Part shown: piece by piece, positions 1 through 64,000 of the stretch
Layout of the letters: every line of letters begins with the position of its first letter
Position numbering within the stretch: the stretch's first letter is position 1
From: an uncultured bacterium
GTDB lineage: Bacteria; CAYUVA01
Direction: 5' to 3'
Assembly (NCBI GenBank): GCA_964448115.1
Contig: CAYUVA010000012.1
Span: 7,769 to 71,768, forward strand
DNA length: 64,000 nucleotides
Program-made: the position numbers and the translations under genes
The notes under the pieces: generated by a model
Database searches by the model: none
The model's input: only the letters and a program-made list of their open reading frames with translations
What the model was told of the DNA's origin: nothing

Positions 1-227
1 GGCAGCAACCTTGCTATTGATTAGCTCTTTGCCATATCCAAAAGCGCAAAGGAGCGTAAATAAATTCTCCTTATCATCAAAGAAGTAGAGGCGAGCTTTC
101 AGGCTAGGGACATTGGCAGCGAGGCATTCGAGGATAAGAAGCGTAATTTCCTTGATTTCCTTTACCGCATAGCGGTTTATCCCCTTGAGAAGCTCGATGA
201 ACCGTTCAGGTGATGTTGCCTTGTCTG
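1..227 (-). CDS. Hypothetical protein, N-terminal part only; the gene runs past the window start
   Basis: Minus-strand ATG (reverse complement of CAT at 225-227) opens a frame with no stop before the window edge (MTDKATSPERFIELLKGINRYAVKEIKEITLLILECLAAN...). It lies 34 nt downstream of, and on the same strand as, the HD-GYP gene. It is absent from the ORF track because it has no stop inside the window. Confidence 0.4.
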
Positions 228-261
228 TCATGGCATTAAACCTATTCCTCCAAGAGCGATA

Positions 262-1269
262 TTATACCTTAATTACCTTTTTTCGCACCAGTTCGAGAAA
301 TAGCTCAACAAGTGTAGGATCTAATTGGGTCCCCTTAACTCCCGACATTATCATAATGGCTTCCTGGTGATCGAATCCCTTGCGATAGGCTCGGTCGCTG
401 GTCAATGCATCATAGGTATCAGCAACAGCAATTATCCTCCCGCCGAGTGGAATATCTCCCCCGGAGAGCTTCATCGGGTACCCCTTGCCATCATATCGCT
501 CATGATGCGAAAGAATGGACTGCAGGATCTCCTTTTGGTTGATTATCGGCTTAAGGATGGTAACTGCTCTCTGTGGGTGCTGCTTCATGGCTTCGAATTC
601 CTCCTCGCTCAGGCGACCGTTTTTATTCAATATCGACTCGCTTACGCCGAATTTACCGATATCATGCAAAAATCCAGCGATCCTAAGATTTTCTAGCTTT
701 TTATTCTCGAATCCGAGCGCCTTTCCCATTGCCTCTGCAATGCCGGCGACCCGTTCGCTGTGTCCTCTAAGGTATGGATCGCGCGCCTCGATTATGTTTG
801 CATAGCTCAAGATAGAGCCGAGGAACATCTCTCGTATCTGCTGAGTCTTTTCCAATACCTTAAGTTCGAGATTCTCTCTGTATTCACGCAGCTCGATCTG
901 CAAGCTGCGTTTTTCAAGCACCCTTTTTACGGTTGTGGAAAGCTCGGTGAGGTTCAAAGGCTTGATCAGGTAATGCTCCGCGCCTCCCACAAGGCACTCG
1001 ATGGCTGTTTTTGTGTCAGACAAAGAGGTGATCATCACCACCGCCAGCTCCTCGTACTTTGGTTTTACCCTTTTGAGCAGCCATTTCCCATCATAATTGG
1101 GCATACGAATATCGAGCAGGACAAGTGCGACCGGCTCTTGCTCGATGATCTCCAAGCCTTCTTTGCCGTTGGAGGCTTGCAGCGTGGAGTATCCCTCGTC
1201 TTCGAGGAATTCGGCGATCGATTCCCTATAATCGATATCGTCCTCAACAAGTAATATGTATTCATCCAT
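262..1269 (-). CDS. Response regulator with N-terminal receiver domain and C-terminal HD-GYP domain (putative c-di-GMP phosphodiesterase, RpfG-like)
   Basis: Receiver motifs LLVEDD ... LVLLDIRMP ... YLIKP. HD-GYP motifs FLHDIGK and HHERYDGKGYP. AAGGAG RBS about 9 nt upstream of the ATG at 1269. Confidence 0.9.
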   Translation of the reverse strand: MDEYILLVEDDIDYRESIAEFLEDEGYSTLQASNGKEGLEIIEQEPVALVLLDIRMPNYDGKWLLKRVKPKYEELAVVMITSLSDTKTAIECLVGGAEHYLIKPLNLTELSTTVKRVLEKRSLQIELREYRENLELKVLEKTQQIREMFLGSILSYANIIEARDPYLRGHSERVAGIAEAMGKALGFENKKLENLRIAGFLHDIGKFGVSESILNKNGRLSEEEFEAMKQHPQRAVTILKPIINQKEILQSILSHHERYDGKGYPMKLSGGDIPLGGRIIAVADTYDALTSDRAYRKGFDHQEAIMIMSGVKGTQLDPTLVELFLELVRKKVIKV

Positions 1270-1377
1270 TATGCTCAGGCTCCTTGTTTTTAAGGATAAT
1301 CGGTCGAGTCAGGGGTGGATGTTAAGGGGCAAAGCCTACACTCACAACCAGCAGTGTACTAAACTCTCCATGTTTCC

Positions 1378-1407
1378 TTGACAATGCCATGGCTTATAGC
1401 CTATATA
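1378..1407 (+). promoter_or_regulatory. Candidate sigma-70 promoter for the downstream + strand signalling operon
   Basis: TTGACA (1378-1383), 18-nt spacer, TATATA (1402-1407), in the 227-bp divergent intergenic region upstream of the ORF starting at 1497. Confidence 0.3.
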
Positions 1408-1496
1408 TTATTGTAATAAAAAAATTTATCAAAGGGCTTATAACAAGGCAATCGCAACTAAATGCTTCTTGCTTAACTTAAAAAAGGAGGCAGCTT

Positions 1497-1793
1497 ATGA
1501 ATCAACACCAGAGGGCTATTATCCAGCAGCAGATGGATATCTTAAAAAAAAATATCCGAGGGGATGCAACCAGATATACCCTGCACGAATTCAAGAAGAA
1601 CCTGGTTCAATGGAAACAAACAACGCTAGATTGCCTGGAGGAAGCCTTCAAGGATGACAAGCAAGTCATCCACCAGTTTAACAAGCATTGGGAGAACATT
1701 GAGAGGATCAACTGGGATTCAGCACATAAGAACGAGATCCTGAAAAGTGTGATCTATAGAATGCATGAGTTTTTGACACAGCTAATTAGATAA
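1497..1793 (+). CDS. Small helical protein of 98 aa, first gene of the signalling operon; possibly a hemerythrin-like (HHE) domain
   Basis: Strong RBS AAGGAGG 6 nt upstream of the ATG. Several spaced His/Glu pairs (LHEF, HQFNKHWENIE, AHKNE, MHEF) resemble HHE cation-binding motifs. No other recognisable domain. Confidence 0.55.
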   Translation: MNQHQRAIIQQQMDILKKNIRGDATRYTLHEFKKNLVQWKQTTLDCLEEAFKDDKQVIHQFNKHWENIERINWDSAHKNEILKSVIYRMHEFLTQLIR

Positions 1794-1812
1794 GATCGGG
1801 CAGGTGAATTAC

Positions 1813-2973
1813 ATGTCTGAGGTTAGGAAAGCTCGTATCCTGATCGTTGATGATGATCATCATGTGCGAGAGATGCTTGAGGAGTTCTTTATCCTGGAGG
1901 GATTCGAGGTAGATACGGCGGTAGATGGCGAGGATGGCTATCAAAGGGCGACCGAGAAGGATTACGACCTGGTGATCTCAGACATCAAGATGCCGCGCAT
2001 GGATGGCATCAAGCTGCTGGAGAAGCTGAAAAGCTATGATGAAGAGCTGATCGTCATCCTGCTCACCGCTTACGCCGAGATGGACTCGGCTATCCAGGCT
2101 ATCAGGCTTGGCGCCAATGACTTCATCTTAAAGCCAATCGTCAGCTTCGATGCGCTATTGATCAGCATCGATAGGCTGCTGGAGAATAAAAGACTGAGAC
2201 AGGAAAATATCAGGCTGCTGGAGGATCTGAAGATAAAAAACGAGAAGTTACAAAAACAGTATCAAGAGCTTGAGCGCCTCCAGGAGCTGAAAAGAGACCT
2301 TACCGATATGATAGTCCACGATCTGAAAAGCCCCCTGGCAGCCCTGGTGGCGAGTATAGAGATGGACTTGAGAAACCTGGCTAAGGGGAAGCTGGATCGT
2401 TTGCCTGATCGCATGAAGAAGGAGCTGGAGATCTGCCGCAGCATGACCGACCAGATAACAAACCTTCTCGATATCGACAAGATGGAGGAAGGTAAGCTAA
2501 CCCCTAAGCTAGAAGACCATGATCTGATCGATATCATCCAGGAGAAGATCGACCTTCATAAAAATCAGGCACAGTCGCATGGGCTATATCTTAAGATGGA
2601 GGCGAGTTACGATTCTGTAAAGCTGCCGGTAGATAGATCGCTTATCGCCAGGGTGGTAGATAACCTGGTATTCAACGCCTTGAAACATACCACTAGCGGG
2701 GGAGTTACCGTAAAATTGAGCAGCGATAATGATAAAGTTAAAGTCAGCGTCATCGACACTGGTCCGGGAATAGAGAAGGAGCTTCACGAGCTTATCTTCC
2801 AAAAGTATGTTCAGGGTGAGAAAAGAGATGCGATCATGTCCCACAATACCGGGCTTGGATTGACCTTCTGCAAGATGGCAATAGAGGCACACGGCGGCAA
2901 GATCTGGGTGGAGAGTGAACTCGGCAAGGGAAGCAGCTTCATCTTTACTCTGCCGACAAAATCTGAAAATTAA
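1813..2973 (+). CDS. Hybrid histidine kinase with receiver domain first (REC-HisKA-HATPase_c)
   Basis: REC: ILIVDDDHHVREM ... LVISDIKMPRMDG ... FILKP. H-box: IVHDLKSPLAAL. ATPase G-boxes: GLGLTFCKMAIEAHGGKIWVESELGKGSSF. ATG at 1813 has AGGTGA 5 nt upstream. The ORF track starts at a GTG at 1804, which is an alternative. Confidence 0.9.
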   Translation: MSEVRKARILIVDDDHHVREMLEEFFILEGFEVDTAVDGEDGYQRATEKDYDLVISDIKMPRMDGIKLLEKLKSYDEELIVILLTAYAEMDSAIQAIRLGANDFILKPIVSFDALLISIDRLLENKRLRQENIRLLEDLKIKNEKLQKQYQELERLQELKRDLTDMIVHDLKSPLAALVASIEMDLRNLAKGKLDRLPDRMKKELEICRSMTDQITNLLDIDKMEEGKLTPKLEDHDLIDIIQEKIDLHKNQAQSHGLYLKMEASYDSVKLPVDRSLIARVVDNLVFNALKHTTSGGVTVKLSSDNDKVKVSVIDTGPGIEKELHELIFQKYVQGEKRDAIMSHNTGLGLTFCKMAIEAHGGKIWVESELGKGSSFIFTLPTKSEN

Positions 2974-2982
2974 TACAACTCG

Positions 2983-4158
2983 ATGACTGGAAACACCGAA
3001 CTAAATAAGCAAATTAAGGATAAGCGTACAGCTCAGCCCAAGTTACTCATCGTCGATGATAACCGCAGTTTCCTGGAGACCTGCGTGGAATTCTTCAGCG
3101 AGGAGGGTTTTACGGTAGATCAGGCGGCAAGCGGTAATGAAGCACTTAGCTTGCTCGCTGAGAGCAATTATGATGTGATCCTTTCCGATATCGCCATGCC
3201 GGGACTTAGCGGTATCGATCTTTTAGAGCATATAAGAAATCGGGGCATAGATACCCCCGTTATCCTGGTAACCGCTTATGGCTCCCTGGATACAGCAGTT
3301 AAGGCACTTAAACAAGGGGTATTCGACTTTATCCTCAAACCGGTCAACATGGAAGACCTGCTTATGCGGGTACAAAAGAGCCTGGAGTTCTCTTATCTTA
3401 TGCAAGAGAAGTTCGAGCTTTACGAGCAACTGCGCGAAAAGGAGAAGCAGGAACGAGCCAAGGATGAGTTCATATCCATAATCTCCCATGAGCTGAAGAC
3501 GCCGGTTACGATAATTCGTAACTATATAGAGGTTATCGAGGCGTTGCTTCAAAACGATAAGGATGATGAGAAGATCAAAATATTGAGTATAATCAAAGAT
3601 CAACTGGAGAGGCTTCGTCGTGATATTCACAACCTGCTCTTCTTTTCACAGGTCAGTTCCAGCGAGTATGAACCAGCGGTCAGCGAGGTCGAGCTATCCA
3701 AGCTGGTCGGCTCAGTGGTCGAAAACTACCGCAACCTGGCAAATGAAAAAAAACTACTATTAGCTGTTGAGATCGCTGAAGGGATATGGATGAAAGGGGA
3801 TGGACGGCTGCTGGAGATGATGATCTCCAACCTGGTAGATAATGCGATAAAATTCAGCCATGAGGGTACGATTCAAGTATCGCTAACCAGGCTGGGTGAT
3901 TCCATCAGGTTGATCGTCTCCGACCAGGGCATCGGCATCCCCTCCGAGTCGATCAGCAAGATCTTCGATCGCTTCAGCCAGCTCGATTCTCACATGACGC
4001 GAAGGCACACTGGGGCAGGGCTGGGGCTGGCAATAGTCAAAAACGCGGTGAACACACATAGGGGGAAGATAAAAGTGGATAGTAAGCCCGGCAAGGGAAC
4101 CACCTTTACGGTTACCCTACCTGTAGATAGGAGTAAGATAAATGGAATCAAAAGATAA
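2983..4158 (+). CDS. Hybrid histidine kinase with receiver domain first (REC-HisKA-HATPase_c), paralogue of the upstream gene
   Basis: REC: LLIVDDNRSF ... VILSDIAMPGLSG ... FILKP. H-box: ISHELKTPVTII. G-boxes: GAGLGLAIVKNAVNTHRGKIKVDSKPGKGTTF. Confidence 0.9.
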   Translation: MTGNTELNKQIKDKRTAQPKLLIVDDNRSFLETCVEFFSEEGFTVDQAASGNEALSLLAESNYDVILSDIAMPGLSGIDLLEHIRNRGIDTPVILVTAYGSLDTAVKALKQGVFDFILKPVNMEDLLMRVQKSLEFSYLMQEKFELYEQLREKEKQERAKDEFISIISHELKTPVTIIRNYIEVIEALLQNDKDDEKIKILSIIKDQLERLRRDIHNLLFFSQVSSSEYEPAVSEVELSKLVGSVVENYRNLANEKKLLLAVEIAEGIWMKGDGRLLEMMISNLVDNAIKFSHEGTIQVSLTRLGDSIRLIVSDQGIGIPSESISKIFDRFSQLDSHMTRRHTGAGLGLAIVKNAVNTHRGKIKVDSKPGKGTTFTVTLPVDRSKINGIKR

Positions 4159-4519
4159 ACGACAGATACTGATCCTGGATGATGAGTATCATCTGGCGCA
4201 ATCCACTGCCATAGTACTCAAGATGAAGGGATATAAGTGCGATATAGCCCTGGATGTAGATGAGGGTCTTGAGTTGATAAAGTCCAAGGAATACCAGCTT
4301 ATCCTGCTCGATATAATGCTGCCCGGTAAGGATGGCTGGCGCTTCCTGGAGCAGCTACGCAAGGATAATAAGAACAAGCATATAGCGGTGATCGCATTTA
4401 CGGCTAAGGAATATCTGAACATCGAGAAGCTGGTGAAAGAGAAGGGCTTGCAAGGTTTCTTGGCAAAGCCCTTTGAGCCGTCCGAACTTCTAGCTATCAT
4501 TCGCAAGGTATTAAAGTAG
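4142..4519 (+). CDS. Single-domain CheY-like response regulator receiver
   Basis: ILILDDEY ... LILLDIMLPGKDG ... FLAKPF. Overlaps the previous gene by 17 nt. GGAG RBS upstream. Confidence 0.9.
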   Translation: MESKDKRQILILDDEYHLAQSTAIVLKMKGYKCDIALDVDEGLELIKSKEYQLILLDIMLPGKDGWRFLEQLRKDNKNKHIAVIAFTAKEYLNIEKLVKEKGLQGFLAKPFEPSELLAIIRKVLK

Positions 4520-4534
4520 TGGAGTTTTTGAACC

Positions 4535-5560
4535 ATGAGCGATCAAAAGAGCATAAGCGACAGGATACTTGAAGTCTGCCAGATTCCATTGCTGGTGGTA
4601 GATGCTGACTGCAAGATGGTTTATCTGAATCCGGCTATGGATCAACTGGTCTCTCAGTGCGGGTTTGAGGATGACCTCGATGGCTTTATAGAGCGCATGA
4701 AAAAGCAGTTATCGATCTATATCAACGGTATTCTCGATGGACTCTTTGCGAAGTATAATAATAAGATCGACCTGTGTGATAGAGAACTCTTCGTGTCCCT
4801 TTTTTGCTTGGATGAGGATAAAAAGCAGGTTTTGCTCCAGGTAGAAGATCGAACAGGGATCAAGCAACAGGAGCGCTTTCGTTTCACCCAGATAGCTGAG
4901 CTGGTTCATAGACTTCGCTCGCCGCTGACCGCCATAAATATATCGATGAATATGCTCCAGGAGAGCAGGGGGGATCTATCCGAGGATGAGCAGAATACGC
5001 TAATAAGAAACGCCAGACAAGAAACCAAGCGTTTCATCGTACTATTGAACAACCTGCGAGATCTTTTATTGATCGAATCCGGAATCATGTCCAGCCAGAT
5101 AAATCTCGACGAATGCAATCTTAGGGATATCATCGACGATGCAATAGGAAGCCTGGAGGCTATAATAAAAGAAAAAGGTATCGAGCTATCCTACTCGCCG
5201 GAGCTTTTCGATCACCTGGTGATCACCGATCGCATGAGGCTCACCCAGGTGGTGGCTAACATACTCTCCAATGCGATGCAATTCTCGCCGAGAGGCTCTA
5301 CCGTGGGCATAAGCTGCTATGATGAGGAGGATCACCTGCGCATTACCGTCTCCGATCGCGGGATCGGCATCCCACAAAAGGAGCTAGCCTTCATATTCGA
5401 CAAGTTCTACCGGGGCAGTTCACCCGAGGTGCGCATGGTGCCTGGGGACGGCATCGGACTATATATCAGCAAACATCTGCTTCAGATATTAGGCGGGGAG
5501 ATAGAGGTGCTCTCTACATGGGGCAAGGGCACCCAGGTAGAGATTAAACTCTGGACATAA
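4535..5560 (+). CDS. Sensor histidine kinase (N-terminal PAS-like region, HisKA, HATPase_c), cytoplasmic
   Basis: H-box: LVHRLRSPLTAINISMNML. N/G-boxes: ILSNAMQFSP ... GDGIGLYISKHLLQILGGEIEVLSTWGKGTQV. No predicted TM segment. Confidence 0.88.
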   Translation: MSDQKSISDRILEVCQIPLLVVDADCKMVYLNPAMDQLVSQCGFEDDLDGFIERMKKQLSIYINGILDGLFAKYNNKIDLCDRELFVSLFCLDEDKKQVLLQVEDRTGIKQQERFRFTQIAELVHRLRSPLTAINISMNMLQESRGDLSEDEQNTLIRNARQETKRFIVLLNNLRDLLLIESGIMSSQINLDECNLRDIIDDAIGSLEAIIKEKGIELSYSPELFDHLVITDRMRLTQVVANILSNAMQFSPRGSTVGISCYDEEDHLRITVSDRGIGIPQKELAFIFDKFYRGSSPEVRMVPGDGIGLYISKHLLQILGGEIEVLSTWGKGTQVEIKLWT

Positions 5561-5573
5561 GAAGCATACCATT

Positions 5574-6965
5574 ATGAGTTTCAATATACTTATAGTTGAG
5601 CCAAAGACCAAGCACCGCGATTTACTACGCAATATGCTATTGCAATGGGGATATATGGTAAAGACGGCAAGCTCAGCCGAGGAGGCATTGGAGGAGATTC
5701 GCAGACAACAATTCTCCTTGGTTTTGGTAGATTATGATCAGCCCCAGGAGCGAGCCGCCATCACAAGTTCGCTGGACAAAAACCTTGCCGATTACTCGCT
5801 TTTTTATATTTCCGAGAAGGCAAAAGCCCCTGACATTGTGGATGGGTTAAAAAGCGGTGCGGATAACTTCTTCGTTCTCCCCCTGGACATAGACTCCTTT
5901 AAAAAGGCAGTCAGCGATATTTACCACAAACATAAAAAGAGCAAACATAGGAAACTGACCAAGCAGCGTCAACGGGAGGCTTATTCCATAGATAGCCTGA
6001 TCGGCTCCAGTAAGCCGATGATGGAGCTAAAAACTAAGCTGCGCAGGATATGCCAAAGCAAGGCTTCAACCGTCCTTATCACCGGCGATAGCGGGGTTGG
6101 CAAGGGGCTGGTCGCTCGCATCATCCACTACAACAGCGACCGAGCTGATCAACCATTCGTGGAGCTTAACTGCAGCGCTATACCCGAATCTTTGCTGGAG
6201 ATGGAACTATTCGGCTATGTGGAGGGCGCATTTACCGACGCGAAGAAGGACAAGAAGGGGCTTTTGGAGATCGCGGATCAAGGGAGTTTGTTCCTTGATG
6301 AGATCAGCGATATGCCGATGCTTCTCCAGGTCAAGCTGCTCAAAGCGATCGAGGAAAAGACCTTCCGTAAGCTCGGAGCCACCTCTGATGAGCTTGTTGA
6401 TGTGCGCATTATAACCGCAACCAATCGAGATCTAGGTGAACAGATCCGGTTGGGGAACTTTCGAGAGGATCTTTTCTATCGATTGAATGTTATTGGGCTT
6501 CACATTCCGCCCTTGAGGGAACGCCCCGAGGATATCGAGGAGTTGAGCTATCATTTTATTGAGAAATTCAATACGGAGTTTGGCCGCAATGTCAGTAGCC
6601 TTCATCCTCAAACGCTCAAGATCTTCAAAGAATATCACTGGAACGGTAATGTACGAGAGCTTTCCAACCTTATAGAAAGGATCATGCTACTGGAGGAGAT
6701 AGAGACTATAACCCCGGATGTACTTCCCAAGGAGATGCTAAAGGCAACAGGATACACCGCATCAGCTTTTGATAGCGGCAAAAAGCACTTTTTCGAGCTG
6801 CCCAAGGATGGAATTTCGCTTGAGGAGGTGGAGAAAGATCTAATTGCACAGGCGGTAAAGCGTGCCGGTGGCAATATCGCCGAGGCATGCCGGCTGCTAG
6901 GGCTTAGTCGTGAGACTTTGCGCTATCGGATAAAAAAATACAACATTGAGGTGCAGCGCAGGTAG
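5574..6965 (+). CDS. Sigma-54-dependent transcriptional activator (NtrC-family enhancer-binding protein) with an atypical N-terminal receiver
   Basis: AAA+ sigma-54 interaction domain: Walker A TGDSGVGKG, GAFTDA (GAFTGA variant), LFLDEISDM, FREDLFYRLNV. C-terminal Fis-type HTH: AGGNIAEACRLLGLSRETLRYRIKKY. The receiver keeps the LVLVD Asp but lacks the acidic DD pair and the KP motif. Confidence 0.92.
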   Translation: MSFNILIVEPKTKHRDLLRNMLLQWGYMVKTASSAEEALEEIRRQQFSLVLVDYDQPQERAAITSSLDKNLADYSLFYISEKAKAPDIVDGLKSGADNFFVLPLDIDSFKKAVSDIYHKHKKSKHRKLTKQRQREAYSIDSLIGSSKPMMELKTKLRRICQSKASTVLITGDSGVGKGLVARIIHYNSDRADQPFVELNCSAIPESLLEMELFGYVEGAFTDAKKDKKGLLEIADQGSLFLDEISDMPMLLQVKLLKAIEEKTFRKLGATSDELVDVRIITATNRDLGEQIRLGNFREDLFYRLNVIGLHIPPLRERPEDIEELSYHFIEKFNTEFGRNVSSLHPQTLKIFKEYHWNGNVRELSNLIERIMLLEEIETITPDVLPKEMLKATGYTASAFDSGKKHFFELPKDGISLEEVEKDLIAQAVKRAGGNIAEACRLLGLSRETLRYRIKKYNIEVQRR

Positions 6966-6970
6966 GTTAC

Positions 6971-9900
6971 TTGCTCAATAACCGACCTGGCTTGCACTTA
7001 TTCTATTATAGCTTGACCGAGAAGCAAAAAAAATCCGAATCCCTCCAGGAGTTGGTCAGCTCATTCGTGCCCGAGCACATATTACCCTACCTATCTGAGC
7101 AGAGGCTGCTCACCTTCAAGGGTGAACGAAGGCGGCTTAGCATCCTTTTCGCTGATATCAGCGGTTTCACCAGCCTCTCCGAGCAGCTTGATCCTGAACA
7201 GGTCATCGGCCTGGTCAACCAATTCTTCCTGCGGGTAATCGAGATCTCACGAAGCAAGCTCGGTGTGGTCGATAAATTCTTAGGCGATGCTGCCCTTATA
7301 ATTTTTGGCGCCAGTAGATATACCGGATTAGAGTCGGTACTGGCAATCAAGACCGCATTGGAGCTTGTAAGGATGGTGGAAAGCGAAAAATTCACCATCT
7401 TGAACAGCTCTGAACCGATAAAAATCGGAATCAAGGTAGGAATTAACACCGGCAGAGTAGTTGCCGGTATCGTGGGAGGTAAACACAAGCGGGAATATAC
7501 AGTCATCGGAGACGAGGTAAACCTGGCTTCTCGCATAGAAGATCTGGCTCAAACCGGTGAGATACTTGTAAGCCACCAGACCATGCTGGAAGCAAAAGAT
7601 CACTTCGAGTTCGAGGACCTGGGGTACAAAAAGCTCAAGGGTAAATCAGAGCCTTTGCGCATATACAAGGTGCTTGGCAGCAAGAAAATAGGGAAAGTCA
7701 TCGAAAAAAAGCGCCAGCTTTTCAGGTTCGTGGATAGAGAGAAGGAGATCGCTTCCTTCGAGGAACTTCTAAGATCCGATAATAAAAGCATCCGATCGGT
7801 TGCGGTAACCGGCGATACCGGCATCGGTAAGACCGAATTGATCGGCAAGCTGAGAGACAAGTTGCAACAGGTCAACTACCAGATATTTGAGGCTGGTGGA
7901 CAAGGCTGGTGGGGGGAGACTGTGCTTGCGCCTGTAAGGGCTGTCTTCAGGCAACTATTGAAGACGCAAGAGGTGCCCCTGGATAGGCTCAAGGAATACC
8001 TGGATGAAGCATTAGCTGCCATAGCGGATAAAACATGGCATAAGCAGGCAGACCGCGAGGTATCAAAGGAGTTAATAAATGATCCCAACATCGAGGATCT
8101 ATTATTCTTCTTGTGCAGCCATACCGATAACTATTCGCTGATCGAGCACCTGGGTTCTAGCCGACTGAGGGAGAATATACTCGCTTTATTATCTCTTGTC
8201 GCAAGCGCTAAAAGCCATGAAGCTCCTATATCATTTATATTCGATGATCTGGAGGGTTACGATTCATTGAGTGTGGAGGTTATATCCGATCTTGTGGCAA
8301 GTCGGGCAATTGAAGGCGCCATCATTATACTCGGCTATGAGAGATCATATTTCAAGGCTGATTTGCTGAATAATAGATGCGACCTGGTGCTGGTGCTAAA
8401 GCCTTTGGAGCCGGGGATGCTTCGCGCCGCTGCCTCGATGTTTGTCAAAAAGCATCCCCAAGTAAGCCCGATCATGAACAGGATCATCCAGGCATCTGGT
8501 GGCATACCCCTGGTATTCAAGGAGATGCTCAATGCGCTAGCGCAACAGCCCGCTGAATCACTGGAAAAGGCATCAACCTCGCTACTGGGAGATCTGCAAG
8601 GCTCCCAGGCGCTGGAACAGGTAGCGCTGAGCCGTTTCGATGCCCTATCGGTTCTACAAAAAGACATCATCCGCTTTGCCTCTATCTTGGATGCTCCCTT
8701 CTCGATAGATCTAATTGCACGATTTTTCCCGTTCGACAAGGAGCTTGTGCATGATGAGATCAAACTGCTTGCCGATCGAGGTTTCTTTACAACAAGTCAA
8801 AGTCCAAGCGGGCAGGTTGTGTATAAACTTGCTCGACCATTCTTCGCTGATGCGATCTATCAAACCATCCTAAAGGATCAGAGAAGGGAAATGCATCAAA
8901 AGATAGCCGATACCCTTGAATCGTTGAGCTACCATGATCCTAATCGAAGCAATAGAAGCCTGGCTCTACATTTTCACCATGCAGGCATCGACCACAAGGC
9001 ATATTACTATCTGCTGGATCTGGCAGAGTCCTTAAGCAGCGTCGATGCACACCGAGAAGCTATCGAATACCTCGAATTGGCTGGCATGCACCTTCCAGGT
9101 TCACCATCAGATAAGGCTAATGAACGGGCGCGCTTGAACCTGAAGCTGGGGAGTTCTTACGAGGCTTTGGGAATGTGGGACAAGGCACAAAATATATACC
9201 TGGAGACGGTAGCGATATTCCGAGATGCCAAAGACATAAACGAGATAACCGCCAAGGCTTACGCCAGCCTGGGGAGCATCCTGATAAACAAGGGCGAATG
9301 GAAGGCTGCCCAAAGTTACCTGGATAAGGCAAATTCATATTATATCGAAAAGGAAGACCTGGAGGGCATGTTCAATACCTACAACCAAAGGGGTATCCTA
9401 GAGATACAACAGGGGAATCTGGAGGCGGGATTCGGCTTCTTCAACAAAGCGCTTGAATGCGGCCAAAGACTGAAGGATCCCCGGCTACAGTCATCAGCCT
9501 TGGTCAATCTCGGCATAGCCTATAATATTTCCGGCAAGCGCAAGGATGCGATTGCTGCATATCTGAAGTCGCTGCCGCTGTTCGAGTTTATGGGCGATTT
9601 CAATGCCATAGCCCGCACCTACCATAATCTTGGCATGACCTACCGGGACCTGAAAAGATTCAAAGATGCAGAGAACTATTACAGAAAGGCTCTGGAGATC
9701 CTGCGCCGTTGTATGGATTATCATCTGTCAGGAATGACCTACATGAACCTCTCTGATGCATTAGGCGAGCAGGGAGACACTCGTGCTGCACTAAGCTTCA
9801 ATGAGCGCGCCGAGCAATTTCTTATGCGCGTCGGCGATGAGCTTGCCCTGGCGGACTGTAGGAGGATAAAGGGCAAGATACTCCACAAGGCAGGAAAGAA

Positions 9901-10126
9901 TAGTTTAAGCCTCCAGGCATACCAGGAGGCAGCCGAAATGGCTCAAAAAGGGGGAGCCTCATTGACCCTGGCAGAGGTGTATTTTGAGATGGGTCAGGTG
10001 TTCCTAATGGAAAAAAGGCGAGATAAGGCGATTGGGCACTTGAATAAAGCCAGGGAGATCTTCCTTCAACTAGGGAATTCAGAGATGGTGGCTGCAATCG
10101 ATAAGCTCTTAAAGCCACGAGAATGA
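6971..10126 (+). CDS. Class III nucleotidyl cyclase - STAND/AAA NTPase - TPR multidomain signalling protein
   Basis: Cyclase domain: LSILFADISGFTSL ... DKFLGDAA ... TVIGDEVNLASRIE (metal Asp, transition-state Asn and Arg present). P-loop: VAVTGDTGIGKTEL. TPR-like repeats fill the C-terminal third or so. TTG at 6971 is the first start-type codon in frame after the stop at 6949 and sits 5 nt after the upstream stop. There is no in-frame ATG before the cyclase domain. Confidence 0.88.
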   Translation: MLNNRPGLHLFYYSLTEKQKKSESLQELVSSFVPEHILPYLSEQRLLTFKGERRRLSILFADISGFTSLSEQLDPEQVIGLVNQFFLRVIEISRSKLGVVDKFLGDAALIIFGASRYTGLESVLAIKTALELVRMVESEKFTILNSSEPIKIGIKVGINTGRVVAGIVGGKHKREYTVIGDEVNLASRIEDLAQTGEILVSHQTMLEAKDHFEFEDLGYKKLKGKSEPLRIYKVLGSKKIGKVIEKKRQLFRFVDREKEIASFEELLRSDNKSIRSVAVTGDTGIGKTELIGKLRDKLQQVNYQIFEAGGQGWWGETVLAPVRAVFRQLLKTQEVPLDRLKEYLDEALAAIADKTWHKQADREVSKELINDPNIEDLLFFLCSHTDNYSLIEHLGSSRLRENILALLSLVASAKSHEAPISFIFDDLEGYDSLSVEVISDLVASRAIEGAIIILGYERSYFKADLLNNRCDLVLVLKPLEPGMLRAAASMFVKKHPQVSPIMNRIIQASGGIPLVFKEMLNALAQQPAESLEKASTSLLGDLQGSQALEQVALSRFDALSVLQKDIIRFASILDAPFSIDLIARFFPFDKELVHDEIKLLADRGFFTTSQSPSGQVVYKLARPFFADAIYQTILKDQRREMHQKIADTLESLSYHDPNRSNRSLALHFHHAGIDHKAYYYLLDLAESLSSVDAHREAIEYLELAGMHLPGSPSDKANERARLNLKLGSSYEALGMWDKAQNIYLETVAIFRDAKDINEITAKAYASLGSILINKGEWKAAQSYLDKANSYYIEKEDLEGMFNTYNQRGILEIQQGNLEAGFGFFNKALECGQRLKDPRLQSSALVNLGIAYNISGKRKDAIAAYLKSLPLFEFMGDFNAIARTYHNLGMTYRDLKRFKDAENYYRKALEILRRCMDYHLSGMTYMNLSDALGEQGDTRAALSFNERAEQFLMRVGDELALADCRRIKGKILHKAGKNSLSLQAYQEAAEMAQKGGASLTLAEVYFEMGQVFLMEKRRDKAIGHLNKAREIFLQLGNSEMVAAIDKLLKPRE

Positions 10127-10136
10127 ACCCGCTGGA

Positions 10137-10841
10137 TTATTCCTCCTTCAGGTGTTTTTTTATGATCCCCAGAAATTGTTGATTATCCTTTAGCTTCTCG
10201 AAGTCTATGTCATCCCAGGCATACTGCGCCATCCGTTCATCCTTGCAAACTGCCTTCTGAACCCTAGAGATAGCATCCTCCAGCCTGTTGTAACGAGCAT
10301 GGATGGAGGCGATATAGTAGTGAGCCTCTGCCTCGTTCTCACGGTTGGCAATAGCCTTCTCGAATGCCTGTAAAGCCTCATCGAAATTGTTGGAGGCGTA
10401 GTAATAAACCGCACTGCTAAAGTCGCTCATATCGGCATCGACAATATTTCCCTTAATATTCTTCTTGTTATCGAAGTATCTTTTCAGATAGTTGGAGGCT
10501 ACGTGTCGTAGTGAGATATCTGCTGATTCCTGACCAAGGATGGTGTTAAGCAACCTCTCAGCCTCTTTCTTCTTCCTATTCTGCAACGATATTAGTGCCT
10601 TATCCAATAATTTTTCAAGATCTACCGATGTTGGTACAGATTGTGCTTTAGGTTTCGGCTTAGGGGGTGCTTTTTTTCTTTTAACTTGACTGGTAGTTGC
10701 CTTTTGTTTTTTTACCTTTGAGCGCTTATTTCTTACCGCCGATTTTGTTACGCCATATCTTTCAGCAAGCTGTGTATCGGTCAATCCATCGGGGTTATAT
10801 ACGATGTCATAGACCTCATCATCATTCCATTTTTTAGGCAT
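10137..10841 (-). CDS. Hypothetical protein with N-terminal HTH-like region, Lys-rich linker and C-terminal TPR-like repeats
   Basis: QLAERYGVTKSAVRNKR (HTH-like), then KRKKAPPKPKPKAQ, then TPR-like YYYASNNFDEALQAFEKAI. GGGAGGAG RBS upstream of the ATG at 10841. Confidence 0.7.
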   Translation of the reverse strand: MPKKWNDDEVYDIVYNPDGLTDTQLAERYGVTKSAVRNKRSKVKKQKATTSQVKRKKAPPKPKPKAQSVPTSVDLEKLLDKALISLQNRKKKEAERLLNTILGQESADISLRHVASNYLKRYFDNKKNIKGNIVDADMSDFSSAVYYYASNNFDEALQAFEKAIANRENEAEAHYYIASIHARYNRLEDAISRVQKAVCKDERMAQYAWDDIDFEKLKDNQQFLGIIKKHLKEE

Positions 10842-11091
10842 GAATGGCTTCTCCTCCCTACATTGAAGGTTTAAGAAAACGGTTTTTAGTGATAAAGTAC
10901 CTCATAAAAATAGACCAGGGCGGGCAATCCGCCAAAACATTGACCATGTAATCAAGTCAATTGATAGCAGACATTTTCATCCAAGTCAAGTAAGCTGATT
11001 TCTCACCCACAAACTATGCATAATGATTAACCATATTCTTTCAAAATCCTCGCAATGATAATCGATGTAAACAGCGCTGAGGAATTGATTT

Positions 11092-11285
11092 TTTACAATT
11101 GTGTCGATAGGAGTTGATATACTTTCACCCTCAACAGAGGGCTTCAGCCCTCTGCTTCTATCAGCGGACTAAAGCCACGCTGTTGATGGGGCTTAATCAC
11201 TGGATACCCCCTTCGTGGGGACAGGCTTTTAGAGGAGATATTCCTACTAACTAAAGTCCCCTCTATCAAGAGGGGATTTAGGGGT
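11092..11285 (+). ncRNA. Candidate structured small RNA (promoter-like element, nested hairpins, terminator-like hairpin); strand and identity uncertain
   Basis: TTTACA (11092-11097), 20-nt spacer, TATACT (11118-11123). Hairpins: 11135-11154 (8-bp stem), 11162-11182 (5-bp stem), 11207-11220, and a strong 8-bp stem at 11257-11276 followed by TTTAGGGGTGTGTCTTTCTT. Alternative long-range pairing of 11128-11137 with 11180-11191. No ORF of 60 aa or more. Confidence 0.3.
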
Positions 11286-11366
11286 GTGTCTTTCTTCCCT
11301 TAATACCTCTTTTGAGGTCTTACTTAGACTTTAAGGGCATTTGTTCGCTCTATGGGCTGAGCTAGT

Positions 11367-12599
11367 TTATATGTTCTTGAGGTCGCGGCTACTTATGGAG
11401 AACGAGAACATAAGCTCCTCATCGAAGTTGGTGGCAAGCGCGAAGCTCATGGTTCCAGCACTGAATCCCATGGTGATATAAGAAGGCGTATCGCTTGTGG
11501 CTAGGTTTGCCAGGTACCCGCAGCGGAGGGCATAGAATCCCTCGGAGAAGGTCTTCTGCGCGCCTAAGCCAAAGAAGTGATAGCGCTGGTAGGTGTTTAT
11601 GGTCTTTTCCTTGGTGATATCGTAATCTAATGCTATGGTCCATGTCTTTGCAGGCATAACAGCAGCCCCAATCCTCGCTTGTGGTTTCAGCTCGGTTTTC
11701 TTGGTTATGAATGTCCCTTCATCGACCTTGATCTTGTATTTGAACTCAGGTCCATTGATGTTACGAGCCACGATTCCGACCGATAGCAGCTCCCGATACT
11801 CGTAATAGCATCCGAGATCAAGGGCATAACTACTTGTGGTAAGGCTTTCGCCCCTGGTTACGCTATCTTCCTCCACTTCGCTATCCTGCTCGGCGTTGTC
11901 CTGGATATTGTAGGTATAATGCGTCATTGAGCCGGTGATAAAGCGCAGCGTTCCCCCGAACTTGATATCGCCCTCGATGTAATCCCTCATCTCTTTTGTC
12001 AGAATGGATCTCCCATAAGAGACTCCCAGGTCTAAGCCGGCTCGCACTGCCAGGAACATCTTGCTTTGGTTGTAGTAAATCGAGTTGGGATCTACCAGGT
12101 AGTCAGAGGGATTGATGCGCTCCATATCGATTATGAAGTAATCATCCAGCACGGCGCCAAGCCCGATACTTAAAGCAAAGTTATTATATGAGACGGCGAG
12201 ATTCTTTCGGTACTTTACACTCAGATTAGTTCCCCGCTCGTTTATCTTTTGTAGTTTCCTGAGCAAGTTCGCATAATCATCGAGCGTTGGGTCATAGTAC
12301 TGTTCATCGTAAAGATTGGTATCGGAGAAGACATCCATTATATCATCGAACTTACCTAGAAAATCGTTGCCGTTGACCAGCTTGAAGATGGTCGGTGTAT
12401 AGGTAATCGCATTGCCAGACGGGATCAGCGCTGGATTGAAGTGTGCTGATGCAGCATCCAGCTTGATGCAGGCGAATGTACCCCCCATCCCCAGAGAGCG
12501 TGCATCGAACAGATCCGGCTCCAAAGCCATGGATTGGACTGAGAAAATACAAAGAAATAGGGGTATCGCAATTATCATCAAGCAACGAGCCGCTGCCAT
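11367..12599 (-). CDS. Putative outer-membrane beta-barrel protein with N-terminal signal peptide
   Basis: Signal peptide MAAARCLMIIAIPLFLCIFSVQSMA. Mature protein has alternating amphipathic Gly/aromatic-rich segments and is rich in Tyr, Gly and Asn. AAAGGAGG RBS upstream. Family assignment not possible by eye. Confidence 0.7.
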   Translation of the reverse strand: MAAARCLMIIAIPLFLCIFSVQSMALEPDLFDARSLGMGGTFACIKLDAASAHFNPALIPSGNAITYTPTIFKLVNGNDFLGKFDDIMDVFSDTNLYDEQYYDPTLDDYANLLRKLQKINERGTNLSVKYRKNLAVSYNNFALSIGLGAVLDDYFIIDMERINPSDYLVDPNSIYYNQSKMFLAVRAGLDLGVSYGRSILTKEMRDYIEGDIKFGGTLRFITGSMTHYTYNIQDNAEQDSEVEEDSVTRGESLTTSSYALDLGCYYEYRELLSVGIVARNINGPEFKYKIKVDEGTFITKKTELKPQARIGAAVMPAKTWTIALDYDITKEKTINTYQRYHFFGLGAQKTFSEGFYALRCGYLANLATSDTPSYITMGFSAGTMSFALATNFDEELMFSFSISSRDLKNI

Positions 12600-12745
12600 G
12601 TTAGCGACCTCCTTTTATGATTGAGTCTTCATCAGCGATCATACGCCATCTCGAAATTTAAAGCTATCATAATAAAGTCCTTGTTTCGGGATTAAAAGAT
12701 GCCTTGCATTGCATGCGGTTTTCTGCTTAATAATTAAGCTGCATT

Positions 12746-13930
12746 ATGACTGCGAGGGATGCAAACATAAATAAATACCTTTTAGCCATACACCTTGCCG
12801 ATGGTGTAGGCTCCGTTTTGTCTGATCGTCTGCTTACCGAGTTTCCTGATCCCAAGGAGATCTTCGATGCACCGATAAAAAGGCTGACCGCGATCAAAGG
12901 GATGAGCGAACGCATAGCCAGGAATATCAAAAATACCCTTGATTCGGAAAGGCTGAAGCAGGAATTGAAGTCTATTTCGGAGCATAAAGTTACCTTGATA
13001 ACCAGGCTCGATCCCGCTTATCCTGCAAACTTGAATAAAATAAAGGATCCACCGCTGGTATTGTATGTTCAAGGCAGATTAGCACCTGAAGATATTAACT
13101 CGGTTGCCATAGTCGGCACCAGAGAATGCAGTTACTACGGGATGAAGATGGCAGATTACTTTGCCAGGGAATTGGCAGCCAGGGGTATAACCGTGATCAG
13201 TGGCTTGGCGCGTGGAATCGACTCTTATGCCCACGCCGGTGCATTGAAGGAAGCCAAGGGAAGGACCATAGCTGTAGTCGCATCCGGTCTCGATATCGTT
13301 TATCCATCAGAGAACTACCAGCTAAAGAATATGATCGTAAACAAGGGAGCTGTGATCTCCGAGCTGCCTATGGGGACAAGACCGGATCGATCCAATTTTC
13401 CATCAAGAAATCGCCTGATCAGTGGTCTATCGCTCGGCGTTCTGATAGTGGAAGCGCCTGCGAAAAGCGGAGCACTGATCACCGCTGACATAGCCTTTGT
13501 TCAAGGGCGACTGGTCTTTGCGGTACCGGGCAGGGCAGACGATCAAGGAACAAAGGGCAATCTCAGGATACTCAAGAATGGTGCAAAGGTGGTCGCTGAT
13601 GTGAAGGATATCATAGACGAACTCGAATCGCTGCTCACCTTTCGACCAAAGAAGGACATTACACCTCAAAACGCAGTCATAGAAGGAGATTCGGCTGATC
13701 GGGTCAATAACGAGCTAGAAAAATCTACACCTAAAGGAACGCCACAGGGTCTATCTTCCGAAGAGGTAGCCGTATTCAACCTGCTGAGCGACTCACCGAG
13801 ATATATAGATGATCTGGCAAGCGAACTCGGCAAGCCGGTACACATTATCGGCTCCGTACTGCTTAAATTGGAGATCCTCGGATTAGCCATGCAATTGCCC
13901 GGCGGAATGTTCAAAAGAGCGGAAGAATAA
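12746..13930 (+). CDS. dprA: DNA processing protein A (DprA/Smf)
   Basis: Rossmann-like DprA core: VAIVGTRECSYYGMKMADYFARELAARGITVISGLARGIDSYAHAGAL ... SGALITADIAFVQGRLVFAVPG. The gene is adjacent to topA. Confidence 0.92.
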   Translation: MTARDANINKYLLAIHLADGVGSVLSDRLLTEFPDPKEIFDAPIKRLTAIKGMSERIARNIKNTLDSERLKQELKSISEHKVTLITRLDPAYPANLNKIKDPPLVLYVQGRLAPEDINSVAIVGTRECSYYGMKMADYFARELAARGITVISGLARGIDSYAHAGALKEAKGRTIAVVASGLDIVYPSENYQLKNMIVNKGAVISELPMGTRPDRSNFPSRNRLISGLSLGVLIVEAPAKSGALITADIAFVQGRLVFAVPGRADDQGTKGNLRILKNGAKVVADVKDIIDELESLLTFRPKKDITPQNAVIEGDSADRVNNELEKSTPKGTPQGLSSEEVAVFNLLSDSPRYIDDLASELGKPVHIIGSVLLKLEILGLAMQLPGGMFKRAEE

Positions 13931-13932
13931 AA

Positions 13933-16104
13933 ATGGCGCAAAAATCATTGATAATAGTGGAATCGCCGGCAAAGGCTAAGACCATAAACAAGATCCTCGG
14001 TTCCGGGTTCTTTGTCAAATCATCGGTTGGACATATAAAAGATCTGCCCCAGAAGAGGTTAGGGATCGATATCGATCATGATTTCAGACCCGAATTCGTG
14101 GTAATGCCCGGCAAATTGAAGGTCCTAATGGAGCTTAAGAAGGCTGCCCAGAACGCGGATCAGATACTGCTGGCAGCGGATCCGGATCGCGAGGGCGAGG
14201 CTATATGCTGGCATCTTTACGAGGAGCTTCGAAAGGAGAATCAACGGATACATCGCGTGTTGTTCACCGAGATCACTCCCAATGTAGTCAAACAGGCGAT
14301 CAAGTCGCCAATAGGCATCGATTCTAATAAGATCGAGGCTCAGTTGGCTCGTCGCATCTTGGATAGGCTGGTCGGCTATCAGATCAGCCCCCTGCTTTGG
14401 CGTAAGGTATCCAAGGGCTTGAGCGCCGGCAGAGTACAATCGGTGGCGGTGAGGCTGATCTGCGAGCGCGAGCGGGAGATACTCGCCTTTGTGCCCGAAG
14501 AATACTGGTCGATCAATGCCCTGCTTCAGGGAAGCAAACCGGGTAGATTCGAGGCTGGATTGAAGAAGATAGATGGCAAGAACTTCAAGCTCTCCAATCA
14601 AGACGAGGCAAAGGCTGTAGTTGACGAAGCCAGTAAACAGGAGTTCATACTCGATAACATCAACAAAAAGACCAAAAGGCGCAATCCTTACCCACCTTAT
14701 ATTACCAGTACCCTTACCCAGGATGCCTCGATTCGATTAAGGTTCAGCCCCAAGAAGACAATGCGCTTGGCTCAGGATCTATACGAGGGAATAGAGATCG
14801 GGAACAAGGGTCCAGTGGGTCTTATTACCTACATGAGAACCGACTCGGTGCGCATATCAAAGGATTTCGTGCAAGAAGCTAGGCAGTTCATCGCTGATAA
14901 CTTCTCATCCAAGCACATTCCTTCAAAGCCGAATATTTATAAAAGCTCCAAGTCCGCTCAGGAGGCACATGAGGCGATAAGACCCACATCGATGGCTAAT
15001 ACCCCAGAATCATTGAAGAATTATCTGAGAAGGGATCAATATTTAGTTTACAAGCTGATCTGGGATAGATTCGTAGCCTCGCAGATGTCGCCGGCTCAGT
15101 TCTTTGTTACCACCTTCACAATCAAGGCAGGCAGGTTCACTTTCCAAGCTAGCGGACAACAGATGATCTTTGATGGATTCCTGGCTGTCTATCAGGATCA
15201 TAAACCAGAGAAAAATGGCGATGATAATAATGAGAAAGAACCTGCTGCAGTGCTGCCCGAACTTAAAAAAGGAGAGAAACTCAGTCTGATCGAACTCAAC
15301 AAGAAACAGCACTTTACAACACCACCCCCTAGATACAGCGAGGCTTCGCTGATAAAAGAGCTGGAGCAAAACGGGGTAGGAAGACCGAGCACTTATGCAG
15401 CCATAATAAGTACCATCCTGGATCGCAACTATGTGGAACTGAACAAACGCAAGTTCCAGCCGACAGAGCTGGGCTTCCTAGTAAACGACCTGCTAGTGGA
15501 GAACTTCCCTCGCATACTGGATGTCAAGTTCACTGCCCAGATGGAGGAAAGCCTCGATAAAATAGAGCTTGGCAAGCTGGATCGCCTTAAGCTGCTTGAT
15601 TCTTTTTACCGGGATTTTCATGCCGCACTTAAGGAGGCAGAAAAGAAGATGCGGGAGGTGAAGAAGGAGATCACCGAGACCGACGAGAAGTGCGAGCTTT
15701 GCGGAAGCAAAATGATCATACGAATGGGCAAAAACGGCAGATTCCTCGGATGTTCAGCATTCCCCAAATGCAAGTTCACCAAGCCGCTGAATGATCAAGA
15801 TAACGCAATTGATAAGCAGGCTGAATCAATAAGTGATCTCGGCAATTGCCCGCAGTGCGGATCTCCTTTGGCACTCAAAAGGGGTAAGTACGGACCCTTT
15901 ATCGCCTGTACTGGTTACCCCAAGTGTAGATATACTAAACCTTTCGTGCTCGATATCCCATGCCCTAAAGATGGCTGCGACGGTAAGATAGTGCCTAAGC
16001 GCTCAAAGAAGGGCAAGACATTCTATGTATGCTCCAATAGTCCCAAATGCGACTTCATCGCCTTTAAGCGACCACAAGCAAAGGGAAAAACGAAAAAATC
16101 TTAA
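13933..16104 (+). CDS. topA: DNA topoisomerase I
   Basis: TOPRIM: LIIVESPAKAKTINKILG ... SVGHIKDLP. Catalytic region: LITYMRTDS. Three C-terminal Cys4 zinc ribbons (CELCGSKM...CSAFPKC; CPQCGSP...CTGYPKC; CPKDGCDGK...CSNSPKC). Confidence 0.95.
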   Translation: MAQKSLIIVESPAKAKTINKILGSGFFVKSSVGHIKDLPQKRLGIDIDHDFRPEFVVMPGKLKVLMELKKAAQNADQILLAADPDREGEAICWHLYEELRKENQRIHRVLFTEITPNVVKQAIKSPIGIDSNKIEAQLARRILDRLVGYQISPLLWRKVSKGLSAGRVQSVAVRLICEREREILAFVPEEYWSINALLQGSKPGRFEAGLKKIDGKNFKLSNQDEAKAVVDEASKQEFILDNINKKTKRRNPYPPYITSTLTQDASIRLRFSPKKTMRLAQDLYEGIEIGNKGPVGLITYMRTDSVRISKDFVQEARQFIADNFSSKHIPSKPNIYKSSKSAQEAHEAIRPTSMANTPESLKNYLRRDQYLVYKLIWDRFVASQMSPAQFFVTTFTIKAGRFTFQASGQQMIFDGFLAVYQDHKPEKNGDDNNEKEPAAVLPELKKGEKLSLIELNKKQHFTTPPPRYSEASLIKELEQNGVGRPSTYAAIISTILDRNYVELNKRKFQPTELGFLVNDLLVENFPRILDVKFTAQMEESLDKIELGKLDRLKLLDSFYRDFHAALKEAEKKMREVKKEITETDEKCELCGSKMIIRMGKNGRFLGCSAFPKCKFTKPLNDQDNAIDKQAESISDLGNCPQCGSPLALKRGKYGPFIACTGYPKCRYTKPFVLDIPCPKDGCDGKIVPKRSKKGKTFYVCSNSPKCDFIAFKRPQAKGKTKKS

Positions 16105-16282
16105 GAGATCTCCTCAAGATATATAAGGTTGTGTCCCACCGCCGGGGCAAGGACTGGATGTCCGTTCGCCCGTGTATGTATAAGACAAGCTAATAATATT
16201 CGTGAAAGTGGCTCTAAAGAACCTTTTTTGCATTTTGTTGGCGAAAATATTAAAAAAACGCCAATGAAAAAGGAAAAAGCTA

Positions 16283-16702
16283 ATGCAGACTAATGATTTC
16301 AGCTTTAATGATGAGCAGAACTTCTCCGAGATAAATGTCGTGCCGCTGGTAGATATAATACTGGTCTTGTTGATAATCTTCATGATAGCAGCTCCCATGA
16401 TGAAGGCGGGCATCGAGGTCGATCTCCCCGAGGCATCACCGAGACAGTTCAATGTCGATATCGAGGAGCGATATGTCATAAGCATCAGCGCCCAGGGCGA
16501 TGTTTATCTTAATCAATCGAAGATACCAATCGATGAGCTAGAGCAGAAGATAAGGCAATTATACCATAATAAGCCCGATAAGGGAGTTTTCTTGCAGGCA
16601 GATAAGCGCGTGCCCTATGGCATAGTCGTAAAGGTTATGGATCATCTAAAGCGCGCTGGTATCGAGAATCTAGGGGTGATAACCGAATCGCCAGAGAGAT
16701 AG
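16283..16702 (+). CDS. exbD: ExbD/TolR-family biopolymer transport protein
   Basis: INVVPLVDIILVLLIIFMIAAPMM, a single TM helix, then a periplasmic domain. 139 aa. Confidence 0.85.
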   Translation: MQTNDFSFNDEQNFSEINVVPLVDIILVLLIIFMIAAPMMKAGIEVDLPEASPRQFNVDIEERYVISISAQGDVYLNQSKIPIDELEQKIRQLYHNKPDKGVFLQADKRVPYGIVVKVMDHLKRAGIENLGVITESPER

Positions 16703-16741
16703 TTTTCTCGGACCCTTCACCATCATATAATAAAGGGATGT

Positions 16742-18787
16742 ATGTCATTAATCGTTCTAAAGGATATCAATAAAAGCTATCCCACCAAGGATCTATTCCA
16801 AGGCTTGAACCTTACGGTGAATGATGGGATGAAGATAGGCTTGCTGGGGCAGAATGGCATCGGTAAGACGACCCTGCTTAACATGATCGCTGGCTTGGAG
16901 GAGCCTGATAGCGGAGATGTCTTCATTAAAAAAGGCTTGCGTATCGGCTACATGGAGCAGGAAGAGAAAATGGATCCCTCAAACACGGTATTCGAGGAGA
17001 CCTTGAGGGTATTTTCTGAAATTCTTGATATGGAGCGCTCGATGCGCAGCATTGAAAAACAGATGTCGAATATTAGATACGCAAACGACCACGAATACAA
17101 GAGTAAGCTCGATGAACAATACGATAAACTAACCCAGTTGTACATCAATAAAGGTGGATACGAGATTCATAACCGGGTGGAGGCGGTGCTATTTGGGCTG
17201 GCATTCAGCAAGGCGACAATAAATTCACCCATATCAGAGCTATCTGGCGGTCAAATTCGCAAGATCGCGCTCGCCAAGCTTCTTCTACTTGAGCCAGATG
17301 TAATGCTGCTCGATGAGCCGACAAATCATCTGGACCTGGCATCGATCCTCTGGTTCGAGGAGTTCCTCAAGCAATATCCCAAGACCTTCATGCTGGTCAG
17401 CCATGATCGCTGGCTGCTCGCCGAGACGGTGAATCACTGCATCGAGATCGAGGATAAAAAGGCGGTCGTGTATGCGGGAGGCTTCGACTTTTACCTGGAC
17501 GAGAAACAAAGGCGCGCACAGCGGCTTGAACACCAATACGAGCTGCAAAGAAAGGAAATACGCAGGCAAGAGGAGTTCATCCGAAGAAATATAGCTGCCC
17601 AGAAGTCCAAGCAAGCCAAATCGCGAAGAAAGATGCTGCAAAAAATGGACAAGATAGACCTGCCGAGCAGAGAGAAAAAGCTCAGACACATCGATATAGT
17701 CAAATCGAGCAGAGGCGGTGCTTACACGGTTCGCATGGAAAATGTATCCTTCGGCTATGATAGGATGGCTCAACTCTTCACCGAGCTTAGCCTGGAGATC
17801 TACCGCGGGGAAAGCGTTGCACTTTTAGGAGCCAACGGCAGTGGCAAGACCACCCTTTTACGACTGATAATGGGTGAGTTAAAGCCGGATCTTGGCACCA
17901 TCAAGCTGGGACACGATATCAATATCGGCTACTTCGATCAGAGGTTGGCGATCATCAATCCCCAAAAGACCGTGCTTGAGGATGTTTGGGACGATTTTTC
18001 CCATCTCTCTTACATCGAGATGCGCGGCGAGCTAGGGCGTTTTCTTTTCGGTGATGACAAGGTAAACCGACCGGTTCATACCCTAAGCGGTGGAGAAAAA
18101 AGTCGATTATGCCTGCTGAAACTGATCCTGCGCAATCCTAATTTTCTTATCCTGGACGAGCCGACCAATCATCTTGATGTAAACTCCATAGAGGTCATCG
18201 AGGAGGCACTGCTTAGATATGATGGTACCGTACTTGTAGTCTCACACGACCGCAGCTTCCTGGACAACATAGTTGAGAGAATCCTTTATCTTAAGGACGG
18301 AAAAATCGAGGAATTCCTGGGCAGCTACGCGGAGATAAAAGGCAACATAGAGGCTATGCTTGCCGCAGATAACAAGCAAGGCGATTTTATAGAAACTGAA
18401 AAGGAAAAAGCCGATCTGGCTGCAAAAGAGAAAAAACAAGAAATAAAAAACATTCAATCACTAGAAAAAAGCGATCTTGCAAAAACGAAAAAGAAACGGA
18501 AAAAGAGAAAACCACCAACAACAGGTACTCCAAAAACCCTCAATAAAAACCCGGCTAGAGATAAAAATAAAAAGAATCAACGACTTGTCGAGCTTAAGCT
18601 AGAGCTACTCGAAAAGAAGATTTATGAAAAGGAGGAAAAACTCGCCCAGATCGCAAATAAACTCCAGGATGATGATACATACATCAATGGTGAACTCGTC
18701 CGCTCGTTAAACGATGAATACAAGCAGTTAAAAAAAGAGCTGGATGACCTATACTGGGAATGGAATGACATGACCAGGAATCTTTAA
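16742..18787 (+). CDS. ABC-F family ATPase (two ABC ATPase domains, no TM domain; Uup/EttA-like) with a Lys-rich coiled-coil C-terminus
   Basis: Walker A motifs LLGQNGIGKTTL and LLGANGSGKTTL. Signature motifs LSGGQIRKIALAKLL and LSGGEKSRLCLLKLI. Walker B motifs LLDEPTNHLD (twice). Inter-domain linker and a C-terminal KKRKKRK plus coiled coil. Confidence 0.92.
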   Translation: MSLIVLKDINKSYPTKDLFQGLNLTVNDGMKIGLLGQNGIGKTTLLNMIAGLEEPDSGDVFIKKGLRIGYMEQEEKMDPSNTVFEETLRVFSEILDMERSMRSIEKQMSNIRYANDHEYKSKLDEQYDKLTQLYINKGGYEIHNRVEAVLFGLAFSKATINSPISELSGGQIRKIALAKLLLLEPDVMLLDEPTNHLDLASILWFEEFLKQYPKTFMLVSHDRWLLAETVNHCIEIEDKKAVVYAGGFDFYLDEKQRRAQRLEHQYELQRKEIRRQEEFIRRNIAAQKSKQAKSRRKMLQKMDKIDLPSREKKLRHIDIVKSSRGGAYTVRMENVSFGYDRMAQLFTELSLEIYRGESVALLGANGSGKTTLLRLIMGELKPDLGTIKLGHDINIGYFDQRLAIINPQKTVLEDVWDDFSHLSYIEMRGELGRFLFGDDKVNRPVHTLSGGEKSRLCLLKLILRNPNFLILDEPTNHLDVNSIEVIEEALLRYDGTVLVVSHDRSFLDNIVERILYLKDGKIEEFLGSYAEIKGNIEAMLAADNKQGDFIETEKEKADLAAKEKKQEIKNIQSLEKSDLAKTKKKRKKRKPPTTGTPKTLNKNPARDKNKKNQRLVELKLELLEKKIYEKEEKLAQIANKLQDDDTYINGELVRSLNDEYKQLKKELDDLYWEWNDMTRNL

Positions 18788-18799
18788 TAATGCATAAGC

Positions 18800-20773
18800 A
18801 TGTTGATTCGTTTACATAGGGACAAGCTGAGCGGAAAGCTGGAGATAGCCTTAACTGGCATAATGATCCTTTATATCCTGGTCATGGTTCAAGCCAAGCT
18901 GAACTGTTTCGATCTCTTTTTACACCTGGCAACCGGCAGGTATATCATTGAAAATTCGAGCATCCCTAGGCAGGATGTCTTCTCGTTCACCAATCTGGGT
19001 CGCCCCTGGACATGCCACGAGTGGGGATTCGGGGTGTTTATCTACTTACTCTACAAGGCAATCGGCTTGGAGTTGCTGAGCCTGCTAAAGCCGATCCTCA
19101 TCGGGCTAACATTCTATCTATGTATCAGGATCACCAGGTTGAAGGGCGCCCAGGCTTGGGCTTTATTCATCCCCATATTCCTCTCGCTGAAGCCGGTACA
19201 CTTCAACATGTTGCTTCGCCCACAATTGTTGACCTTCATGTTCTTAGTGCTAGTGCAATATCTACTGGAGCGAAACCGCTACTCAGGGGAAAAAAGGTTG
19301 CTATACCTGCTTCCACCGATATTCTTGATCTGGGCTAATGTGCATGGGGCGGTTATTATCGGCATGGGTTATTATCTGCTTTATTTGGTCGCCTGCTTCA
19401 TGGACTTGAAGCTTAACCTCCCAATAGGCACGAGTATCGATAAAGAAAGGATGCTGAAGGCATTTTGCCACGCATTATTGATGCTACCAGTTTCATGGTT
19501 GGTTAGCCTGCTGAATCCCAGCAATATCGGTATTTATACCTACTATTTCAAGGTAAGGGGTCTTACAAAGGATATCTTCATCCTCGAATGGCAACCACCC
19601 ACCTTAAGTGGTCATAGCTGGTTCTTCGTATATTTTGCTTTCGCTGTCATCATGTTTCTCCTATGCTGGCGAAGGTTCGGTGCTGTTGAGCTATTTACCC
19701 TTATCGCCTTTGGTTACCTGGGATTATCCGCGCGCAGAAACATGGCAATATTTGTATTTATGAGCCTTCCCATTGTCGCCCTGGCTATAACAACTGCTGG
19801 AAAATGGATATATAAAAAGCTGGGGAATAAACCCCTTCGCCGATGCTTGCAGGTCGTCTATGCGGCTGTAATACTTGGCTTGGGATCATTCATGGCAATC
19901 AGTGTGATAAACGATTGGCGCCTGAAGTACGGGATTGGAGTCGAAGAGAAACAATATCCCCAAAGGGCAGCGGACTTCATCGAACAGAATCAGCTTGTCG
20001 GACAGATGTTCAATTCATACCAGATCGGGGGCTACCTTATCTGGAGATTCTATGGCCAAAGACAGGTGTTCTACGATGGCAGAACCGTTCTGCACAGCTC
20101 ACTTCTGACCAAGCTAACCCGGCAGACCTGGGAGAGGATCTTTGAGGATCTGGAGATAAACTTTTGCATAATCAGCAGCCCCTGGAAGCACGCGGTGGTG
20201 GAGAACCTGGTCATACAAGACTTAGAAGCCTGGCGCCTGGTTTACTGGGATGCCGAGTACCTTGTCTATCTCAAGGATGATGTCATAAATCAACCGGTCA
20301 TAGAGCAACACGGATACCAGTACGCCAATCCATCGATTCTGGTCAGCTCGCTGCCGATAAGTGAATACCCGATACTCATCGAGGAGCTTGAGCGAAATCT
20401 GGCTCTTGCGCCCGACAATCCGATGGCATTGACCATGCTGGCAACGGTTTATGCCATACAAGGTGGTGCTGCAAATAAAGCCGAGGCGATGAGACTGCTC
20501 AGGGAGGCAATAGAGCTGGATCCTCGCTTCGCAAAGGCTTATGCCAGGCTCTCTTACCTTTACTACCAGATTGGGAAATATTCCGATTCGGTTGACTTTG
20601 GATTAAAAGCCATGCAGCTCGGCGTTCAGACCGATGAATTATGGTTTCTGGTCGGCAAGGCTTATGTGAAACTGGGTGATAAAAAAAAGGCAGCCTCGAT
20701 CTTTCGCAACTTAAACCAAAAGGGCTTCATCGATGATGAGCTACTTTATTACCTGAAGCTGGCAGAGGGATGA
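18800..20773 (+). CDS. Polytopic membrane protein with C-terminal TPR repeats (architecture of GT-C fold TPR glycosyltransferases such as TMTC/PMT)
   Basis: About 10 hydrophobic helices in the first 370 aa or so. C-terminal TPR-like repeats (LALAPDNPMALTMLATVYAIQGG ... AIELDPRFAKAYARLSYLYYQIGKY). Function is inferred from architecture only. Confidence 0.75.
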   Translation: MLIRLHRDKLSGKLEIALTGIMILYILVMVQAKLNCFDLFLHLATGRYIIENSSIPRQDVFSFTNLGRPWTCHEWGFGVFIYLLYKAIGLELLSLLKPILIGLTFYLCIRITRLKGAQAWALFIPIFLSLKPVHFNMLLRPQLLTFMFLVLVQYLLERNRYSGEKRLLYLLPPIFLIWANVHGAVIIGMGYYLLYLVACFMDLKLNLPIGTSIDKERMLKAFCHALLMLPVSWLVSLLNPSNIGIYTYYFKVRGLTKDIFILEWQPPTLSGHSWFFVYFAFAVIMFLLCWRRFGAVELFTLIAFGYLGLSARRNMAIFVFMSLPIVALAITTAGKWIYKKLGNKPLRRCLQVVYAAVILGLGSFMAISVINDWRLKYGIGVEEKQYPQRAADFIEQNQLVGQMFNSYQIGGYLIWRFYGQRQVFYDGRTVLHSSLLTKLTRQTWERIFEDLEINFCIISSPWKHAVVENLVIQDLEAWRLVYWDAEYLVYLKDDVINQPVIEQHGYQYANPSILVSSLPISEYPILIEELERNLALAPDNPMALTMLATVYAIQGGAANKAEAMRLLREAIELDPRFAKAYARLSYLYYQIGKYSDSVDFGLKAMQLGVQTDELWFLVGKAYVKLGDKKKAASIFRNLNQKGFIDDELLYYLKLAEG

Positions 20774-20799
20774 AAATTTCACTATACATAGGTGCATAA

Positions 20800-21813
20800 A
20801 TGGATAAGAGCTTGTTTAACCTCAAGCTGCGCTACCACCTTGGGCACATAGCCCAACATGTAAACATGCGCCTGCCCAAGAAACAACGATATCCCAAGGC
20901 TGTGTTGCTTGAGGTTACCGATGCCTGCAACCTGTCCTGCTCGATGTGCCCGGTAAACAATCCAGAGGCGGTGCGAAGAAAGAAAAGAAGCTTCATGGAA
21001 TTCGAGCTTTTCAGGCAGGCGGTAGATGAAATAGCCACCTTTGCTCCCTGTCATCTCCAGCCCCAGGGCGGCGGAGAGCCACTACTACATCCACAATTCG
21101 AGCAGATGCTAAGATATGCAAGGAAAAAGCCTGCAATTACCATTGGATTCAACACCAATGCAATGGCTCTTGATGAACATTGGGCGAGACTCTTGGTAGA
21201 ATTAAAGATAGATGAGATCGGCATCAGCCTCGATGCTCACGATGCACAAAGCTTCAAGGAGATAACAGGAAAGGACGGCTTTGAGAAGGTGAACGAAAAT
21301 ATCCATAGGTTGATCGAGGTCAAGCAAGAAACAGGTTCCACAAAGCCGATGATAAAGCTCCTGCTGGTCATCATGGATGAGAACAATGAGTATGTTAGCG
21401 ATTACATAAACAAATGGATACAGCTAGCCGACCAGGTATGCATCCAGGCAAAACGGGATATGACCGGCAGAAAAGTGCCCCAACCATTGATTCCCCCTCG
21501 CCGTCCTCACCCTTGCACAAGGCTGTTTACCACCGCGGTAGTCAACGCCAAGGGAGAGCTTGTATTGTGTTGCGAGGACTGGGACTCGCAGGTAACCTTC
21601 GGATGCATTAAAGATAAAAGCATCCTTGAACTATGGAATTCCCCCAAGTACGAAGCGTTTCGCAAAAGACACCTATCCGGGAATGTAAAGGGACTGACCT
21701 TGTGCCAGGATTGCTATGTCTTATGCAATGATCACATAGAGTTCGAGCGACGCCAGGGACTTGTCATACAAAGATCCCTCGCCGTGGAGACCTACACGAG
21801 AGCAAGGCAATGA
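20800..21813 (+). CDS. Radical SAM protein with C-terminal SPASM/twitch-like Cys-rich domain
   Basis: CxxxCxxC: EVTDACNLSCSMCP. C-terminal Cys cluster: CTRLF...LCCEDWDS...FGC...LCQDCYVLC. Stop overlaps the next gene's ATG (ATGA). Confidence 0.85.
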   Translation: MDKSLFNLKLRYHLGHIAQHVNMRLPKKQRYPKAVLLEVTDACNLSCSMCPVNNPEAVRRKKRSFMEFELFRQAVDEIATFAPCHLQPQGGGEPLLHPQFEQMLRYARKKPAITIGFNTNAMALDEHWARLLVELKIDEIGISLDAHDAQSFKEITGKDGFEKVNENIHRLIEVKQETGSTKPMIKLLLVIMDENNEYVSDYINKWIQLADQVCIQAKRDMTGRKVPQPLIPPRRPHPCTRLFTTAVVNAKGELVLCCEDWDSQVTFGCIKDKSILELWNSPKYEAFRKRHLSGNVKGLTLCQDCYVLCNDHIEFERRQGLVIQRSLAVETYTRARQ

Positions 21814-23333
21814 CAGCCAGCAACCAGCCCAAAGTATTGCTCATCTTCCCTCCAACCCATTATCGGAATCATACCCCGCCTTTAAACCTCGCTTACTTAT
21901 GTGCTTGCCTGAGGAGGGCGGGTTGCTCGGTCAAGGTGATCGACGCGGCTGCGGTCAAGGTCGATCTAAGCATCGATGAGATAACCTGTCTGGCTAGGGA
22001 TTATCAGCCGGATCTCATCGGTATCACCATGAATGCCCTGTTCATTCTCCCTGCCTACGATCTTGCCCGCCGGTTGCGAGCTATCGGCGTTCCAATAATC
22101 GCTGGCGGTCCCCATCCAAGCATTTTGCCTGATGAAGCGCTTGAAAATGGCAGCCATATCGTGGTCAGAAACGAGGGTGAGTTGACCGTAATGGAGCTTA
22201 TCGAGTGGCTGCGGGGGAATAGAAGGCTGGAGGAGATCGCCGGCATCAGCTTTATGAAAGACGGCGTGGCGAAACATAATCCACCTCGAGCCCTTATCGA
22301 TGATCTCGATTCGCTGCCATTTCCGGATAAGGATATCTTTGAGCGCGCCGATTATATAGAAGACTCCGAGCTTTACCAGTGCTATGGAACTATCTTCTCC
22401 AGCCGCGGCTGCCCGCATAATTGCACATATTGCAATAAGAGCGTCTTCGGTAGGGTAGTGCGCGCTCGCAGCCCGGAAAATGTCCTTGAGGAGATGCTTT
22501 ATCTAAGGCGAAATTATGATGTAACCGCCTTCGAGTTCCTCGATGACACCTTCTCGCTTCGCTTAGATAGGGTCGATAAGATCTGCGATATGATCCTCGC
22601 TGAACCGGAGCTGAAGGGGATCTGCTGGCAGTGCACCACTCGCATGGATCTCACCTCGGACGAGCTGCTTCAAAAGATGCGCCAGGCAGGGTGTTTCAGG
22701 CTATTTTACGGCATGGAAAGCGGAGACCAGGAGACGCTCAAGAGAGTAAATAAGCGCTTGAACATCGAAAAGGCGGTGCAGGTGCTGAAGTGGACACATG
22801 ATCTGAAGATGCGTTCCATCGTTGCTTTTATGTTCGGCTTCCCATGGGAGACAACCAAACATGTCTCCAATACCTACTCCCTGCTCCGGCGCATAAGTCC
22901 TTATGTCGATGAGTACAACCCATTGGGGATGTTAGTTCCGGTGCCGGGCACGCCGATGTATGAGCAGTATCACCGGGAATATGGCTTCACTGACTGGTGG
23001 CTTATGCCGAGCTTCGGCATCAGGTATCGCTCAAACCAGTACTTCCCTTATTTTCGGCGCCGATTCTTCAATGACTTCGCTTTGCTGGAGGATGGCTTTT
23101 TCAGTTACCCGCCGGCGGTTAAAAGAGAGATAAAAAGATGCCTTCGCTTCATCGGCAAGCACAACATCTATAAAAACAATCCGCGCATCAAGGCTCATAC
23201 CATTTATTGCTTCGTCCTTATATCAAAGGTTCTGTATAGGGTGCATCCCAAGCTGGAGCAGCTCGTATTCTTCATACTAGGCAGGATAAAAAAGATCATT
23301 TTTAATTATTCGTTCAGAATAACAAGGAACTAG
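21810..23333 (+). CDS. B12-binding (class B) radical SAM protein
   Basis: N-terminal B12-binding-like region (VLLIFPPTHY ... LNLAYLCACLRRAGCSVKVIDAA). Radical SAM motif SSRGCPHNCTYCNK. 507 aa. Confidence 0.9.
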   Translation: MTASNQPKVLLIFPPTHYRNHTPPLNLAYLCACLRRAGCSVKVIDAAAVKVDLSIDEITCLARDYQPDLIGITMNALFILPAYDLARRLRAIGVPIIAGGPHPSILPDEALENGSHIVVRNEGELTVMELIEWLRGNRRLEEIAGISFMKDGVAKHNPPRALIDDLDSLPFPDKDIFERADYIEDSELYQCYGTIFSSRGCPHNCTYCNKSVFGRVVRARSPENVLEEMLYLRRNYDVTAFEFLDDTFSLRLDRVDKICDMILAEPELKGICWQCTTRMDLTSDELLQKMRQAGCFRLFYGMESGDQETLKRVNKRLNIEKAVQVLKWTHDLKMRSIVAFMFGFPWETTKHVSNTYSLLRRISPYVDEYNPLGMLVPVPGTPMYEQYHREYGFTDWWLMPSFGIRYRSNQYFPYFRRRFFNDFALLEDGFFSYPPAVKREIKRCLRFIGKHNIYKNNPRIKAHTIYCFVLISKVLYRVHPKLEQLVFFILGRIKKIIFNYSFRITRN

Positions 23334-23377
23334 AAAACTGTATTTAGATAACTAGGAACTAATAAACAAGAAACTAA

Positions 23378-25150
23378 TTATCGAGATAAAGAATACATAA
23401 TATCTTCCAGGCGACCATCCTTAAACATCAGCACCACATTATCGTATTTTAGGCGTTCAATGGTCTCAAGGTTATCATCGGGAAGTGAAATATTAAGGAA
23501 GGCAGCCGTCTCTTCTATGCCCATGCCAGGCTCCAGGAAATCTGTGATCCCATCGCAGGTGAAATCGATGAATCGGTCATCACAATAGCATCTGTCCTCA
23601 TAGCTTCGGAAAACTCCGCTCATGTAACCATTCTCGAACAGGTAGGAGGCATAGCCCCTGGGGGTGCTATAGATGGCGATAAAAGGAGCCTCCTGGTTAT
23701 CGACCTCTACGAATCCCCTTGAGTAAGATCGATTTATCTTTACAATAAAATCAGGCTTGCCAGCGAGGCTCGTGAAGTAATCCACTGGTGAAAGATTCAA
23801 CGCCATAAGAAACTTATGCTCCTTAGCCATCTGCTGATCGACCTCTAGCGGTTTCAATCCTGTGGATAATAGTCTTATCTTGTCGGTAAGGATCTGTCGG
23901 AAGCTGAGTTCTCCAACGGTTGGAATATAGCCGCTTGCGAATTGGTGCAAAAACAAGGCATTGTAGGCAACAAGAACCAGGTACAAAGCAACCGTCGGTA
24001 TGGACAGTCTTCTTCCACTGACTTGCTGGAGTAACTCGGCAGCGCCAAAGGCGATTATGGCCGTAACGCAGGCGAACTGCCTTAAGCCATAATGCATCCC
24101 GATGCCATAAAACTTGACACAACTGTTTATGTAGGCTTGCATGAAAAAGGCTATCAGCAGCGAGATCAGAAGTAACCTTCTTCTTGCGCCGATTATCAAT
24201 CCGATCAAGCCGATACCTAAAAAAGGTGTCCAGACCAATAAACCGTGGTTGGTGGAGAAGAACATGGACAACAGCTTGGGATGCTGCGGACGCAGAAACG
24301 AGCTGCCTGCATAATAATATACGAAAAGTTTCTCGTGGATATACTGCCAGTAGATGATCTGCGGAGAGAATCCGATCAGCGCTGATGGGATGATCAAAGC
24401 GTTGATGCCGATTATACGGGGGATTATGATGAAGTTTCTCGATCTCATCGCCTGGTATAGCCTCCAGATCATATCAAGCAGCGGCAGGATCAGAAAAAGT
24501 CCATTCTGCCAGCGCACCAGGATCATCATCCCCCCTGCCAGCCCGAGTATAATCATGCTCCTTGCCGTGGGATCATTCCTCTGCTGATGCCAATAGTAGA
24601 TAAAAAGGGTAACCGCAAAGAATGAAGGGGCGTGGTTCATCGTGGTCTGCCATATTGTGGTGTTCAGGGTCGCTGTTCCCGCGACCGCAGCTAATGAGCA
24701 TAACCCGCTTATCCATATCGGGTAGTGGCTCCTCAGCAGCCGAAAGGTCAGCGCAATGCCAATGAAGCTGTATAATAGGTTGGCAAAGTAGGCTGAAAAT
24801 CGGTGGAATAGCGACATTGGGTCCGTGGATACCGCAAATCCAAGCTTGGATAGGATGATGCTAAGAAGATGAAAGAGCGAAAAAAATGGCGCCCAGAGAA
24901 GAGCCGTGCCAACTGGAACCGAGTGATAATGACCTCGCTGTGGATTAAGCAGAACCTGCCTCTCCATCCACCAGAAGCTACGGTCGAATATAAAGCTGAC
25001 CACCTGGCTATAGTATCCGTTGGCATCCCCCTCAAGAATCGGCTTGATATCGAGACGCACCTGTATCACGAAGAAAAGGGCTAGAATAAACAAAGCAGCC
25101 AATACCCAAAAAAATGGAAGCTCACCTGAAATCTTATCTTTGAGGCTCAT
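23378..25150 (-). CDS. Polytopic membrane protein, putative GT-C fold glycosyltransferase (ArnT/PMT-like topology)
   Basis: 590 aa with 12 or more hydrophobic segments. Acidic loop motif EGDANGYY after TM1 resembles the first-loop DE motif of GT-C families. No soluble catalytic domain recognisable. Confidence 0.65.
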   Translation of the reverse strand: MSLKDKISGELPFFWVLAALFILALFFVIQVRLDIKPILEGDANGYYSQVVSFIFDRSFWWMERQVLLNPQRGHYHSVPVGTALLWAPFFSLFHLLSIILSKLGFAVSTDPMSLFHRFSAYFANLLYSFIGIALTFRLLRSHYPIWISGLCSLAAVAGTATLNTTIWQTTMNHAPSFFAVTLFIYYWHQQRNDPTARSMIILGLAGGMMILVRWQNGLFLILPLLDMIWRLYQAMRSRNFIIIPRIIGINALIIPSALIGFSPQIIYWQYIHEKLFVYYYAGSSFLRPQHPKLLSMFFSTNHGLLVWTPFLGIGLIGLIIGARRRLLLISLLIAFFMQAYINSCVKFYGIGMHYGLRQFACVTAIIAFGAAELLQQVSGRRLSIPTVALYLVLVAYNALFLHQFASGYIPTVGELSFRQILTDKIRLLSTGLKPLEVDQQMAKEHKFLMALNLSPVDYFTSLAGKPDFIVKINRSYSRGFVEVDNQEAPFIAIYSTPRGYASYLFENGYMSGVFRSYEDRCYCDDRFIDFTCDGITDFLEPGMGIEETAAFLNISLPDDNLETIERLKYDNVVLMFKDGRLEDIMYSLSR

Positions 25151-25346
25151 GAGGATAGCCTTTATACTAAACTCTCCTCTCGGTTTCGTTTACAGGCGCA
25201 ACTTGGACTATCTCTTGATTTAATCTACCATATCTCTCATGTGAAGAGGTAATTTTTTTCGGTCAAGTCTGTTTTTTCCTGTAAAATCTGACATGGCTTA
25301 AACTACCACCGGAGCGAATCCGAGGATCAGGATTATTCAGTCTATT

Positions 25347-26153
25347 TTAGCTGCGCTCGAAGCGATCTGAATTCTGGAATTCCTTGAGCTGCTCAATAGT
25401 CTCTAACCCTAGCTCCTCGGCAATCTGTAGTAGCCTTATGAAGACCTGCGCGCAAGCCCTAGCGTCCCCAAGCGCCCTATGCCGGCCGCTAATATTTATA
25501 TTCAACGCATGGCAAAGGTCATCCAGATTCCTCCTCTTCTGCCCTCGCATCAATCTTCGCGCCAGCTTGACTGTGCAGAAACGTTCATTAGTAATTACCT
25601 GACCCGAATAGCGACGAATCTCCTCTTTGATAAATCCGAAGTCGAAATGTACATTATGCGCAACCATAGCCCTATCTCCCATGAAGTCTATAAATCGAGG
25701 CATTACCTCCTCGGCTCTGGGCGCCTTTTGTACCATTAGCTGGGTTATGCCGGTCAATCGCTCGATAAAGGATGGTATCTCACAGCAGGGATTGACCAGA
25801 GATACGAATTGATCCACCACCTTGCCTTGGCTTATGATCACACCAGCTATTTCAGTTATTCGCGAGTTCCTCGGCGAGATGCCGGTAGTCTCCACATCCA
25901 CGGCTATATATTCGAGGTCGGTCAGGAACTTGCGCTCAAGGATATCCTGCCTTTTGCACCAGTAGCCGTTTTGATCCTTGATGAAGCGATGATCTCGATG
26001 AAACAAGGCATCGACTATCTTCTCCGCCATTTGGTCGTTGCCACCCTCCAGAAGCAGATAATCCGAGTAGATCTCTGTATAGTGAAGCGACTCTTTATCA
26101 TTCAACACCTGATCAATGCGGTTGATGATCTCGTTGTCATCGATAAGTTTCAT
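25347..26153 (-). CDS. DnaQ-like (DEDDh) 3'-5' exonuclease with an N-terminal extension of about 85 aa
   Basis: Exo I: IAVDVETTGISPRNSRITEIAGV. Exo III with His: MVAHNVHFDFGFI. Lies 4 nt downstream of the membrane spermidine-synthase-like gene on the same strand. Confidence 0.85.
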   Translation of the reverse strand: MKLIDDNEIINRIDQVLNDKESLHYTEIYSDYLLLEGGNDQMAEKIVDALFHRDHRFIKDQNGYWCKRQDILERKFLTDLEYIAVDVETTGISPRNSRITEIAGVIISQGKVVDQFVSLVNPCCEIPSFIERLTGITQLMVQKAPRAEEVMPRFIDFMGDRAMVAHNVHFDFGFIKEEIRRYSGQVITNERFCTVKLARRLMRGQKRRNLDDLCHALNINISGRHRALGDARACAQVFIRLLQIAEELGLETIEQLKEFQNSDRFERS

Positions 26154-26157
26154 CTTT

Positions 26158-28587
26158 TCAAGCCTTCAGCATACAGATAGCAGCTATGATATAAATAGCA
26201 CCTGAGAGCATAAAAAGAAAGGTGAATCCGATGGTCATGGCTATAAACATGGCTGCAATGGAGCCGATGACCGATGCGCAGCCATTTATACCCCAGCACC
26301 AAGGAGTAAACTTGGTTTTCCTTTGTGATACCATAAGCAAGCCTGATGGAAAGGGCATGCCTAGCAATAATCCTATCGGTGCAGTGATGACAAGCGCGAT
26401 AGCTACTCTGATAAAAAATGGGATGCCCAGTAGGCTATCGAGCAGTGGGAAAACCAGAGATACATATAATGTGATCAAGCAAACCAGCGCTATTACGACC
26501 AGGGTAACATTTCTTTTGGCTTTATCCTGCAATCTCGAGGCTAGCAGGCTGCCGACCCCGGTAAAGACCAATATCGAAAGCAGCACAACGGTTATCGAGT
26601 AGATCGGATGCCCCAAGAACAGGTTCAGCTTCTGGATCAAAGAGATCTCCATGAACATGAAGCCGACGCCCAGGCAAGTGAAATAAACCAGAAAAAATCC
26701 AGAGCCAGGCATCCGAATCCCGTCTTTGTTGTTCTTGTAAAGTGGATAAAGGATAAAAAGCACCGAGAGGAAGATCGCCTGGATGAATAAGACGATAAGA
26801 ATTATCTCTCCGATGGGGAAACTAGCGCCATCCTGACCGCCTACACCACTGGGAGAGAGTCTGAAGTCATGCCACTTGTAGTACTTGAAGAAAAACGGCG
26901 CATCATCATATACCGGCACGATGTTATATCGGTACATTTCATAGAAAGCTTGCGGATCATCGCTGTTAAGCAAGCCATAAAAAGCGTTGTTCCCCACCCG
27001 TCCAGGCAGGTAGAGTTTCTCAAAGCCATTTTTATCGGCAAAACTACGCAATGTATCTATCTCTCGTCTGGTCAGGGGAGTTTTCTTGAGGATAAAGCTG
27101 GCGTAAGTCCCCTCGCCGATGACCGCAATATTATCCCTTGGATGTCCCATATCGGCACACTCGAAGGCTACTATGGCGAGTGAACATAGCCTGAGCACCT
27201 CCCGTGGAGGACGAAACATGTAGCGGATATAGCATATAGTGCCGTCATCCTTGAGATGAGCCAGCATATCGAGGATGGCTTCTACTGTATAGAGGTAATT
27301 CTCGCTGAGCGTATATGCTCCCGATGCCAGCCCTGACCAGGTGTCCACGCCAGATAACTGGATATGGTCATACTGCTGCTTGCTTCTCCTGATGAAGCTC
27401 CTTCCCTCGCAATAGTGGATATCTACCAGCTTGTGTTGATAAAGATTTCCCGTGAAGTCAGCGAAATACCTGCCGGGTATATCGACCATGACCCGGTTCA
27501 GCTCAGCGCCATCTACCCTTGAGGCTCCGTTTTTCAGCGCGGTGAGGATGTCTATACCCCCGCCTAATCCGATTGCAAGCACCTTCGGTGCATCGTGCAA
27601 TTGGTATGCTACTGAATAAAGTGCATGATCCAGCGCTTCCAACTTGCTAAAGTCCCCATCGAAGGCGGTAAGCATGGTGCCAGCGTCTCCATCTATCGAG
27701 ATCCCGTACTGCGGGGGGATGTAGCCCTTATAGCGGTCGCTTAAACCGACTATATGCATCGGCGCCGGATGCTCGCTGATAGAGGTTACATCCAGGCGGG
27801 ATATCAGGCTCCACTTGGAGAAGACGATGCGAGGGGCGTAGCCCTGCTTGGATAGCGCAAGCATCTCCGCCAGTCCCTTGCTCGGACAAGGAGGGACGCG
27901 CAGGGCGGTAGGAGATATGACAAACAGGAAGACAAAGATAAAAACTGATCCACCGACCTTTAGATAATCCCAACACTTTAAGGATCCAAGAGAAAATAAA
28001 ATAAAGGCTGCTAATGGTAATGTCGCACAGATTATTAAAACACGCGGCGCACCTAGAGGTGATATCAAGCCAGCCACCAGCAGGCATCCTACCCCGGCGC
28101 CGAGTAGATCCCAGAAATAGATGCGACTTATTCTCGCTGGATACATGGTAAAAGAGGCGCCAATAATCACCCCGGCAAAGAAAAATGGCACAAACAACAA
28201 TAGGTAATATAAGAACAGGTAGATCAACTGTATTGGCTCAGACCAAACCTTGAACGGATCCAGCGGTATCTCTCTAAGTAGAATATAGGCTACAATAGTG
28301 CTTATCGAGAAAAATAGCGAATTATCGGACAGCATCCTCTTATGCGCATCGTCTCTGGCAAGGCTGCTGCTTACCGACAGATAAGCCCCGGATGCGCCGA
28401 AGCCCAACAGCACGATACTTATAACCATGAAGGCGAAGTGGTACCATATCGTTATACTGCATATCCGAGTTAGCAGGATCTCCAGTGAAAGCACCGAACA
28501 GGAGACCAGGAAGATCCCGGCATAGACGCTGCTGGAGAATCGATTCGAGGTGTTATAATTCATTTCTATCCTTGAGCTATTATTCAA
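26158..28587 (-). CDS. Membrane-embedded spermidine synthase-like (aminopropyltransferase-fold) protein
   Basis: 809 aa with many TM helices at both ends. Central Rossmann region VLAIGLGGGIDILTALKNGASRVDGAELNRVMVDI ... KLVDIHYCEGRSF ... YDHIQLSGVD matches the spermidine/spermine synthase SAM/dcSAM-binding fold. Confidence 0.8.
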   Translation of the reverse strand: MNNSSRIEMNYNTSNRFSSSVYAGIFLVSCSVLSLEILLTRICSITIWYHFAFMVISIVLLGFGASGAYLSVSSSLARDDAHKRMLSDNSLFFSISTIVAYILLREIPLDPFKVWSEPIQLIYLFLYYLLLFVPFFFAGVIIGASFTMYPARISRIYFWDLLGAGVGCLLVAGLISPLGAPRVLIICATLPLAAFILFSLGSLKCWDYLKVGGSVFIFVFLFVISPTALRVPPCPSKGLAEMLALSKQGYAPRIVFSKWSLISRLDVTSISEHPAPMHIVGLSDRYKGYIPPQYGISIDGDAGTMLTAFDGDFSKLEALDHALYSVAYQLHDAPKVLAIGLGGGIDILTALKNGASRVDGAELNRVMVDIPGRYFADFTGNLYQHKLVDIHYCEGRSFIRRSKQQYDHIQLSGVDTWSGLASGAYTLSENYLYTVEAILDMLAHLKDDGTICYIRYMFRPPREVLRLCSLAIVAFECADMGHPRDNIAVIGEGTYASFILKKTPLTRREIDTLRSFADKNGFEKLYLPGRVGNNAFYGLLNSDDPQAFYEMYRYNIVPVYDDAPFFFKYYKWHDFRLSPSGVGGQDGASFPIGEIILIVLFIQAIFLSVLFILYPLYKNNKDGIRMPGSGFFLVYFTCLGVGFMFMEISLIQKLNLFLGHPIYSITVVLLSILVFTGVGSLLASRLQDKAKRNVTLVVIALVCLITLYVSLVFPLLDSLLGIPFFIRVAIALVITAPIGLLLGMPFPSGLLMVSQRKTKFTPWCWGINGCASVIGSIAAMFIAMTIGFTFLFMLSGAIYIIAAICMLKA

Positions 28588-28769
28588 GCTTAAAAAAATC
28601 GAAGGATAATGTATATCAATTCATGCTGGATCTTCAAATTTGGCGACTATTAATTCTGCATTATTTTGGCTTTTTTGCATGGAAATATTCCCTCTCCCAG
28701 TGGAGTCTGTCTCAACTTGGTTTTATTAGTTAGCTTTGCTAGCATTAGTAGTTGTTTGTGGCATAATAA

Positions 28770-29624
28770 ATGCATCAAGAGAACCCAATGAACATTGCAG
28801 CAGATCATATCGAGTTTCGCCGTTTCATACTTCAGTGCGAGCGCATCATCGCCCAGATCGATGACTATGCTGATCGCCTGGAAGCGCTGGTTGAGCCATT
28901 CAACAGACTTCTATTGGAGCGTCGCCTGGTCGAGGATGCTGTTATGCGCCTTTTCAAGGATGAGGATTATCTAAGAAGCCAGTCGAGTTGTCTGCATAAG
29001 AATGAGCTTAAGTTATATCGCGATCCACACGATGAGTTCTCGGTTCGACTATTTCTATGGCAGGCTGGAGTGATGTCCGAGATACATGATCACGGCAGTT
29101 GGGGGCTGGTCGGATGCGCTCTAAATCAACTCAAGATTCTTCATTATCGAAGGCTCGATGATGGTTCTAAACCTGGTTTCGCCGAGTTGGAACCGAGCAA
29201 ACAAGTTTTTCTGGAGCCTGGACAGTGCGAGAAGGTGTTTCCCTTCAACCATGGCATCCACCAGGTCGGAGCTGATGTGATCAAGCCGGCTATATCGATC
29301 AGCCTTTATCTCAAGCCACTGCGTAAGGGATATATCTACGCTTTTAACCGGTTGCTCAACAAGTGTTGGAAGGAGTATCCGACTATTGTTGAAAAAAAGT
29401 ACCTCGCAACCTTGCTTTTCGAGCACTTCGAGAGCAGCAGCAGGTATAATGCGCTGTGGGCAGCGAGCGATGATAGAACACCACTGGTGAGACTGGAGGC
29501 GATGAAATTACTTTTAAAAGTCGCGCCGGAGAGGAGGCAGGATATCATCGAGAAAGGTTTGCACGATCCTGCACAGGAGGTTCGTAAGGGGCTAAAGGAA
29601 TATCTGGAGGGGATAGGCGACTAG
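28770..29624 (+). CDS. Hypothetical protein with cupin-like (cysteine-dioxygenase-type) N-terminal half and HEAT-like repeats at the C-terminus
   Basis: IHDHGSWGLVGC ... HGIHQVGAD are candidate metal-binding His motifs. C-terminal ALWAASDDRTPLVRLEAMKLLLKVAPERRQDIIEKGLHDPAQEVRK is HEAT/PBS-lyase-like. First gene of an eight-gene + strand operon. Confidence 0.6.
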   Translation: MHQENPMNIAADHIEFRRFILQCERIIAQIDDYADRLEALVEPFNRLLLERRLVEDAVMRLFKDEDYLRSQSSCLHKNELKLYRDPHDEFSVRLFLWQAGVMSEIHDHGSWGLVGCALNQLKILHYRRLDDGSKPGFAELEPSKQVFLEPGQCEKVFPFNHGIHQVGADVIKPAISISLYLKPLRKGYIYAFNRLLNKCWKEYPTIVEKKYLATLLFEHFESSSRYNALWAASDDRTPLVRLEAMKLLLKVAPERRQDIIEKGLHDPAQEVRKGLKEYLEGIGD

Positions 29625-31024
29625 TGGTACCTGCACAGAAACCGAATATCGCAGTATTTACGCCGCTTAATCCGATCAAAAGCGGCATCTCGGATTATAA
29701 CCATGAGCTTCTCCCCGCACTTGCCAAGCATTATTATATCGATGTCTTTGTGGATGATAGCCCCTGGGATTTCCCTGTATCCACTGATAAATACCGGGTT
29801 TTTCATCATCTTAACTTTGCAAGGCTGTACAATGAAAAACGCTACCAGGCGGTTATTTATCATCTGGGGAATAACCTTTTCTCTAACTACATGTATTCCT
29901 ACCTCGCCAATTATCCAGGAGTAGTCGTACTGCATGACACAGTGCTGCACGGGCTTCGAGCCATGCACTATCTGGGTCGTAACCAGCGCGAGCACTACGA
30001 GGCGGAGATTATGTTTTCCCATGGTGAAGGAGCGCTATCGGTGGCTAATCTTGTTGCCTCTGGGATGGTCAGTCCCTTGCTATTGCGCATATTCCCCATG
30101 CTTCGTATCCCCGTGGAATCGGCTAAGATCGTCCTGGTGCACTCCAGGGCGGCAATGGAACAGGTCGTTTTCAGCTTCCCAGGTGCAAAGGTACAGACAG
30201 TGCCCATGGCGTTTAGGGATCCGTATCCACACCTGCAAAAGGAAACACAAGAAGGGCATCGTGATTCCCTGAACATCGATGTCGATGCCTATCCAGTGTT
30301 AGGTAGCTTCGGATTCGTTACCCAGCACAAGCGACTATCGATCATCCTGCCCATATTCAAGGATCTTTTGCGTAAGTATCCCCGCGCCAAGTACTATATT
30401 GTCGGCAAAGTACTTCCCGAGTACGAAAATGAGCTTGCCGAGCTTATCCAAGGGAGCGATCTTTCCCAGAGCGTTATCCCTACCGGCTATGTGGATATGG
30501 AGACCTACTACCGCTACATGCGGGCTGTGGATATTGCAATAAACCTGAGGTACCCCACCTACGGCGAAACCTCTGCATCGCTCATTCGCCTTCTCGGTTG
30601 CGGGGTGCCTACCATTGTGAGCAATCTTCACCAGTTCGCACAGATCCCTGACTCGGCGGTCGCCAAGGTCGATATATATCCGAATGAAGTTGATCAGCTC
30701 AGGCAGATGCTTGAGCTACTAATCGAGGATAAAAAGGTGCGAGATACGCTCGCTGCAAATGCTGCGGCTTATATCTCAAAGAACAACTCACTTACTGACA
30801 CTATCTCAGCATACAAACAGGCTATCGATTTTGCTATGCAGCAGCCGTTCAAACCGTCTTTATTATTACTTCACAAGGAGTTGAGCCACCTAACCTTTAA
30901 GAGCCATATACTTACTGGGATGGGCAAGGGCATCTTAGGTGATATAACGAAGCGATACCCTGAGGATGTGAGCTTTATGGTGTCGAAGCTATTGCTTCGC
31001 GCCTGGAATAAGGTGGTTCGGTAG
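29624..31024 (+). CDS. Glycosyltransferase family 1 (GT4-type, GT-B fold)
   Basis: C-terminal GT-B donor-binding region: PTYGETSASLIRLLGCGVPTIVSN ... (E-X7-E-like). GTG start overlaps the upstream TAG (ctaGTGg). Confidence 0.85.
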   Translation: MVPAQKPNIAVFTPLNPIKSGISDYNHELLPALAKHYYIDVFVDDSPWDFPVSTDKYRVFHHLNFARLYNEKRYQAVIYHLGNNLFSNYMYSYLANYPGVVVLHDTVLHGLRAMHYLGRNQREHYEAEIMFSHGEGALSVANLVASGMVSPLLLRIFPMLRIPVESAKIVLVHSRAAMEQVVFSFPGAKVQTVPMAFRDPYPHLQKETQEGHRDSLNIDVDAYPVLGSFGFVTQHKRLSIILPIFKDLLRKYPRAKYYIVGKVLPEYENELAELIQGSDLSQSVIPTGYVDMETYYRYMRAVDIAINLRYPTYGETSASLIRLLGCGVPTIVSNLHQFAQIPDSAVAKVDIYPNEVDQLRQMLELLIEDKKVRDTLAANAAAYISKNNSLTDTISAYKQAIDFAMQQPFKPSLLLLHKELSHLTFKSHILTGMGKGILGDITKRYPEDVSFMVSKLLLRAWNKVVR

Positions 31025-31068
31025 TACAAACCGATGTAACAAAGGCAAACTGCCTATAAACAGTCCAG

Positions 31069-31968
31069 ATGAGGCGATACATGGAGAATTTAGTTGCCAC
31101 CGCTGATGGCGTAAAGCTTTTCTATCGTGATTACGGGGAGGGCTTGCCACTGGTGCTCTGCAATGGCTTTGCCTGCAACGATTATGCCTGGAAATACATG
31201 GTTCGACACTTCCAGGACAAGATGAGGGTGATACTTTGGGATTATCGTGGACATGGTCGCTCCAGCCTCCCTGCCAGGGTTGAACCGTTTGAATTCAGCC
31301 TTTTCATCGATGATCTTTTCACGGTACTGGATAATGCTGGAGTAGAAAAAGGCGTTTTTGCCGGGCATAGCATGGGAGTACAGACTATCCTGGAGGCTTA
31401 CCGTCGGGATGCAAAGCGAGTTGCTGGGCTTATACCGATCTGCGGCAGTTTCAAGAACCCTGTGGAGACCTTTCAGGGCTTGCGTATCTTCCATTATCTT
31501 ATGCCTTATCTCTTCGTTGGGATGCGCCATTTACCGCAGATGCTCAGCTTCTCATCTAAGCACATCTTCAACGGCGAGCTTGGATGGCTGGTTGCTATTA
31601 CAATCGGCATCAACGGGTATTTGATCAACAAGGAGGACTTCATGCCCTACCTGGATCACCTGGCGACCAGGGACTGGTGTTTCATGGGCGAGCTGGCAAG
31701 GGCGATGAGGGAGCAGTCCGCTGATGACTTGCTTGAACGGGTAAAGGTTCCCACTTTGGTGGTCGCCGGTGATGAGGATAAGTTTACCCCCCTTGAGCTA
31801 TCCCTTGAGATGGCAAACAGGATTCCCAATGCCGAGCTGCTCGTGGTCAAGCACGGGATGCATACGACTACACTTGAGCAACCGGAGCTGGTGAACCTCA
31901 GGATAGAGAAATGGCTTTGCAAGCATGGTTTCTTGATAAAAAAACAAGAAGGTAAGGTGCAGCGATGA
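31069..31968 (+). CDS. Alpha/beta-fold hydrolase
   Basis: Nucleophile elbow FAGHSMGV (GxSxG). LVLCNGFA ... C-terminal region with Asp/His. Alternative ATG at 31081 has better RBS spacing. Confidence 0.88.
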   Translation: MRRYMENLVATADGVKLFYRDYGEGLPLVLCNGFACNDYAWKYMVRHFQDKMRVILWDYRGHGRSSLPARVEPFEFSLFIDDLFTVLDNAGVEKGVFAGHSMGVQTILEAYRRDAKRVAGLIPICGSFKNPVETFQGLRIFHYLMPYLFVGMRHLPQMLSFSSKHIFNGELGWLVAITIGINGYLINKEDFMPYLDHLATRDWCFMGELARAMREQSADDLLERVKVPTLVVAGDEDKFTPLELSLEMANRIPNAELLVVKHGMHTTTLEQPELVNLRIEKWLCKHGFLIKKQEGKVQR

Positions 31969-33500
31969 GTCCTGAAAATACTAGACTCTCGTCGGGTACG
32001 ATAAGGAAGCTGAAACAAATATTTGGGAAAGAGAATGTCTCCACCGACGAGACCGACAAGATAAGCTACTCCAAGGATATGTTGCCAGCGGGATTGCTGG
32101 CGATAAGGCGATTGGAGCCACCGCCTCCGCCTGATGTAATCGTCTGGGCACATAAAACCGAGCAAATATGCGAGCTGCTTCAGTTGGCGAACAGCCAGGG
32201 CTTCCCGGTCATACCTTATGGTGCAGGATCCGGCGTCTGCGGAGGTACATTTCCGCTTAGCGGGGGCGTCATATTGGATATGAAGCGGATGGATAAAATT
32301 ATCGAGCTTGATGACAATTCCCTTACCGCGAAGATCCAGGCTGGCATCGTGGGGCAGATTCTGGAGATGGAGCTGAACCGAAGGGGCTATACCCTGGGGC
32401 ATTTCCCATCCTCCATCTATTGCTCGACCCTGGGCGGGTGGCTAGTTACACGCAGCGCAGGACAGCTCTCCACCAAGTATGGCAAGATCGAGGATATGGT
32501 CATGGGCTTGCAGGTGGTGCTCCCTAGCGGACAGGTGATCGCCACCAAGGCTGTGCCCCGCAGCGCTACCGGACCCAACTTGACCCAGTTGTTTGTCGGC
32601 TCCGAGGGATTGCTCGGTGTGGTTACAGAAGCGATCATGCGCATCTGTCCCTACCCCCAGGCTATTCGCTATTGTGCATACCTCTTTCCCGATGTACCCA
32701 GCGGATGCGAGGCTATTCGCCTAATACTGAGAAGCGGCGCCAAGCCTGCTGTGGTCAGGCTCTACGATGAGCTGGATACCATGCTGGTCGGCTCCGGCAA
32801 GGCTGATGATGAGGGCGATTCGCTGATCAAGCGCCTTATTGGCTCTTACATCAAGGAGAATGTGCCCGCTGGAGTTCTCAAGGCAGTGGTCAATCACTTC
32901 ACGGTGGTGGAGAAGCTCTCCAAGGCGCTCAAGGCGCAGTGCCTCCTCATTCTCGGAATGGAGGGAAGCGAGGAGCTGGTCGAGGCGGAGAGTAGCATTG
33001 TTCAAAGGGTGTGCAAAGAGGCTGGCGGTAAAGACCTGGGAGAAAAGCCGGGATTGAACTGGGAGAAGTCTAGGTATAATGTCTCTTATCGCATGTCCAC
33101 CGTGTTCGACTCTGGGGCTTTTGTCGATACCATCGAGGTTGCCATCACCTGGGATCGCCTGACCGAGCTTTACTTTGCGGTTAGAGAGGCACTAGTGCCG
33201 CACTGCTTCATCATGGCGCACTTCTCACATGCATACCCAGAGGGTTGCTCCATATACTTCACCTTTGTTGGCGCAGCAGATGACGATAAACAAAGTGAAA
33301 AGAAATACTTCGAGATATGGGACAAAGCGCTCAATGCAGTTCTATCTGTAGGGGGCACAATCAGCCACCATCACGGCATCGGCTGGCTGAAGGGCAAGTA
33401 CATGCCCGCAGAGCACGGGGATGCCTTTGAGGTGCTGCGCGCCATAAAAAGCACATTGGATCCAAACAATATACTCAATCCAGGAAAACTGGGATTATAA
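31965..33500 (+). CDS. FAD-linked oxidase (PCMH-type FAD-binding; GlcD / D-lactate dehydrogenase / alkyl-DHAP synthase family)
   Basis: FAD-binding: PVIPYGAGSGVCGG ... GGVILDMKRMDKI. C-terminal HHHGIGWLKGKYM ... LDPNNILNPGKL. ATGA overlap with the upstream hydrolase gene. Confidence 0.92.
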   Translation: MSPENTRLSSGTIRKLKQIFGKENVSTDETDKISYSKDMLPAGLLAIRRLEPPPPPDVIVWAHKTEQICELLQLANSQGFPVIPYGAGSGVCGGTFPLSGGVILDMKRMDKIIELDDNSLTAKIQAGIVGQILEMELNRRGYTLGHFPSSIYCSTLGGWLVTRSAGQLSTKYGKIEDMVMGLQVVLPSGQVIATKAVPRSATGPNLTQLFVGSEGLLGVVTEAIMRICPYPQAIRYCAYLFPDVPSGCEAIRLILRSGAKPAVVRLYDELDTMLVGSGKADDEGDSLIKRLIGSYIKENVPAGVLKAVVNHFTVVEKLSKALKAQCLLILGMEGSEELVEAESSIVQRVCKEAGGKDLGEKPGLNWEKSRYNVSYRMSTVFDSGAFVDTIEVAITWDRLTELYFAVREALVPHCFIMAHFSHAYPEGCSIYFTFVGAADDDKQSEKKYFEIWDKALNAVLSVGGTISHHHGIGWLKGKYMPAEHGDAFEVLRAIKSTLDPNNILNPGKLGL

Positions 33501-34624
33501 TGCTCAACAAGTACCTTAAGGAACACGCAAAGACGATAAGCTACTGCACCTATTGCCCCAAGATGTGTCGTTTTGCGTGCCCGGTCGGGGTCGCTGATGC
33601 CTCTGAGACCTCCATTGTCCAGGGACGGATGACCTTGCTTCACCTGGCGCTGGGAGGGGCTATCGACTTTGATGAACAGGTAGCCTCTATGGCATATAAA
33701 TGCTGCACCTGCCTGCACTGCAATACCTACTGCCGTCATGACTTCAACATACCGGATGTCATGTACGATGCCAGGCGAGCAGCCTATGAACTCGGAGTGG
33801 AACCGAAGATAATAACCGAGCGGATGCTCAACTTTGAGCACTTCAACAATCCATATCCCTTGGATCTGAGGGACGAGCTGGAGGGTCTGGTCGAGGAGCG
33901 CTTCTTCGCAAAGGGCGCCTCCGCGGTCTATTTCCCTGGCTGCAATACTATCTTGAGGCAGCAAAAGAACCTGTTGAATACCCTCGAGATATTCGATGAG
34001 CTAGGTATTGATTTTGTCTCGGTTTGGCAGGATAAGCAGCAGTGTTGCCTGGCACCGATGATTACCGCGGGGAGAACATCTGAGTTCATCGCCCTGGCAA
34101 GGGGGATCGCCAGCGCGATGAGGGACTACAGGCTGATCATCTTTGCTTGTCCGCTTTGTTATTATGCCTTCAGGGTGCTCTATCCTCGGTATGGCTTCAA
34201 TATAGGCAGAAAGATGCTGCACATCAGCGAGTTTTTGCTCGACAGATTGAAGGGCAGTAAAAGGAAACTGAAGCCAGGAGATTATGGTAAGATCGCCTAT
34301 CATGATCCCTGCTACCTGGGGCGCTACATGGGGATATATGATGCACCCCGCGAGCTGCTCGTGCTGTGCGTTGGTGATGCTTTCAGCGAGCTTTACCGCG
34401 TTCGCCAGGATTCGATTTGCTGTGGAGCTAACGGGTGGCTGCCTGCTGTCTATCCTCAGACCTCGCGGCGCATCCTAGACTTGAAGCTCGCCGAGTATCG
34501 TGAGATGGAATATGATGCCTTAGTTACCGCCTGCCCTACATGCGAGACCCACTTCAACAAGCGAGCGAAGGATATCGAGGTGCTAGATCTGGTAAACATA
34601 CTTCGCAATACGCTATATCGATAA
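33500..34624 (+). CDS. Fe-S oxidoreductase with two CCG domains (GlcF / HdrD-like)
   Basis: Two ferredoxin-like Cys clusters (CTYCPKMCRFACPV; CCTCLHCNTYC) and two CCG motifs (CCLAPMITAG; CCGANGW). Start overlaps the upstream stop (TAATG). Confidence 0.9.
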   Translation: MLNKYLKEHAKTISYCTYCPKMCRFACPVGVADASETSIVQGRMTLLHLALGGAIDFDEQVASMAYKCCTCLHCNTYCRHDFNIPDVMYDARRAAYELGVEPKIITERMLNFEHFNNPYPLDLRDELEGLVEERFFAKGASAVYFPGCNTILRQQKNLLNTLEIFDELGIDFVSVWQDKQQCCLAPMITAGRTSEFIALARGIASAMRDYRLIIFACPLCYYAFRVLYPRYGFNIGRKMLHISEFLLDRLKGSKRKLKPGDYGKIAYHDPCYLGRYMGIYDAPRELLVLCVGDAFSELYRVRQDSICCGANGWLPAVYPQTSRRILDLKLAEYREMEYDALVTACPTCETHFNKRAKDIEVLDLVNILRNTLYR

Positions 34625-34636
34625 CAAGGTTGGCTC

Positions 34637-35560
34637 ATGCAAGCCCGACATAGCACCATTTGGACCATCCTGTTGGTCGGCATCGCTGCCTTGGCTTTAG
34701 CCGGGGCAGATCATAATCAGTCCCTGGCATCCCTTATGTCCGATCCCAAGGAGAAGCCCTTTATCAAGCAAGGATGGTTTTATGATCTGAACCTGGCGCT
34801 TCAGGCTGCCAAGACGAGCCGAAAGCCAATCCTGATCCAGTTCTACACCACCTGGTGCGGGTGGTGCAAGAAGCTGGAGAATACTACTTTCTCTGATGGC
34901 AATGTAACCGTGTATCTCAAAGAAAACTTCATAACAGTCAAGCTGAACGCCGAGAAGGTCGATCGGATCGCTAAATCATACCAGGTGCGCTCCTTTCCCA
35001 GCTTCGTGCTTCTCGATGCCAAAGGTGAGGAGATAGACCGCTTCAACGGATATAGAGATGGTAGAAAATTTAAGGCACTGCTCGAAGCCTTGCTTTTCAG
35101 CCCGCACACTTTCGGCGCTCTGCGGTCAAGGATGAGAGACGGAACCGCCAATGATGAGGATCTGCTCAACCTTGCCAGGGGATATGCAGCCAGGAACATG
35201 CTCCTTAAGGCAGGCGAGGCATACCAGTTAATAATCGACCGCGACTTCTACAGTAAGGGACACTTCACTGATCGAGCGCTATATGAGCTTGGCATACTGA
35301 TGATGAAGCAAAGGAAATACCCGGATGCCCTAGATTTGTTCAAGCGAGTGTACGAGAAATTCGCTAATAGCGACCTGCAAGGGCGATCTATGCTCATGAT
35401 TGGACAGGTCTATGAGCTTTCCGAAAAACCATCCATTGCCATGGGCTGGTACAAGCGATTCATCGACCATTATCCCAATGCGAAGGAGGTTGGCTGGGCG
35501 CAGAAAAAGTTAGAAAAGCTAAGAAAGGAAATCGCAGTAAAAGAAAACGATCAGCCATGA
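34637..35560 (+). CDS. Secreted thioredoxin-fold protein with C-terminal TPR-like region
   Basis: Signal peptide MQARHSTIWTILLVGIAALALAG. Thioredoxin active site ILIQFYTTWCGWCKKLE (CxxC as WCGWC). C-terminal TPR-like helices (ALYELGILMMKQRKYPDALDLFKRV ...). Confidence 0.8.
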   Translation: MQARHSTIWTILLVGIAALALAGADHNQSLASLMSDPKEKPFIKQGWFYDLNLALQAAKTSRKPILIQFYTTWCGWCKKLENTTFSDGNVTVYLKENFITVKLNAEKVDRIAKSYQVRSFPSFVLLDAKGEEIDRFNGYRDGRKFKALLEALLFSPHTFGALRSRMRDGTANDEDLLNLARGYAARNMLLKAGEAYQLIIDRDFYSKGHFTDRALYELGILMMKQRKYPDALDLFKRVYEKFANSDLQGRSMLMIGQVYELSEKPSIAMGWYKRFIDHYPNAKEVGWAQKKLEKLRKEIAVKENDQP

Positions 35561-36579
35561 ACAGATATATCATCTACCCGGCATTCATCCCCCATCTCGG
35601 CTGCCCCTTTGAGTGTGTTTACTGCAATCAGCGGCTGGTCAGCGGACAGGTAAACCTTAAGCCACCGCAAATAAGGCAGGGGCTGAACGAATGGCTAGTA
35701 TCAATCAAGAGAAAACCGAGCGCTGATGGGATGACAAGGGTGGTCGCATTCTACGGGGGAAGCTTCACCGGCTTGAGCCTTGAAGAACAGCAGTATTTTC
35801 TTACGCCAGCTACCGAAGCTAAGCGACGAGGCGATATCGATTCCATCAGGCTCTCTACCCGTCCCGACTTGATCGATGCCGAAAAGCTGGCTTTCTTAAA
35901 AAAGATGCTGGTTGATACTGTGGAGCTTGGCGCTCAATCTATGGATGATGATGTACTCAAGCAAAGCAAGCGGGGACACAGGGCAATAGATGTCAAACAA
36001 GCGGTGGATGCATTGCGTGCACATAATCTCAAGGTTGGCTTGCAGATAATGCCTGGGCTCCCCGGCCATACAGACCGGAGCATCGACTTTACCATCAGCG
36101 AGAGCATCGCGCTCAAGCCCGATATGGTGCGCATCTATCCAACCGTAGTGCTCAAGGGGACAGCATTGGAGGCGATGTTTCGCAAGGGAGCATACAAGCC
36201 GCTTGCGATCGATGATGTCGTTTCAATGGGAGTAGGGTGGCTTAAACGCTTTACTGATGCTGGTATTCCAGTCATTCGACTCGGATTGCATCCCGATCCA
36301 TACCTGGTTAGCTCGAATGCGGTTGTGGCTGGTCCCTTTCATCCCGCGCTTCACTACCTGATAAGGTGTCGCATGGCAAGAGAAAAGCTTGCTTCCCTAT
36401 TGCGTAATTCGCAGCCGTCCAGGAATGCAGTGGTGGTTATCAAGGTTCCAGCAGCCAGGCTGAGCGAGTATCTGGGCAATAGACGGGAGAATATACAATT
36501 TCTTGCAGAGATGTTTGATATCGGAGAGCTTGAGATAATACCTGATGCAACGATTAGCGTGCCGGTGATCGCTAATTAA
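35557..36579 (+). CDS. Radical SAM protein (ELP3-like / TIGR01212-like core)
   Basis: IPHLGCPFECVYCNQ cysteine motif near the N-terminus. GG glycine-rich SAM motif VAFYGGSFTG. ATGA overlap with the upstream gene. Confidence 0.85.
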   Translation: MNRYIIYPAFIPHLGCPFECVYCNQRLVSGQVNLKPPQIRQGLNEWLVSIKRKPSADGMTRVVAFYGGSFTGLSLEEQQYFLTPATEAKRRGDIDSIRLSTRPDLIDAEKLAFLKKMLVDTVELGAQSMDDDVLKQSKRGHRAIDVKQAVDALRAHNLKVGLQIMPGLPGHTDRSIDFTISESIALKPDMVRIYPTVVLKGTALEAMFRKGAYKPLAIDDVVSMGVGWLKRFTDAGIPVIRLGLHPDPYLVSSNAVVAGPFHPALHYLIRCRMAREKLASLLRNSQPSRNAVVVIKVPAARLSEYLGNRRENIQFLAEMFDIGELEIIPDATISVPVIAN

Positions 36580-36595
36580 TTGATATCTCACGCAA

Positions 36596-36708
36596 AGACA
36601 CAAAGAACTCAAGGAGGATAGAAAAACGAGGTACAAGGAACAAGAAACCAAGTGCGAAGAAAGGAATCCCACGCAAAGACGCAAAGAGGAAAAGGACGCA
36701 AAGAGGAT
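36596..36708 (+). repeat. Purine-rich 5' leader with repeated CGCAAAGA(C/G) units and many GGA motifs
   Basis: cacgcaaagaca (36589-36600), cacgcaaagacgcaaagagga (36670-36690), gacgcaaagagga (36695-36707). Seven or more GGA trinucleotides in about 120 nt immediately upstream of the GT4 ATG at 36709. Confidence 0.45.
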
Positions 36709-37893
36709 ATGAAAAAGAGGATCCTGATCATTAGCTCCACGGCGCCCTATCCGCTGGACAACGGCGGAGCACAGAGGCTTTATCACATACCTCGCCTGCT
36801 GTCCGATGACTACGAATTCCACCTGATAACCTTCAGCAAGCAGGGAGTGGAAGCCTCTATGATCGCCGATGCTGCGCCATTCTATGCAAGCGTTAAAACT
36901 GTACCTCTCGGCAGGTATCCCGCTCGCTTGAATGCAGTGCGCATTACACCACGAATGGTGCTGCACCACAAGAGCAGCGAGATGGGGCAGGTGATATCAT
37001 CCGCCATCGACCAATATAGTTTCGACCTGGTGCAGATCGACTACACGCAGATGGGGCAGTATGCCAGGCTGCTACCCAATTCGCTCCCTCGTGTCCTGGT
37101 CGTGCATGACATCGCCCACATAGTCTATAAACAATTATTTTTAATAAAGCCGATTTCATTAAATAAGCTGGTTTCATTGAGCGAGTATGCAAAGATACTA
37201 TTCTACGAGAGGCGAGTTTTCCATAATTTCAGGCAACTGGTCGCCCTGAGCGATCCTGATGGCAAATACCTGCACAAGATTTGCTCTAATAAGCAATCCA
37301 TATCAGTGATCCCACAAGGCTTCGATGAGCACCAGCTCAAGGGAATAATCGGCGAACATAGCGACAAGCCGCAGCTTCTCATAGTCGCCAACCTGGGCAC
37401 GCAGCCGAACATCATCGCAATCAACGATTATCTTAAATATATCCATCCCCGCCTAAAAAAGCGCTTTCCTGGGCTGACTATATGGATTGTTGGCTCTGAT
37501 CCCCACAATCTCTTTAATGGTAAGCGTATCAAGGGAGTAGAATTCACCGGCTATGATGATGATCTAAGTAAATTCTATGCCCGCAAGCCGATCTGCATAC
37601 TGCCTTACCGCATCGGCTCTGGAATGCGAACAAAGGTGCTGGAGGCAATGGCTGCCGGGTTGCCCATAATAGCGACTCCACTGGCTGTATCCGGGATACC
37701 GCTGCTAGATGGCGAATCAGCGCTGATTGAATCATCCATTCCTCGCTTTGTCGATCGTTTAGGGCAGCTAATACCGGATGCTCAAGCCAGGTTGCGCCTG
37801 GGCGAATCAGCTAGGGAGCTTGCATTCAAGCATTTTACTTGGGGCAACGCTGCTCAACTGGTCGATTGTCTTTTTCAAAGTATCCTTGGCTAG
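36709..37893 (+). CDS. Glycosyltransferase family 1 (GT4-type)
   Basis: MKKRILIISSTAPYPLDNGG ... ILPYRIGSGMRTKVLEAMAAGLPIIATPLAVSGIPLLDGESALI. The ORF track's GTG at 36652 would add a basic RRKESHAKTQRGKGRKED extension, so I prefer the ATG at 36709. Confidence 0.88.
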   Translation: MKKRILIISSTAPYPLDNGGAQRLYHIPRLLSDDYEFHLITFSKQGVEASMIADAAPFYASVKTVPLGRYPARLNAVRITPRMVLHHKSSEMGQVISSAIDQYSFDLVQIDYTQMGQYARLLPNSLPRVLVVHDIAHIVYKQLFLIKPISLNKLVSLSEYAKILFYERRVFHNFRQLVALSDPDGKYLHKICSNKQSISVIPQGFDEHQLKGIIGEHSDKPQLLIVANLGTQPNIIAINDYLKYIHPRLKKRFPGLTIWIVGSDPHNLFNGKRIKGVEFTGYDDDLSKFYARKPICILPYRIGSGMRTKVLEAMAAGLPIIATPLAVSGIPLLDGESALIESSIPRFVDRLGQLIPDAQARLRLGESARELAFKHFTWGNAAQLVDCLFQSILG

Positions 37894-39373
37894 CAATTGA
37901 AGCTGCTTGCGGTTTGTTGCCGTTGCCTGAAAAGATGCTCTCCCAGGTGCTTCTCAAGGCATTACCAATCAGTATAATCCCACCGAGCACCATGTTTCGC
38001 GGGGTTATTGTTCCTTGTCTTATGTGTCTTAGTATCATGCCCGGCCGTAGGTAATATGAGTTCATTGCCTTGCGTTGCAGTAGCGCCAGTTCGTGGTGCG
38101 ACATTCCCTCTGGGGCATAAGCCAGCTCTCCGCCGAATGCGGACCAGTCCGTCCAACTGGTAAACTTTTCCGGCTCTAAGGTGGCGATCCGTCCCCGCTC
38201 CTGCTCGTAGAAACGCGAACCAGGCAAGGGCACAGCAACATTGAACTTGACGATGTCGCAGTCAAGCTCCTTGGCAAAGCGGATGGTATCCATACAGGTC
38301 TCGGTTGTCTCTCCAGGCAAGCCAAGCATCCATAGACCTAAAGTCAGTATCCCCGCCTTCTTGATGTATCCCATAATTCGTCTTGCTTGAGCCAGGGTAG
38401 TTTTCTTGTTAATCGAATCTAGGATATGTTGATTGCCGACCTCGAAGCCGATCATGATCAGATGGCACCCGGAGCGCTTCATTGCCATTACCAGCTCCTC
38501 GTTGAGCAGATCGACCCTGGTCTCGGTTACCCAGCGGATCTTTTTATGCAGCCCTCTTTTTACAAGCTCCTCACAGAATTTTAAGCCGTGCCGTATGCTG
38601 AACGGGAAGTTGGCGTCGTTGAAGCCGACGTAAGGCGCTTGGTAGCGCTCATGCATGTACTCGATTTCATCAACTATGGCGGCTATGCTCCTGAAGCGAG
38701 GCTTTTCATAGACCTGATCCTGCGAGCAGAAGGTGCACTTCCAGGGGCAGCCCCGCGAGCCGACAATGGGGATGATAAGGTCTCTCACCGACAGGAGGGG
38801 AATCCCCTGGCTATAATACTCGAAATCGAGCAGATCCCACGACGGATATGGCAAGGAGTCGAGGTCGATAATCGGCTGTCGAGGTTTAGTGAATTTCACC
38901 TCGCCATCCCGTTTGAAGGCTATGCCATCGACCTTTGAGAGATCCCCATCCTCTGCCAGGCAATGTATAAGCTGCAAGCTGGTCATCTCCCCCTCGCCGA
39001 ACACGATCACATCTGCCAGATCCTCACGCAGAATTGTATCTGGAAAAACATTGGCATGGATATTACCCCAGAAGACGAGCGTATCTGGACAAGTGCGCCT
39101 GATGCCAGAAACGATCTTGGAGACCATGGGGACGACCGGCGTAAGCACCGAAAAGCCTACCGCATCCGGTTTTTCCTTGCTAATGCGATCAACGATGCGC
39201 TGTACCGATTCCTTAGTGGCATGCTGGTCGATTATCGATACTTCAATGCCATCGTTTCTCAGCACCGAAGCTATATAAGCCAGCCCTGATGGCAGGATAG
39301 GCAGAACGAAGCTGCGGATGCGATAGCTAGCCTGGATTAGCTCCGAGGCGGGATTTATGAGCAACACCTTCAT
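37835..39373 (-). CDS. B12-binding (class B) radical SAM protein
   Basis: MKVLLINPASE ... B12-binding-like region (LPSGLAYIASVLRNDGIEVSIIDQH). Radical SAM motif VGSRGCPWKCTFCSQ. The ORF track starts at a TTG at 39400; the ATG at 39373 gives the typical N-terminus. Its 3' end overlaps the convergent GT4 gene by 59 nt. Confidence 0.88.
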   Translation of the reverse strand: MKVLLINPASELIQASYRIRSFVLPILPSGLAYIASVLRNDGIEVSIIDQHATKESVQRIVDRISKEKPDAVGFSVLTPVVPMVSKIVSGIRRTCPDTLVFWGNIHANVFPDTILREDLADVIVFGEGEMTSLQLIHCLAEDGDLSKVDGIAFKRDGEVKFTKPRQPIIDLDSLPYPSWDLLDFEYYSQGIPLLSVRDLIIPIVGSRGCPWKCTFCSQDQVYEKPRFRSIAAIVDEIEYMHERYQAPYVGFNDANFPFSIRHGLKFCEELVKRGLHKKIRWVTETRVDLLNEELVMAMKRSGCHLIMIGFEVGNQHILDSINKKTTLAQARRIMGYIKKAGILTLGLWMLGLPGETTETCMDTIRFAKELDCDIVKFNVAVPLPGSRFYEQERGRIATLEPEKFTSWTDWSAFGGELAYAPEGMSHHELALLQRKAMNSYYLRPGMILRHIRQGTITPRNMVLGGIILIGNALRSTWESIFSGNGNKPQAASIASQGYFEKDNRPVEQRCPK

Positions 39374-39438
39374 TCTATTAGTATCTAGTATATCTAACAA
39401 TGAGTTGTCAATCTAGGGGAGGCTTCCATAGAATTCAC

Positions 39439-41121
39439 CTACCCAAGATATCCTAAGTCCTTTAGCTTGCGTTTCATCTCCTCGACCTCATCCGAGGAGA
39501 TTGCTGGTTGGCTGTCCGAGCCTTGCTCCTCCTCGATGTACTCGGCTGGCTTGGCTTTGATCCGCTCTTTATCGATCAGCTTTTTAAGCAGCCTGCCATC
39601 CATGTATGATGGAATCGGCTCATCGAGCAGGTACAGGACAGTAGGAGCTATATCTATTATGCCCGCGCCCTCTATTGTATCCTGTTTGCTCAAACTAGGA
39701 CCCGCTGCGATCAGTACGCCGTCCATGGTATGGTTGCCATACATGCCTTGAATGGGGATAAAGACTCGGTTGGAGGTGAAGCCGGTCAGGTTGGCTGCGA
39801 AATAGCCATCCTTCTGGGAGAGGAAAGTAATATCAGGGCAGTTTGCCTGGTGCGCTCCGCTATATATCTCACTCGTGTAAATGTCGGCCTCTATCCTTTT
39901 GCCAGTCGCCGGGTCGGTGAGCGAGCGTAGCTTTCCTATTATCTCATCGCGCAGGCTGATATATTCCGATTGCTCCACGCAGCCGGACGGCTCCCGCCCC
40001 TTGAGGTTGATGATCAATTGCCCCATGCCGGTCTTGGCATAAGCCAAAGTGCGCGTGAAATCGACATCAGCCATGGTCAGAAGGAAGCTCTTTTTTCCCA
40101 TGCGGAAGGTGGTAAGCTCATCATAAGGCGCTTGAGCTTTGAGCTTTACTCCCAGGCGCTTTAACAGCCTTAGCGCTCCGTAAAATAGCCTTTCCCAGGT
40201 TATACCCCGATTCCACAGCGCCACCTTGAGCAAAGTACGAAGATCCCTCTTGAAATGAAGATACCCCTGCTGGTAGAGCCAGTAGTTCAGGTCTATAAGG
40301 TGGTGTATGCCTCCAAAGCCATGATCCGAGATGACCAGGTAATCAACATCACTGCCGGCAAGTTGCATCAGTTCCCCTAGTCGCTCATCGAGGAGCGAAT
40401 AGTAATCCTCAATGGCGCTTACATGACGGGCAGCAAGGTCTGGATCGTGCGCGGGATGCGAGGTATCGATCAGTTGCCACAGCTCGTGCTGGATGCGATC
40501 CGTTCCCCAGACATGAAGAACGGTCAAATGGGGATCGAGCTTCTCGTACAGGTACTTTGCCACTGCGACCTTGTATTCCAGCATGTCCCTGCAATCACGG
40601 ATCAGCGCGGCAATATCATCGTCAGATAGGCTAGTCCCGGTTATGCGAGTTTTCATGTATAGATAATAGGGTCCGAATCGCTGCTCTATCTCAAGCCTCA
40701 CTTTCGGTGGATATATAAAATCTTGCGCCTTGTTTGGGGTGAGGAAGCCAGCGACCAGTACGCCGTTGACCGGCTCCGGCGGATAGGTGGTAGGGACATT
40801 GAGTATAAGCACCCGCTTTCCGGCATCGCTCAGCCTGCGCCACAGGGTTTTGCAGCCTAAGTATGTGCGGTTGATGGGGGTTTCCTCATAGGTGCCGGGC
40901 ACCTTTACCAGGAACTCGTAGATGCCGTGCTTGCCAGGATTGCAACCAGTGGCAAAGGTTGACCAGGCAGGAACGGTTATCGGCGGCACAGTGGAGCGAA
41001 GGATACCCCGTGTGCCTTGCTGCATCATGCGCATCAAATTCGGCAATAAGCCCTTGTCCATCATCGGCTTCAGCACCTTGAATGTAGCACCATCGAGGCA
41101 ATAGATGAATACCTTACCCAT
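39439..41121 (-). CDS. Alkaline-phosphatase-superfamily enzyme (type I phosphodiesterase / nucleotide pyrophosphatase family)
   Basis: VFIYCLDGATFKVL ... TVPPITVPAWSTFATGCNPGKHGI ... HVWGTDRIQHE ... ISDHGFG. ATG at 41121 (GGAG RBS) overlaps the upstream stop by 8 nt (ATGGGTAA). The ORF track's earlier ATG at 41166 is less likely. Confidence 0.85.
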   Translation of the reverse strand: MGKVFIYCLDGATFKVLKPMMDKGLLPNLMRMMQQGTRGILRSTVPPITVPAWSTFATGCNPGKHGIYEFLVKVPGTYEETPINRTYLGCKTLWRRLSDAGKRVLILNVPTTYPPEPVNGVLVAGFLTPNKAQDFIYPPKVRLEIEQRFGPYYLYMKTRITGTSLSDDDIAALIRDCRDMLEYKVAVAKYLYEKLDPHLTVLHVWGTDRIQHELWQLIDTSHPAHDPDLAARHVSAIEDYYSLLDERLGELMQLAGSDVDYLVISDHGFGGIHHLIDLNYWLYQQGYLHFKRDLRTLLKVALWNRGITWERLFYGALRLLKRLGVKLKAQAPYDELTTFRMGKKSFLLTMADVDFTRTLAYAKTGMGQLIINLKGREPSGCVEQSEYISLRDEIIGKLRSLTDPATGKRIEADIYTSEIYSGAHQANCPDITFLSQKDGYFAANLTGFTSNRVFIPIQGMYGNHTMDGVLIAAGPSLSKQDTIEGAGIIDIAPTVLYLLDEPIPSYMDGRLLKKLIDKERIKAKPAEYIEEEQGSDSQPAISSDEVEEMKRKLKDLGYLG

Positions 41122-43555
41122 CGGACTTGCTCCCCGTAACCTGCTCGATTGAGACCAGCTCGCCATCCTTGACTATGTAGATTCCCTTTTTCAGCTTGGT
41201 TTTTTTCTGTCGAGTCAACACCTCGCCTGGCTCTTTAACGATGGTTACACCATTGGGTACTACCACTCCAGGATTGATGAAGACCCCGCCGCCGACGGTA
41301 GCACCATGCCCCAAGCAGGGTCCTAAAAACATGCGCCCGCTATCGATCACCCGGTCCTTGTGCATCACTTTTATCGTTTTTTGGAGCTTGCGATCCAGCA
41401 GCATATCAAACAGGATAGCCTGCGAGGTCTGCACCGCACCTTTACCGATAAGAGCACATTGGAATCCTGGGCTTGATACCAGACTGGAGGGATAAAGCAC
41501 GCTGAAGTTTACCTTGGTGTGAAAGGCGACCACGCAATTATCGCCAATGACCGAGAAGCTGACATCACAGTTGCTATCGATCTTGACATTGTCGCCGATA
41601 AAGCTCCCCCTGATAACCGAGTGCGCACCAATCTCGACATTATCTCCTAAAACACAAGCCTCTACCGATGCAGTAGGATGAATACGACATCCCCTTCCTC
41701 GATAATTATAGCGACCCATGACGCGCCAGGGATTGAAGCTAAACCCTCTGAACACTGCCAACAGCCCCTTTATTACTGTACGAGGTGTGATTCGCCAGTG
41801 GAAGCCCTGCATTGCAAGGTGATTGGCATCAGTTATATGCATCCAGTGCTCTATATGCAGTATCCCCTCTGGGGTTATGGGAATGGAGAAATCAGCATCC
41901 GGGGCGAGCAGCTTAAGGTTCGGTGGGGTAAATACCTTCTCTTGGAGCTTGATAATAAGCGGCTTTATTGCAGACTCGCAGTCTGGCACTATATAGAAAA
42001 CATCGTACAAGTAAGCCCCATTTCCATCGGCATCCTCGATATATTCGAGATCCTGCAAGGCTGTATAGTGCTCGGTGAATGCGCTTGGTCTCACTCCAAG
42101 GCGCAGGCTTTCTGAGCTGCCGTAGGTGTCGCGTAAAAAAAGGCGCAGCAACTGCTCGGTTATGAATACATGGTCATAGATAAGTATGTATGGCTCATCG
42201 CCTCGGATATGCCCAACCGAGCTTGCAACATAAGATTTGATGCCCAGCCTGGAGAGCGTTTCCCGCTGGTAGTCAATAAGCTCCCTGTTTAGCACGCGGC
42301 ACCTGGAGACCTCGTCTCCAAGAGGCTCGATGATTTTGTCAGACTTAAGAATATATGCCTTGAGCATCCTGGTTGCAGCCTTGTAGGATAAACCCTTCCA
42401 GTTTACCTTTCCTTTCATGATGAATCGTAAGGCGGTCTCCATCTCCATCAGGCAGACCATTATCCCGCCCAGAAAGCCGAGCAATGTCCAGAACCTTAGC
42501 CTGATCCCAAGCAATAGATGCGGAAAATATAGATTCAATGCTTGGATGAAATATGCTGCGCCAGCCATAAACAGCACTGGAGGGCTGCATGAATCGTGTA
42601 TCCCGGTTACCTCAGCCATGATCACCGCAGCCGGCAAGGCGGTCAGAATGAGCAAGATAAACGAACCGATAAGCATCCCCACCGGCTTGGTTCGTCCCAG
42701 TTCCATCTTTCGGTATTCTATCTTCTGCCACCCTCGCCAGAGATCCCTGATGTTTGTATATAGCTTCAATCCCATGAGGCTTGGTGCGAACAGGTAGGCA
42801 AATCGATAGCCACTTGCCTTTATCTTCTCGGCGAGGATAGTATCCTCCCAGAACTCCCCGCGGATGCGCTTATGCCCGCCGATTGCCTGGTAGGCACTGC
42901 GCCGAAACAGCATGAAGGGTCCGTTTGCCATTGCCTTGCGCGAATGGGGATCATTGAGCTGCTTGGGCGGAACCAGTACCCCTAAAGAAACGATGTATGC
43001 GTTCATCAGCCGGTCCCAGAAGCTGCGATAGATCGGCTGCGGCACGATGGTGAGCATATCGACTTGATTTGCTACCATGTAATTGACCGCTGAATCGAGC
43101 AGCCCCGCTTTGGGCATTGTATCAGCATCGAGAAACAGGATATATTCCCCGCTGGAAGCCTCAAATCCTTTGTTTAGTGCATAATTTTTCCCAGCCCAGC
43201 CATGCGGCGTCTCTGTATTGGTAATAATCTTTATTTCATAACCGGTTGGACAACTATTGGCAAATTCAGAAGCGATCTGCGGGGTTTTATCAGTCGAGCG
43301 GTCATCCACAACAATAACCTGCAGGTTCGGATAATTATTAGCAACAACTCCGAGCAGGCACTTGCCAAGATCCTTCTCTTCATTATGGGCAGGGATGATA
43401 ACCGATAGACCTGGTAAGGATCGTTTGGCTTCATCTGTCAGTGCTTCCTTATCGAGAAATATAATATGCCTTTTTTTATATACCCAGGCGATGAAGATGC
43501 TTGCCTGGATCAGCAGGCATGTAAGAATAAGTATTGTAAGGATCGCCTCCCCCAA
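41114..43555 (-). CDS. Fusion protein: membrane-anchored GT2 glycosyltransferase, multi-TM segment, and C-terminal left-handed beta-helix (hexapeptide-repeat acyl/nucleotidyl-transferase-like) domain
   Basis: GT2: LSVIIPAHNEEKDLGKCL ... VIVVDDRSTDKT ... ILFLDADTMP. Several TM helices follow the GT domain. C-terminal hexapeptide repeats VLGDNVEIGAHSVIRGSFIGDNVKIDSNCDVSFSVIGDNCVV ... GHGATVGGGVFINPGVVVPNGVTIV. TTG start sits 3 nt after the upstream stop. Confidence 0.85.
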   Translation of the reverse strand: MGEAILTILILTCLLIQASIFIAWVYKKRHIIFLDKEALTDEAKRSLPGLSVIIPAHNEEKDLGKCLLGVVANNYPNLQVIVVDDRSTDKTPQIASEFANSCPTGYEIKIITNTETPHGWAGKNYALNKGFEASSGEYILFLDADTMPKAGLLDSAVNYMVANQVDMLTIVPQPIYRSFWDRLMNAYIVSLGVLVPPKQLNDPHSRKAMANGPFMLFRRSAYQAIGGHKRIRGEFWEDTILAEKIKASGYRFAYLFAPSLMGLKLYTNIRDLWRGWQKIEYRKMELGRTKPVGMLIGSFILLILTALPAAVIMAEVTGIHDSCSPPVLFMAGAAYFIQALNLYFPHLLLGIRLRFWTLLGFLGGIMVCLMEMETALRFIMKGKVNWKGLSYKAATRMLKAYILKSDKIIEPLGDEVSRCRVLNRELIDYQRETLSRLGIKSYVASSVGHIRGDEPYILIYDHVFITEQLLRLFLRDTYGSSESLRLGVRPSAFTEHYTALQDLEYIEDADGNGAYLYDVFYIVPDCESAIKPLIIKLQEKVFTPPNLKLLAPDADFSIPITPEGILHIEHWMHITDANHLAMQGFHWRITPRTVIKGLLAVFRGFSFNPWRVMGRYNYRGRGCRIHPTASVEACVLGDNVEIGAHSVIRGSFIGDNVKIDSNCDVSFSVIGDNCVVAFHTKVNFSVLYPSSLVSSPGFQCALIGKGAVQTSQAILFDMLLDRKLQKTIKVMHKDRVIDSGRMFLGPCLGHGATVGGGVFINPGVVVPNGVTIVKEPGEVLTRQKKTKLKKGIYIVKDGELVSIEQVTGSKSDG

Positions 43556-43558
43556 GGC

Positions 43559-45052
43559 TCAATCCCCAAGGGTAAAGAAGAATGTGCTGCCTGAACCCGG
43601 CTTGGACTCTACCCAGATATCTCCGTTATGCATCTGGATGATCCTTTTGACGATCGCTAAGCCGATGCCAGAGCCTTCGGAATCGGGATCTAGCTTCTTG
43701 AAAACCTTGAAGATCTCCTTTTGGGCTTCTCTGGTGATTCCGACCCCATTATCGCTTATGAAGAAACAGTTTCTCCCTTTATGTTTCCGATGTCCAATGC
43801 ATATTTCAAGTCTTCTATCAGGTGCGCGGTATTTTACTGCATTCTCGATTAGATTTACCAGAACCTCGACCATCCTGCCCCTATCAGCATTTATGGCCGG
43901 CATATTGCTCTGAATGCTCAGCTTAGCTTCAATGCTATTGGTTATCCCCTCAGTATGCCAGGCAGCCTCTCTGGCTAGCTCGGTCATCGAGACTGTGGTC
44001 ATTCGTATCGGCATTCTGCCCAGCTTTGCAAGCTCGGATATGTCGGTGATCAGCCGGTTGATGTGCTCAGCAGCCATACTGACACGCTCCAGATAACCGA
44101 GAGCTTCCTCTTTTGCCCCTTTTTCTACGGATCCAGCGAGAAGATCGAGAAATCCTTTTATGGTAATCACCGGGCTGCGCAGGTCATGGGAGACCGTGTA
44201 GCTGAATTCCTCAAGCTCCTTGTTTTTTCGCTCCAGCTCGGTTACCACCCGAAGCAGCTCCTCACGGTCCTTCTTCTGCTGGGTTATGTCGATATCTACC
44301 CCGCGATAGCCCTCAAACTCACCCTTTTGATTGATGATCGGCACTCCACTGGTCGATAGCCAGACCACCTTGCCGTCCTTATGCAGGTTTGCATTGATGA
44401 AGTGCTTGAAAGAGAGGCGCCTTTCAAATGTTTCAAAGGCAGTTTCCTTGAGCTGTTTTTGCTTTTCTGGCACAAATAGATCGTAAAAATGCTTCTTGTT
44501 TATAAGCTCCTCTGGCTTATAGCCCAATAATCTCTCAACCACGGGGCTACTATAGATATATAACCCTTCAGTATTGACCTCCCAGACCCATTCCTCGGCG
44601 TTGTCAACCACCTGCTGGAAGCGTTCCTCTGAGCGACGAAGCGCTTCCTCTATGCGTTTTCTATCGGTTATATCGACAATTACGCCCTCGATAAAACCCT
44701 GCTCTTTATACAACTTGGAGGAGATCAAAATATCACGCTCGCTTCCATCCAGCCTTTTCAGGTGTATCTCGAATTCCTTGATCTCACCATGTTTATTGAG
44801 CAGTTCGAGAAGCTGCGCCCTGCGCTCGACTGGGTATAGCTCTGCAGCCTTGACCTTATTTATCAACTCGTCAGCCGACTTGAAGCCGAGTATCTCAGCA
44901 GCGGTCTGATTAGCTCGCAGAAAGGTTCCATCCTCGGCACAGGTTCTATAAAGTCCCACTAGCACAGTCTCGTAGATGTGCTTGTAATGATCCTCTTGGG
45001 ATCCCTTATCAAAGTTTTTCGTTTCCACTGCAATTGGAGATCTATAAATCAT
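43559..45052 (-). CDS. Cytoplasmic sensor histidine kinase with two PAS domains (PAS-PAS-HisKA-HATPase_c)
   Basis: H-box VSHDLRSPVITIKGFLDLL. N/G-boxes LVNLIENAVKY ... GSGIGLAIVKRIIQMHNGDIWVESKPGSGSTFFF. No TM segments. Confidence 0.92.
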   Translation of the reverse strand: MIYRSPIAVETKNFDKGSQEDHYKHIYETVLVGLYRTCAEDGTFLRANQTAAEILGFKSADELINKVKAAELYPVERRAQLLELLNKHGEIKEFEIHLKRLDGSERDILISSKLYKEQGFIEGVIVDITDRKRIEEALRRSEERFQQVVDNAEEWVWEVNTEGLYIYSSPVVERLLGYKPEELINKKHFYDLFVPEKQKQLKETAFETFERRLSFKHFINANLHKDGKVVWLSTSGVPIINQKGEFEGYRGVDIDITQQKKDREELLRVVTELERKNKELEEFSYTVSHDLRSPVITIKGFLDLLAGSVEKGAKEEALGYLERVSMAAEHINRLITDISELAKLGRMPIRMTTVSMTELAREAAWHTEGITNSIEAKLSIQSNMPAINADRGRMVEVLVNLIENAVKYRAPDRRLEICIGHRKHKGRNCFFISDNGVGITREAQKEIFKVFKKLDPDSEGSGIGLAIVKRIIQMHNGDIWVESKPGSGSTFFFTLGD

Positions 45053-45082
45053 TGCCTAAAAAGTCAAATTACACTGAATCGA

Positions 45083-47440
45083 TTAAGATATCCTGAGTCG
45101 ATGGAAGCAATAAATCATGGTTAGACTGGTCATCATGGCAAACAGATATACCCCTAGGCGAAATGAGAATGGTTGGAAGCAAAGGATGACCTCATGGCTA
45201 CCTGCCTCAAGCTCGACAGACATGAAGTACTTATGCCGGGTTATCTGATTTTCAACGCCATCGATAAATGCCCGCCAGCCAGGATAAAAGGTGCTTCGAT
45301 AAAATAATGTGCCTGCAACCGGTGTTCTCACCATGGCATGAAGGCTGTTCATGCCCTCGTTGAAACGCACAGATGTAGCATTATTCACCGAGTGATTGTA
45401 GTCTTGGCGGGGAATAAACTCCACCATAGGGGTGAGTTGCTCAAGTTTGTCGATTCTACATCCATCGATTGCAAGCTCCCCTTTCCCAGGCGAGTCTTTG
45501 TCAAAACTTGCTTCCTCCCTGCCCTGGAATGACGATGCGAGGGGTATGGTGTCAGGATAAACAATCATGGCGGTGCTTGTCTGCATTAAAAGGCTTTTAG
45601 GTGTTTTATCCAACAAACGAGCCCATGAGCTGAGTTGTCCAGTGGCTTCCTCCCAGAAACGGCTATAGATAGCCGGGTATAGCGACTCCCAGCCGCGAAT
45701 GTCTCTCAAGCCATAGGCGATACATGTGTTGGGTGGGAGGATTTCGCCCTTACCAAAATGGTTGAACTCGCTCTCCAGGGCTGCGAAACGGCTGTTGCCA
45801 ATCTCTTCCCCGAGCTTGTCTGTAAGGCTGGTGGTGGGGAAAATGACCTTTTTGTCAACAAACGGATTGTATCCGATATGCAGAAACAGAAGCTCCAGTA
45901 TTATTGCAGTTGCAATCATCGTTGTTGCCAATGAACCACTCAGCAATCGCCGGGAATAAAGCAAAAGAATGATTATTCCCCACAAAGCCAGTAACAACTG
46001 CGGATAAACCCTGATCGATAAAATCAGCGAACCCAGGGAATTGGATAAGGTCGCCAGATACATCGAAAGCGAGTTCGGCTGCGAGTTATCAAGATAGTTG
46101 CGCTCGTTGACTTTGACCACCATAGCCAACGAAACCAGGCTGAGAACAAAGACAATCGATATTATTACAGTCAAGCCGGCCTTCCTTTTTCCCATTAGCC
46201 TGACATGAAGCCAATCAATAGCCAATCCGCTGCATAGCGCGAAACATAAGGCGGAGATCGCCTTGAGTCGGCTCAGGTCCATGAATGAAATGAGCACTAA
46301 TAGGGGTGTTAGTATCTTTTGAATTTGATTTGCAGATACAACCACGGCGACAATCATCGGAATTATACCCAGGATAAGAAAAGCAATCAGCCTTCTTGGG
46401 CGATCACTGCTAAGCACAGCGCTTATGATCAGAATCATCGATAGGATGCCAACATAAGCATTATAAAGATTAAAGTAGCTGAGCTTGAATAAAAAAATGC
46501 CGAAATAGGTGTTCTTGTGCGGGAACCCATAAAATTGTGGCAGCAGATTAACTATAAGTGATGACAAGGGCACTGATTCCTCGCCAAAGTATCTCGGCAC
46601 CCCATAGCGCTGGCTATTGATGAAAAGCTCCATGCTAGGCAGGAGTTGGGGCAAGCCGATTATTATGCCTAGTAATGCTATGCAAAAGCCAGAAGCTATT
46701 GCCCTGAAGGCAGAGACCTCGTGGATAAACAACCCGCTGATGAACATCCAGGCTATTATGAACATAAGCAGATATATTATGTATTGCAAATGCCCCCCCA
46801 GGTTGATTATGCCCATGATGCAAGCTGCGGCAAGCAGGTTCAGAAAATTACCCTTAGATAAAAACCGTTCACCAAATAGCATTGCCAGTGGAAATAAAGC
46901 CATTGCAAAGATGATATAGGGATACTCCATGCGACAATAGAAGAATGGATTGAGCACATATATGGCACCTCCAGTCATGGCTGGAATCAAGCCGATCCCC
47001 CAGGAGCGAAGCAATAAAAAGGCGAACCAACCGCCTAAAAAGAAGGGGGCTAGTGCCGATAAAGTCCAAAGATGCTCAAAATCGAGGACAGGGCAAAACA
47101 AATTGAATGGATTCAAAGGATTGCTGATACCGTTGGCGAGAAGTGGAGCGCCACAGAGAATATAAGGATTCCACAGCGGTATCTTGCCTGCCCGGAGCAT
47201 CTTTGAGCAAAGCATACGCATCGGGTAGTATTGAAGGATTGGATCATCTATATCCGGATTCTGCGCCTTGATACCTTCAAGCCCCGCGATCGCTTTCCAG
47301 GGGAGAAAATTCTGAACCAACCAATCAGCATTAACCGGGATGCATCCGCTCAGAAAGTAAGGATACCCGATTATCAATGTCAAGATCGCAAAAAATGCCA
47401 GTGGAATTAATTGCTCGGTTCGACATCGTTGCTTGATCAT
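45083..47440 (-). CDS. Large polytopic membrane protein with C-terminal soluble domain (YfhO-like / GT-C-like architecture)
   Basis: 785 aa. About 14 or more TM helices in the first 520 aa or so, then a hydrophilic domain of about 260 aa. 4-nt overlap with the upstream epimerase gene. Confidence 0.7.
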   Translation of the reverse strand: MIKQRCRTEQLIPLAFFAILTLIIGYPYFLSGCIPVNADWLVQNFLPWKAIAGLEGIKAQNPDIDDPILQYYPMRMLCSKMLRAGKIPLWNPYILCGAPLLANGISNPLNPFNLFCPVLDFEHLWTLSALAPFFLGGWFAFLLLRSWGIGLIPAMTGGAIYVLNPFFYCRMEYPYIIFAMALFPLAMLFGERFLSKGNFLNLLAAACIMGIINLGGHLQYIIYLLMFIIAWMFISGLFIHEVSAFRAIASGFCIALLGIIIGLPQLLPSMELFINSQRYGVPRYFGEESVPLSSLIVNLLPQFYGFPHKNTYFGIFLFKLSYFNLYNAYVGILSMILIISAVLSSDRPRRLIAFLILGIIPMIVAVVVSANQIQKILTPLLVLISFMDLSRLKAISALCFALCSGLAIDWLHVRLMGKRKAGLTVIISIVFVLSLVSLAMVVKVNERNYLDNSQPNSLSMYLATLSNSLGSLILSIRVYPQLLLALWGIIILLLYSRRLLSGSLATTMIATAIILELLFLHIGYNPFVDKKVIFPTTSLTDKLGEEIGNSRFAALESEFNHFGKGEILPPNTCIAYGLRDIRGWESLYPAIYSRFWEEATGQLSSWARLLDKTPKSLLMQTSTAMIVYPDTIPLASSFQGREEASFDKDSPGKGELAIDGCRIDKLEQLTPMVEFIPRQDYNHSVNNATSVRFNEGMNSLHAMVRTPVAGTLFYRSTFYPGWRAFIDGVENQITRHKYFMSVELEAGSHEVILCFQPFSFRLGVYLFAMMTSLTMIYCFHRLRIS

Positions 47441-48537
47441 GAGAGGGCTTTTCGGATTATATCGAGCATCTTGCCGGCAGCATCGCCGTTTCCGAAGATC
47501 GTATCATCAGCCTGCCTTGGAGCCGGCTTGCTCGTAATCATGTAATCAACCGCCTCGATTATCCCCTTGGCTTCCCTGCCAGCCAATACGCCACAGCCGA
47601 GATCGAATATCTCGTCATACTCGGTGGTCTCATCGATCACCACGCAGGGCACCCGGGCGTAGAAAGCCTCCTTGAGCACACCTGACGAGTCGGTCATCAC
47701 CAGTTGCGCATTCAATACAAGCCCTAGGAAGTCTCGGTATCCAATCGGTTCAAGCAACCTTATTTGATGAGCTGCCTCTAGCTTGCTCCATAGAGCGAAT
47801 TCTTTTAGGCGCTTTTCAGTGCGCGGGTGCACAGGAAAGATCATAGGCATCTCCAAAGAGGTGAGTGCCATTACTATTTCGGCGAGTATTTGTGTATCAT
47901 CGACCGTCTCAGCCCGATGCATGGTAAGCAGGGCATACTGACCAGATTTCAAGTCATATTTCTTCGGCACATCAGCATTATAAAAGCCTTGTGTAACCGC
48001 TATCTTGAATGTATCGTATGTGATGTCGCCGGTAAGGAATATGCGATTATCGGGAATGTTTTCCCTCCTCAGGTTCTCGACTGCCCTTGGTATTGGGCAG
48101 AAACAGAAGTCCGCGCAATGGTCGGCCACCAGCTTGTTCATCTCCTCTGGACGCCATGTATATTCCCGCATCCCAGCCTCGATATGACCATTGGGCATGT
48201 GTAACTTGTAGGCAGCCAGTGCGCCAGCCAAAGCTGAGTTGGTATCCCCGGGCACCAGCACCAGATCTGGCTTCTCAGCCAATAGTACGCTATCCAATTC
48301 CTGCAGCATCCTTCCGGTCTGCACGCCATGTGTGCCACTACCAACCTTGAGATCATAATCGATGGGGGGAAACTGGAAATCATCAAAAAACGCATCCCTC
48401 ATGCTGAAGTCATAGTGCTGCCCGGTGTGGACGGTAACCAACTCGAAGTCATCAGGGTAATCGTTTAGCCTCCAGAAGAGCGGCGCGCACTTGACGAAGT
48501 TCGGTCTTGTACCCATGATCACCATCAGCTTTATCAT
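47437..48537 (-). CDS. wecB: UDP-N-acetylglucosamine 2-epimerase (non-hydrolysing)
   Basis: MIKLMVIMGTRPNFVKCAPLF ... VHTGQHYDFSM ... the conserved two-Rossmann layout of the WecB/MnaA family. Confidence 0.88.
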   Translation of the reverse strand: MIKLMVIMGTRPNFVKCAPLFWRLNDYPDDFELVTVHTGQHYDFSMRDAFFDDFQFPPIDYDLKVGSGTHGVQTGRMLQELDSVLLAEKPDLVLVPGDTNSALAGALAAYKLHMPNGHIEAGMREYTWRPEEMNKLVADHCADFCFCPIPRAVENLRRENIPDNRIFLTGDITYDTFKIAVTQGFYNADVPKKYDLKSGQYALLTMHRAETVDDTQILAEIVMALTSLEMPMIFPVHPRTEKRLKEFALWSKLEAAHQIRLLEPIGYRDFLGLVLNAQLVMTDSSGVLKEAFYARVPCVVIDETTEYDEIFDLGCGVLAGREAKGIIEAVDYMITSKPAPRQADDTIFGNGDAAGKMLDIIRKALS

Positions 48538-48568
48538 GCCATTAGGATAGCATATTCGCTTAGGCTAA

Positions 48569-50680
<2,112 letters not shown>

Positions 50681-50741
50681 TATAATTTGTTGGCATACAA
50701 GCAAGTGTATCTATTTAGTTCGAGTTAATTGCCCTTAAGTA

Positions 50742-50852
50742 GGTAGAAGCCCTCTACCAAAGGAGTTTGTCTTATACCCCCAGATATTTACCCGATATGT
50801 CATTCCGACCGAGCTTGTTCCGAAAAAACCAGCACAAGCTTGGTCGGAATGA
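50742..50852. repeat. Hairpin followed by a 19-bp inverted repeat between convergent genes (terminator, protein-binding site or small RNA)
   Basis: Hairpin 50742-50758 (6-bp stem, 5-nt loop). IR arms 50800-50818 and 50834-50852 (19 nt each, one C/T difference that becomes a G-U pair in RNA on one strand, 15-nt loop). Confidence 0.5.
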
Positions 50853-50955
50853 TATATTGGAGGGCTTTTTGGACATTTTGAGACGGACTCCAGGGGGAGA
50901 GGAGGCGGGGAGAACAATCTATTGCCTATGTAAATATCCACACCCTCAAGCCTTA

Positions 50956-52110
50956 CTAAAGCCTGAAGCTGCTGCTGGCTAGCGGAGCATGACTCCAATC
51001 TTCTCGCGATAGATCATAGACTCGCCAGAAATAGGCTCCTTTAGCGAAGCGTTGCAGCACCTGTGGTTTTATGGCAAAAAGGGCTTCGCTTGGAAAGGAA
51101 GCGAACTTGTCGATGAAGTTGACCGAGTTCGAGATCTCCAACAGGTAGCGATGTTTGTGCTCCGTCTGGCAACTACCTTCCCACCTGAGGGTTATTCCAT
51201 CTTCAGGCTTTACCGTTTCACTAGCTTCCTCGATGACTCTTTTAAGTCCTTTCAAGTGTGCGCTTCCGAGCCTTACCAGGTTGGAGGCGAACATGCATGA
51301 CTTGAACAGGGCGATGGTTGACCGCTTATAACGCTTGCTTAAGAAACAAAGCAATCCCTTGTCCCAAGCAACGAGGTCTCTAATCTTCTCGGCATGGCGC
51401 AGCTTGCTTTGTCCGAAGTAGTGAATGATCCTGGCTTTAGGTTCAACAGCTATCTTATAGCCTGATCTGCGAATACGATAGCTCCAATCGGTATCCTCGT
51501 ATCCCAAGAAATAATGTTCATCCATATAATCGAGCTTCCTAGCCAGTTCAGCGCTGAGCATGAAATACGCCCCTCCGATGCCAGGCACCTCGCAGAGCTG
51601 ATCATCTTTGAGCCAGTATTGCCAATCGACCTCCCAAAGTTGCCTTATCTTGGAGGCATTAGGGAATATCCTGGATGCAATCGTTTGCTCAAGGATGGCA
51701 TGGAGGAGATCCGGTGGCTTGTTGGTGCTTATCTGGAGGGTCATATCATCATCGATAAAGGCTCTCGGACCCACCGCTCCTATCTGCGAATTACTCTCCA
51801 AACACTGCACCATATTCTCCAGGGCACCTGGCAGCACAATGGTATCCGGGTTGAGCAGGATAATATAGTTCCCCCCGGCTATCCTCATGCCCTGGTTATT
51901 AGCCCTGGCAAAGCCGAGATTTTCCTGGTTTACTACCAGCTTGGTGCTGGGAAAATCCGCTGCCAGCATCTCTGCCACACCATCGGTGGAGCTGTTATCA
52001 ACAACGATGACCTCGTAATCAAGATTGCAGCCGCTTTCAATGGAGAATAGACAGTTCTTCAGATAATCGGTTGTGTTATAGTTGACAATGATTATAGACA
52101 GGTCTTTCAC
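50956..52110 (-). CDS. Glycosyltransferase family 2
   Basis: LSIIIVNYNTTDYLKNCL ... YEVIVVDNSSTDG ... DTIV (DxD-like) ... soluble, 384 aa. Confidence 0.9.
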   Translation of the reverse strand: MKDLSIIIVNYNTTDYLKNCLFSIESGCNLDYEVIVVDNSSTDGVAEMLAADFPSTKLVVNQENLGFARANNQGMRIAGGNYIILLNPDTIVLPGALENMVQCLESNSQIGAVGPRAFIDDDMTLQISTNKPPDLLHAILEQTIASRIFPNASKIRQLWEVDWQYWLKDDQLCEVPGIGGAYFMLSAELARKLDYMDEHYFLGYEDTDWSYRIRRSGYKIAVEPKARIIHYFGQSKLRHAEKIRDLVAWDKGLLCFLSKRYKRSTIALFKSCMFASNLVRLGSAHLKGLKRVIEEASETVKPEDGITLRWEGSCQTEHKHRYLLEISNSVNFIDKFASFPSEALFAIKPQVLQRFAKGAYFWRVYDLSREDWSHAPLASSSFRL

Positions 52111-52115
52111 TGGGA

Positions 52116-52646
52116 TCAGACGATCTCGAAACGCTGTGAGTGAGGATTTATCAACAATCCGTTGTCTATATCCCTGGTGATTGCTATCCTCTCGACCAGC
52201 TCCCTGGCTCTGGTCATATCATCGATTGAAAGATGGAAGCTCCATAAGGTACGGTATCGGATGCGCTGCACCACCTCGAAGCCTTTGTATAGCTTACGCA
52301 GGGAGGCTAGGGCTATGTCGCCGCGGGTATCTGCCAAGTACTCACTTATTCCAAGTATTACCGTGTCTTCTGCATGGCGCGCTCTCGATTTGCCGAAGTA
52401 CTGCTCGGTGTGGATGCTGAAGGTGTTCTTGTTGGGGTTGACGAATAGCTTGGTCTGTGTAGCCAATTTATGCAGTATCCTCTCCGCCTCATTTTTATCC
52501 TTGCAGTCAAGCTCGATCTCCCAAAGATCATCCCGCTTGAGGTTCATAAGCTCACCGGAATATCCCATATCATCCACCAGTGTTGCCAGGGTGGTATTAG
52601 CCACCAGGTCCTGGGTTATAAGATGTACGATAAGGAATGCCTTCAT
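52116..52646 (-). CDS. purS: Tandem-duplicated PurS (FGAM synthase PurS subunit, two PurS domains fused)
   Basis: 176 aa, about twice the length of a PurS domain. Both halves carry the PurS pattern (LANTTLATLVDDMGY...LWEIELDC...FVNPNKNTF; second half LADTRGDIALASLRKLYKG...LWSFHLS...LINPHSQRFEI). Directly downstream of purQ with a 4-nt overlap. Confidence 0.7.
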   Translation of the reverse strand: MKAFLIVHLITQDLVANTTLATLVDDMGYSGELMNLKRDDLWEIELDCKDKNEAERILHKLATQTKLFVNPNKNTFSIHTEQYFGKSRARHAEDTVILGISEYLADTRGDIALASLRKLYKGFEVVQRIRYRTLWSFHLSIDDMTRARELVERIAITRDIDNGLLINPHSQRFEIV

Positions 52647-53497
52647 TGTTTACCCTTCAGATTTATGTATTTTAGCATACTAGCGAATATCTTCCGCCCC
52701 GGTCCCGCCCCAAGCAGCGACTCGCTATCCCCGATCGCCCTGTATTTTCTCTGGGCGTACTGGCTTACAATGCTATCTGGCAACTGGTATAGCCAACTGG
52801 CGCGCTCCGGATGGGGCATCAGGGCGAGGACATTGCCGGCTCGATTGATTATGCCGGCTGCATTGGCAAAAGAGCCATTGGGATTTATCGGGAAGTCAGC
52901 ATAAACCGTGCCCACGCTGTCGCAGTACTGAAACAATACCTGTCGGTTTTTCATTATGGCGTGCCTTACCTCATCATCCGTGGTGGTGAAGTTCCCCTCC
53001 CCGTGTGCAACCGGTATCGGTATGATCTCGTTATCATCGAATGCTAGATCAAAGGCGGTCGGTTCGGGAGGCTTGTTTACTTTTACAAACACCCACTCGC
53101 AGTAGAAGCCGCTCCTACCTGGGGTTACATTACGAGATAAAGCCATCTGGACCATAGGTTTTTCATCTATGCCGGGCACCAATCCAGCTTCGACCAATAC
53201 CTGGGCGCCATTGCAGATGCCCAAGATTGGCTTGCCTTTCATGGCTTGTCGTATGAGTGTACGAACAATATCTTTCTTGGCAGCGATGGCTCCTGCCCGC
53301 ACTCGATCCTGGTATGAGAAACCGCCTGGTATTATATAACCATCGAACTCGGTCAACAGGTCTGGATCTCGGTTCCAGCGGAAGATCTCGGCATCCATGC
53401 CGGCAGCCCGTACCGCCCGTGCGGTCTCATACTCGCAGTTACTTCCCGGATATTGGATTACTGCTATGCGCGGTATTGTCGGCTCATCTTTTTGCAT
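52643..53497 (-). CDS. purQ: Phosphoribosylformylglycinamidine synthase glutaminase subunit PurQ
   Basis: Class I glutamine amidotransferase: RIAVIQYPGSNCEYETARA ... GGFSYQD ... GICNGAQVL ... HPE. Confidence 0.92.
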   Translation of the reverse strand: MQKDEPTIPRIAVIQYPGSNCEYETARAVRAAGMDAEIFRWNRDPDLLTEFDGYIIPGGFSYQDRVRAGAIAAKKDIVRTLIRQAMKGKPILGICNGAQVLVEAGLVPGIDEKPMVQMALSRNVTPGRSGFYCEWVFVKVNKPPEPTAFDLAFDDNEIIPIPVAHGEGNFTTTDDEVRHAIMKNRQVLFQYCDSVGTVYADFPINPNGSFANAAGIINRAGNVLALMPHPERASWLYQLPDSIVSQYAQRKYRAIGDSESLLGAGPGRKIFASMLKYINLKGKQ

Positions 53498-53499
53498 AC

Positions 53500-55881
53500 T
53501 TACCTCATCGCCTTTTCCAAGCCAGAAGTCCAGGGCATTATAAGCTGCCTTATCTCTAGGTCTATAAGCGCCTTATCCCGCTCAAGTATTGTAAATCTTT
53601 GCTCCGGGCGCGTCTCGCCTATATAGCGATAATAAATGCCATAGTTGAGCAAGATGCGGTTGCATATCTCGTAGTTCTCCGGCGGTATCTCCAGGACAAA
53701 TCCACCGCTCTCGGAGAAAAGCAGCTTATCTGCGCGCAGGTGGGAGCCTAAACGGCTAAGATCCACACTTATGCCAACAGATCCATTGGCCCTGGCTCCC
53801 ATACACATCTCTGCCAGGCAGACAGCAAGCCCCCCATCAGAGATATCATGGCAGGCGCGAGCCAAAGACTGGTCGATTATATCGATGACCGCATGTATCA
53901 TCCGGGTAGCCTCCTCGAAATCGAAACGGGGCACATTAGCGCCCAATGAATCGAGATGGCTGCGATAGAAGGCTGAACCACCGCACTCATCTCTCCTGGC
54001 GCCAATGAGCAATAGTAGGTCGTTAGACGCCTTGAGCTGCATGGTGATCGCTTTGCTGAAGTCATCGAGCAGCCCCACGGCACATATTATTGGAGAGGGA
54101 TCTATCCCAACTCCGCTAGCGGATCTATTGTACAGGCTCACATTCCCACTCACTATCGGGCAAGGTTGACCTGGATAATCCTTTAGCCTGATGCCCTTTG
54201 CTGCCTCAGCGACCCCCCTTATCCCTTCCTCGAACTGCCAATAGCTGACCGGGTGCGTTGGATTGCCGAAGTTAAGGCAGTCGGTCAACCCGATCGGCTT
54301 GGCACCGACCGCTGCCACATTGCGCATCGCCTCGAAGACCGCATTTGCGCCTCCCCAGTAGGGATCGATCCGTCCATAGAACGGATTATTATCCGTGGCG
54401 ATTGCGATCCCGCATCTGCCACCATATTCAAGCAAGGGGGCAATGACGCCAGCATCGGCTTCACCGCTCCTTATTACGGCATTGCCCTGCACCTCTGTGT
54501 CGTAGTAATTGTAAATGTAAGCCTTGCAGGCTATCTCGGGCATCTCCAGGATGCGTAAAAGAACGCTCCCCAGGTCTTCGGGCATAGGGAATACCGGCTC
54601 ATTTAGCTTTATCTGTGGCTTTTCTCTTGGGTGATCCTCGCTAATGGCGCCGACCAGCTTGCAAACCGGCACAGCTACTACCGGCTCACCATCATGCAAC
54701 AATATGTAGTCAGGCTCATCGATGACCTCTCCGATGATCCTGGCGCAGGCGCCCTGCGATATCTTAGGCAGTTCCCAGTCATGGTTATAGATATGCAAAA
54801 CTTGCTTGGAGAATTCCCTGGGCACCATGAGCAGGTATCTTTCCTGGGTCTCTGCGCAGGCGATGACCTCAGGGGGCAGGTTTTCAATAGCAACATGCAC
54901 CCTGTCGAGGTAGATGCGTACTCCCAGATTGCCAGCGGCAGCCATCTCACTGGAAGCGCAGGCAAGCCCGGCGCCACCCAGGTCCTTGAAGCCGACCGCA
55001 TATCCAAGTTCCTTAGCCTTATCAAGCACTGCCCGGTTAGCCTTTCTCATGGCAAGGACATTCTTCAGGAAGGGATCATGAACCTGCACCGCTCCCTGTT
55101 TCTCTATATCCTTATCGGTATCCATATCCTCCGAGGCAAAGGCAGCTCCGCCGAATCCGCTTGCATCGGTAGGTTTCCCGACCAGAATGACATCATAAGG
55201 CATATCGGCAGCGGCAGGCGGCGCCTTGCTATGGATGATATCATCGTAGGCGACCCTGCCGATGGCGACTACATTGACCAGGCAGTTGTCATCGAAGCTC
55301 TCGTTGAAGTAAACATCTCCACCGAGATTGGGGACGCCGAGTGCATTGCCGTATTCCATAATCCCCTCGACTACACCGCCGGCGATCCACTTGGTGCGAG
55401 CGCTATGTTTTCCCTTGGGATCGCCAAATCGCAGGGGATCGAGTACACCGATAACATCAGCGCCCATGCAGTCAACATCACGAACGATGCCGCCGATGCC
55501 GGTTGCAGCCCCTTCAACTGGGAGCACCTGTGAGGGATGGTTATGGCTCTCATGCCCGATGACAAGGCACCATTTTACACCATTGATCTCCTCTATGAAG
55601 AGGATGCCGGCATCCTCCTGCGGACCCTGTGCAACTGTTGGACCATCGGTATGGAAGTACTTCTTCAGGAATGCCCGGCTGCTCTTGTACGAGCAGTGCT
55701 CGCTCCACTCGCCGTTGAATATGTAAAGCTCGACCAGTGATGGATTTCTGCCTAGCAGGTCCTTTATCTTGAGCACCTCTTGTGCGCTGAGCACCAGATC
55801 ACGTGCCTTGAGGTACTCGGCAAGCTCGTCCTTGCTCTTGAAGTCCTCCAGCTTGAGGACATTTCGTAGATCTTCAGCCAT
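53500..55881 (-). CDS. purL: Phosphoribosylformylglycinamidine synthase subunit PurL (small form)
   Basis: SEHCSYKSS ... GHESHNHPSQVLPVEGAATGIGGIVRDV ... duplicated AIR-synthase-like domains. 793 aa. Confidence 0.95.
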   Translation of the reverse strand: MAEDLRNVLKLEDFKSKDELAEYLKARDLVLSAQEVLKIKDLLGRNPSLVELYIFNGEWSEHCSYKSSRAFLKKYFHTDGPTVAQGPQEDAGILFIEEINGVKWCLVIGHESHNHPSQVLPVEGAATGIGGIVRDVDCMGADVIGVLDPLRFGDPKGKHSARTKWIAGGVVEGIMEYGNALGVPNLGGDVYFNESFDDNCLVNVVAIGRVAYDDIIHSKAPPAAADMPYDVILVGKPTDASGFGGAAFASEDMDTDKDIEKQGAVQVHDPFLKNVLAMRKANRAVLDKAKELGYAVGFKDLGGAGLACASSEMAAAGNLGVRIYLDRVHVAIENLPPEVIACAETQERYLLMVPREFSKQVLHIYNHDWELPKISQGACARIIGEVIDEPDYILLHDGEPVVAVPVCKLVGAISEDHPREKPQIKLNEPVFPMPEDLGSVLLRILEMPEIACKAYIYNYYDTEVQGNAVIRSGEADAGVIAPLLEYGGRCGIAIATDNNPFYGRIDPYWGGANAVFEAMRNVAAVGAKPIGLTDCLNFGNPTHPVSYWQFEEGIRGVAEAAKGIRLKDYPGQPCPIVSGNVSLYNRSASGVGIDPSPIICAVGLLDDFSKAITMQLKASNDLLLLIGARRDECGGSAFYRSHLDSLGANVPRFDFEEATRMIHAVIDIIDQSLARACHDISDGGLAVCLAEMCMGARANGSVGISVDLSRLGSHLRADKLLFSESGGFVLEIPPENYEICNRILLNYGIYYRYIGETRPEQRFTILERDKALIDLEIRQLIMPWTSGLEKAMR

Positions 55882-55973
55882 CGAAATCCTTTGATATCGT
55901 AATTAAGTTGTGCAGTAAACTAGGACAAGGTATATGGAAAGTCAAGAGAATCAAAAATCCACACGGTGCTACC

Positions 55974-56106
55974 CTATCACTTTATCACTCTATCACTTAT
56001 CAATTCTTTCCATGTGATTTCTGTGTCTTGGTTGTAATGTTCTTTTTTCCTACCTCACGCCTTCCCTCCTTTATCACTCTATCAATCTACCACTCTATCA
56101 CTTTTC
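55974..56106. repeat. Two clusters of CTATCA(C) direct repeats in the divergent purL / MFS promoter region
   Basis: Cluster A 55974-56003 (ctatcactttatcactctatcacttatcaa). Cluster B 56070-56106. Exact 15-mer TTTATCACTCTATCA at 55981-55995 and again at 56070-56084. Confidence 0.5.
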
Positions 56107-56402
56107 AAGAACTTTTTAGTCCCTTGTTTTTCTGCTATTGTTTTTAGTAGGGCGAAGCCAGCATTGTTTGTGATATTTTTATCTCTGGTTTGGAGTTTGA
56201 ATTTTGCATTGAAATTTTTTATCATCAGCACATCTCGTGGGTATTTATTTTGACACCTTGATTATATCAAGCAATCCAAGAACCTGCGAGGTTTTCTTGC
56301 ATCATAAATCCGATCAAACCGAAGATTTGGGGTTCCCACAAAGGAGTGCATATTTGTACGCTCAGGCTGCAATGGATATAGTAAGAACTTGTTGTTATCG
56401 AT

Positions 56403-57635
56403 ATGTCGCTTAATACACGAAAAAACGACCTTCTGATATCTCTTAAGGGACAAGGCTTGACTCGAAGGGTGCTTGCGATCTCCATGGTGCGCCTAAGCGA
56501 TGCGCTGAGCAATAGCCTGCTGATGATCGTGATACCACTGATCATTCATGATCTCCATGCAGAGGGATTCAAGGAGCTTCCACGAGAGACATTGGTCGGC
56601 ATCGCCATAGCTGTTTATGGCTTTACAATGGCTCTAGGACAGCGCCCCATGGCTAATCTAACCGACCGTATCGGTCGCCGCAAGCCGTTTATCTTGGCTG
56701 GTTTGCTAGCATTGGCTCTAATTACCTTCTCTTACGGCATGGTCGAGTCCTACCCTCAATTAATAATGCTGCGCTTCCTCCACGGCATGGCAGCAGCCAC
56801 CATCATACCGGCATCCCTGGGGTTGCTGGTAAAATTCAGCTCTCAGCAGAGCAGAGGCGGCTCCATGGGATTTTATACGACCTTTAGAGGATTGGGATTT
56901 TTTCTTGGTCCTATCCTTAGCGGTTATATAACCGTGACTTATGGCAGGAGTTGGGTATTTGCTACCGGTGCATTCTTTGTTGTCCTCGGCTTTTTGTTCA
57001 TGCTAACCGTGGGGGAGGGATCCCGCCGCACATCTGCTCAAGCTGATGAGGAATCGATGCCGGGAAATGAGATGGCTGCTTTGGCGACAAGCCACATGAT
57101 CCTCGCCGTGGTCAGTTTCGCATGGGGATTTGGCATGACCATGATGACCACCCTGGAGAATGAGTTCAATGAGCGGCTTGGTCAGGATGCCTTTCACTTT
57201 GGTATCGCCTTCTCTGCCATGGTTCTGGTGCGCCTATTCTTGCAGTTTCCCTTTGGCAGGTTAAGTGATCGGATTGGCAGGAAGAGGGTTATCATGTTGG
57301 GGCTTTGCCTGATGGCGCCAGCTACAATACTACTTGGCTATGCTCCTAGTACTGAATGGCTGATCTTCTTTCGTGCCTTGCAGGGTATCGGTTCGGCTGC
57401 ATTAGCATCGCCGCTTTTCGCATTAGCAGCCGATCTATCCCAGGCAGGCAAGGAAGCCCAGCAGGTGAGTTTGATCGCAACCGGCTTCGGATTGGGGCTT
57501 GCTAGCGGTCCCTTGGTTACAGGATTCCTGGCTGGTTACGTATCCTTCTACTGTCCCTTTTATGTCGCAGCAGCCATGACCCTTCTAGGCGCTCTGTTTG
57601 TATGGTTAATAGTTCCGGGAACTAGTGCTAGGTAG
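56403..57635 (+). CDS. MFS transporter
   Basis: 12-TM pattern. MFS signature between TM2 and TM3: LTDRIGRRKPFILAGL, and its repeat LSDRIGRKRVIMLGL in the second half. Confidence 0.9.
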   Translation: MSLNTRKNDLLISLKGQGLTRRVLAISMVRLSDALSNSLLMIVIPLIIHDLHAEGFKELPRETLVGIAIAVYGFTMALGQRPMANLTDRIGRRKPFILAGLLALALITFSYGMVESYPQLIMLRFLHGMAAATIIPASLGLLVKFSSQQSRGGSMGFYTTFRGLGFFLGPILSGYITVTYGRSWVFATGAFFVVLGFLFMLTVGEGSRRTSAQADEESMPGNEMAALATSHMILAVVSFAWGFGMTMMTTLENEFNERLGQDAFHFGIAFSAMVLVRLFLQFPFGRLSDRIGRKRVIMLGLCLMAPATILLGYAPSTEWLIFFRALQGIGSAALASPLFALAADLSQAGKEAQQVSLIATGFGLGLASGPLVTGFLAGYVSFYCPFYVAAAMTLLGALFVWLIVPGTSAR

Positions 57636-57696
57636 CAGATGCTACCAATATAGTTAAAGATAATGTATCCTTCTGGGTAAAAGGGAGGGACGAAGT

Positions 57697-58776
57697 ATGT
57701 CAAAGGTTCTGGTTACCGGTGCCTGCGGTTTTCTCGGCACCCATCTGGTTGAGGAATTTATTGCTGCTGGATACGATCTCAAAGCCACTGACCTGCCAGA
57801 TATGGATTCAGACTTCGTTACCGGGCTGGGAGCTGAATTTATACCATCTGATGTAACCGACATCGACTCGCTGCGCAAGGTAGTAAAGGGCTGCGATATC
57901 GTAGTACACAATGCTGGCATCTTCGATTTCAGCGCGTCGAGGGAGCTTCTTTTCGATGTCAATTGCGGTGGGGTTCATAACATGGCAAAAGCTTCCTTGG
58001 AGGCTGGCTTAAAGCGCTTCATAATAATAAGCTCGGTAGCGGTCTATGGCTCCCCTGCCTACATCCCCATCGATGAAGAGCATCCTAAAGCGCCCTCTAA
58101 CAACTACGGTCTATCCAAGTATGCCGGGGAGTTGGCTGCATTCAAGTACTACCACGAGAACGGTCTGCCGGTTACATCCTTGCGCCCCACACTCATTTAT
58201 GGTCCCCGCAGCACTTATGGTCATGCCTGTTTCCTCGCTTTGGCTCAACTGGTAAAATGGAGGCTCAAGCGGTTACCACTTTTGGGCATCAAGGGAGGCT
58301 TTTACGCTCATGCAGTTCATGCAGAGGATGTGGCACGGGCTGCGGTGTTGGTTGCACAAAATGATCGCGCCATCGGGGGCGCCTACAACCTGGTCGATGA
58401 TACTCCTTTGACAGTCGAGCAGTATCTCCAATCCTTGATTGAGCCATTCGGATTAAGTCCCCTATTCAAATTCCCAATTTTCAAACCAATCTGGCGCGGT
58501 TGCGCAGCCATGTTGGTCAAACATTCAAGGTGGGCGATCAATCTACTAAATAGGCGATTGCAACACCTTTTTGACAGAATGTGCCAGCAGTTTGAGCTTC
58601 GTACTCCCTTAAGACCGCGCCTGGACATCGAGTACATCGATTATTCACGCCAGGACATGATCTTCTCCAACCAGAGACTGAAAAAACTTGGCTTCAAGTT
58701 CAACTATCCCGACTTCAGGACTGGTATAGCTGAGACGGTGCAATGGTATAAGGACAATGGGTGGTTGGTCAGATAA
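57697..58776 (+). CDS. NAD-dependent epimerase/dehydratase (extended SDR)
   Basis: VLVTGACGFLGTHLV (GxxGxxG). Catalytic YGLSKYAGE (YxxxK). 359 aa. Confidence 0.92.
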   Translation: MSKVLVTGACGFLGTHLVEEFIAAGYDLKATDLPDMDSDFVTGLGAEFIPSDVTDIDSLRKVVKGCDIVVHNAGIFDFSASRELLFDVNCGGVHNMAKASLEAGLKRFIIISSVAVYGSPAYIPIDEEHPKAPSNNYGLSKYAGELAAFKYYHENGLPVTSLRPTLIYGPRSTYGHACFLALAQLVKWRLKRLPLLGIKGGFYAHAVHAEDVARAAVLVAQNDRAIGGAYNLVDDTPLTVEQYLQSLIEPFGLSPLFKFPIFKPIWRGCAAMLVKHSRWAINLLNRRLQHLFDRMCQQFELRTPLRPRLDIEYIDYSRQDMIFSNQRLKKLGFKFNYPDFRTGIAETVQWYKDNGWLVR

Positions 58777-58848
58777 TATCCTCCACAATCTAATAAAGGT
58801 GAGCACATTATATTCCTTAAGACTGGGATAGGTTCACGCAAAGAGGGG

Positions 58849-59106
58849 TTGACTTATCAATATTCGAGTAATATGAAGGGATTCGTACTAGTCGAACCGA
58901 TATGGGAACAAAACAGACCAGTTCTTTGTTTATCAATAATTGGCAGAAACCTTGGCATTATGGACGAGGAGAATTCAGAAAAGATGATGAAAAAAAATCA
59001 GCAGGGAACCGATGATTTCGGATGGCGCTTCCATCTGGGTCCGCTGGCTATCTCAGCAGTTATCACGCTGCTTTTCTATATCTTCGTGCTGATATTCTTC
59101 AAATGA
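58849..59106 (+). CDS. Possible small membrane protein (single C-terminal TM helix)
   Basis: Open frame ending in LGPLAISAVITLLFYIFVLIFFK. An internal ATG (MDEENSEK...) gives a 48-aa alternative. No RBS support. Confidence 0.3.
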   Translation: MTYQYSSNMKGFVLVEPIWEQNRPVLCLSIIGRNLGIMDEENSEKMMKKNQQGTDDFGWRFHLGPLAISAVITLLFYIFVLIFFK

Positions 59107-59148
59107 TGTCTATGCTGCTCATTTTGCTAGAAAAGGAGGTCTAAAATC

Positions 59149-59460
59149 ATGCCGATATACGAATACAAGTGCGATTCCTGCGGTAGAATCTTCGAGGTAT
59201 TGCAGGGCTTCGGTGAAGCACCGGTAAAGACCTGTAAGTTCTGCGGTAAAAAGGTACATAAAATCATATCTCCAGCAGGCTTTATTCTCAAAGGTCCCGG
59301 CTTTTATGTGAACGATTACCCCTCCAAGGACAGAGAAAAAGCGCTGCGCAGCGAAAATAATAATTCAGGGCATACATCAAGATCCAAGACCAGTTCCTCA
59401 TCAGATACTAAGCAAACAAAGGAAAAAGAGAAATCGAAGGACACCACCTCGGCGGCATAA
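59149..59460 (+). CDS. FmdB-family zinc-ribbon protein with Ser/Lys-rich tail
   Basis: MPIYEYKCDSCGRIFEVLQ ... CKFCG (CxxC...CxxC). Strong RBS AAAGGAGG 7 nt upstream. Confidence 0.8.
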   Translation: MPIYEYKCDSCGRIFEVLQGFGEAPVKTCKFCGKKVHKIISPAGFILKGPGFYVNDYPSKDREKALRSENNNSGHTSRSKTSSSSDTKQTKEKEKSKDTTSAA

Positions 59461-59489
59461 GCAAAGCGTGAAATAAAGTCCGTATCGGG

Positions 59490-60842
59490 TTACATGCCCT
59501 GGATATAGCCGAGACTCTTAAGCAGCTCCAATCGTTCAGCATCCTGTGGCGAGCGCTTAGGCTTAAAAGATGCGCTTTCATTCAGATCGACCTGGTAGCT
59601 ATCGATAAAATCTAGCTTTTGTGTGGTTAGGAAATCCTTGGTAAAAAGCTCGCCCAGTACTTTACCGTCCATATCCCTTGCCACTGGCAATCCAAAGTAA
59701 TATAAAAGGGTCGGTGTAATATCCAGCACTGATGCTCGTTTAATCCTGGTTCCCTTTCTAATTCCCTTGCCGAAGGCGATGATGACTCCATTGATGCTGT
59801 GCCAGCCGTAAATACCCCTTCTTATTATATCATCGCCCACCTGGATCGGCTCGGTTGGATCGTAATCCCTGAAACCATGGTCTGAAACCACCATTAAAAG
59901 CGTATCATCATCCACCAGTTTCATGAGTTCACCAAGATAGCGATCCAGCACCCTGTAGTAATTCAATATCACCTTGCCAGCGAATAGCTTGTATTTCTCT
60001 TCCATTGATGTTGGATTAAGCTTACCTTTATTCATCTGTCTATATCGACGATAGTCCTTCCAGTACCAATGAGAGAGCATATCGGCTCCCTCGTAATAGA
60101 CTGCCAGGAACCTCGGATGCTTGTTTTCCCACAAGTACTTGCCTATTTTATGATAACTAAGGTCCTTGAAATACATGGTGAATGAGCCGGTCTGAGTCAG
60201 GATGTTATCCTTGAGGAGCAACTCCATCTCCTTTTCACCGCGTTTGGTATGCATCAAAGGAAGTATCTCCTCGAAGAAACCTGGCGGATAAACCGAGGAA
60301 GCATAAGTATTGTTGGCATCTATGGCGAAAACCGGCCAGCCGGATCCCTCATCCTTCTGGCGCAACGGATAGGTAACATCGGAGCAGATATACCCTCTTA
60401 TCTCTTCTGGCGGATAGGTAACCCAGAAGCCGACAATACCTGGGATCATATTATGCTCGCTGAGCAGGTTCCAGATCGCCTTGGTTCTTCTCATGTTGGA
60501 CGACACCGGCGCCAGATCTCCCTTTTCAGTCTGCACCGTGAAACTCCTGATGCCGTGAACTTGAGGGCTATAGCCGGTCATTATGCTGGTCCATATCGCC
60601 GGCGAAAACATCGGCTCGATGCTTGTAAGAACGCCACTGGAGCCTTGGGTTATCATTCGTTCGAAGTTGGGAAGCTCGCCAGCATCGCGAAGCTGATCGA
60701 TTATCTCCCAATCAATACCGTCGAAACCTAGTAGTATTGCCTTTCTTTCAGCTCCCGAATTCCTCTTATGACAAGCTAAGCCACCCTGAAGCAAGAGCAT
60801 GCAGATAAGCAAAGCTGCTATCTTTGTATATACACATCTCAT
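59490..60842 (-). CDS. Lipoprotein of the alkaline-phosphatase superfamily (type I phosphodiesterase / nucleotide pyrophosphatase family), paralogue of the gene at 39439-41121
   Basis: Lipobox LLQGGLAC. ILLGFDGIDWEII ... SIEPMFSPAIWTSIMTGYSPQVHGI ... VVSDHGF. Confidence 0.85.
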   Translation of the reverse strand: MRCVYTKIAALLICMLLLQGGLACHKRNSGAERKAILLGFDGIDWEIIDQLRDAGELPNFERMITQGSSGVLTSIEPMFSPAIWTSIMTGYSPQVHGIRSFTVQTEKGDLAPVSSNMRRTKAIWNLLSEHNMIPGIVGFWVTYPPEEIRGYICSDVTYPLRQKDEGSGWPVFAIDANNTYASSVYPPGFFEEILPLMHTKRGEKEMELLLKDNILTQTGSFTMYFKDLSYHKIGKYLWENKHPRFLAVYYEGADMLSHWYWKDYRRYRQMNKGKLNPTSMEEKYKLFAGKVILNYYRVLDRYLGELMKLVDDDTLLMVVSDHGFRDYDPTEPIQVGDDIIRRGIYGWHSINGVIIAFGKGIRKGTRIKRASVLDITPTLLYYFGLPVARDMDGKVLGELFTKDFLTTQKLDFIDSYQVDLNESASFKPKRSPQDAERLELLKSLGYIQGM

Positions 60843-60930
60843 GCTAGAATGAACTTAAAGCGCATTATGCGATCTTAAGCAAGTCATAATTTTCATTGCA
60901 AATTTTCGCCTTGCCATTAAGATATCGAAT

Positions 60931-62232
60931 ATGAAAAGTGAGCTTTTAAGATCGCCTACCGATATTTTCATACGCTACCTGCCTATCCTGCATATCGCTG
61001 ATGCTATACGCCAGAAAGATGAGCAGCTTGAGATCCTCGATGTTGGAGGGGCTAATGGTATTGCTGCAGAATTGCTCGAAAAAGATAGTGTCATTATAGC
61101 AGACCTGGCTGCCTTCGAGCACGAAAACATGGTCATCGCCGATGCTGCCCGGCTACCATTCGTAGATGATACATTCGATATAGCCATCAGCATCGATACA
61201 CTTGAACACATACACCCAACATCACGCGAAAAGGTCATGGAAGAGGTGCTGCGGGTCTGCATACGGGGAGCTTTGCTGGTTTTTCCCTATAACCACACGC
61301 AGATAGTGAAAGCGGAGCGAAAAATTCTTGAATTCCAGGATCATCTGGGCATAGATGCTCGATTCCTTCATGAACATGAAGAGTATGGCTTGGTCAAGAT
61401 CAGTCAAGTGGAGGGATATCTAGCTCGAACAGGCTACGCCTATGAGCGTTTGCCGCTTAGCGCTTTGACCTTATGGTTACTAGAGCATGTTCTGGAGGGC
61501 TTTTTAGGGTATCTTCCAATGGGTGAAGAACTGCTTAATGCTGCCTATCAGCTTACCAACCGCTGCCTCATGGAGAGCTTGTCCATCGGGTTGCCCTATC
61601 GAATGGGGTATTTTATAGGAAAATCGATAAATCCAGGGCAGGTTATGCAACAGGTAACTCGTACAAAGAAAAAAAGGACTGTTCCTGCGCGGGAAATTAA
61701 CCAGTTTATCAAGGCGATAATAGGATCAAGGCAAGGCTATTCAGAGATGGTCGCCTACTGCGAGCAAGCCAAAGACGAGATTCGACAACAACATGAAGAA
61801 CTGGAAAAACATGCAAGCTACCAGAGGGAGCTTCTACAGGTAATTAGTGAGCTAAAACAAACCATTGAGCAGATGCGCCAGGAGTTCCAAGAGAAGAACG
61901 ACCATATAGATAGGCTGCAAACCTATATCAAGAAGCTGGAAGGTCAATATGCCCAGGCCATTATAAGCACAGAATCCCTGGTGGAGCAGATAAATCACCT
62001 CAAACACAAAATTAGGCAGCTCAATGAAGAAAGCCAACTGCGAAACGAGTACATTAGTAAATTGGAGGCTGAAGATAAGCAAAAAGGAGAATACATAGAA
62101 AAACAAGGTAGAGACTACCGAGACTTAGAAAGGCGATTTGCCGATCTCGAGGAGGAATTCAGGAACCTACAACAGAAATATGAATATATTACCAACCATA
62201 GGCTCTATAGGCTCATAGAAAGATTTATGTAA
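60931..62232 (+). CDS. Class I SAM-dependent methyltransferase with a C-terminal coiled coil of about 150 aa
   Basis: Motif I: ILDVGGANG. Methyltransf_11-like: AARLPFVDDTFDIAISIDTLEHI. Residues 280-433 or so are heptad-rich (EELEKHASYQRELLQVISELKQTIEQMRQEFQEKNDHIDRLQTYIKKLEGQ...). Confidence 0.85.
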   Translation: MKSELLRSPTDIFIRYLPILHIADAIRQKDEQLEILDVGGANGIAAELLEKDSVIIADLAAFEHENMVIADAARLPFVDDTFDIAISIDTLEHIHPTSREKVMEEVLRVCIRGALLVFPYNHTQIVKAERKILEFQDHLGIDARFLHEHEEYGLVKISQVEGYLARTGYAYERLPLSALTLWLLEHVLEGFLGYLPMGEELLNAAYQLTNRCLMESLSIGLPYRMGYFIGKSINPGQVMQQVTRTKKKRTVPAREINQFIKAIIGSRQGYSEMVAYCEQAKDEIRQQHEELEKHASYQRELLQVISELKQTIEQMRQEFQEKNDHIDRLQTYIKKLEGQYAQAIISTESLVEQINHLKHKIRQLNEESQLRNEYISKLEAEDKQKGEYIEKQGRDYRDLERRFADLEEEFRNLQQKYEYITNHRLYRLIERFM

Positions 62233-62360
62233 CAAGATAATGTTTTCCTTCATTTTTAGGGCTTGCATTCTGAGCAAAATACCCAGGGAGCCGTACCTGT
62301 AAATTTTACTTGCATGAATAATTTATTATGTTACTATTGTTATAGAGAAGGCAGGCAGAA

Positions 62361-63470
62361 ATGAAGGTTGCCATAGTACATGATTGGCTCACGGGTATGA
62401 GAGGTGGCGAGAGGGTGCTGGAGATTCTTTGTCAAATGTTCCCCGACGCGGAGATATATACCCTTTTTCACCACCAGGGGAGCGTTTCGCCGATAATCGA
62501 GAGACACCGCATTCACACCAGCTTCCTTCAGAAAGCGCCCCGCAGCTTGAACTATAGGTACATGCTGCCGCTATTTCCTTATGCGGTGGAGCAGTTCAAC
62601 CTAAAAGGATACGATTTGGTGATCAGCTCCTCGCACTGCGCAGCTATGGGCGCTATAACCGGCAGCTATTGCTGCCATATCTGCTACTCATTCACCCCTG
62701 CCAGGTACCTGTGGGAGATGCAGGATGAGTACTTCAATTCAAATGGCAAGAGGAGGATTACCAGGGCGATAATAGATTACCTCAGCAAGCACTTGCGCCA
62801 ATGGGAGGTATGCGCTAGCCATCGGGTCGATCTTTTTATCGCTATCTCGGAACATATCAAGCGACGGATAAACAAGTACTATCGCCGTGATGCTGTTGTC
62901 TTGCACCCACCGGTTAACCATGAGACATTCTACAACACCGGGGTAGCAAAAGAGGATTTTTACCTCATCGTGTCTGCTCCCGCTCCATATAAACGCCTTG
63001 ATTTAGCCATCGAGGCCTTCAATCGCCTAGGCGATCAGCTTGTGATTATCGGAGATGGTCCCCAGATGAAGAAGCTAAGGTCAGCCTCAAATGGCAATAT
63101 CAAGTTTTTAGGCTGGCAGCCGGATAGGGTACTGAACGATTACTATAATCGAGCTAGAGCCTTGATATTTCCAGGAATAGAGGATTACGGTTTAACGCCA
63201 CTGGAAGCGAACGCTGTTGGCACGCCGGTCATCGCCCTTGCAGCCGGTGGGGTCCTGGAGACGATCAAAGAAAACATAGGTGGAATCTTCTTCGATCATC
63301 AAGATGTCGATTCTCTATGTGAGGCTGTACAAAGATCAAAAAAGATCTCCCTTGATAGAGAGGCGATGATCGAACATACAAAAAGGTTCTCCATCCAATA
63401 CTTCATGGCAGAGTTTAAATCTCTCTTACAAAGGACGATAGCAAACTTTGGCAAAAAAGAGAAAACCTGA
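62361..63470 (+). CDS. Glycosyltransferase family 1 (GT4-type)
   Basis: KVAIVHDWLTGMRGGERVL N-terminal motif. Donor-binding FPGIEDYGLTPLEANAVGTPVIALAAGGVLETI. Confidence 0.9.
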   Translation: MKVAIVHDWLTGMRGGERVLEILCQMFPDAEIYTLFHHQGSVSPIIERHRIHTSFLQKAPRSLNYRYMLPLFPYAVEQFNLKGYDLVISSSHCAAMGAITGSYCCHICYSFTPARYLWEMQDEYFNSNGKRRITRAIIDYLSKHLRQWEVCASHRVDLFIAISEHIKRRINKYYRRDAVVLHPPVNHETFYNTGVAKEDFYLIVSAPAPYKRLDLAIEAFNRLGDQLVIIGDGPQMKKLRSASNGNIKFLGWQPDRVLNDYYNRARALIFPGIEDYGLTPLEANAVGTPVIALAAGGVLETIKENIGGIFFDHQDVDSLCEAVQRSKKISLDREAMIEHTKRFSIQYFMAEFKSLLQRTIANFGKKEKT

Positions 63471-63539
63471 TGAAAAATTTTGAAACATTTATTCAAGTGC
63501 TTTGTTTTAAGCCCTAGAGGAGGATAGCCGGTGGATAAA

Positions 63540-64000
63540 ATGCCCCCCAAGACAAGAGCTTTGGTAATAGATGATGAAAAACAGGCGCTTGATGAACTGA
63601 AGGTTCTGCTCACCTCCGAGGACTACCTTGTGGATATTGCCCAATCCCCGTTAAAAGGGCTGGAGATGTACAGGGACAGGTTTTATGACTTTGTACTATT
63701 GGATCTTCAGATGCAAGAGAAAAACGGATTGGAGGTTCTCGAAGAAATTAAACGCATGGATAGATATGCGGTTGTAGTTATTGTAACAACCTATGATAAG
63801 GCTGAACGGGCAGCGGAGACCATACGCAAGGGAGCCAGCGATTATGTAGTCAAACCACTACTACCATCTAAACTCCGCGAGGTGCTTGGTAGGCTATCCA
63901 ACGAGATCTCCATCCGGAGAGCCTACATGCAACAACTAGCCGAGATTTCAGCCAATCGCCTTGATAAGATCTATGCGAAAAGTAGCGTGATGCACCGCAT
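63540..64000 (+). CDS. Response regulator receiver, 5' part of a probable sigma-54-dependent activator; truncated by the window end
   Basis: RBS AGAGGAGGA 14 nt upstream. ALVIDDEKQAL ... FVLLDLQMQEKNG ... YVVKP receiver motifs. Open to the end of the window. Confidence 0.85.
   Translation, partial: MPPKTRALVIDDEKQALDELKVLLTSEDYLVDIAQSPLKGLEMYRDRFYDFVLLDLQMQEKNGLEVLEEIKRMDRYAVVVIVTTYDKAERAAETIRKGASDYVVKPLLPSKLREVLGRLSNEISIRRAYMQQLAEISANRLDKIYAKSSVMHR

Follow-up and report, generated by a model that had tools for sequence, protein, structure and literature searches.

A tightly packed cytoplasmic signalling locus that probably comprises two adjacent units, a two-component pair and a multi-kinase operon ending in a cyclase-STAND-TPR gene

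The window analysed here, a 64,000-nucleotide stretch of a contig from an uncultured bacterium, carries eight genes at 262-10126, one on the minus and seven on the plus strand of the open reading frame list. It is a real and tightly packed locus of well-known protein families, and what is shown comprises the positions of the genes, the order of their domains, catalytic and phospho-acceptor residues that are intact, a lack of membrane segments and operon-like packing. The open reading frames lie where the original prediction had put them. It had counted nine in this interval; the ninth signalling gene, a PAS kinase, lies outside it at 231-1 on the minus strand. Pfam bears out the predicted domains for seven of the eight proteins and not for the 98-aa protein. 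By window position, the features are:

1..231, minus strand: soluble PAS-HisKA-HATPase kinase of at least 515 aa, first 77 codons, the rest lying past the window's left edge
262..1269, minus strand: REC-HD-GYP response regulator with phosphodiesterase output, 335 aa (Pfam and motifs)
1270..1496, no strand: divergent intergenic region, 227 bp, presumed promoter site for both units
1497..1793, plus strand: orphan protein, 98 aa, first gene of the operon, predicted up-down four-helix bundle
1804..2973, plus strand: Rec-controlled histidine kinase 1, 389 aa (386 aa from the ATG at 1813); REC, coiled-coil linker, HisKA, HATPase_c (Pfam)
2983..4158, plus strand: Rec-controlled histidine kinase 2, 391 aa; REC, linker, HisKA, HATPase_c (Pfam)
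4142..4519, plus strand: CheY-like single-domain receiver, 125 aa
4535..5560, plus strand: soluble PhoR-like histidine kinase, 341 aa; PAS-like N-terminal ~110 aa, HisKA, HATPase_c (Pfam)
5574..6965, plus strand: NtrC-family sigma-54 activator, 463 aa; REC-AAA+-HTH_8 with a degenerate receiver (Pfam)
6971..10126, plus strand: class III (IIIb-type) nucleotide cyclase with STAND/MalT-like P-loop ATPase and TPR array, 1051 aa, TTG start (Pfam)

Five of the plus-strand junctions measure 10, 9, 15, 13 and 5 nt (the first becomes 19 nt if kinase 1 starts at the ATG), and at the sixth the start of the lone receiver gene overlaps the end of the kinase 2 gene by 17 nt. The overlap had been predicted, as had the tight packing and the divergent HD-GYP gene; the gaps, given as 5-14 nt, range from 5 to 15 nt. 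Such spacing argues for co-expression, often with translational coupling, and the seven plus-strand genes are probably an operon of cytoplasmic two-component proteins read as one transcript. A run of nine signalling genes with gaps of at most 15 nt is clearly non-random. The terminator scan found no excess of terminator-like sites within the operon. In the divergent region the promoter scan returned weak sigma-70-like matches at 1384-1411 on the plus strand and at 1432-1405 and 1325-1296 on the minus strand, both scans performing no better here than on shuffled sequence. A TTGACA-18-TATATA arrangement at 1378-1407 was spotted by eye. The same region has no notable repeats, no Rfam match and no sigma-54 motif at two or fewer mismatches, nor was a sigma-54 promoter candidate found elsewhere in the locus. 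Because no 19-residue window exceeds a Kyte-Doolittle hydropathy of 1.6, no transmembrane segment is predicted in any of the eight proteins, in line with the earlier claim that the locus has no transmembrane sensor.

The minus-strand regulator matches Response_reg (90.5 bits) and HD_5 (143.8 bits, with HD also matched), carries the motifs LHDIGK and HHERYDGKGYP, and has the receiver residues E12, D13, D57, T87 and K109. Its closest solved relatives are V-cGAP3 (5z7c) and PmGH (4mcw), and it shares the receiver, the HD-GYP domain and all signature motifs with RpfG-type regulators of this kind; the best solved match is cGAMP-specific, and c-di-GMP and cGAMP as substrates are not distinguishable from sequence. 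As in the RpfG type, the gene adjoins a histidine kinase gene, which begins 30 nt downstream on the same strand. A second contig (L001), 100% identical to window 1-5518 and reaching 1315 nt further left, supplies the rest of this kinase at L001:2-1546 on its minus strand, with PAS_9, HisKA and HATPase_c in Pfam and no predicted transmembrane segment (maximum hydropathy 1.33). The partner thus differs from RpfC, which is a membrane hybrid kinase, in being soluble with a PAS domain. It is the probable cognate kinase of the HD-GYP regulator. With a kinase of its own on its own strand, the regulator places c-di-GMP hydrolysis in a separate unit, and its link to the plus-strand operon rests on divergent adjacency and weak comparative hints. 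The original prediction that two second-messenger enzymes are joined here, and that three activities share one transcription unit, does not fit this arrangement, the HD-GYP gene being on the opposite strand.

At the far end of the operon, 5 nt past the activator gene, lies the cyclase gene, for which the NCBI gene call gives the identical 1051 aa. The protein matches Guanylate_cyc (100.2 bits), AAA_16 (48.2 bits), TPR_12 (133 bits) and TPR_MalT (48.3 bits). Invariant in a 12-sequence family alignment are the metal-binding Asp pair (D62, D106), the Lys/Thr specificity pair (K102, T177), Asn/Arg (N184, R188), Walker A (G281/G284/G286/K287) and Walker B (D431). The closest solved relative is the P. 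aeruginosa adenylate cyclase CyaB (3r5g, E 2e-33). The protein appears to combine an intact adenylate cyclase of class IIIb with a MalT-like STAND ATPase and TPRs in one chain. Its cyclase-AAA_16-TPR order is that of the "class 3 adenylate cyclase/TPR repeat protein" family, with 942 relatives at E<=1e-20 in many phyla and none more than 28% identical; a terminal position in a two-component operon is rare among them. Mycobacterial Rv0386, Rv1358 and Rv2488c are cyclase-ATPase-HTH cousins; the window protein lacks a C-terminal LuxR helix-turn-helix.

The activator matches Sigma54_activat (216.5 bits) and HTH_8 (60.2 bits), and Response_reg at only 43.6 bits; its best NCBIfam model is AtoC (360 bits, below the 714-bit cut-off), and its GAFTDA loop variant is common to 23 of the 121 sequences scanned. 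In its receiver D13 is replaced by Pro and K109 by Leu, residues kept in 114 and 117 of the 118 nearest homologues respectively, and the two changes together are unique against those 118. Since the receiver lacks two near-universal residues, the activator is probably not phosphorylated canonically, and its receiver would be a doubtful end point for a relay. Asp57, Ser87 and Glu12 are retained, which leaves room for non-canonical phosphorylation. The gene just before it encodes a soluble PAS kinase, as in the NtrB/NtrC and AtoS/AtoC pairs, although the absence of Asp13 and Lys109 sets the window activator apart from them. It presumably recalls FleQ and FlbD, activators with non-phosphorylated receiver-like domains.

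The other four of the five receivers have canonical residues, and an H-box and an ATP-binding HATPase_c domain are present in all three plus-strand kinases. Kinase 1 has D12, D13, D57, T87 and K109 in its receiver and the H-box HDLKSPL; kinase 2, 32% identical to it from end to end, has the canonical receiver residues and the H-box SHELKTPV. The lone CheY-like receiver scores 81.5 bits against Response_reg with five of five canonical residues. The kinase at 4535-5560 matches the PhoR (E 1e-47) and PnpS (2.5e-43) models over its full length (residues 4-339), below their cut-offs, and its N-terminus has no Pfam PAS match of its own. Neither an Hpt nor a Spo0B-like domain is detectable by Pfam or NCBIfam in the locus proteins, the 98-aa protein having been searched to E<=10, so the predicted multistep phosphorelay is unsupported. 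The receivers of both supposed hybrid kinases are N-terminal, the architecture of kinases that are switched on by another kinase acting before them (PMC13269768).

These two receiver-first proteins are LvrB-type Rec-controlled histidine kinases, which would give a kinase cascade. In the Leptospira Lvr system, LvrA acts on LvrB and LvrB on LvrC, a Rec-DHp-CA kinase being activated from upstream and handing phosphate to a downstream receiver (PMC13269768). The 389- and 391-aa proteins share LvrB's Rec-helical linker-DHp-CA order, with intact phospho-Asp site and H-box, and in both systems the adjacent genes include an additional stand-alone kinase and a receiver that acts downstream (PMC13269768). 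The window differs in having two tandem Rec-kinases where Lvr has one, in neighbouring a sigma-54 activator and a cyclase, and in lacking an LvrC-like receiver-anti-sigma protein. No solved LvrB chain is among the sequence matches of the Rec-kinases at E<=1e-20, so their kinship to LvrB is one of architecture only. A similar logic is known from Rhodospirillum centenum Che3, in which CheA3 phosphorylates the receiver of CheS3 and CheS3 alone phosphorylates CheY3 (PMC3868531). We propose the same for the PAS kinase, Rec-kinase and CheY-like protein of the window, which unlike Che3 has no CheA, CheW, MCP or methylation genes and whose kinases are of the HisKA type.

The first gene of the operon, preceded by a strong Shine-Dalgarno sequence (AAGGAGG, 7 nt upstream), encodes an orphan. 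Neither Pfam nor NCBIfam matches the 98-aa protein, even at E<=10; PADLOC gives nothing, and PHROGs no more than a marginal match (E 0.005, family of unknown function). Against 5.8 billion clusters it found only itself; against 1.84 billion representatives it otherwise hit just two long proteins, each over many stretches and likely through low complexity. A single-sequence AlphaFold2 model has four helices (pLDDT 88.5), and its fold matches are generic, with designed bundles, sensor domains and CCM3 all ranking above CheA P1. The earlier description as HHE-like (hemerythrin) finds no support: there is no HHE signature, no profile match and no HxxxE motif.

The original prediction had staked itself on conserved gene order, and the comparison goes about halfway against it. 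The order does not hold in the cyclase family at large: among 81 related loci, 56 show neither two-component nor HD-GYP genes in the sequence examined around the cyclase, and an activator lies directly upstream of the cyclase in only one. That locus (L002), home of the nearest cyclase relative, a distant one (28% identity), contains a comparable set of genes in a different arrangement. The PAS kinase, activator and cyclase are on one strand; within 10 kb there are also a single receiver gene, four further kinases and a REC-HD-GYP gene, each best-matching its own window counterpart, and the whole set fits within 16 kb. Activator and cyclase are separated there by a site resembling a sigma-54 promoter, by a small gene and by a terminator-like hairpin, so this trio is not one tight operon. 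Its activator is 37% identical to the window's, while homologues in unrelated contexts reach 43%. A looser version in Tepidibacillus (L004) has a GAF-PAS kinase, a PAS kinase, REC-HD-GYP and cyclase, plus a Crp-family regulator. Across the family, an HD-GYP gene lies within 10 kb of the cyclase in seven of the 81 loci, and two-component and HD-GYP genes together occur at 0.62 per 10 kb within 3 kb of the cyclases versus 0.32 further out, roughly a two-fold difference.

It is conceivable, though we judge it improbable, that all nine genes form one multistep phosphorelay coordinating cAMP synthesis, c-di-GMP breakdown and sigma-54 transcription, with the small first protein filling the gap for a histidine phosphotransfer or sensor component. 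The divergent adjacency of the two gene groups, the recurrence of the parts in L002 and more loosely in Tepidibacillus, and the seven loci with a nearby HD-GYP gene all speak for it. However, no Hpt model matches any of the proteins, the orphan included at E<=10, and among that protein's generic fold matches CheA P1 is outranked; its His30 opens a helix within HEFKK rather than in an HxxKG context. The HD-GYP regulator moreover owns a kinase, the activator's receiver is degenerate, and REC-HD-GYP genes co-occur in two of 81 loci, near what chance might give.

A signalling-gene island built by accretion, in which cyclase, activator, Rec-kinases and HD-GYP pair belong to unrelated circuits with some genes co-transcribed, is an explanation to which we give a minor place. 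The activator's closest homologues sit in pilus and cytochrome loci, most family cyclases have no two-component neighbour (the 56 loci above), the small protein has no homologues, and the nearest relative is at most 43% identical for every family. Against this stand the 5-15 nt gaps and 17-nt overlap, the doubled signalling-gene density within 3 kb of family cyclases and the repeated parts list in L002. Far less plausible is an anti-phage role for the cyclase-STAND-TPR protein, as an Avs-like or Pycsar-like sensor making a cyclic nucleotide alarm on a phage protein. Its effector-STAND-TPR layout resembles that of Avs proteins; in PADLOC, the PycC cyclase models score up to 67.7 bits on the cyclase domain, and residues 50-787 are hit by a PHROGs family of unknown function. 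However, none of the STAND or Avs models of PADLOC matches, leaving generic cyclase and TPR parts only; a cNMP-binding effector is absent next to the cyclase and across the whole window; the Lys/Thr specificity pair is the one seen in the adenylate cyclase CyaB; and the gene is the last of a two-component operon amid housekeeping genes (dprA, topA).

We therefore consider it reasonably likely that the locus holds two adjacent, separate cytoplasmic signalling units, a two-component pair and a multi-kinase network; co-transcription, phosphorylation partners, cAMP product, mode of cyclase activation and any cross-talk between the units we infer from sequence. On the minus strand, the soluble PAS kinase would phosphorylate the REC domain of the HD-GYP regulator as an ordinary two-component pair, and phosphorylation would tune hydrolysis of c-di-GMP, or possibly 3'3'-cGAMP. 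The plus-strand network would be other than a His-Asp-His-Asp relay. Its primary sensor is likely the soluble PhoR-like PAS kinase, and the two Rec-controlled kinases (Rec-DHp-CA) would be toggled on or off as upstream kinases phosphorylate their N-terminal receivers, with the CheY-like protein as final phosphate acceptor, phosphate sink or connector. The activator is probably under other control, such as through a partner protein, or is constitutively poised. The cyclase gene at the end would make cAMP. Its class IIIb cyclase domains must dimerise for activity, and ATP-dependent oligomerisation of the STAND-TPR region, triggered by a ligand or partner, would bring the cyclase domains together.

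The ORF list reproduces the gene coordinates of the original prediction and gives eight genes in 262-10126, one on the minus strand and seven on the plus strand, where nine had been counted. Their Pfam content is listed here together with a kinase gene at the left edge of the window, which was completed from L001, a Logan contig 100% identical to window positions 1-5518 that reaches 1315 nt further left.

Features of the locus and its left flank
231-1 (first 77 codons), continued in L001 2-1546, minus strand: PAS-HisKA-HATPase_c kinase (Pfam on L001)
262-1269, minus strand: HD-GYP regulator, REC + HD_5/HD
1497-1793, plus strand: 98-aa protein, no Pfam match
1804-2973, plus strand: Rec-kinase 1, REC-HisKA-HATPase_c
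2983-4158, plus strand: Rec-kinase 2, REC-HisKA-HATPase_c
4142-4519, plus strand: CheY-like receiver, REC alone
4535-5560, plus strand: PAS-like kinase, HisKA-HATPase_c
5574-6965, plus strand: sigma-54 activator, REC-Sigma54_activat-AAA_lid-HTH_8
6971-10126, plus strand: cyclase, Guanylate_cyc-AAA_16-TPR (also TPR_MalT)

The plus strand junctions measure, in order, 10, 9, -17, 15, 13 and 5 nt, so that the expected minimum gap of 5 nt and the 17-nt overlap stand and the expected maximum of 14 nt was short by 1 nt. This tight packing itself suggests that the plus strand genes are co-transcribed. Promoter and terminator consensus scans of the locus did no better than on shuffled sequence and speak neither for nor against a single transcript. 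Nothing convincing emerged when the 227-nt divergent intergenic region (1270-1496) was searched for repeats or operator-like sites, and no Rfam family or tRNA was found across the window. The best sigma-54 sites in the window carry two mismatches and are as numerous as in shuffled sequence, with no promoter candidate in any intergenic part of the locus. As predicted, a transmembrane sensor is absent: no 19-residue hydropathy window exceeds 1.6 in any of the eight proteins.

The central question is how the kinases are wired. The locus had been read as a multistep phosphorelay, yet a His-Asp-His-Asp relay cannot do without a step of the Hpt or Spo0B kind, and as a rule it also needs a receiver on the C-terminal side of the kinase core (PMC12471899). 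No Hpt model of Pfam or NCBIfam matches any of the eight proteins, no Spo0B-like domain was found, and no hybrid carries its receiver behind the core. The receivers of the two Rec-kinases are N-terminal (Pfam, residues 12-117 and 22-130) and precede HisKA and HATPase_c, with a linker to HisKA that reads as about 45 residues. Both proteins lack any further sensor domain, and their order of Rec, helical linker, DHp (HisKA) and CA (HATPase_c) is that which defines Rec-controlled histidine kinases, whose prototype is LvrB; there, LvrA phosphorylates the N-terminal receiver of LvrB, the catalytic domains are released and phosphate passes to a downstream receiver protein (PMC13269768). The Che3 system of R. 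centenum operates likewise, from CheA3 to CheS3 to CheY3 (PMC3868531). Aligned to E. coli CheY, both Rec-kinase receivers and the CheY-like protein keep the full canonical set of D12, D13, D57, T87 and K109, and the intact Asp pocket of each Rec-kinase is accompanied by the phosphoacceptor His in an H-box (HDLKSPL and HELKTPV). H-boxes and ATP-binding HATPase_c domains are present in all three plus strand kinases. Given the missing Hpt step, the lack of a C-terminal receiver and the Rec-linker-DHp-CA order, the plus strand operon is best described as a predicted Rec-controlled kinase cascade or network, not as a demonstrated phosphorelay. Its parts are one stand-alone PAS-like kinase, the two Rec-kinases, which at 32% mutual identity are old paralogues, and one single-domain receiver.

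An Hpt role of the 98-aa protein, which would supply the missing step, is not supported. Its gene has a strong ribosome-binding site and its sequence is the same in an independent assembly. No match was returned by Pfam or NCBIfam, including at a threshold of E<=10, or by PADLOC; a marginal PHROGs match (E 0.005) is to a family of unknown function. A word-indexed search of 5.8 billion clusters found only the protein itself, an exhaustive HMMER scan of 1.84 billion representatives added only two long proteins, each with many matching stretches and likely of low complexity, and a PDB sequence search gave nothing useful. The predicted fold is a four-helix bundle with generic fold matches. The label "HHE-like" is not supported, since no model matches at E<=10, the bundle is generic and no histidine of the six has Glu four residues on (no HxxxE); the HHE model match and the paired H...HxxxE metal-ligand motifs expected of a hemerythrin cation-binding domain are both lacking.

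One candidate output of the cascade is the sigma-54 activator. Its AAA+ domain (Sigma54_activat, 216.5 bits in Pfam), GAFTGA-type loop and C-terminal Fis-type HTH (HTH_8, 60.2 bits) place it in the NtrC family of enhancer-binding proteins; the loop reads GAFTDA, a common natural variant found in 23 of 121 scanned sequences. Of the residues expected in a phosphorylatable receiver (Asp13, Asp57, Thr/Ser87 and Lys109), Asp57 and Ser87 are kept, and Pro replaces Asp13 and Leu replaces Lys109. Among the nearest activator homologues Asp13 is kept in 114 and Lys109 in 117 of 118. The activator receiver is thus probably a pseudo-receiver, a real oddity of this protein, and it may be controlled without phosphorylation. 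On an informal look the activator does not obviously carry the c-di-GMP-binding motifs of FleQ. Its nearest homologues (43% identity) sit in pilus, cytochrome and unrelated loci, which makes them paralogue-level matches and of no use as a synteny anchor.

The other output would be the cyclase. In a 12-member family alignment D62 and D106 (the two metal-binding Asp), K102 and T177 (substrate-specifying) and N184 and R188 (transition-state) are invariant, and the same residues line up with CyaB (3r5g), as expected of a class III adenylate cyclase. Walker A residues G281, G284, G286 and K287 and the aspartate D431 are likewise invariant in that alignment; Walker A and B of the P-loop followed by a TPR array make this a predicted STAND (MalT-like) NTPase, with Pfam scores of 48.2 bits for AAA_16 (cut-off 32.6) and 48.3 bits for TPR_MalT (cut-off 45). 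The closest solved relative is CyaB of P. aeruginosa, an adenylate cyclase, and on this and the invariant residues the product is most likely cAMP. We also considered an anti-phage function of the Pycsar or Avs kind and rejected it: PADLOC matches are domain-level only (PycC, TPR) and include no STAND or Avs model. The window contains no Crp-like or cNMP-binding ORF that could act as cAMP receptor or Pycsar effector.

Cyclic-nucleotide synthesis, c-di-GMP degradation and sigma-54 control had been placed in one transcription unit. The HD-GYP regulator is on the opposite strand, and 30 nt downstream of it on that same strand begins the left-edge kinase gene, which encodes a soluble protein of at least 515 aa on L001. 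The N-terminal ~180 residues of this kinase have no Pfam match. Cognate partners are typically encoded in this way, regulator and kinase together on one strand, so the c-di-GMP enzyme is most simply placed in its own two-component unit, apart from the transcription unit of the cyclase and activator. The regulator is assigned as an HD-GYP phosphodiesterase: HD_5 scores 143.8 bits in Pfam against a cut-off of 27.2, and the translated sequence shows both signature motifs, LHDIGK and HHERYDGKGYP. Aligned across the domain, the best solved match is the cGAMP-specific V-cGAP3, followed by the c-di-GMP enzyme PmGH, so that c-di-GMP and cGAMP are both candidate substrates. Its receiver, aligned to E. 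coli CheY, is canonical except for Glu at position 12, a substitution that 29 of the activator's 118 nearest homologues share.

As a check on the unit, the original prediction had proposed comparing gene order in relatives. Proteins of cyclase-AAA_16-TPR architecture abound: 942 relatives were found at E<=1e-20. The best of these is only 28% identical, which indicates that the databases hold no close relative of the organism; the nearest homologues belong to candidate phyla, among them Poribacteria, WOR-3 and Stahlbacteria. We compared 81 loci, 80 from species-representative genomes plus L002, the locus of the best cyclase relative. Gene order is not kept: 56 of the 81 show neither two-component nor HD-GYP genes in the DNA examined around the cyclase, L002 is rearranged, and L002 is the only one with an activator directly upstream of the cyclase. 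Eighteen loci have a two-component or HD-GYP gene within 3 kb of the cyclase, and 7 of 81 have HD-GYP genes within 10 kb. Two-component and HD-GYP genes reach a density of 0.62 per 10 kb in the 3 kb nearest the cyclase versus 0.32 further out. This density and the HD-GYP count both suggest a mild association of cyclase genes with kinase and HD-GYP genes, unproven because the events are clustered and there is no genome-matched background. Histidine kinase genes within ~135 nt of a cyclase-STAND-TPR gene occur in L002, L009, L011, L037, L063 and L074.

L002 bears the strongest resemblance to the locus. A PAS-kinase and an activator lie upstream of its cyclase, P0006, all three on one strand. Within 10 kb there are also a REC-HD-GYP regulator, a lone receiver and another four kinases, each part having its window counterpart as best match. 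Set against this, the gene order differs, two kinases have GAF instead of REC inputs, and the L002 activator is 37% identical to that of the window, below the 43% of homologues from unrelated loci. Three elements also come between activator and cyclase in L002: a one-mismatch sigma-54 site, a small gene whose product is hydrophobic at its N-terminus, and a terminator-like hairpin. The site, TGGCATCCCCTTTGCT (L002 9369-9384, plus strand), is 38 nt upstream of that 166-aa gene (in 9423-9990), which has a signal-peptide-like N-terminus, comes straight after the activator gene and is followed by the hairpin; the L002 activator probably acts on it. On the minus strand at L002 14212-18073 a FapA-domain gene followed by a PAS kinase gene occurs in two copies, an unusual arrangement, beside a lone receiver and two GAF kinases.

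A third, looser example of the combination is L004, from Tepidibacillus sp. LV47 (NZ_JBLWIF010000001.1, region 1965-17095).

Cyclase gene of L004
L004 9824-13330: cyclase-AAA_16-TPR gene

There a GAF-PAS kinase, a PAS kinase, a REC-HD-GYP protein and a receiver protein form an operon divergent from the cyclase, a NarL-type pair follows the cyclase, and a Crp-family cNMP-binding regulator is encoded 3 kb downstream of it (16382-17095).

The remainder of the window is ordinary chromosome, with dprA, topA, an ABC-F protein, radical SAM/B12 enzymes, glycosyltransferases, ligA, purL, purQ and a further PAS kinase.

Other features of the window
10137-10841, minus strand: 234-aa protein, very basic N-terminal region, C-terminal TPR "end-of-group" domain (Pfam/NCBIfam)
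11367-12599, minus strand: outer-membrane beta-barrel-like protein, hydrophobic N-terminus (TraF_2 match, weak PorV/PorQ)
23378-25150, minus strand: ORF of 590 aa
26158-28587, minus strand: ORF of 809 aa
28770-29624, plus strand: ORF of 284 aa
45083-47440, minus strand: ORF of 785 aa
43559-45052, minus strand: soluble PAS-PAS-HisKA-HATPase kinase, no adjoining response regulator gene among the ORFs scanned

The gene at 10137-10841 runs towards the cyclase gene, its stop codon only 10 nt from that of the cyclase without an intervening terminator, and marks the end of the operon. The beta-barrel-like protein may point to an organism of FCB-group-like or type IX secretion background. Pfam at E<=1e-5 gives nothing for the four sizeable ORFs (590, 809, 284 and 785 aa). 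Overlapping the annotated ATG of the third is a two-mismatch sigma-54-like motif, TGGCATAATAAATGCA (28759-28774, plus strand), probably a chance occurrence as the window-wide count of such motifs equals that of shuffled sequence. From 20800 to 43555 the window is dense in radical SAM/B12-binding enzymes, SPASM domains, glycosyltransferases, genes for type I phosphodiesterase/nucleotide pyrophosphatase (Phosphodiest), and an FAD oxidase that has a CCG-domain partner; this region may serve to modify the cell envelope or lipids.

Taken as a whole, the original observation was largely right, apart from the gene count, the HHE label, the single transcription unit and the maximum gap; a cytoplasmic multi-kinase network with a sigma-54 activator and a cyclase at its end is upheld, whereas the phosphorelay is not and the c-di-GMP arm has its own kinase. 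Every part of the locus comes from a known family, and the combination is nearly unique to one uncultivated genome and loosely echoed elsewhere; we regard it as sound annotation and not as a discovery. A bolder reading, which we consider improbable, is that the cyclase-STAND-TPR protein, the REC-HD-GYP regulator and several soluble PAS/GAF kinases form a recurrent cross-phylum module, seen here, in L002 and in L004. Such a module would use a Rec-controlled kinase cascade to link cAMP synthesis with hydrolysis of c-di-GMP or cGAMP. In this lineage the orphan 98-aa four-helix bundle would then add a new subunit for phosphotransfer or sensing, and a partner or nucleotide, not phosphorylation, would control the pseudo-receiver of the activator. 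Tepidibacillus sp. LV47 is a cultured organism in which the link between cyclase and HD-GYP protein could be tested.

Two points are of interest to specialists: an NtrC-type activator whose receiver lacks Asp13 and Lys109, and the mild preference of cyclase-STAND-TPR genes, whose family is very large and lacks functional characterisation, for positions beside kinase and HD-GYP genes. Should the operon prove to be a single circuit, it would offer a compact natural case of a kinase cascade that is cytoplasmic throughout, in which two Rec-controlled kinases in series feed sigma-54 transcription and cAMP, with a c-di-GMP phosphodiesterase pair adjoining, and would be useful for studies of kinase-to-kinase wiring and of cross-talk between nucleotide messengers.

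Follow-up and report, generated by a model that had tools for sequence, protein, structure and literature searches.

Two types of described repeats resemble the locus analysed here most closely. REP/BIME elements of Enterobacteria and Pseudomonas are extragenic palindromes of 20-40 nt that often lie behind the 3′ ends of genes; adjacent units are oppositely oriented and able to pair with each other, and REPs act as stabilisers of mRNA 3′ ends and as partial terminators. Classical REPs have GTAG/CTAC at the foot of the palindrome and occur in hundreds of copies per genome, and the RAYT, a Y1/HUH transposase, is usually present in single copy elsewhere in the genome. To our knowledge, classical REP families are lineage-specific. 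The Correia/NEMIS MITEs of Neisseria are about 150 nt long, have terminal inverted repeats, lie near genes and are co-transcribed.

The window, i.e. the whole stretch of 64 kb that was analysed, contains a spacer between two co-directional genes on the minus strand, an upstream gene for an outer-membrane protein and a downstream gene for a TPR protein (Table 1). The first-pass annotation had proposed a dedicated small regulatory RNA on the plus strand of this spacer. The reading that we favour, with moderate confidence, is that the spacer holds a REP/BIME- or MITE-like hairpin cluster, probably read as hairpins at the 3′ end of the outer-membrane protein mRNA. The structured part, about 11128-11290 and perhaps up to 11317, would be a small cluster of palindromic repeat modules, i.e. 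an intact unit X, an adjoining inverted sequence Y′ that resembles a decayed sister unit and, 100 nt further, a unit Z.

Table 1. Features of the spacer and its flanking genes (positions are those of the window).
Feature	Position	Strand	Basis
Downstream gene, orphan TPR protein, 234 aa	10137..10841	minus	Pfam TPR hits
Ribosome-binding site GGGAGGAG	before ATG at 10841	minus	read from sequence
AT-rich left half of spacer, GC 0.37	10842..11127	minus	GC computed
Promoter-like TTGACT-17-TATCAA	10989-10961	minus	read from sequence, not flagged by promoter scan
TTTACA-N20-TATACT, including TGATATACT	11092..11123 (TTTACA 11092-11097, TATACT 11118-11123)	plus	sequence present
Long imperfect hairpin, X cross-paired with Y′ plus CAACAG/CTGTTG flanks	11128..11191	minus	inverted repeat, fold energies
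Unit X, intact palindromic repeat, CAA-CAGAGGGCT-TC-AGCCCTCTG-C	11132..11155	plus	word, profile and covariance matches
Putative decayed sister unit Y′, inverted; plus strand reads CAGCGGACT-AA-AGCCACGCTG-TTGA	11163..11187	minus	by-eye comparison with class-B units
Hairpin CCCCC-TTCGT-GGGG	11207..11220		not above chance
Unit Z, hairpin AAGTCCCCTCT-ATCA-AGAGGGGATTT followed by conserved tail AGGGGTGTGT; sequence word AAGTCCCCTCTNNNNAGAGGGGATTTAGGGGTGTGT	11254..11289	plus	phage identity, fold
Small hairpin ACCTC-TTTT-GAGGT	11304..11322		segment z only −1.7/−2.2
Upstream gene, TraF_2 (PF13729) outer-membrane beta-barrel protein	11367..12599	minus	Pfam E 6e-20

In a protein search, the closest homologues of the outer-membrane protein are only 25-36% identical, and with this protein as query no relative was found in the genome collection. 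The TPR protein, which by eye may have an N-terminal helix-turn-helix, has no homologue except itself among 5.8 billion proteins. The nearest TopA match, among loci from 80 genomes, is 52% identical, and the hairpins are absent from all of these TopA loci; DprA homologues are at most 49% identical. None of the collections searched contains a close relative for a comparison of the spacer. One Logan contig carries the same organism and ends within the outer-membrane protein gene; sequencing run SRR15988951 also contains this organism. Where relatives for a covariation analysis are lacking, as for deep-branching uncultured genomes, repeat modules can be told apart from unique RNA genes by one exact-word scan of metagenomes. 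The spacer also contains seven small ORFs of 20-46 aa, none of which has a convincing ribosome-binding site or a coding look.

The hairpins annotated earlier were recovered at their positions, i.e. 11135-11154, 11163-11183, 11208-11220 and 11257-11276, together with the long-range helix 11128-11137/11180-11191. The first hairpin is a perfect palindrome that can be read as 8 bp with a 4-nt loop. In the second, CAGCG (11163-11167) pairs with CGCTG (11179-11183), in the third CCCC (11208-11211) pairs with GGGG (11217-11220), and the fourth has 8 perfect bp within a hairpin that spans 11254-11279. The arms of the long-range helix (11128-11137 and 11180-11189) are complementary at 9 of 10 positions, and the helix can be extended to 11191. 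The hairpins of X and Z, 100 nt apart, are the only intergenic perfect hairpins of at least 8 bp in the 64 kb.

For comparison, z-scores against shuffled sequence were obtained for all intergenic gaps of the window and for 60 coding controls. The spacer is the second most structured of the ten gaps, and its excess structure is found in two segments only. The segment 11124-11195 has a folding energy of −38.2 kcal/mol on the minus strand (z −5.7) and of −30.2 kcal/mol on the plus strand (z −4.0), and the segment 11250-11283 has a z-score of −4.3 on either strand (−4.25 and −4.27). In 11196-11250, the segment of the CCCC/GGGG hairpin, folding does not exceed chance (plus strand z +0.1, minus strand z −0.9), the values for 11284-11345 are −1.7 and −2.2, and the left part of the spacer up to about 11140 has no excess structure (z −1.2 to +2.6 over 150-nt intervals). 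Of the roughly 150 nt of dense structure that had been described, the two segments are thus non-random, whereas the CCCC/GGGG part corresponds to chance.

The 20-mer of the X hairpin (11135-11154) is present without mismatch in more than 120 metagenome (JGI) contigs, compared with about one chance match expected, by a rough estimate, in such a collection. It was not found in 1.09 Mb of control loci, and 9.6 Gb of plasmids and GenBank phages yielded only partial matches at chance level. Two classes of loci can be distinguished. Class A comprises at least 97 loci with GC contents of 0.52-0.65, in which X is an internal hairpin of an element that measures about 150 nt and ends in perfect terminal inverted repeats of 17 nt. 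Class B comprises at least 23 loci with GC contents of 0.31-0.37, in which up to 10 copies per 14.5 kb are part of composite arrays whose tandem units recur every 138-194 nt; these arrays also include Z-like units and GTAG...CTAC palindromes. The class-A elements adjoin unrelated housekeeping genes with no conserved partner, and a role of their X hairpin as a guide RNA of the TnpB or IscB type was rejected on these grounds.

The X 24-mer of the window is identical to the class-B consensus (24/24), and the nhmmer class-B profile matches it with an E-value of 5.7e-7. A covariance model, R1, is based on 21 distinct copies, which were taken from the two classes and from viral contigs; in the window, it scores 11129-11160 with 37.2 bits (E 2e-8), and the next match has an E-value of 4. 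We defined the family pattern as [G/T]CAA-CAGnnGGCT-nn-AGCCnnCTG. At its free stem positions, 13 variant copies among the matches listed are compensatory (GT/AC, GG/CC) versus 5 that are not, and the stem is maintained in the family. In co-directional gene contexts, 25 of the X-type units among the matches listed are opposite to transcription versus 6 in the other orientation (binomial p 9e-4, for copies that are not fully independent). The X of the window has the same orientation to its flanking genes as the family majority: it is forward on the plus strand, so that the minus-strand mRNA sense carries the loop-GA version.

The sequence shared with these loci is short. Profiles of the whole class-A and class-B elements align with only 20-24 nt of the window, i.e. 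the X hairpin, a short-word BLAST of the entire gap gave a pile-up at X only, and no other DNA of the window was found to be common to X-bearing loci. Short-word BLAST and searches with mismatch patterns revealed no second copy of X or Z in the 64 kb.

Unit Y′ was compared with class-B units by eye. In forward orientation, the left arm and loop of Y′ read TCAACAG[C]GTGGCTTTAG and differ from the GTGGCT variant of class B, GCAACAGGTGGCTTTAGCCACCTG, only by an inserted C and by the first flank base, which is variable. The right arm of Y′ is decayed. The R1 search of the window did not recover Y′ at E-values up to 10, and the similarity is only suggestive of a decayed inverted sister unit of the X family. 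X and Y′ lie tail to tail in the spacer. The competing long helix would exist because X adjoins this apparent sister unit: two related palindromes of opposite orientation may either fold locally or pair mutually, and the nested, mutually exclusive helices would be a consequence of this geometry. The long hairpin 11128..11191 competes with the local X hairpin, and it contains two G·U pairs on the minus strand that are A·C on the plus strand. The alternative pairings that had been taken as typical of a regulatory RNA do exist, but they are explained by the neighbourhood of X and its apparent inverted sister unit Y′. Dense and mutually exclusive hairpins in a spacer need not indicate a riboregulator, and here they would represent neighbouring palindromic repeat units.

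Unit Z is identical, at 36 of 36 nt, to positions 9118-9153 of a phage contig (L205), in which it is located in the spacer between the scaffold and major head genes. The same contig contains three GTAGGGGC...GCCCCTAC palindromes that resemble those of class B, a viral contig (L206) carries a near copy of Z, and the class-B contigs contain a Z-like unit, AATTCCCCCTTATCAAAGGGGGCAGGGGGATGTC. X and Z are thus recurrent modules that co-occur elsewhere, with an orientation bias of X-type units relative to transcription; the hairpin families to which they belong are found dispersed in phage contigs and in other uncultured bacteria, where they are evidently mobile. On the minus-strand reading, the orientation of Z to transcription is the reverse of that in L205 and L206, and also of that in the class-B composite units as read here. 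Two other identities of Z were considered and rejected. CRISPR repeats would be direct repeats of 28-37 nt with unique spacers between them and with cas genes close by, and neither spacer-bearing arrays nor cas domains were found in the window. The arrays elsewhere have repeats of 35-37 nt or 138-194 nt and no spacers, and the units are single in the window. For an attachment site, there is no integrase gene in the window, and the L205 copy lies between head genes.

An independent sRNA on the plus strand, of about 150-170 nt, would be transcribed from TGATATACT at 11115-11123, start near 11130 and end at Z; X and Y′ would be alternative structures of an RNA that might itself be repeat-derived. 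With sRNAs, including those derived from 3′-UTRs, the locus shares its location in a spacer, the stable hairpins and a terminal hairpin. TGATATACT, an extended −10-like motif, directly precedes the first hairpin, the plus-strand fold of 11120-11300 is also non-random (z −3.9), and the hairpin 11254-11279 gains one G·U pair on the plus strand, resulting in 11 bp. Moreover, on the plus strand the orientation of Z to transcription is that found in L205 and L206. In contrast, the promoter is unsupported: the letters TTTACA-N20-TATACT are present as annotated, but a sigma-70 scan, which accepts spacings of 16-18 nt, detected no site in the gap on either strand, the spacing is 20 nt, and chance alone would produce the motif TGNTATACT 1.47 times per window. 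The hairpin at Z is real, but the T-rich tract reported behind it, ATTTAGGGGTGTGTCTTTC, is weak on the plus strand and does not form a U-tract.

The folding preference and the database searches also argue against such an sRNA. Of the two folds of the X/Y′ segment, that of the minus strand is clearly the better one, X-type units elsewhere favour the loop-GA form in the mRNAs of the flanking genes, which corresponds to the minus strand here, Y′ looks decayed rather than tuned, and the structured parts are modules common to unrelated genomes. A covariance-model search, which had been suggested as a check of the small RNA, gave no match: no Rfam 15 family reached its gathering threshold anywhere in the 64 kb, and in E-value mode (E up to 10) the best scores for 10750-11450 were 10-21 bits, compared with gathering scores of 46-111. 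A tRNA/tmRNA scan found nothing, and Rfam searches of the X- and Z-bearing loci elsewhere returned tRNA matches only. Taken together, we regard an independent sRNA as quite unlikely, and the original proposal of a dedicated small RNA found no support in these analyses. Literature searches with the hairpin sequences as strings retrieved nothing relevant; the hairpins in the MITE-like element, the BIME-like arrays, the phage spacers and this genome are undescribed in Rfam and in the searched literature.

The preference for the minus strand could also be compatible with a cis-regulatory leader (riboswitch, attenuator or thermosensor) of the TPR gene, with the X hairpin and the X/Y′ hairpin as its two states. 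The structure is strongest on this strand, the helices are mutually exclusive, and the downstream gene on the same strand may encode a regulator, although its helix-turn-helix was recognised by eye only. We nevertheless consider a leader highly improbable. Between the hairpins and the start codon lie about 290 nt of AT-rich DNA that shows no excess structure, and this stretch contains the promoter-like TTGACT-17-TATCAA downstream of the hairpins. No riboswitch or leader of Rfam matched at E-values up to 10, the same hairpins adjoin unrelated genes elsewhere, and the TPR protein has no homologues in which a common leader could be sought. The left half of the gap presumably provides the HTH-TPR gene with its promoter and 5′-UTR.

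For the favoured hairpin cluster, the position relative to the outer-membrane protein gene is informative. The cluster lies in the 3′ flank of this gene, 90-240 nt past the stop codon and on the transcribed strand of two co-directional genes, so that transcription most likely includes it as the 3′ end of the mRNA of this gene. Z would come first, followed by the X/Y′ hairpin of −38 kcal/mol, and the two could stop or pause transcription and block 3′-to-5′ exonucleases. As a result, the outer-membrane protein gene and the TPR gene downstream would be uncoupled in their expression, and the latter would be transcribed from a promoter of its own in the AT-rich left half.

The first-pass annotation had offered, as a fallback, that the hairpin 11257-11276 terminates the outer-membrane protein gene, and this fits the data. 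Past the gene, a minus-strand transcript would meet Z as its first strong hairpin. The terminator scan flags the hairpin of Z on this strand only (8 pairs, 5 GC, tail CTTTAGTTAG), and no other terminator-like site of the strand ranks higher within 1-20000; the total counts of the scan equal those of shuffled sequence, i.e. terminator-like sites are not enriched in the window. Like intrinsic terminators, including bidirectional ones, Z is G+C-rich, has 8-11 bp, lies 90 nt past a stop codon and is flanked by an A-rich sequence on one side and a T-rich sequence on the other. In contrast to them, its U-tract is poor on both strands (the minus-strand tail is CUUUAGUU), and its recurrence in phage contigs as a unit of 36 nt with the non-T tail AGGGGTGTGT is unexpected for a terminator.

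The likeness to REP/BIME elements consists of short imperfect extragenic palindromes in the 3′ flank of a gene, with X forward and Y′ inverted; in addition, palindromes of several types, GTAG...CTAC among them, are combined in the class-B arrays. The differences are that X and Z have no GTAG head, and no GTAG...CTAC palindrome was found in the window. One X and one Z are present in the 64 kb, and high copy numbers were seen only in contigs of other organisms. A domain scan of 45 proteins of the window revealed no transposase, RAYT or integrase, the 64 kb being only part of the genome. Furthermore, the modules of 20-36 nt are identical across contigs with GC contents of 31-65% and phage contigs.

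With MITEs, the comparison rests on the class-A element with its terminal inverted repeats and on the edges of the block in the window, a weak 19-nt inverted repeat (11129-11147/11299-11317) with 15 of 19 complementary positions. The small hairpin 11304..11322, at the right arm of this repeat, is a possible element boundary, and the flanks ATACTTTCAC and TTACTTAGAC, with 7 of 10 positions in agreement by eye, might represent an old target duplication. In contrast to a MITE, the window has only the 20-nt X hairpin in common with the class-A element, the inverted repeat and the putative target duplication are both weak, and the window has no further copies.

The same observations are compatible with an inert relic, i.e. 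a fragment of a mobile or phage-derived repeat in a tolerant spacer that has no role for the host, and the folding excess would then be the mere look of palindromic repeats. The single copies, the decay of Y′, the sharing of short modules rather than a whole element, and the weak inverted repeat with its imperfectly matching flanks are in favour of this possibility. In contrast, X (24/24) and Z (36/36) are still perfect in comparison with copies in unrelated genomes, and the orientation bias of the family suggests selection or transcription-linked insertion and not pure neutrality. We consider an inert relic unlikely.

A much wider interpretation, which we consider very unlikely, is that phages and bacteria of several phyla exchange a set of hairpin modules, to which X, Z and the accompanying GTAG palindromes would belong. 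If this were true, the identity over 20-36 nt across GC contents of 31-65% would imply recognition by one conserved partner. Candidates for this partner would be recombinases, e.g. a HUH enzyme specific for hairpins, by which the modules are moved; alternatively, the modules could have a role at the RNA level, e.g. as a phage-borne decoy or processing site. In that case, the copy in the window would have been inserted from a phage source, and a small structured RNA might be expressed from it. The shared hairpins of 20-36 nt could point to an unrecognised route of spreading, which goes beyond the present finding of a hairpin cluster behind the outer-membrane protein gene.

The gap at 10842-11366 is flanked on both sides by minus-strand genes, and its GC content is 0.37 in the AT-rich left half (10842-11127) versus 0.48 in the remainder. 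All hairpins listed by the first-pass annotation were found at their places in the sequence (see the table), and the gap ranks second for structure among the ten intergenic gaps of the window. For the block 11120-11300, the folding z values are -3.9 (plus strand) and -4.8 (minus strand); this signal is confined to two segments, i.e. 11124-11195 (plus strand, -30.2 kcal/mol, z -4.0; minus strand, -38.2 kcal/mol, z -5.7) and 11250-11283 (z -4.3 on either strand). The CCCC/GGGG segment is at chance level (z +0.1 and -0.9), and 150-nt windows showed no excess structure in the gap up to about 11140. The energy difference between the strands at 11124-11195 is due to two G.U pairs of the cross-paired hairpin on the minus strand, which are A.C mismatches on the plus strand. 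The hairpins of unit X and element Z (a hairpin with a tail), 100 nt apart, are the sole perfect intergenic hairpins of at least 8 bp in the 64 kb.

Coordinates of the hairpins, the flanking genes and the related palindrome loci (window positions unless a contig is named)
Feature	Position	Strand	Remark
TPR protein gene, 234 aa	10137-10841	-	downstream of gap
TraF_2-type outer-membrane beta-barrel gene	11367-12599	-	upstream of gap
Perfect palindrome X, CAGAGGGCT-TC-AGCCCTCTG	11135-11154		read from sequence
CAGCG/CGCTG hairpin	11163-11183		read from sequence
Long-range helix	11128-11137 with 11180-11189		9/10 complementary
CCCC/GGGG hairpin	11208-11220		read from sequence
Hairpin of element Z	11254-11279		read from sequence
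Class B arrays	L114 2657-3173; L135 1786-2474; L138 3387-3893; L186 5624-6038		
Modules in viral contig L205	6212-6241, 9118-9230, 10271-10310, 10662-10685		

The 20-mer of X, used as an exact word against JGI metagenome contigs, returned at least 120 of them; by our own estimate, about one match is expected by chance in a collection of this size. Unrelated control loci totalling 1.09 Mb contained no X, and plasmids plus GenBank phages (9.6 Gb) gave chance-level partial matches only. The matches listed fall into two contexts. Class A comprises 97 of the listed loci (GC 0.52-0.65; within L082-L201, e.g. L087 1700-1900 and L111 6100-6300). Here X is an internal hairpin of an element of about 150 nt (69 distinct copies aligned) that is bounded by perfect inverted repeats of 17 nt (CTAGTACTACAGTTGTA...TACAACTGTAGTACTAG) and contains two internal hairpins with a CUUCAG loop. 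The element, which adjoins unrelated housekeeping genes (fumarase, peptidases, DnaX, UvrA) and is absent from Rfam, is a MITE-like dispersed repeat; its terminal hairpin CTAC-AGTT-GTAGAT may be similar to the one at the 3' end of Cas12a repeats.

Class B comprises 23 of the listed loci (GC 0.31-0.37), in which X with its flanks (GCAA...C) is identical to the window over 24 nt. Up to ten copies per 14.5 kb occur outside real genes, in BIME-like composite tandem arrays that repeat every 138-194 nt or every 35-37 nt. At least five kinds of palindrome make up these mosaic arrays, among them GTAG...CTAC palindromes, the sister unit Y (CAGGTGGCT-AA-AGCCACCTG) and a C5/G5/G5 hairpin (AATTCCCCCTTATCAAAGGGGGCAGGGGGATGTC), which itself also forms 35-37-nt tandem arrays. 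At the two stem positions of X that the search pattern leaves open, the variants are compensatory (GT/AC, GG/CC) in 13 copies and not in 5. In two viral contigs (L202, 5790-5850; L204, 8905-8950), an X-type unit is present as a full 26-nt palindrome, CAACAGAGGGCTTAAGCCCTCTGTTG, with an additional lone half-site, CAACAGAGGGCT, just upstream, a layout that would also suit a putative protein-binding site.

Element Z recurs in viral contigs. Positions 11254-11289 are identical (36/36) to a stretch of L205 (IMGVR_UViG_3300031553_000049), a phage contig in which it lies in the spacer that separates the scaffold gene from the major head protein gene; the contig also encodes a head protease. Elsewhere in the spacers of L205 are another CCCCTCT/AGAGGGG hairpin and, in triplicate, GTAGGGGC...GCCCCTAC palindromes of the class B kind; this module set is that of the low-GC bacterial arrays. 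The Z hairpin also occurs in viral contig L206, with an identical tail, GGGGATTTAGGGGTGTG, and a different loop. The layout of Z is that of the class B C5/G5/G5 unit, i.e. a C-run, a TATCAA-type loop, a G-run, a short spacer, a G-run, and TGT. The company that X and Z keep in class B and in L205 indicates that both belong to a module set that co-occurs elsewhere, and we regard their identity as recurrent modules as highly probable. Neither hairpin family is present in Rfam or in the literature searched, and the one unusual aspect of the locus is that they are identical in phage contigs and in genomes that differ widely.

The first-pass annotation had taken the nested and mutually exclusive pairings as a sign of a regulatory RNA. 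Units of the X family are oriented as 5' [G/T]CAA, CAG..GGCT, T-rich loop, AGCC..CTG. The window copy of X has this orientation on the plus strand (TCAA-CAG...TC...CTG), and the neighbouring Y' (11163-11187) is a reverse unit with an AA loop and a 3' TTGA. In forward orientation, Y' reads TCAACAG[C]GTGGCTTTAG-TCCGCTG; by eye, its left arm and loop match class B Y, bar the variable first flank base and a 1-nt insert, and its right arm appears decayed. A covariance model of 21 family members recovered X (37 bits, E 2e-8) and did not recover Y'. Two related palindromes placed tail to tail could each fold on themselves, or their arms and CAACAG/CTGTTG flanks could cross-pair, and this geometry suffices to explain the alternative pairings without any regulatory logic.

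The plus-strand promoter proposed for the small RNA is unconvincing, since its hexamers are 20 nt apart and a scan of the gap for sigma-70-type promoters gave zero sites. For the extended -10-like TGATATACT, about 1.5 chance occurrences are expected per window. Across positions 1-64000, sigma-70-like promoters and hairpin-plus-T terminators are at or below their frequency in shuffled sequences, and the lineage may thus use signals different from those scanned. Rfam yielded 0 families in the 64-kb window at gathering thresholds, and, with the cut-off relaxed to E 10, the gap gave chance-level matches only; the gap holds no convincing small ORF, and the window no tRNA or tmRNA gene. With no Rfam match, a weak promoter, and strong hairpins that are recurrent modules, an independent small RNA is quite improbable.

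The best explanation, and a probable one, is that recurrent hairpin modules form a REP/BIME-like cluster in the 3' flank of a gene. REP and BIME elements act as transcription barriers and as exonuclease blocks. Between co-directional genes of other genomes, X-type units lie against transcription in 25 cases and along it in 6 (binomial p ~9e-4, for copies that are only partly independent), and the window X shares the majority orientation relative to both flanking genes. Z has the reverse of its orientation to transcription in L205 and L206 and, in our own reading of the composite units, apparently also of that in class B. The earlier suggestion that Z terminates the outer-membrane protein gene gains from the terminator scan, which ranks Z first on the minus strand within 1-20000, at 90 nt past the stop codon, and loses from its poor U-tract. 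The minus-strand fold, the orientation bias of X and the terminator-like site together led us to propose, tentatively, that the mRNA of the outer-membrane protein ends in this cluster, where it would serve as transcription barrier and exonuclease block. The TPR gene would be started separately, from the AT-rich left half, in which TTGACT-17-TATCAA, a promoter-like pair unflagged by the scan, and a ribosome-binding site, GGGAGGAG, are visible before the gene.

By eye, the minus strand also has a small hairpin, GGCGG-ATTGC-CCGCC (10918-10933), with TATTTTTAT 9 nt further on; it precedes the start codon of the TPR gene by about 75-90 nt and lies in the presumed 5' UTR; the segment shows no excess folding energy. 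The N-terminus of the TPR protein is lysine-rich and has, again by eye, the look of a small helix-turn-helix.

The locus shares its building parts with REP and MITE elements and would work like them. It is assigned to neither class, because profiles of the entire class A and class B elements match the window over 20-24 nt only, X and Z are each single copy in 64 kb, both lack the GTAG head of REPs, Z is reversed, and the gene content is that of an ordinary chromosome (two-component systems, radical-SAM enzymes, glycosyltransferases, ligA, purL-like genes), with no transposase, integrase or cas genes in the 64 kb.

A search of 5.8 billion clustered proteins gave no homologue for the TPR protein, and relatives of only 25-36% identity for the TraF_2 barrel; no relative of the latter was present in the genome collection searched. 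The nearby TopA and DprA reach 52% and 49% identity at best, and together these values suggest a very poorly sampled lineage. The same organism was found once more, in a 3.5-kb Logan contig ending within the outer-membrane protein gene.

The most structured stretch of the window, 50731-50880 (plus strand, -64.7 kcal/mol, z -8.2), lies in the gap 50681-50955 between ligA (end 50680) and a minus-strand glycosyltransferase gene (end 50956). It has no Rfam match and probably serves the two convergent genes as a bidirectional terminator. The stretch consists of a stem of about 28 bp, GATATGTCATTCCGACCGAGCTTGT...ACAAGCTTGGTCGGAATGATATAT, followed by GGAGGGCTTTTTGG, and its flanks, AAGCCCTC...GAGGGCTT, are the arm sequence of hairpin X.

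Follow-up and report, generated by a model that had tools for sequence, protein, structure and literature searches.

Two overlapping radical SAM genes in an uncultured bacterium may encode a cytoplasmic sugar-tailoring pair, a reading to which we assign a probability of about 40%. Within the window (the whole 64,000-nucleotide stretch of DNA that was analyzed), the genes for a BtrN-like twitch enzyme and a class B (B12-binding) enzyme lie between those for two GT-C-like membrane proteins. The twitch enzyme would act on a sugar or cyclitol: it would remove a hydrogen from a carbinol carbon and then pass an electron on to its one auxiliary [4Fe-4S] cluster, yielding a keto-sugar or an epimer. 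The class B enzyme would subject this substrate to another radical reaction, most likely C-methylation of an unactivated carbon or, alternatively, an AprD4-type dehydration. As substrate we envisage a sugar attached to a nucleotide or to polyprenyl phosphate, facing the cytoplasm. The upstream TPR-bearing GT-C, which is perhaps cotranscribed, could pass the product on to a periplasmic acceptor, either a protein or a glycan. The data show the domain identities, the Cys pattern of the BtrN type, the GT-C folds, and, for the twitch family, the recurrent pairing and glycan setting; from these we infer the chemistry, the substrate, and any functional link to the two GT-C proteins. To our knowledge, sugar tailoring by radical SAM enzymes has so far been characterized in antibiotic pathways (BtrN, AprD4, and GenK). 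If the pair, and the recurrent twitch/class B cassette described below, modify surface-glycan precursors, radical chemistry would extend to the envelope glycans of anaerobes, and unusual sugars would be expected in uncultured phyla. The locus supplies testable, cloneable candidates.

The gene layout is as an earlier, sequence-only reading described it: the radical SAM pair is bracketed by two membrane-protein genes (Table 1), and the stop and start codons of the pair overlap in an ATGA. Positions 21806-21818 read ggcaATGAcagcc, and the start of the B12 gene shares 4 nt (21810-21813) with the stop of the twitch gene. The gaps between successive genes are 12, 26 (from the 657-aa GT-C gene to the twitch gene), -4, 44, and 196 nt. 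Being convergent to the pair, the 590-aa gene lies outside the radical SAM transcription unit. Housekeeping genes (DprA, TopA, ExbD, and ABC-F) occur in the plus-strand gene string as well; adjacency says little at this locus, because DprA, TopA, and ABC-F are interspersed at equally tight spacing. Glycan genes are numerous in the window; those counted are three GT4 genes, two GT2 genes, one UDP-GlcNAc 2-epimerase gene, and a second class B radical SAM gene.

TABLE 1 Features surrounding the radical SAM pair (positions in the window)
Feature	Positions	Strand	Basis or remark
TPR-bearing GT-C-like membrane protein, 657 aa	18800-20773	+	ORF, Pfam
BtrN-like twitch radical SAM enzyme, 337 aa	20800-21813	+	Pfam, family profile
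Class B radical SAM enzyme with B12-binding domain, 507 aa	21810-23333	+	Pfam
Divergent PMT_2/ArnT-like GT-C membrane protein, 590 aa	23378-25150	-	Family-level homology
Largest intergenic gap near the radical SAM pair, 196 nt	25151-25346		Upstream of the 590-aa gene

The twitch protein matches the Pfam models Radical_SAM (5e-20) and SPASM (3.6e-13), both over the cutoff. Its cluster motif CxxxCxxC (C43/C47/C50) is invariant in the family alignment (A1), and this motif in a PF04055 core, which defines the radical SAM superfamily, is present in both enzymes. In the C-terminal domain, five Cys alone are conserved across the family (C239-x12-G252-x4-C257, C258, and C302-x2-C305), and C239, C257, C302, and C305 are candidate ligands of one auxiliary cluster. 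The window protein has an extra, nonconserved C309, which extends the last element to Cx2Cx3C. A full SPASM domain, with two auxiliary clusters, is recognized by the seven-Cys motif Cx9-15Gx4C ... Cx2Cx5Cx3C ... C; we rejected this assignment, the Pfam SPASM match notwithstanding, because the protein has neither the Cx5Cx3C element nor the terminal Cys. A twitch domain is homologous to BtrN and amounts to a truncated SPASM domain that keeps four Cys as ligands (C...C...CxxC). Judged by its sequence, the "SPASM" enzyme is a BtrN-type twitch protein with one predicted auxiliary cluster; of the earlier "SPASM/twitch" label, the second half stands. Neither this enzyme nor the B12 enzyme reached any NCBIfam cutoff. 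The roughly 30 residues ahead of CxxxCxxC are too few for peptide recognition, so the twitch enzyme has no RRE domain. Since relatives start about 28 residues later, M23 is a possible alternative start of the gene.

BtrN, the prototype twitch radical SAM enzyme, is the 2-deoxy-scyllo-inosamine dehydrogenase of butirosin biosynthesis and acts on a sugar or cyclitol. Of the PDB entries matched by the twitch family profile, it scores best (E = 2e-21), and the aligned region takes in the C-terminal auxiliary-cluster domain as well as the radical SAM core. The family motif G-x-L-x-L-C-C-E-D-F/W resembles G-N-V-L-P-C-F-E-D-F of BtrN; in the residue alignment, LCCEDW stands against PCFEDF and CQDC against CKNC. 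C257 and C302/C305 align with BtrN Cys residues and C239 falls at the same offset, which puts all four candidate ligands at positions equivalent to those of BtrN. Both proteins are small and lack an RRE. They differ in that local identity is low, the core scores weakly, the window protein is longer (337 aa versus approximately 250 to 270 aa), and its family has the additional conserved C258. The locus also differs from an aminoglycoside cluster, and the twitch relatives lie in Wzm/Wzt surface-glycan clusters. Orthology to BtrN (a DOIA dehydrogenase) was rejected on the single-sequence match (E = 6.5e-9) and on the neighbors, which are GT-C and housekeeping genes and not a butirosin/neomycin cluster.

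The 507-aa protein carries a B12-binding domain (Pfam, 3e-17; 63 bits against a cutoff of 32.1; residues 19 to 130) and a Radical_SAM domain (7e-24; residues 197 to 358). With an N-terminal PF02310 domain fused to a radical SAM core, it is by sequence a class B enzyme. All three Cys of its cluster motif (C201-x3-C205-x2-C208) are invariant in the ortholog alignment (A5), and its conserved C-terminal extension includes a hydrophobic helix. The nearest solved structures are AprD4 (3e-22), 9ccb, and OxsB (1e-14); AprD4 and OxsB act on sugars or nucleosides, which argues for a sugar substrate. Like these two and the GenK/Fom3-type enzymes, it begins with a Rossmann-type B12-binding domain, and the radical SAM core that comes next has the CxxxCxxC motif. 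AprD4 is a paromamine diol dehydratase reported not to use cobalamin, and the GenK/Fom3-type enzymes are C-methyltransferases. The window enzyme is not an AprD4 ortholog, as it scores 95 bits against a cutoff of 500 with the NCBIfam AprD4 model. Unlike AprD4 and OxsB, it belongs to a distinct clade of MAG sequences with its own conserved C-terminal extension. It resembles the enzymes of candidate-division CSSED10-310 MAGs.

Relatives of the twitch enzyme recur in a glycan setting. About 73 distinct relatives were found in Wzm/Wzt-type glycan clusters, with genes for Wzm/Wzt, glycosyltransferases, aminotransferases, and methyltransferases. Across the loci of the 73 relatives sampled, a class B radical SAM gene directly adjoins the twitch gene in 10 and lies no more than three genes away in 19; it adjoins in 7 of the 10 closest relatives (L024 to L033), as a rule with a 4-nt overlap. 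Most adjoining pairs overlap by 4 nt or are at most 9 nt apart, and both gene orders occur. These class B partners are 26 to 29% identical to the window B12 enzyme and hence are not its orthologs. A Pfam run on 145 neighbors at most two genes from the twitch relatives returned SAM methyltransferases (26), ABC_tran (12), Wzt_C (11), GT2 (7), and DegT aminotransferases (6), followed by GT9, GT4, lipid A acyltransferase-like, and ABC2_membrane families (4 each). Several twitch relatives directly follow Wzt genes bearing a Wzt_C domain, a likeness to the cassettes that terminate and tailor chains in ABC transporter-dependent (Wzm/Wzt with Wzt_C) O-antigen pathways (e.g., that of the WbdD kinase/methyltransferase). 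At three loci (L006, L007, and L008), genes for a SAM methyltransferase, an acyltransferase-like protein, and a GNAT protein come after the twitch relative, an order matched by ORF size at four others (L025, L029, L030, and L032).

The B12 enzyme has a different distribution. Its relatives at 49 to 60% identity come from roughly 25 MAGs or contigs, part of which bear the name candidate division CSSED10-310, and their contexts shift. The closest (53 to 60%) adjoin a DUF6485 gene or PRK/PfkB kinase genes (in one context in the order PRK-B12-PfkB, to which locus L004 adds a MetH-activation-like gene). Since they keep these other neighbors and have neither twitch nor GT-C genes, a lineage-wide role, independent of the neighbors at the present locus, is suggested. 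Relatives at 38 to 39% identity likewise have no common gene context. The sequence-only reading had counted a nonconserved neighborhood against itself, and the four-gene arrangement occurred in no other locus examined: no homolog of either membrane protein was present in the fetched loci that hold relatives of the B12 or twitch enzyme, and no radical SAM gene lay beside relatives of the TPR GT-C in the loci examined. What connects the radical SAM pair with the two GT-C proteins is, on this evidence, their adjacency in one genome. Relatives of the TPR GT-C were found among other GT-C genes, and its closest homolog (L104) sits between FAD oxidase and GFO/IDH/MocA oxidoreductase genes, redox enzymes that could tailor a sugar donor in this single case from one genome.

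The GT-C neighbors could be incidental, with the pair or the B12 enzyme alone serving a phylum-conserved cytoplasmic small-molecule or cofactor pathway in a compact genome. The shifting contexts, the housekeeping genes in the same codirectional string, and the TPR GT-C relatives that lack radical SAM neighbors all fit such a pathway. We nonetheless consider it rather unlikely, as the twitch/class B stop/start overlap arises independently in other lineages, glycan clusters are the consistent setting of the twitch family, and the window itself is rich in glycan genes.

A wider form of the sugar-tailoring proposal seems doubtful at present: the translationally coupled twitch and cobalamin radical SAM pair would be an undescribed cassette for radical-derived surface-glycan modification, with Wzm/Wzt and TPR GT-C variants. 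Its products would be keto-sugars, epimers, or C-methyl branched sugars on cell-surface glycan precursors. In Desulfobacterales-type genomes, the cassette would feed a Wzm/Wzt-exported polysaccharide, possibly as a terminal cap read by Wzt_C. The present window differs from Wzm/Wzt O-antigen pathways in that it contains no Wzm/Wzt genes; here, the twitch enzyme would have acquired another class B partner, and the pair would supply a TPR GT-C that glycosylates targets in the periplasm. That radical SAM enzymes might make a terminal glycan cap is our hypothesis, and we found no description of such capping in the literature searched.

Both flanking membrane proteins are probably GT-C-like, as had been proposed, the 657-aa protein by fold and the 590-aa protein by family-level homology. 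The former has approximately 11 transmembrane helices, a periplasmic alpha/beta domain (residues ~388 to 504), and C-terminal TPR repeats (520 to 656); these repeats are its only Pfam matches (526 to 640). A candidate catalytic Asp (D38) follows TM1 in the motif DxWWHLxxG. The protein thus combines the features by which we recognize a GT-C, namely, a multispanning fold, an acidic residue conserved in the first extracytoplasmic loop, and a soluble domain that also lies on that side of the membrane, and we are confident that it is a GT-C-fold, glycosyltransferase-like protein. The nearest known systems are GT-C glycosyltransferases that end in TPR or other soluble domains: STT3/PglB/AglB, the O-mannosyltransferases PMT and TMTC, DPY19, and ArnT. 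Unlike these, neither membrane protein reaches a Pfam GT-C model, and their identity to solved GT-Cs is 8 to 14%. The 590-aa protein consists of a membrane domain (residues ~14 to 430) and a soluble C-terminal domain and has itself no match in Pfam, NCBIfam, or a PDB sequence search. It has 4,018 HMMER relatives, and PMT_2 is matched (best E = 4e-11) by 36 of 60 aligned family sequences, which are 59 relatives plus the window protein, itself without a PMT_2 match. Aligned with hhalign, its family profile matches the TPR-GT-C family with 96.3% probability (E = 1.8e-9). D42 in the first loop is invariant in the family, and in the window protein Ser replaces D58, the second Asp of the family motif D-x-D-L-D-F. 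A single-sequence AF2 model of this protein was unusable (pLDDT of 39).

The sequence-only reading had preferred a glycoconjugate or lipid substrate over a peptide. The sequence evidence favors a sugar over a peptide, whereas the connection to lipid enzymes did not hold up. For a peptide, the class B enzyme would work as ApyD and PoyC do, methylating a small protein or ribosomally made peptide, and the twitch enzyme would be a RiPP-type maturase. The top NCBIfam match of the B12 enzyme is indeed the RiPP enzyme ApyD, but its 165 bits are far under the cutoff of 750 and are equaled by HpnJ and BchE (best matches, approximately 155 to 165 bits, all far under their cutoffs). Pfam calls the twitch C-terminal domain SPASM, frequent in RiPP maturases, yet the Cys set is of the BtrN type and not the seven-Cys SPASM. 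A small, Cys-rich DUF6485 gene (66 to 67 aa) lies directly upstream of the three closest B12-enzyme relatives; however, it is absent from the 64-kb window, and because it is as conserved as the enzymes from end to end (61 to 68% full-length identity between loci, against 58 to 68% for the enzymes), it looks more like a folded partner than like a peptide made of leader and core. The earlier statement that no RiPP-precursor ORF sits beside the pair is borne out: the gaps of 12, 26, -4, and 44 nt are too small, and the 196-nt gap contains no candidate, just a 24-aa minus-strand ORF (25220-25294) and a portion of a 67-aa TTG ORF that runs into the 590-aa gene. RiPP hallmarks were likewise missing from the 25 commonest of 87 Pfam families near the twitch relatives. 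With no precursor gene, no RRE, and RiPP NCBIfam models far under cutoff, we rejected a RiPP maturase for both enzymes and regard a peptide substrate as very improbable.

Least probable of all is membrane-lipid modification, such as methylating hopanoids or forming GDGT-type rings or cross-links. HpnP and HpnR are class B enzymes, the hydrophobic C-terminal helix is conserved in the B12 clade, and one 38%-identity relative (L011) adjoins a UbiA prenyltransferase gene. Against this, the B12 enzyme falls far below the NCBIfam cutoffs for HpnJ (163 bits versus 577.6, though among its top matches) and HpnR (111 versus 650) and that for the ladderane B12 radical SAM enzyme (95 versus 360), all of which we rejected; HpnP is not among its best 25 NCBIfam families, nor GDGT-MAS (Tes) among its PDB matches. 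Tes (7tol) was also rejected for the twitch enzyme, as its alignment is confined to the generic radical SAM core (profile positions 9 to 134; E = 1.6e-7) and ranks far below that of BtrN. In the window we saw no gene for a squalene-hopene cyclase, for hopanoid synthesis, or for another lipid pathway, and the twitch-family context is glycan and not lipid. Each of the four proteins is a singleton in its own 90%-identity cluster.

All four open reading frames of the sequence-only reading were present in the window (see the table), and the start of the 507-aa gene overlaps the stop of the 337-aa gene by four bases, since the sequence at 21806 to 21818 reads ggcaATGAcagcc. The intergenic gaps around the four genes measure 12, 26, -4, 44, and 196 nt, the last of which contains just a 24-aa ORF and a portion of a 67-aa TTG ORF extending into the 590-aa gene. 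No precursor-sized gene fits in these gaps, and the claim that no small RiPP-precursor ORF lies beside the radical SAM pair thus held. The 590-aa gene is convergent to the pair and therefore belongs to a different transcription unit; genes for an 809-aa membrane protein and a DEDD exonuclease lie upstream of it. The 809-aa gene, codirectional with both the exonuclease and 590-aa genes, encodes two blocks of TM helices around a weak spermine/spermidine-synthase-like domain (E = 0.0016). On the plus strand, the string of genes terminating in the radical SAM pair starts with DprA, TopA, ExbD, and ABC-F genes. Because these housekeeping-type genes are equally tightly spaced, being neighbors in this genome says little about shared function. 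We ruled out the upstream ABC protein as a Wzt: it is of the ABC-F type, with two ATPase domains and ABC_tran_Xtn (Pfam), and lacks Wzt_C and a membrane partner. Promoter and terminator scans gave background levels only, and we found no tRNAs and no Rfam families, including cobalamin and SAM riboswitches.

Positions of the genes and loci discussed (window coordinates; an L number denotes another locus carrying relatives of window proteins)
Feature	Position	Strand	Basis
657-aa TPR GT-C-like protein	18800-20773	+	ORF call
337-aa twitch radical SAM enzyme	20800-21813	+	ORF call, Pfam
507-aa class B radical SAM enzyme	21810-23333	+	ORF call, Pfam
590-aa membrane protein	23378-25150	-	ORF call
809-aa membrane protein	26158-28587	-	
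FAD-oxidase/CCG pair	31965-34624		
Third radical SAM gene (340 aa)	35557-36579	+	
GT4	36652-37893		
Second class B radical SAM gene (521 aa)	37835-39400	-	
Phosphodiest-family gene	39439-41166		
GT2-hexapeptide fusion	41114-43555		
785-aa polytopic membrane protein	45083-47440	-	
SAM methyltransferase followed by GT4	60931-63470	+	
DUF6485 genes (66-67 aa, eight Cys)	L020:1489-1692, L021:632-832, L022:9751-9951, L023:228-428		Pfam
Class B relatives between kinase genes	L001:8365-12445, L004:8344-13054		
Wzm/Wzt clusters with twitch and class B genes	L006:5679-14854, L007:4319-13801		
Closest TPR GT-C homologue with neighbors	L104:2959-7525		
Arrays of TPR membrane proteins	L105:1-16329, L106:8001-16699		

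The 337-aa protein matched both Radical_SAM (5e-20) and SPASM (3.6e-13) in Pfam, in keeping with the name "SPASM" that it had been given, and reached none of the NCBIfam cut-offs (best, tungsten-cofactor maturase, at 122 bits versus a cut-off of 380). A word-indexed search returned 18 relatives at 28 to 34% identity, a metagenome scan gave 394 matching stretches (80 kept), and the sole match of an exact look-up lay on a 1.8-kb Logan contig. Outside the CxxxCxxC motif (C43/C47/C50), the only conserved cysteines of the family alignment are C239, C257, C258, C302, and C305. This pattern consists of the SPASM motif's initial half (C-x12-G-x4-C) and a CxxC; it does not match the full seven-Cys signature and is instead of the BtrN type. 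BtrN was also the best match of the family profile among all PDB sequences (E = 2e-21, C-terminal domain covered), with LCCEDW aligned to PCFEDF and CQDC to CKNC of BtrN. BtrN, a twitch radical SAM dehydrogenase with a single Cys4 auxiliary cluster, acts by oxidizing 2-deoxy-scyllo-inosamine (PMC10337720).

Relatives of the twitch enzyme recurrently accompany a class B gene in glycan clusters. Among 73 distinct loci, a class B gene immediately adjoined the twitch relative in at least 10, lay within three genes of it in at least 19, and occurred anywhere in the locus in at least 25; these are lower bounds because many contigs are short. It adjoined 7 of the 10 closest relatives (L024 to L033). 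Both gene orders were seen, and in most pairs the genes either share 4 nt or are separated by 9 nt at most. In three loci, the twitch relative is tightly coupled to a 438- to 442-aa class B gene, overlapping it by 4 nt in L006 and separated from it by 4 nt in L007 and L008. The surrounding cluster encodes Wzm, Wzt (with Wzt_C), a GNAT, a lipid A acyltransferase-like protein, and SAM methyltransferases, joined by GT2 in L006. The recurrent order, found in L006, L007, L025, L029, L030, and L032, is Wzm, Wzt (with Wzt_C), class B, twitch, SAM methyltransferase, acyltransferase-like, and GNAT, where the downstream genes are Pfam annotated in L006 to L008 and assigned from equal ORF sizes in L025, L029, L030, and L032. 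The contigs come from sediment, aquatic, and other environmental metagenomes. By Pfam, the 145 neighbors within two genes of twitch relatives included 26 methyltransferases, 12 ABC_tran, 11 Wzt_C, 7 GT2, and 6 DegT aminotransferases, with 4 each of GT9, GT4, lipid A acyltransferase-like, and ABC2_membrane; no RiPP-typical family was among the 25 commonest of their 87 families. The cassette may make or modify the terminal residue recognized by Wzt_C. We consider it the most interesting outcome of the analysis. Our literature searches found no description of it, and none that places a twitch or class B radical SAM enzyme in an O-antigen/Wzt pathway.

We tentatively read the window's radical SAM genes as a cytoplasmic sugar-tailoring pair (probability of roughly 0.4), the chemistry of which we infer throughout. 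By analogy with BtrN, the twitch enzyme would oxidize or epimerize a sugar carbinol carbon. For the class B enzyme, we then envisage another radical reaction: C-methylation is the likeliest, dehydration a possibility. A sugar linked to a nucleotide or to polyprenyl phosphate would serve as the substrate, and the upstream TPR GT-C protein might use the product. The class B partners in twitch loci are only 26 to 29% identical to the window's B12 enzyme, so the window combines a twitch enzyme of this family with a class B enzyme from another clade.

The 507-aa enzyme has a clear domain architecture (B12-binding, 3e-17; Radical_SAM, 7e-24; both Pfam), and C201/C205/C208 are invariant among its orthologues. 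Its nearest solved sequences are AprD4, the unnamed entry 9ccb, and OxsB. About 25 relatives at 49 to 60% identity came from MAGs and metagenome contigs, some named candidate division CSSED10-310. Those at 53 to 54% identity sit between a 541- to 548-aa PRK-domain (uridine-kinase-like) protein and a PfkB kinase; in L004, a 208-aa protein with similarity to the B12 activation domain of MetH comes next (Met_synt_B12, 5e-8). Relatives at 38 to 39% identity share no common gene context. An exact look-up of the window's protein gave no match, and a genome-contig scan returned only distant relatives (24 to 39% identity); since it did not recover the 50 to 60% orthologues, it is of little use for judging neighborhood conservation. 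That this clade keeps its sequence while its neighbors change speaks for the main rival explanation, which we regard as somewhat less likely than sugar tailoring. Under it, the B12 enzyme, and perhaps the whole pair, would act in a cytoplasmic pathway that is conserved in the lineage and has nothing to do with the GT-C genes.

The three closest B12 relatives (55 to 60% identity) each have a Cys-rich DUF6485 gene directly upstream, that of L021 being previously uncalled, and neither the twitch enzyme nor either membrane protein nearby. DUF6485, on which literature searches found nothing, may be a metal-binding partner or, less probably, a substrate. Its sequences are 61 to 68% identical between loci over their whole length, much as for the enzymes (58 to 68%), a pattern closer to that of a folded protein that binds metal than to a leader-plus-core peptide. 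For the window pair, peptide or protein modification seems improbable: DUF6485 is absent from all 64 kb, no precursor-sized gene fits, and the roughly 30 residues ahead of the twitch enzyme's cluster motif leave no space for a peptide-recognition (RRE) domain. Lipid modification, lipids being among the substrates first suggested, is about equally improbable, as the 507-aa enzyme scored far under the NCBIfam cut-offs for HpnJ (163 versus 578 bits), HpnR (111 versus 650), and the ladderane B12 radical SAM enzyme (95 versus 360). It reached no other named subfamily either (ApyD, 165 versus 750; BchE, 155 versus 481; AprD4, 95 versus 500).

Of the two flanking proteins proposed to be GT-C-like, the 657-aa protein was borne out by its fold. 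Pfam detected only TPR repeats (residues 526 to 640), while fold comparison of the model listed STT3B (22.1), PglB (18.5), Pmt4 (16.6), DPY19 (16.3), AglB (16.2), Pmt2 (15.0), ALG12 (14.8), ArnT (14.0), and AftA (13.7), in agreement with Foldseek. D38, almost invariant, belongs to the motif DxWWHLxxG that immediately follows TM1. The model contains roughly 11 TM helices, which together with the positively charged N terminus would place the alpha/beta and TPR domains in the periplasm. The 590-aa protein had no Pfam match, and its single-sequence AlphaFold2 model was unusable (pLDDT of 39); its probable GT-C-like status therefore rests on transitive homology. A full HMMER search recovered its family (4,018 matches, closest at 49% identity), 36 of 60 aligned sequences matched PMT_2, and the family profile matched the TPR-GT-C family with 96% probability. 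D42 is invariant, although where the family motif D-x-D-L-D-F has its second Asp, the window protein carries Ser. Searches of both membrane proteins against PDB sequences (phmmer and hmmsearch) gave only TPR matches or none, and a chimeric query (first 520 residues of the TPR GT-C protein plus the 590-aa protein) recovered no relatives beyond those of its first half.

Each of the four genes adds a new member to a known superfamily, each of the encoded proteins stands alone in its 90%-identity cluster, and the arrangement, far from being a conserved neighborhood, was found in this genome only. Relatives of both the B12 enzyme and the TPR GT-C protein have other neighbors, the latter sitting among PMT/PMT_2, TMEM260_N, and Wzy_C-TPR proteins and a small GT2, with no radical SAM neighbor in the loci examined. 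The closest TPR GT-C homologue (32% identity, L104) lies between a FAD_binding_4/FAD-oxidase_C gene 2 nt upstream and a downstream GFO/IDH/MocA oxidoreductase. In this single case, the pairing resembles DprE1/DprE2 and might by analogy oxidize and reduce a lipid-linked sugar donor. In L105 and L106, four to six large TPR membrane proteins stand in a row, including TPR-GT-C, PMT/PMT_2, TMEM260_N, and Wzy_C-TPR proteins, suggesting that these uncultured bacteria possess a large apparatus for periplasmic glycosylation.

The window holds further genes of related types. A second class B gene, 29% identical to the first, lies between GT4 and a Phosphodiest-family gene, followed by a GT2-hexapeptide fusion. 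A third radical SAM gene (Radical_SAM plus Radical_SAM_C) comes after a thioredoxin-TPR protein and the FAD-oxidase/CCG pair. The 785-aa membrane protein (about 12 to 14 hydrophobic segments, no Pfam match) adjoins a UDP-GlcNAc 2-epimerase gene and has weak homologues (20 to 27% identity) in six twitch-relative loci (L027, L036, L038, L067, L073, and L077). Finally, a SAM methyltransferase followed by GT4 has a long C-terminal region with weak coiled-coil-family matches only, an architecture that we take to resemble WbdD-type chain terminators.
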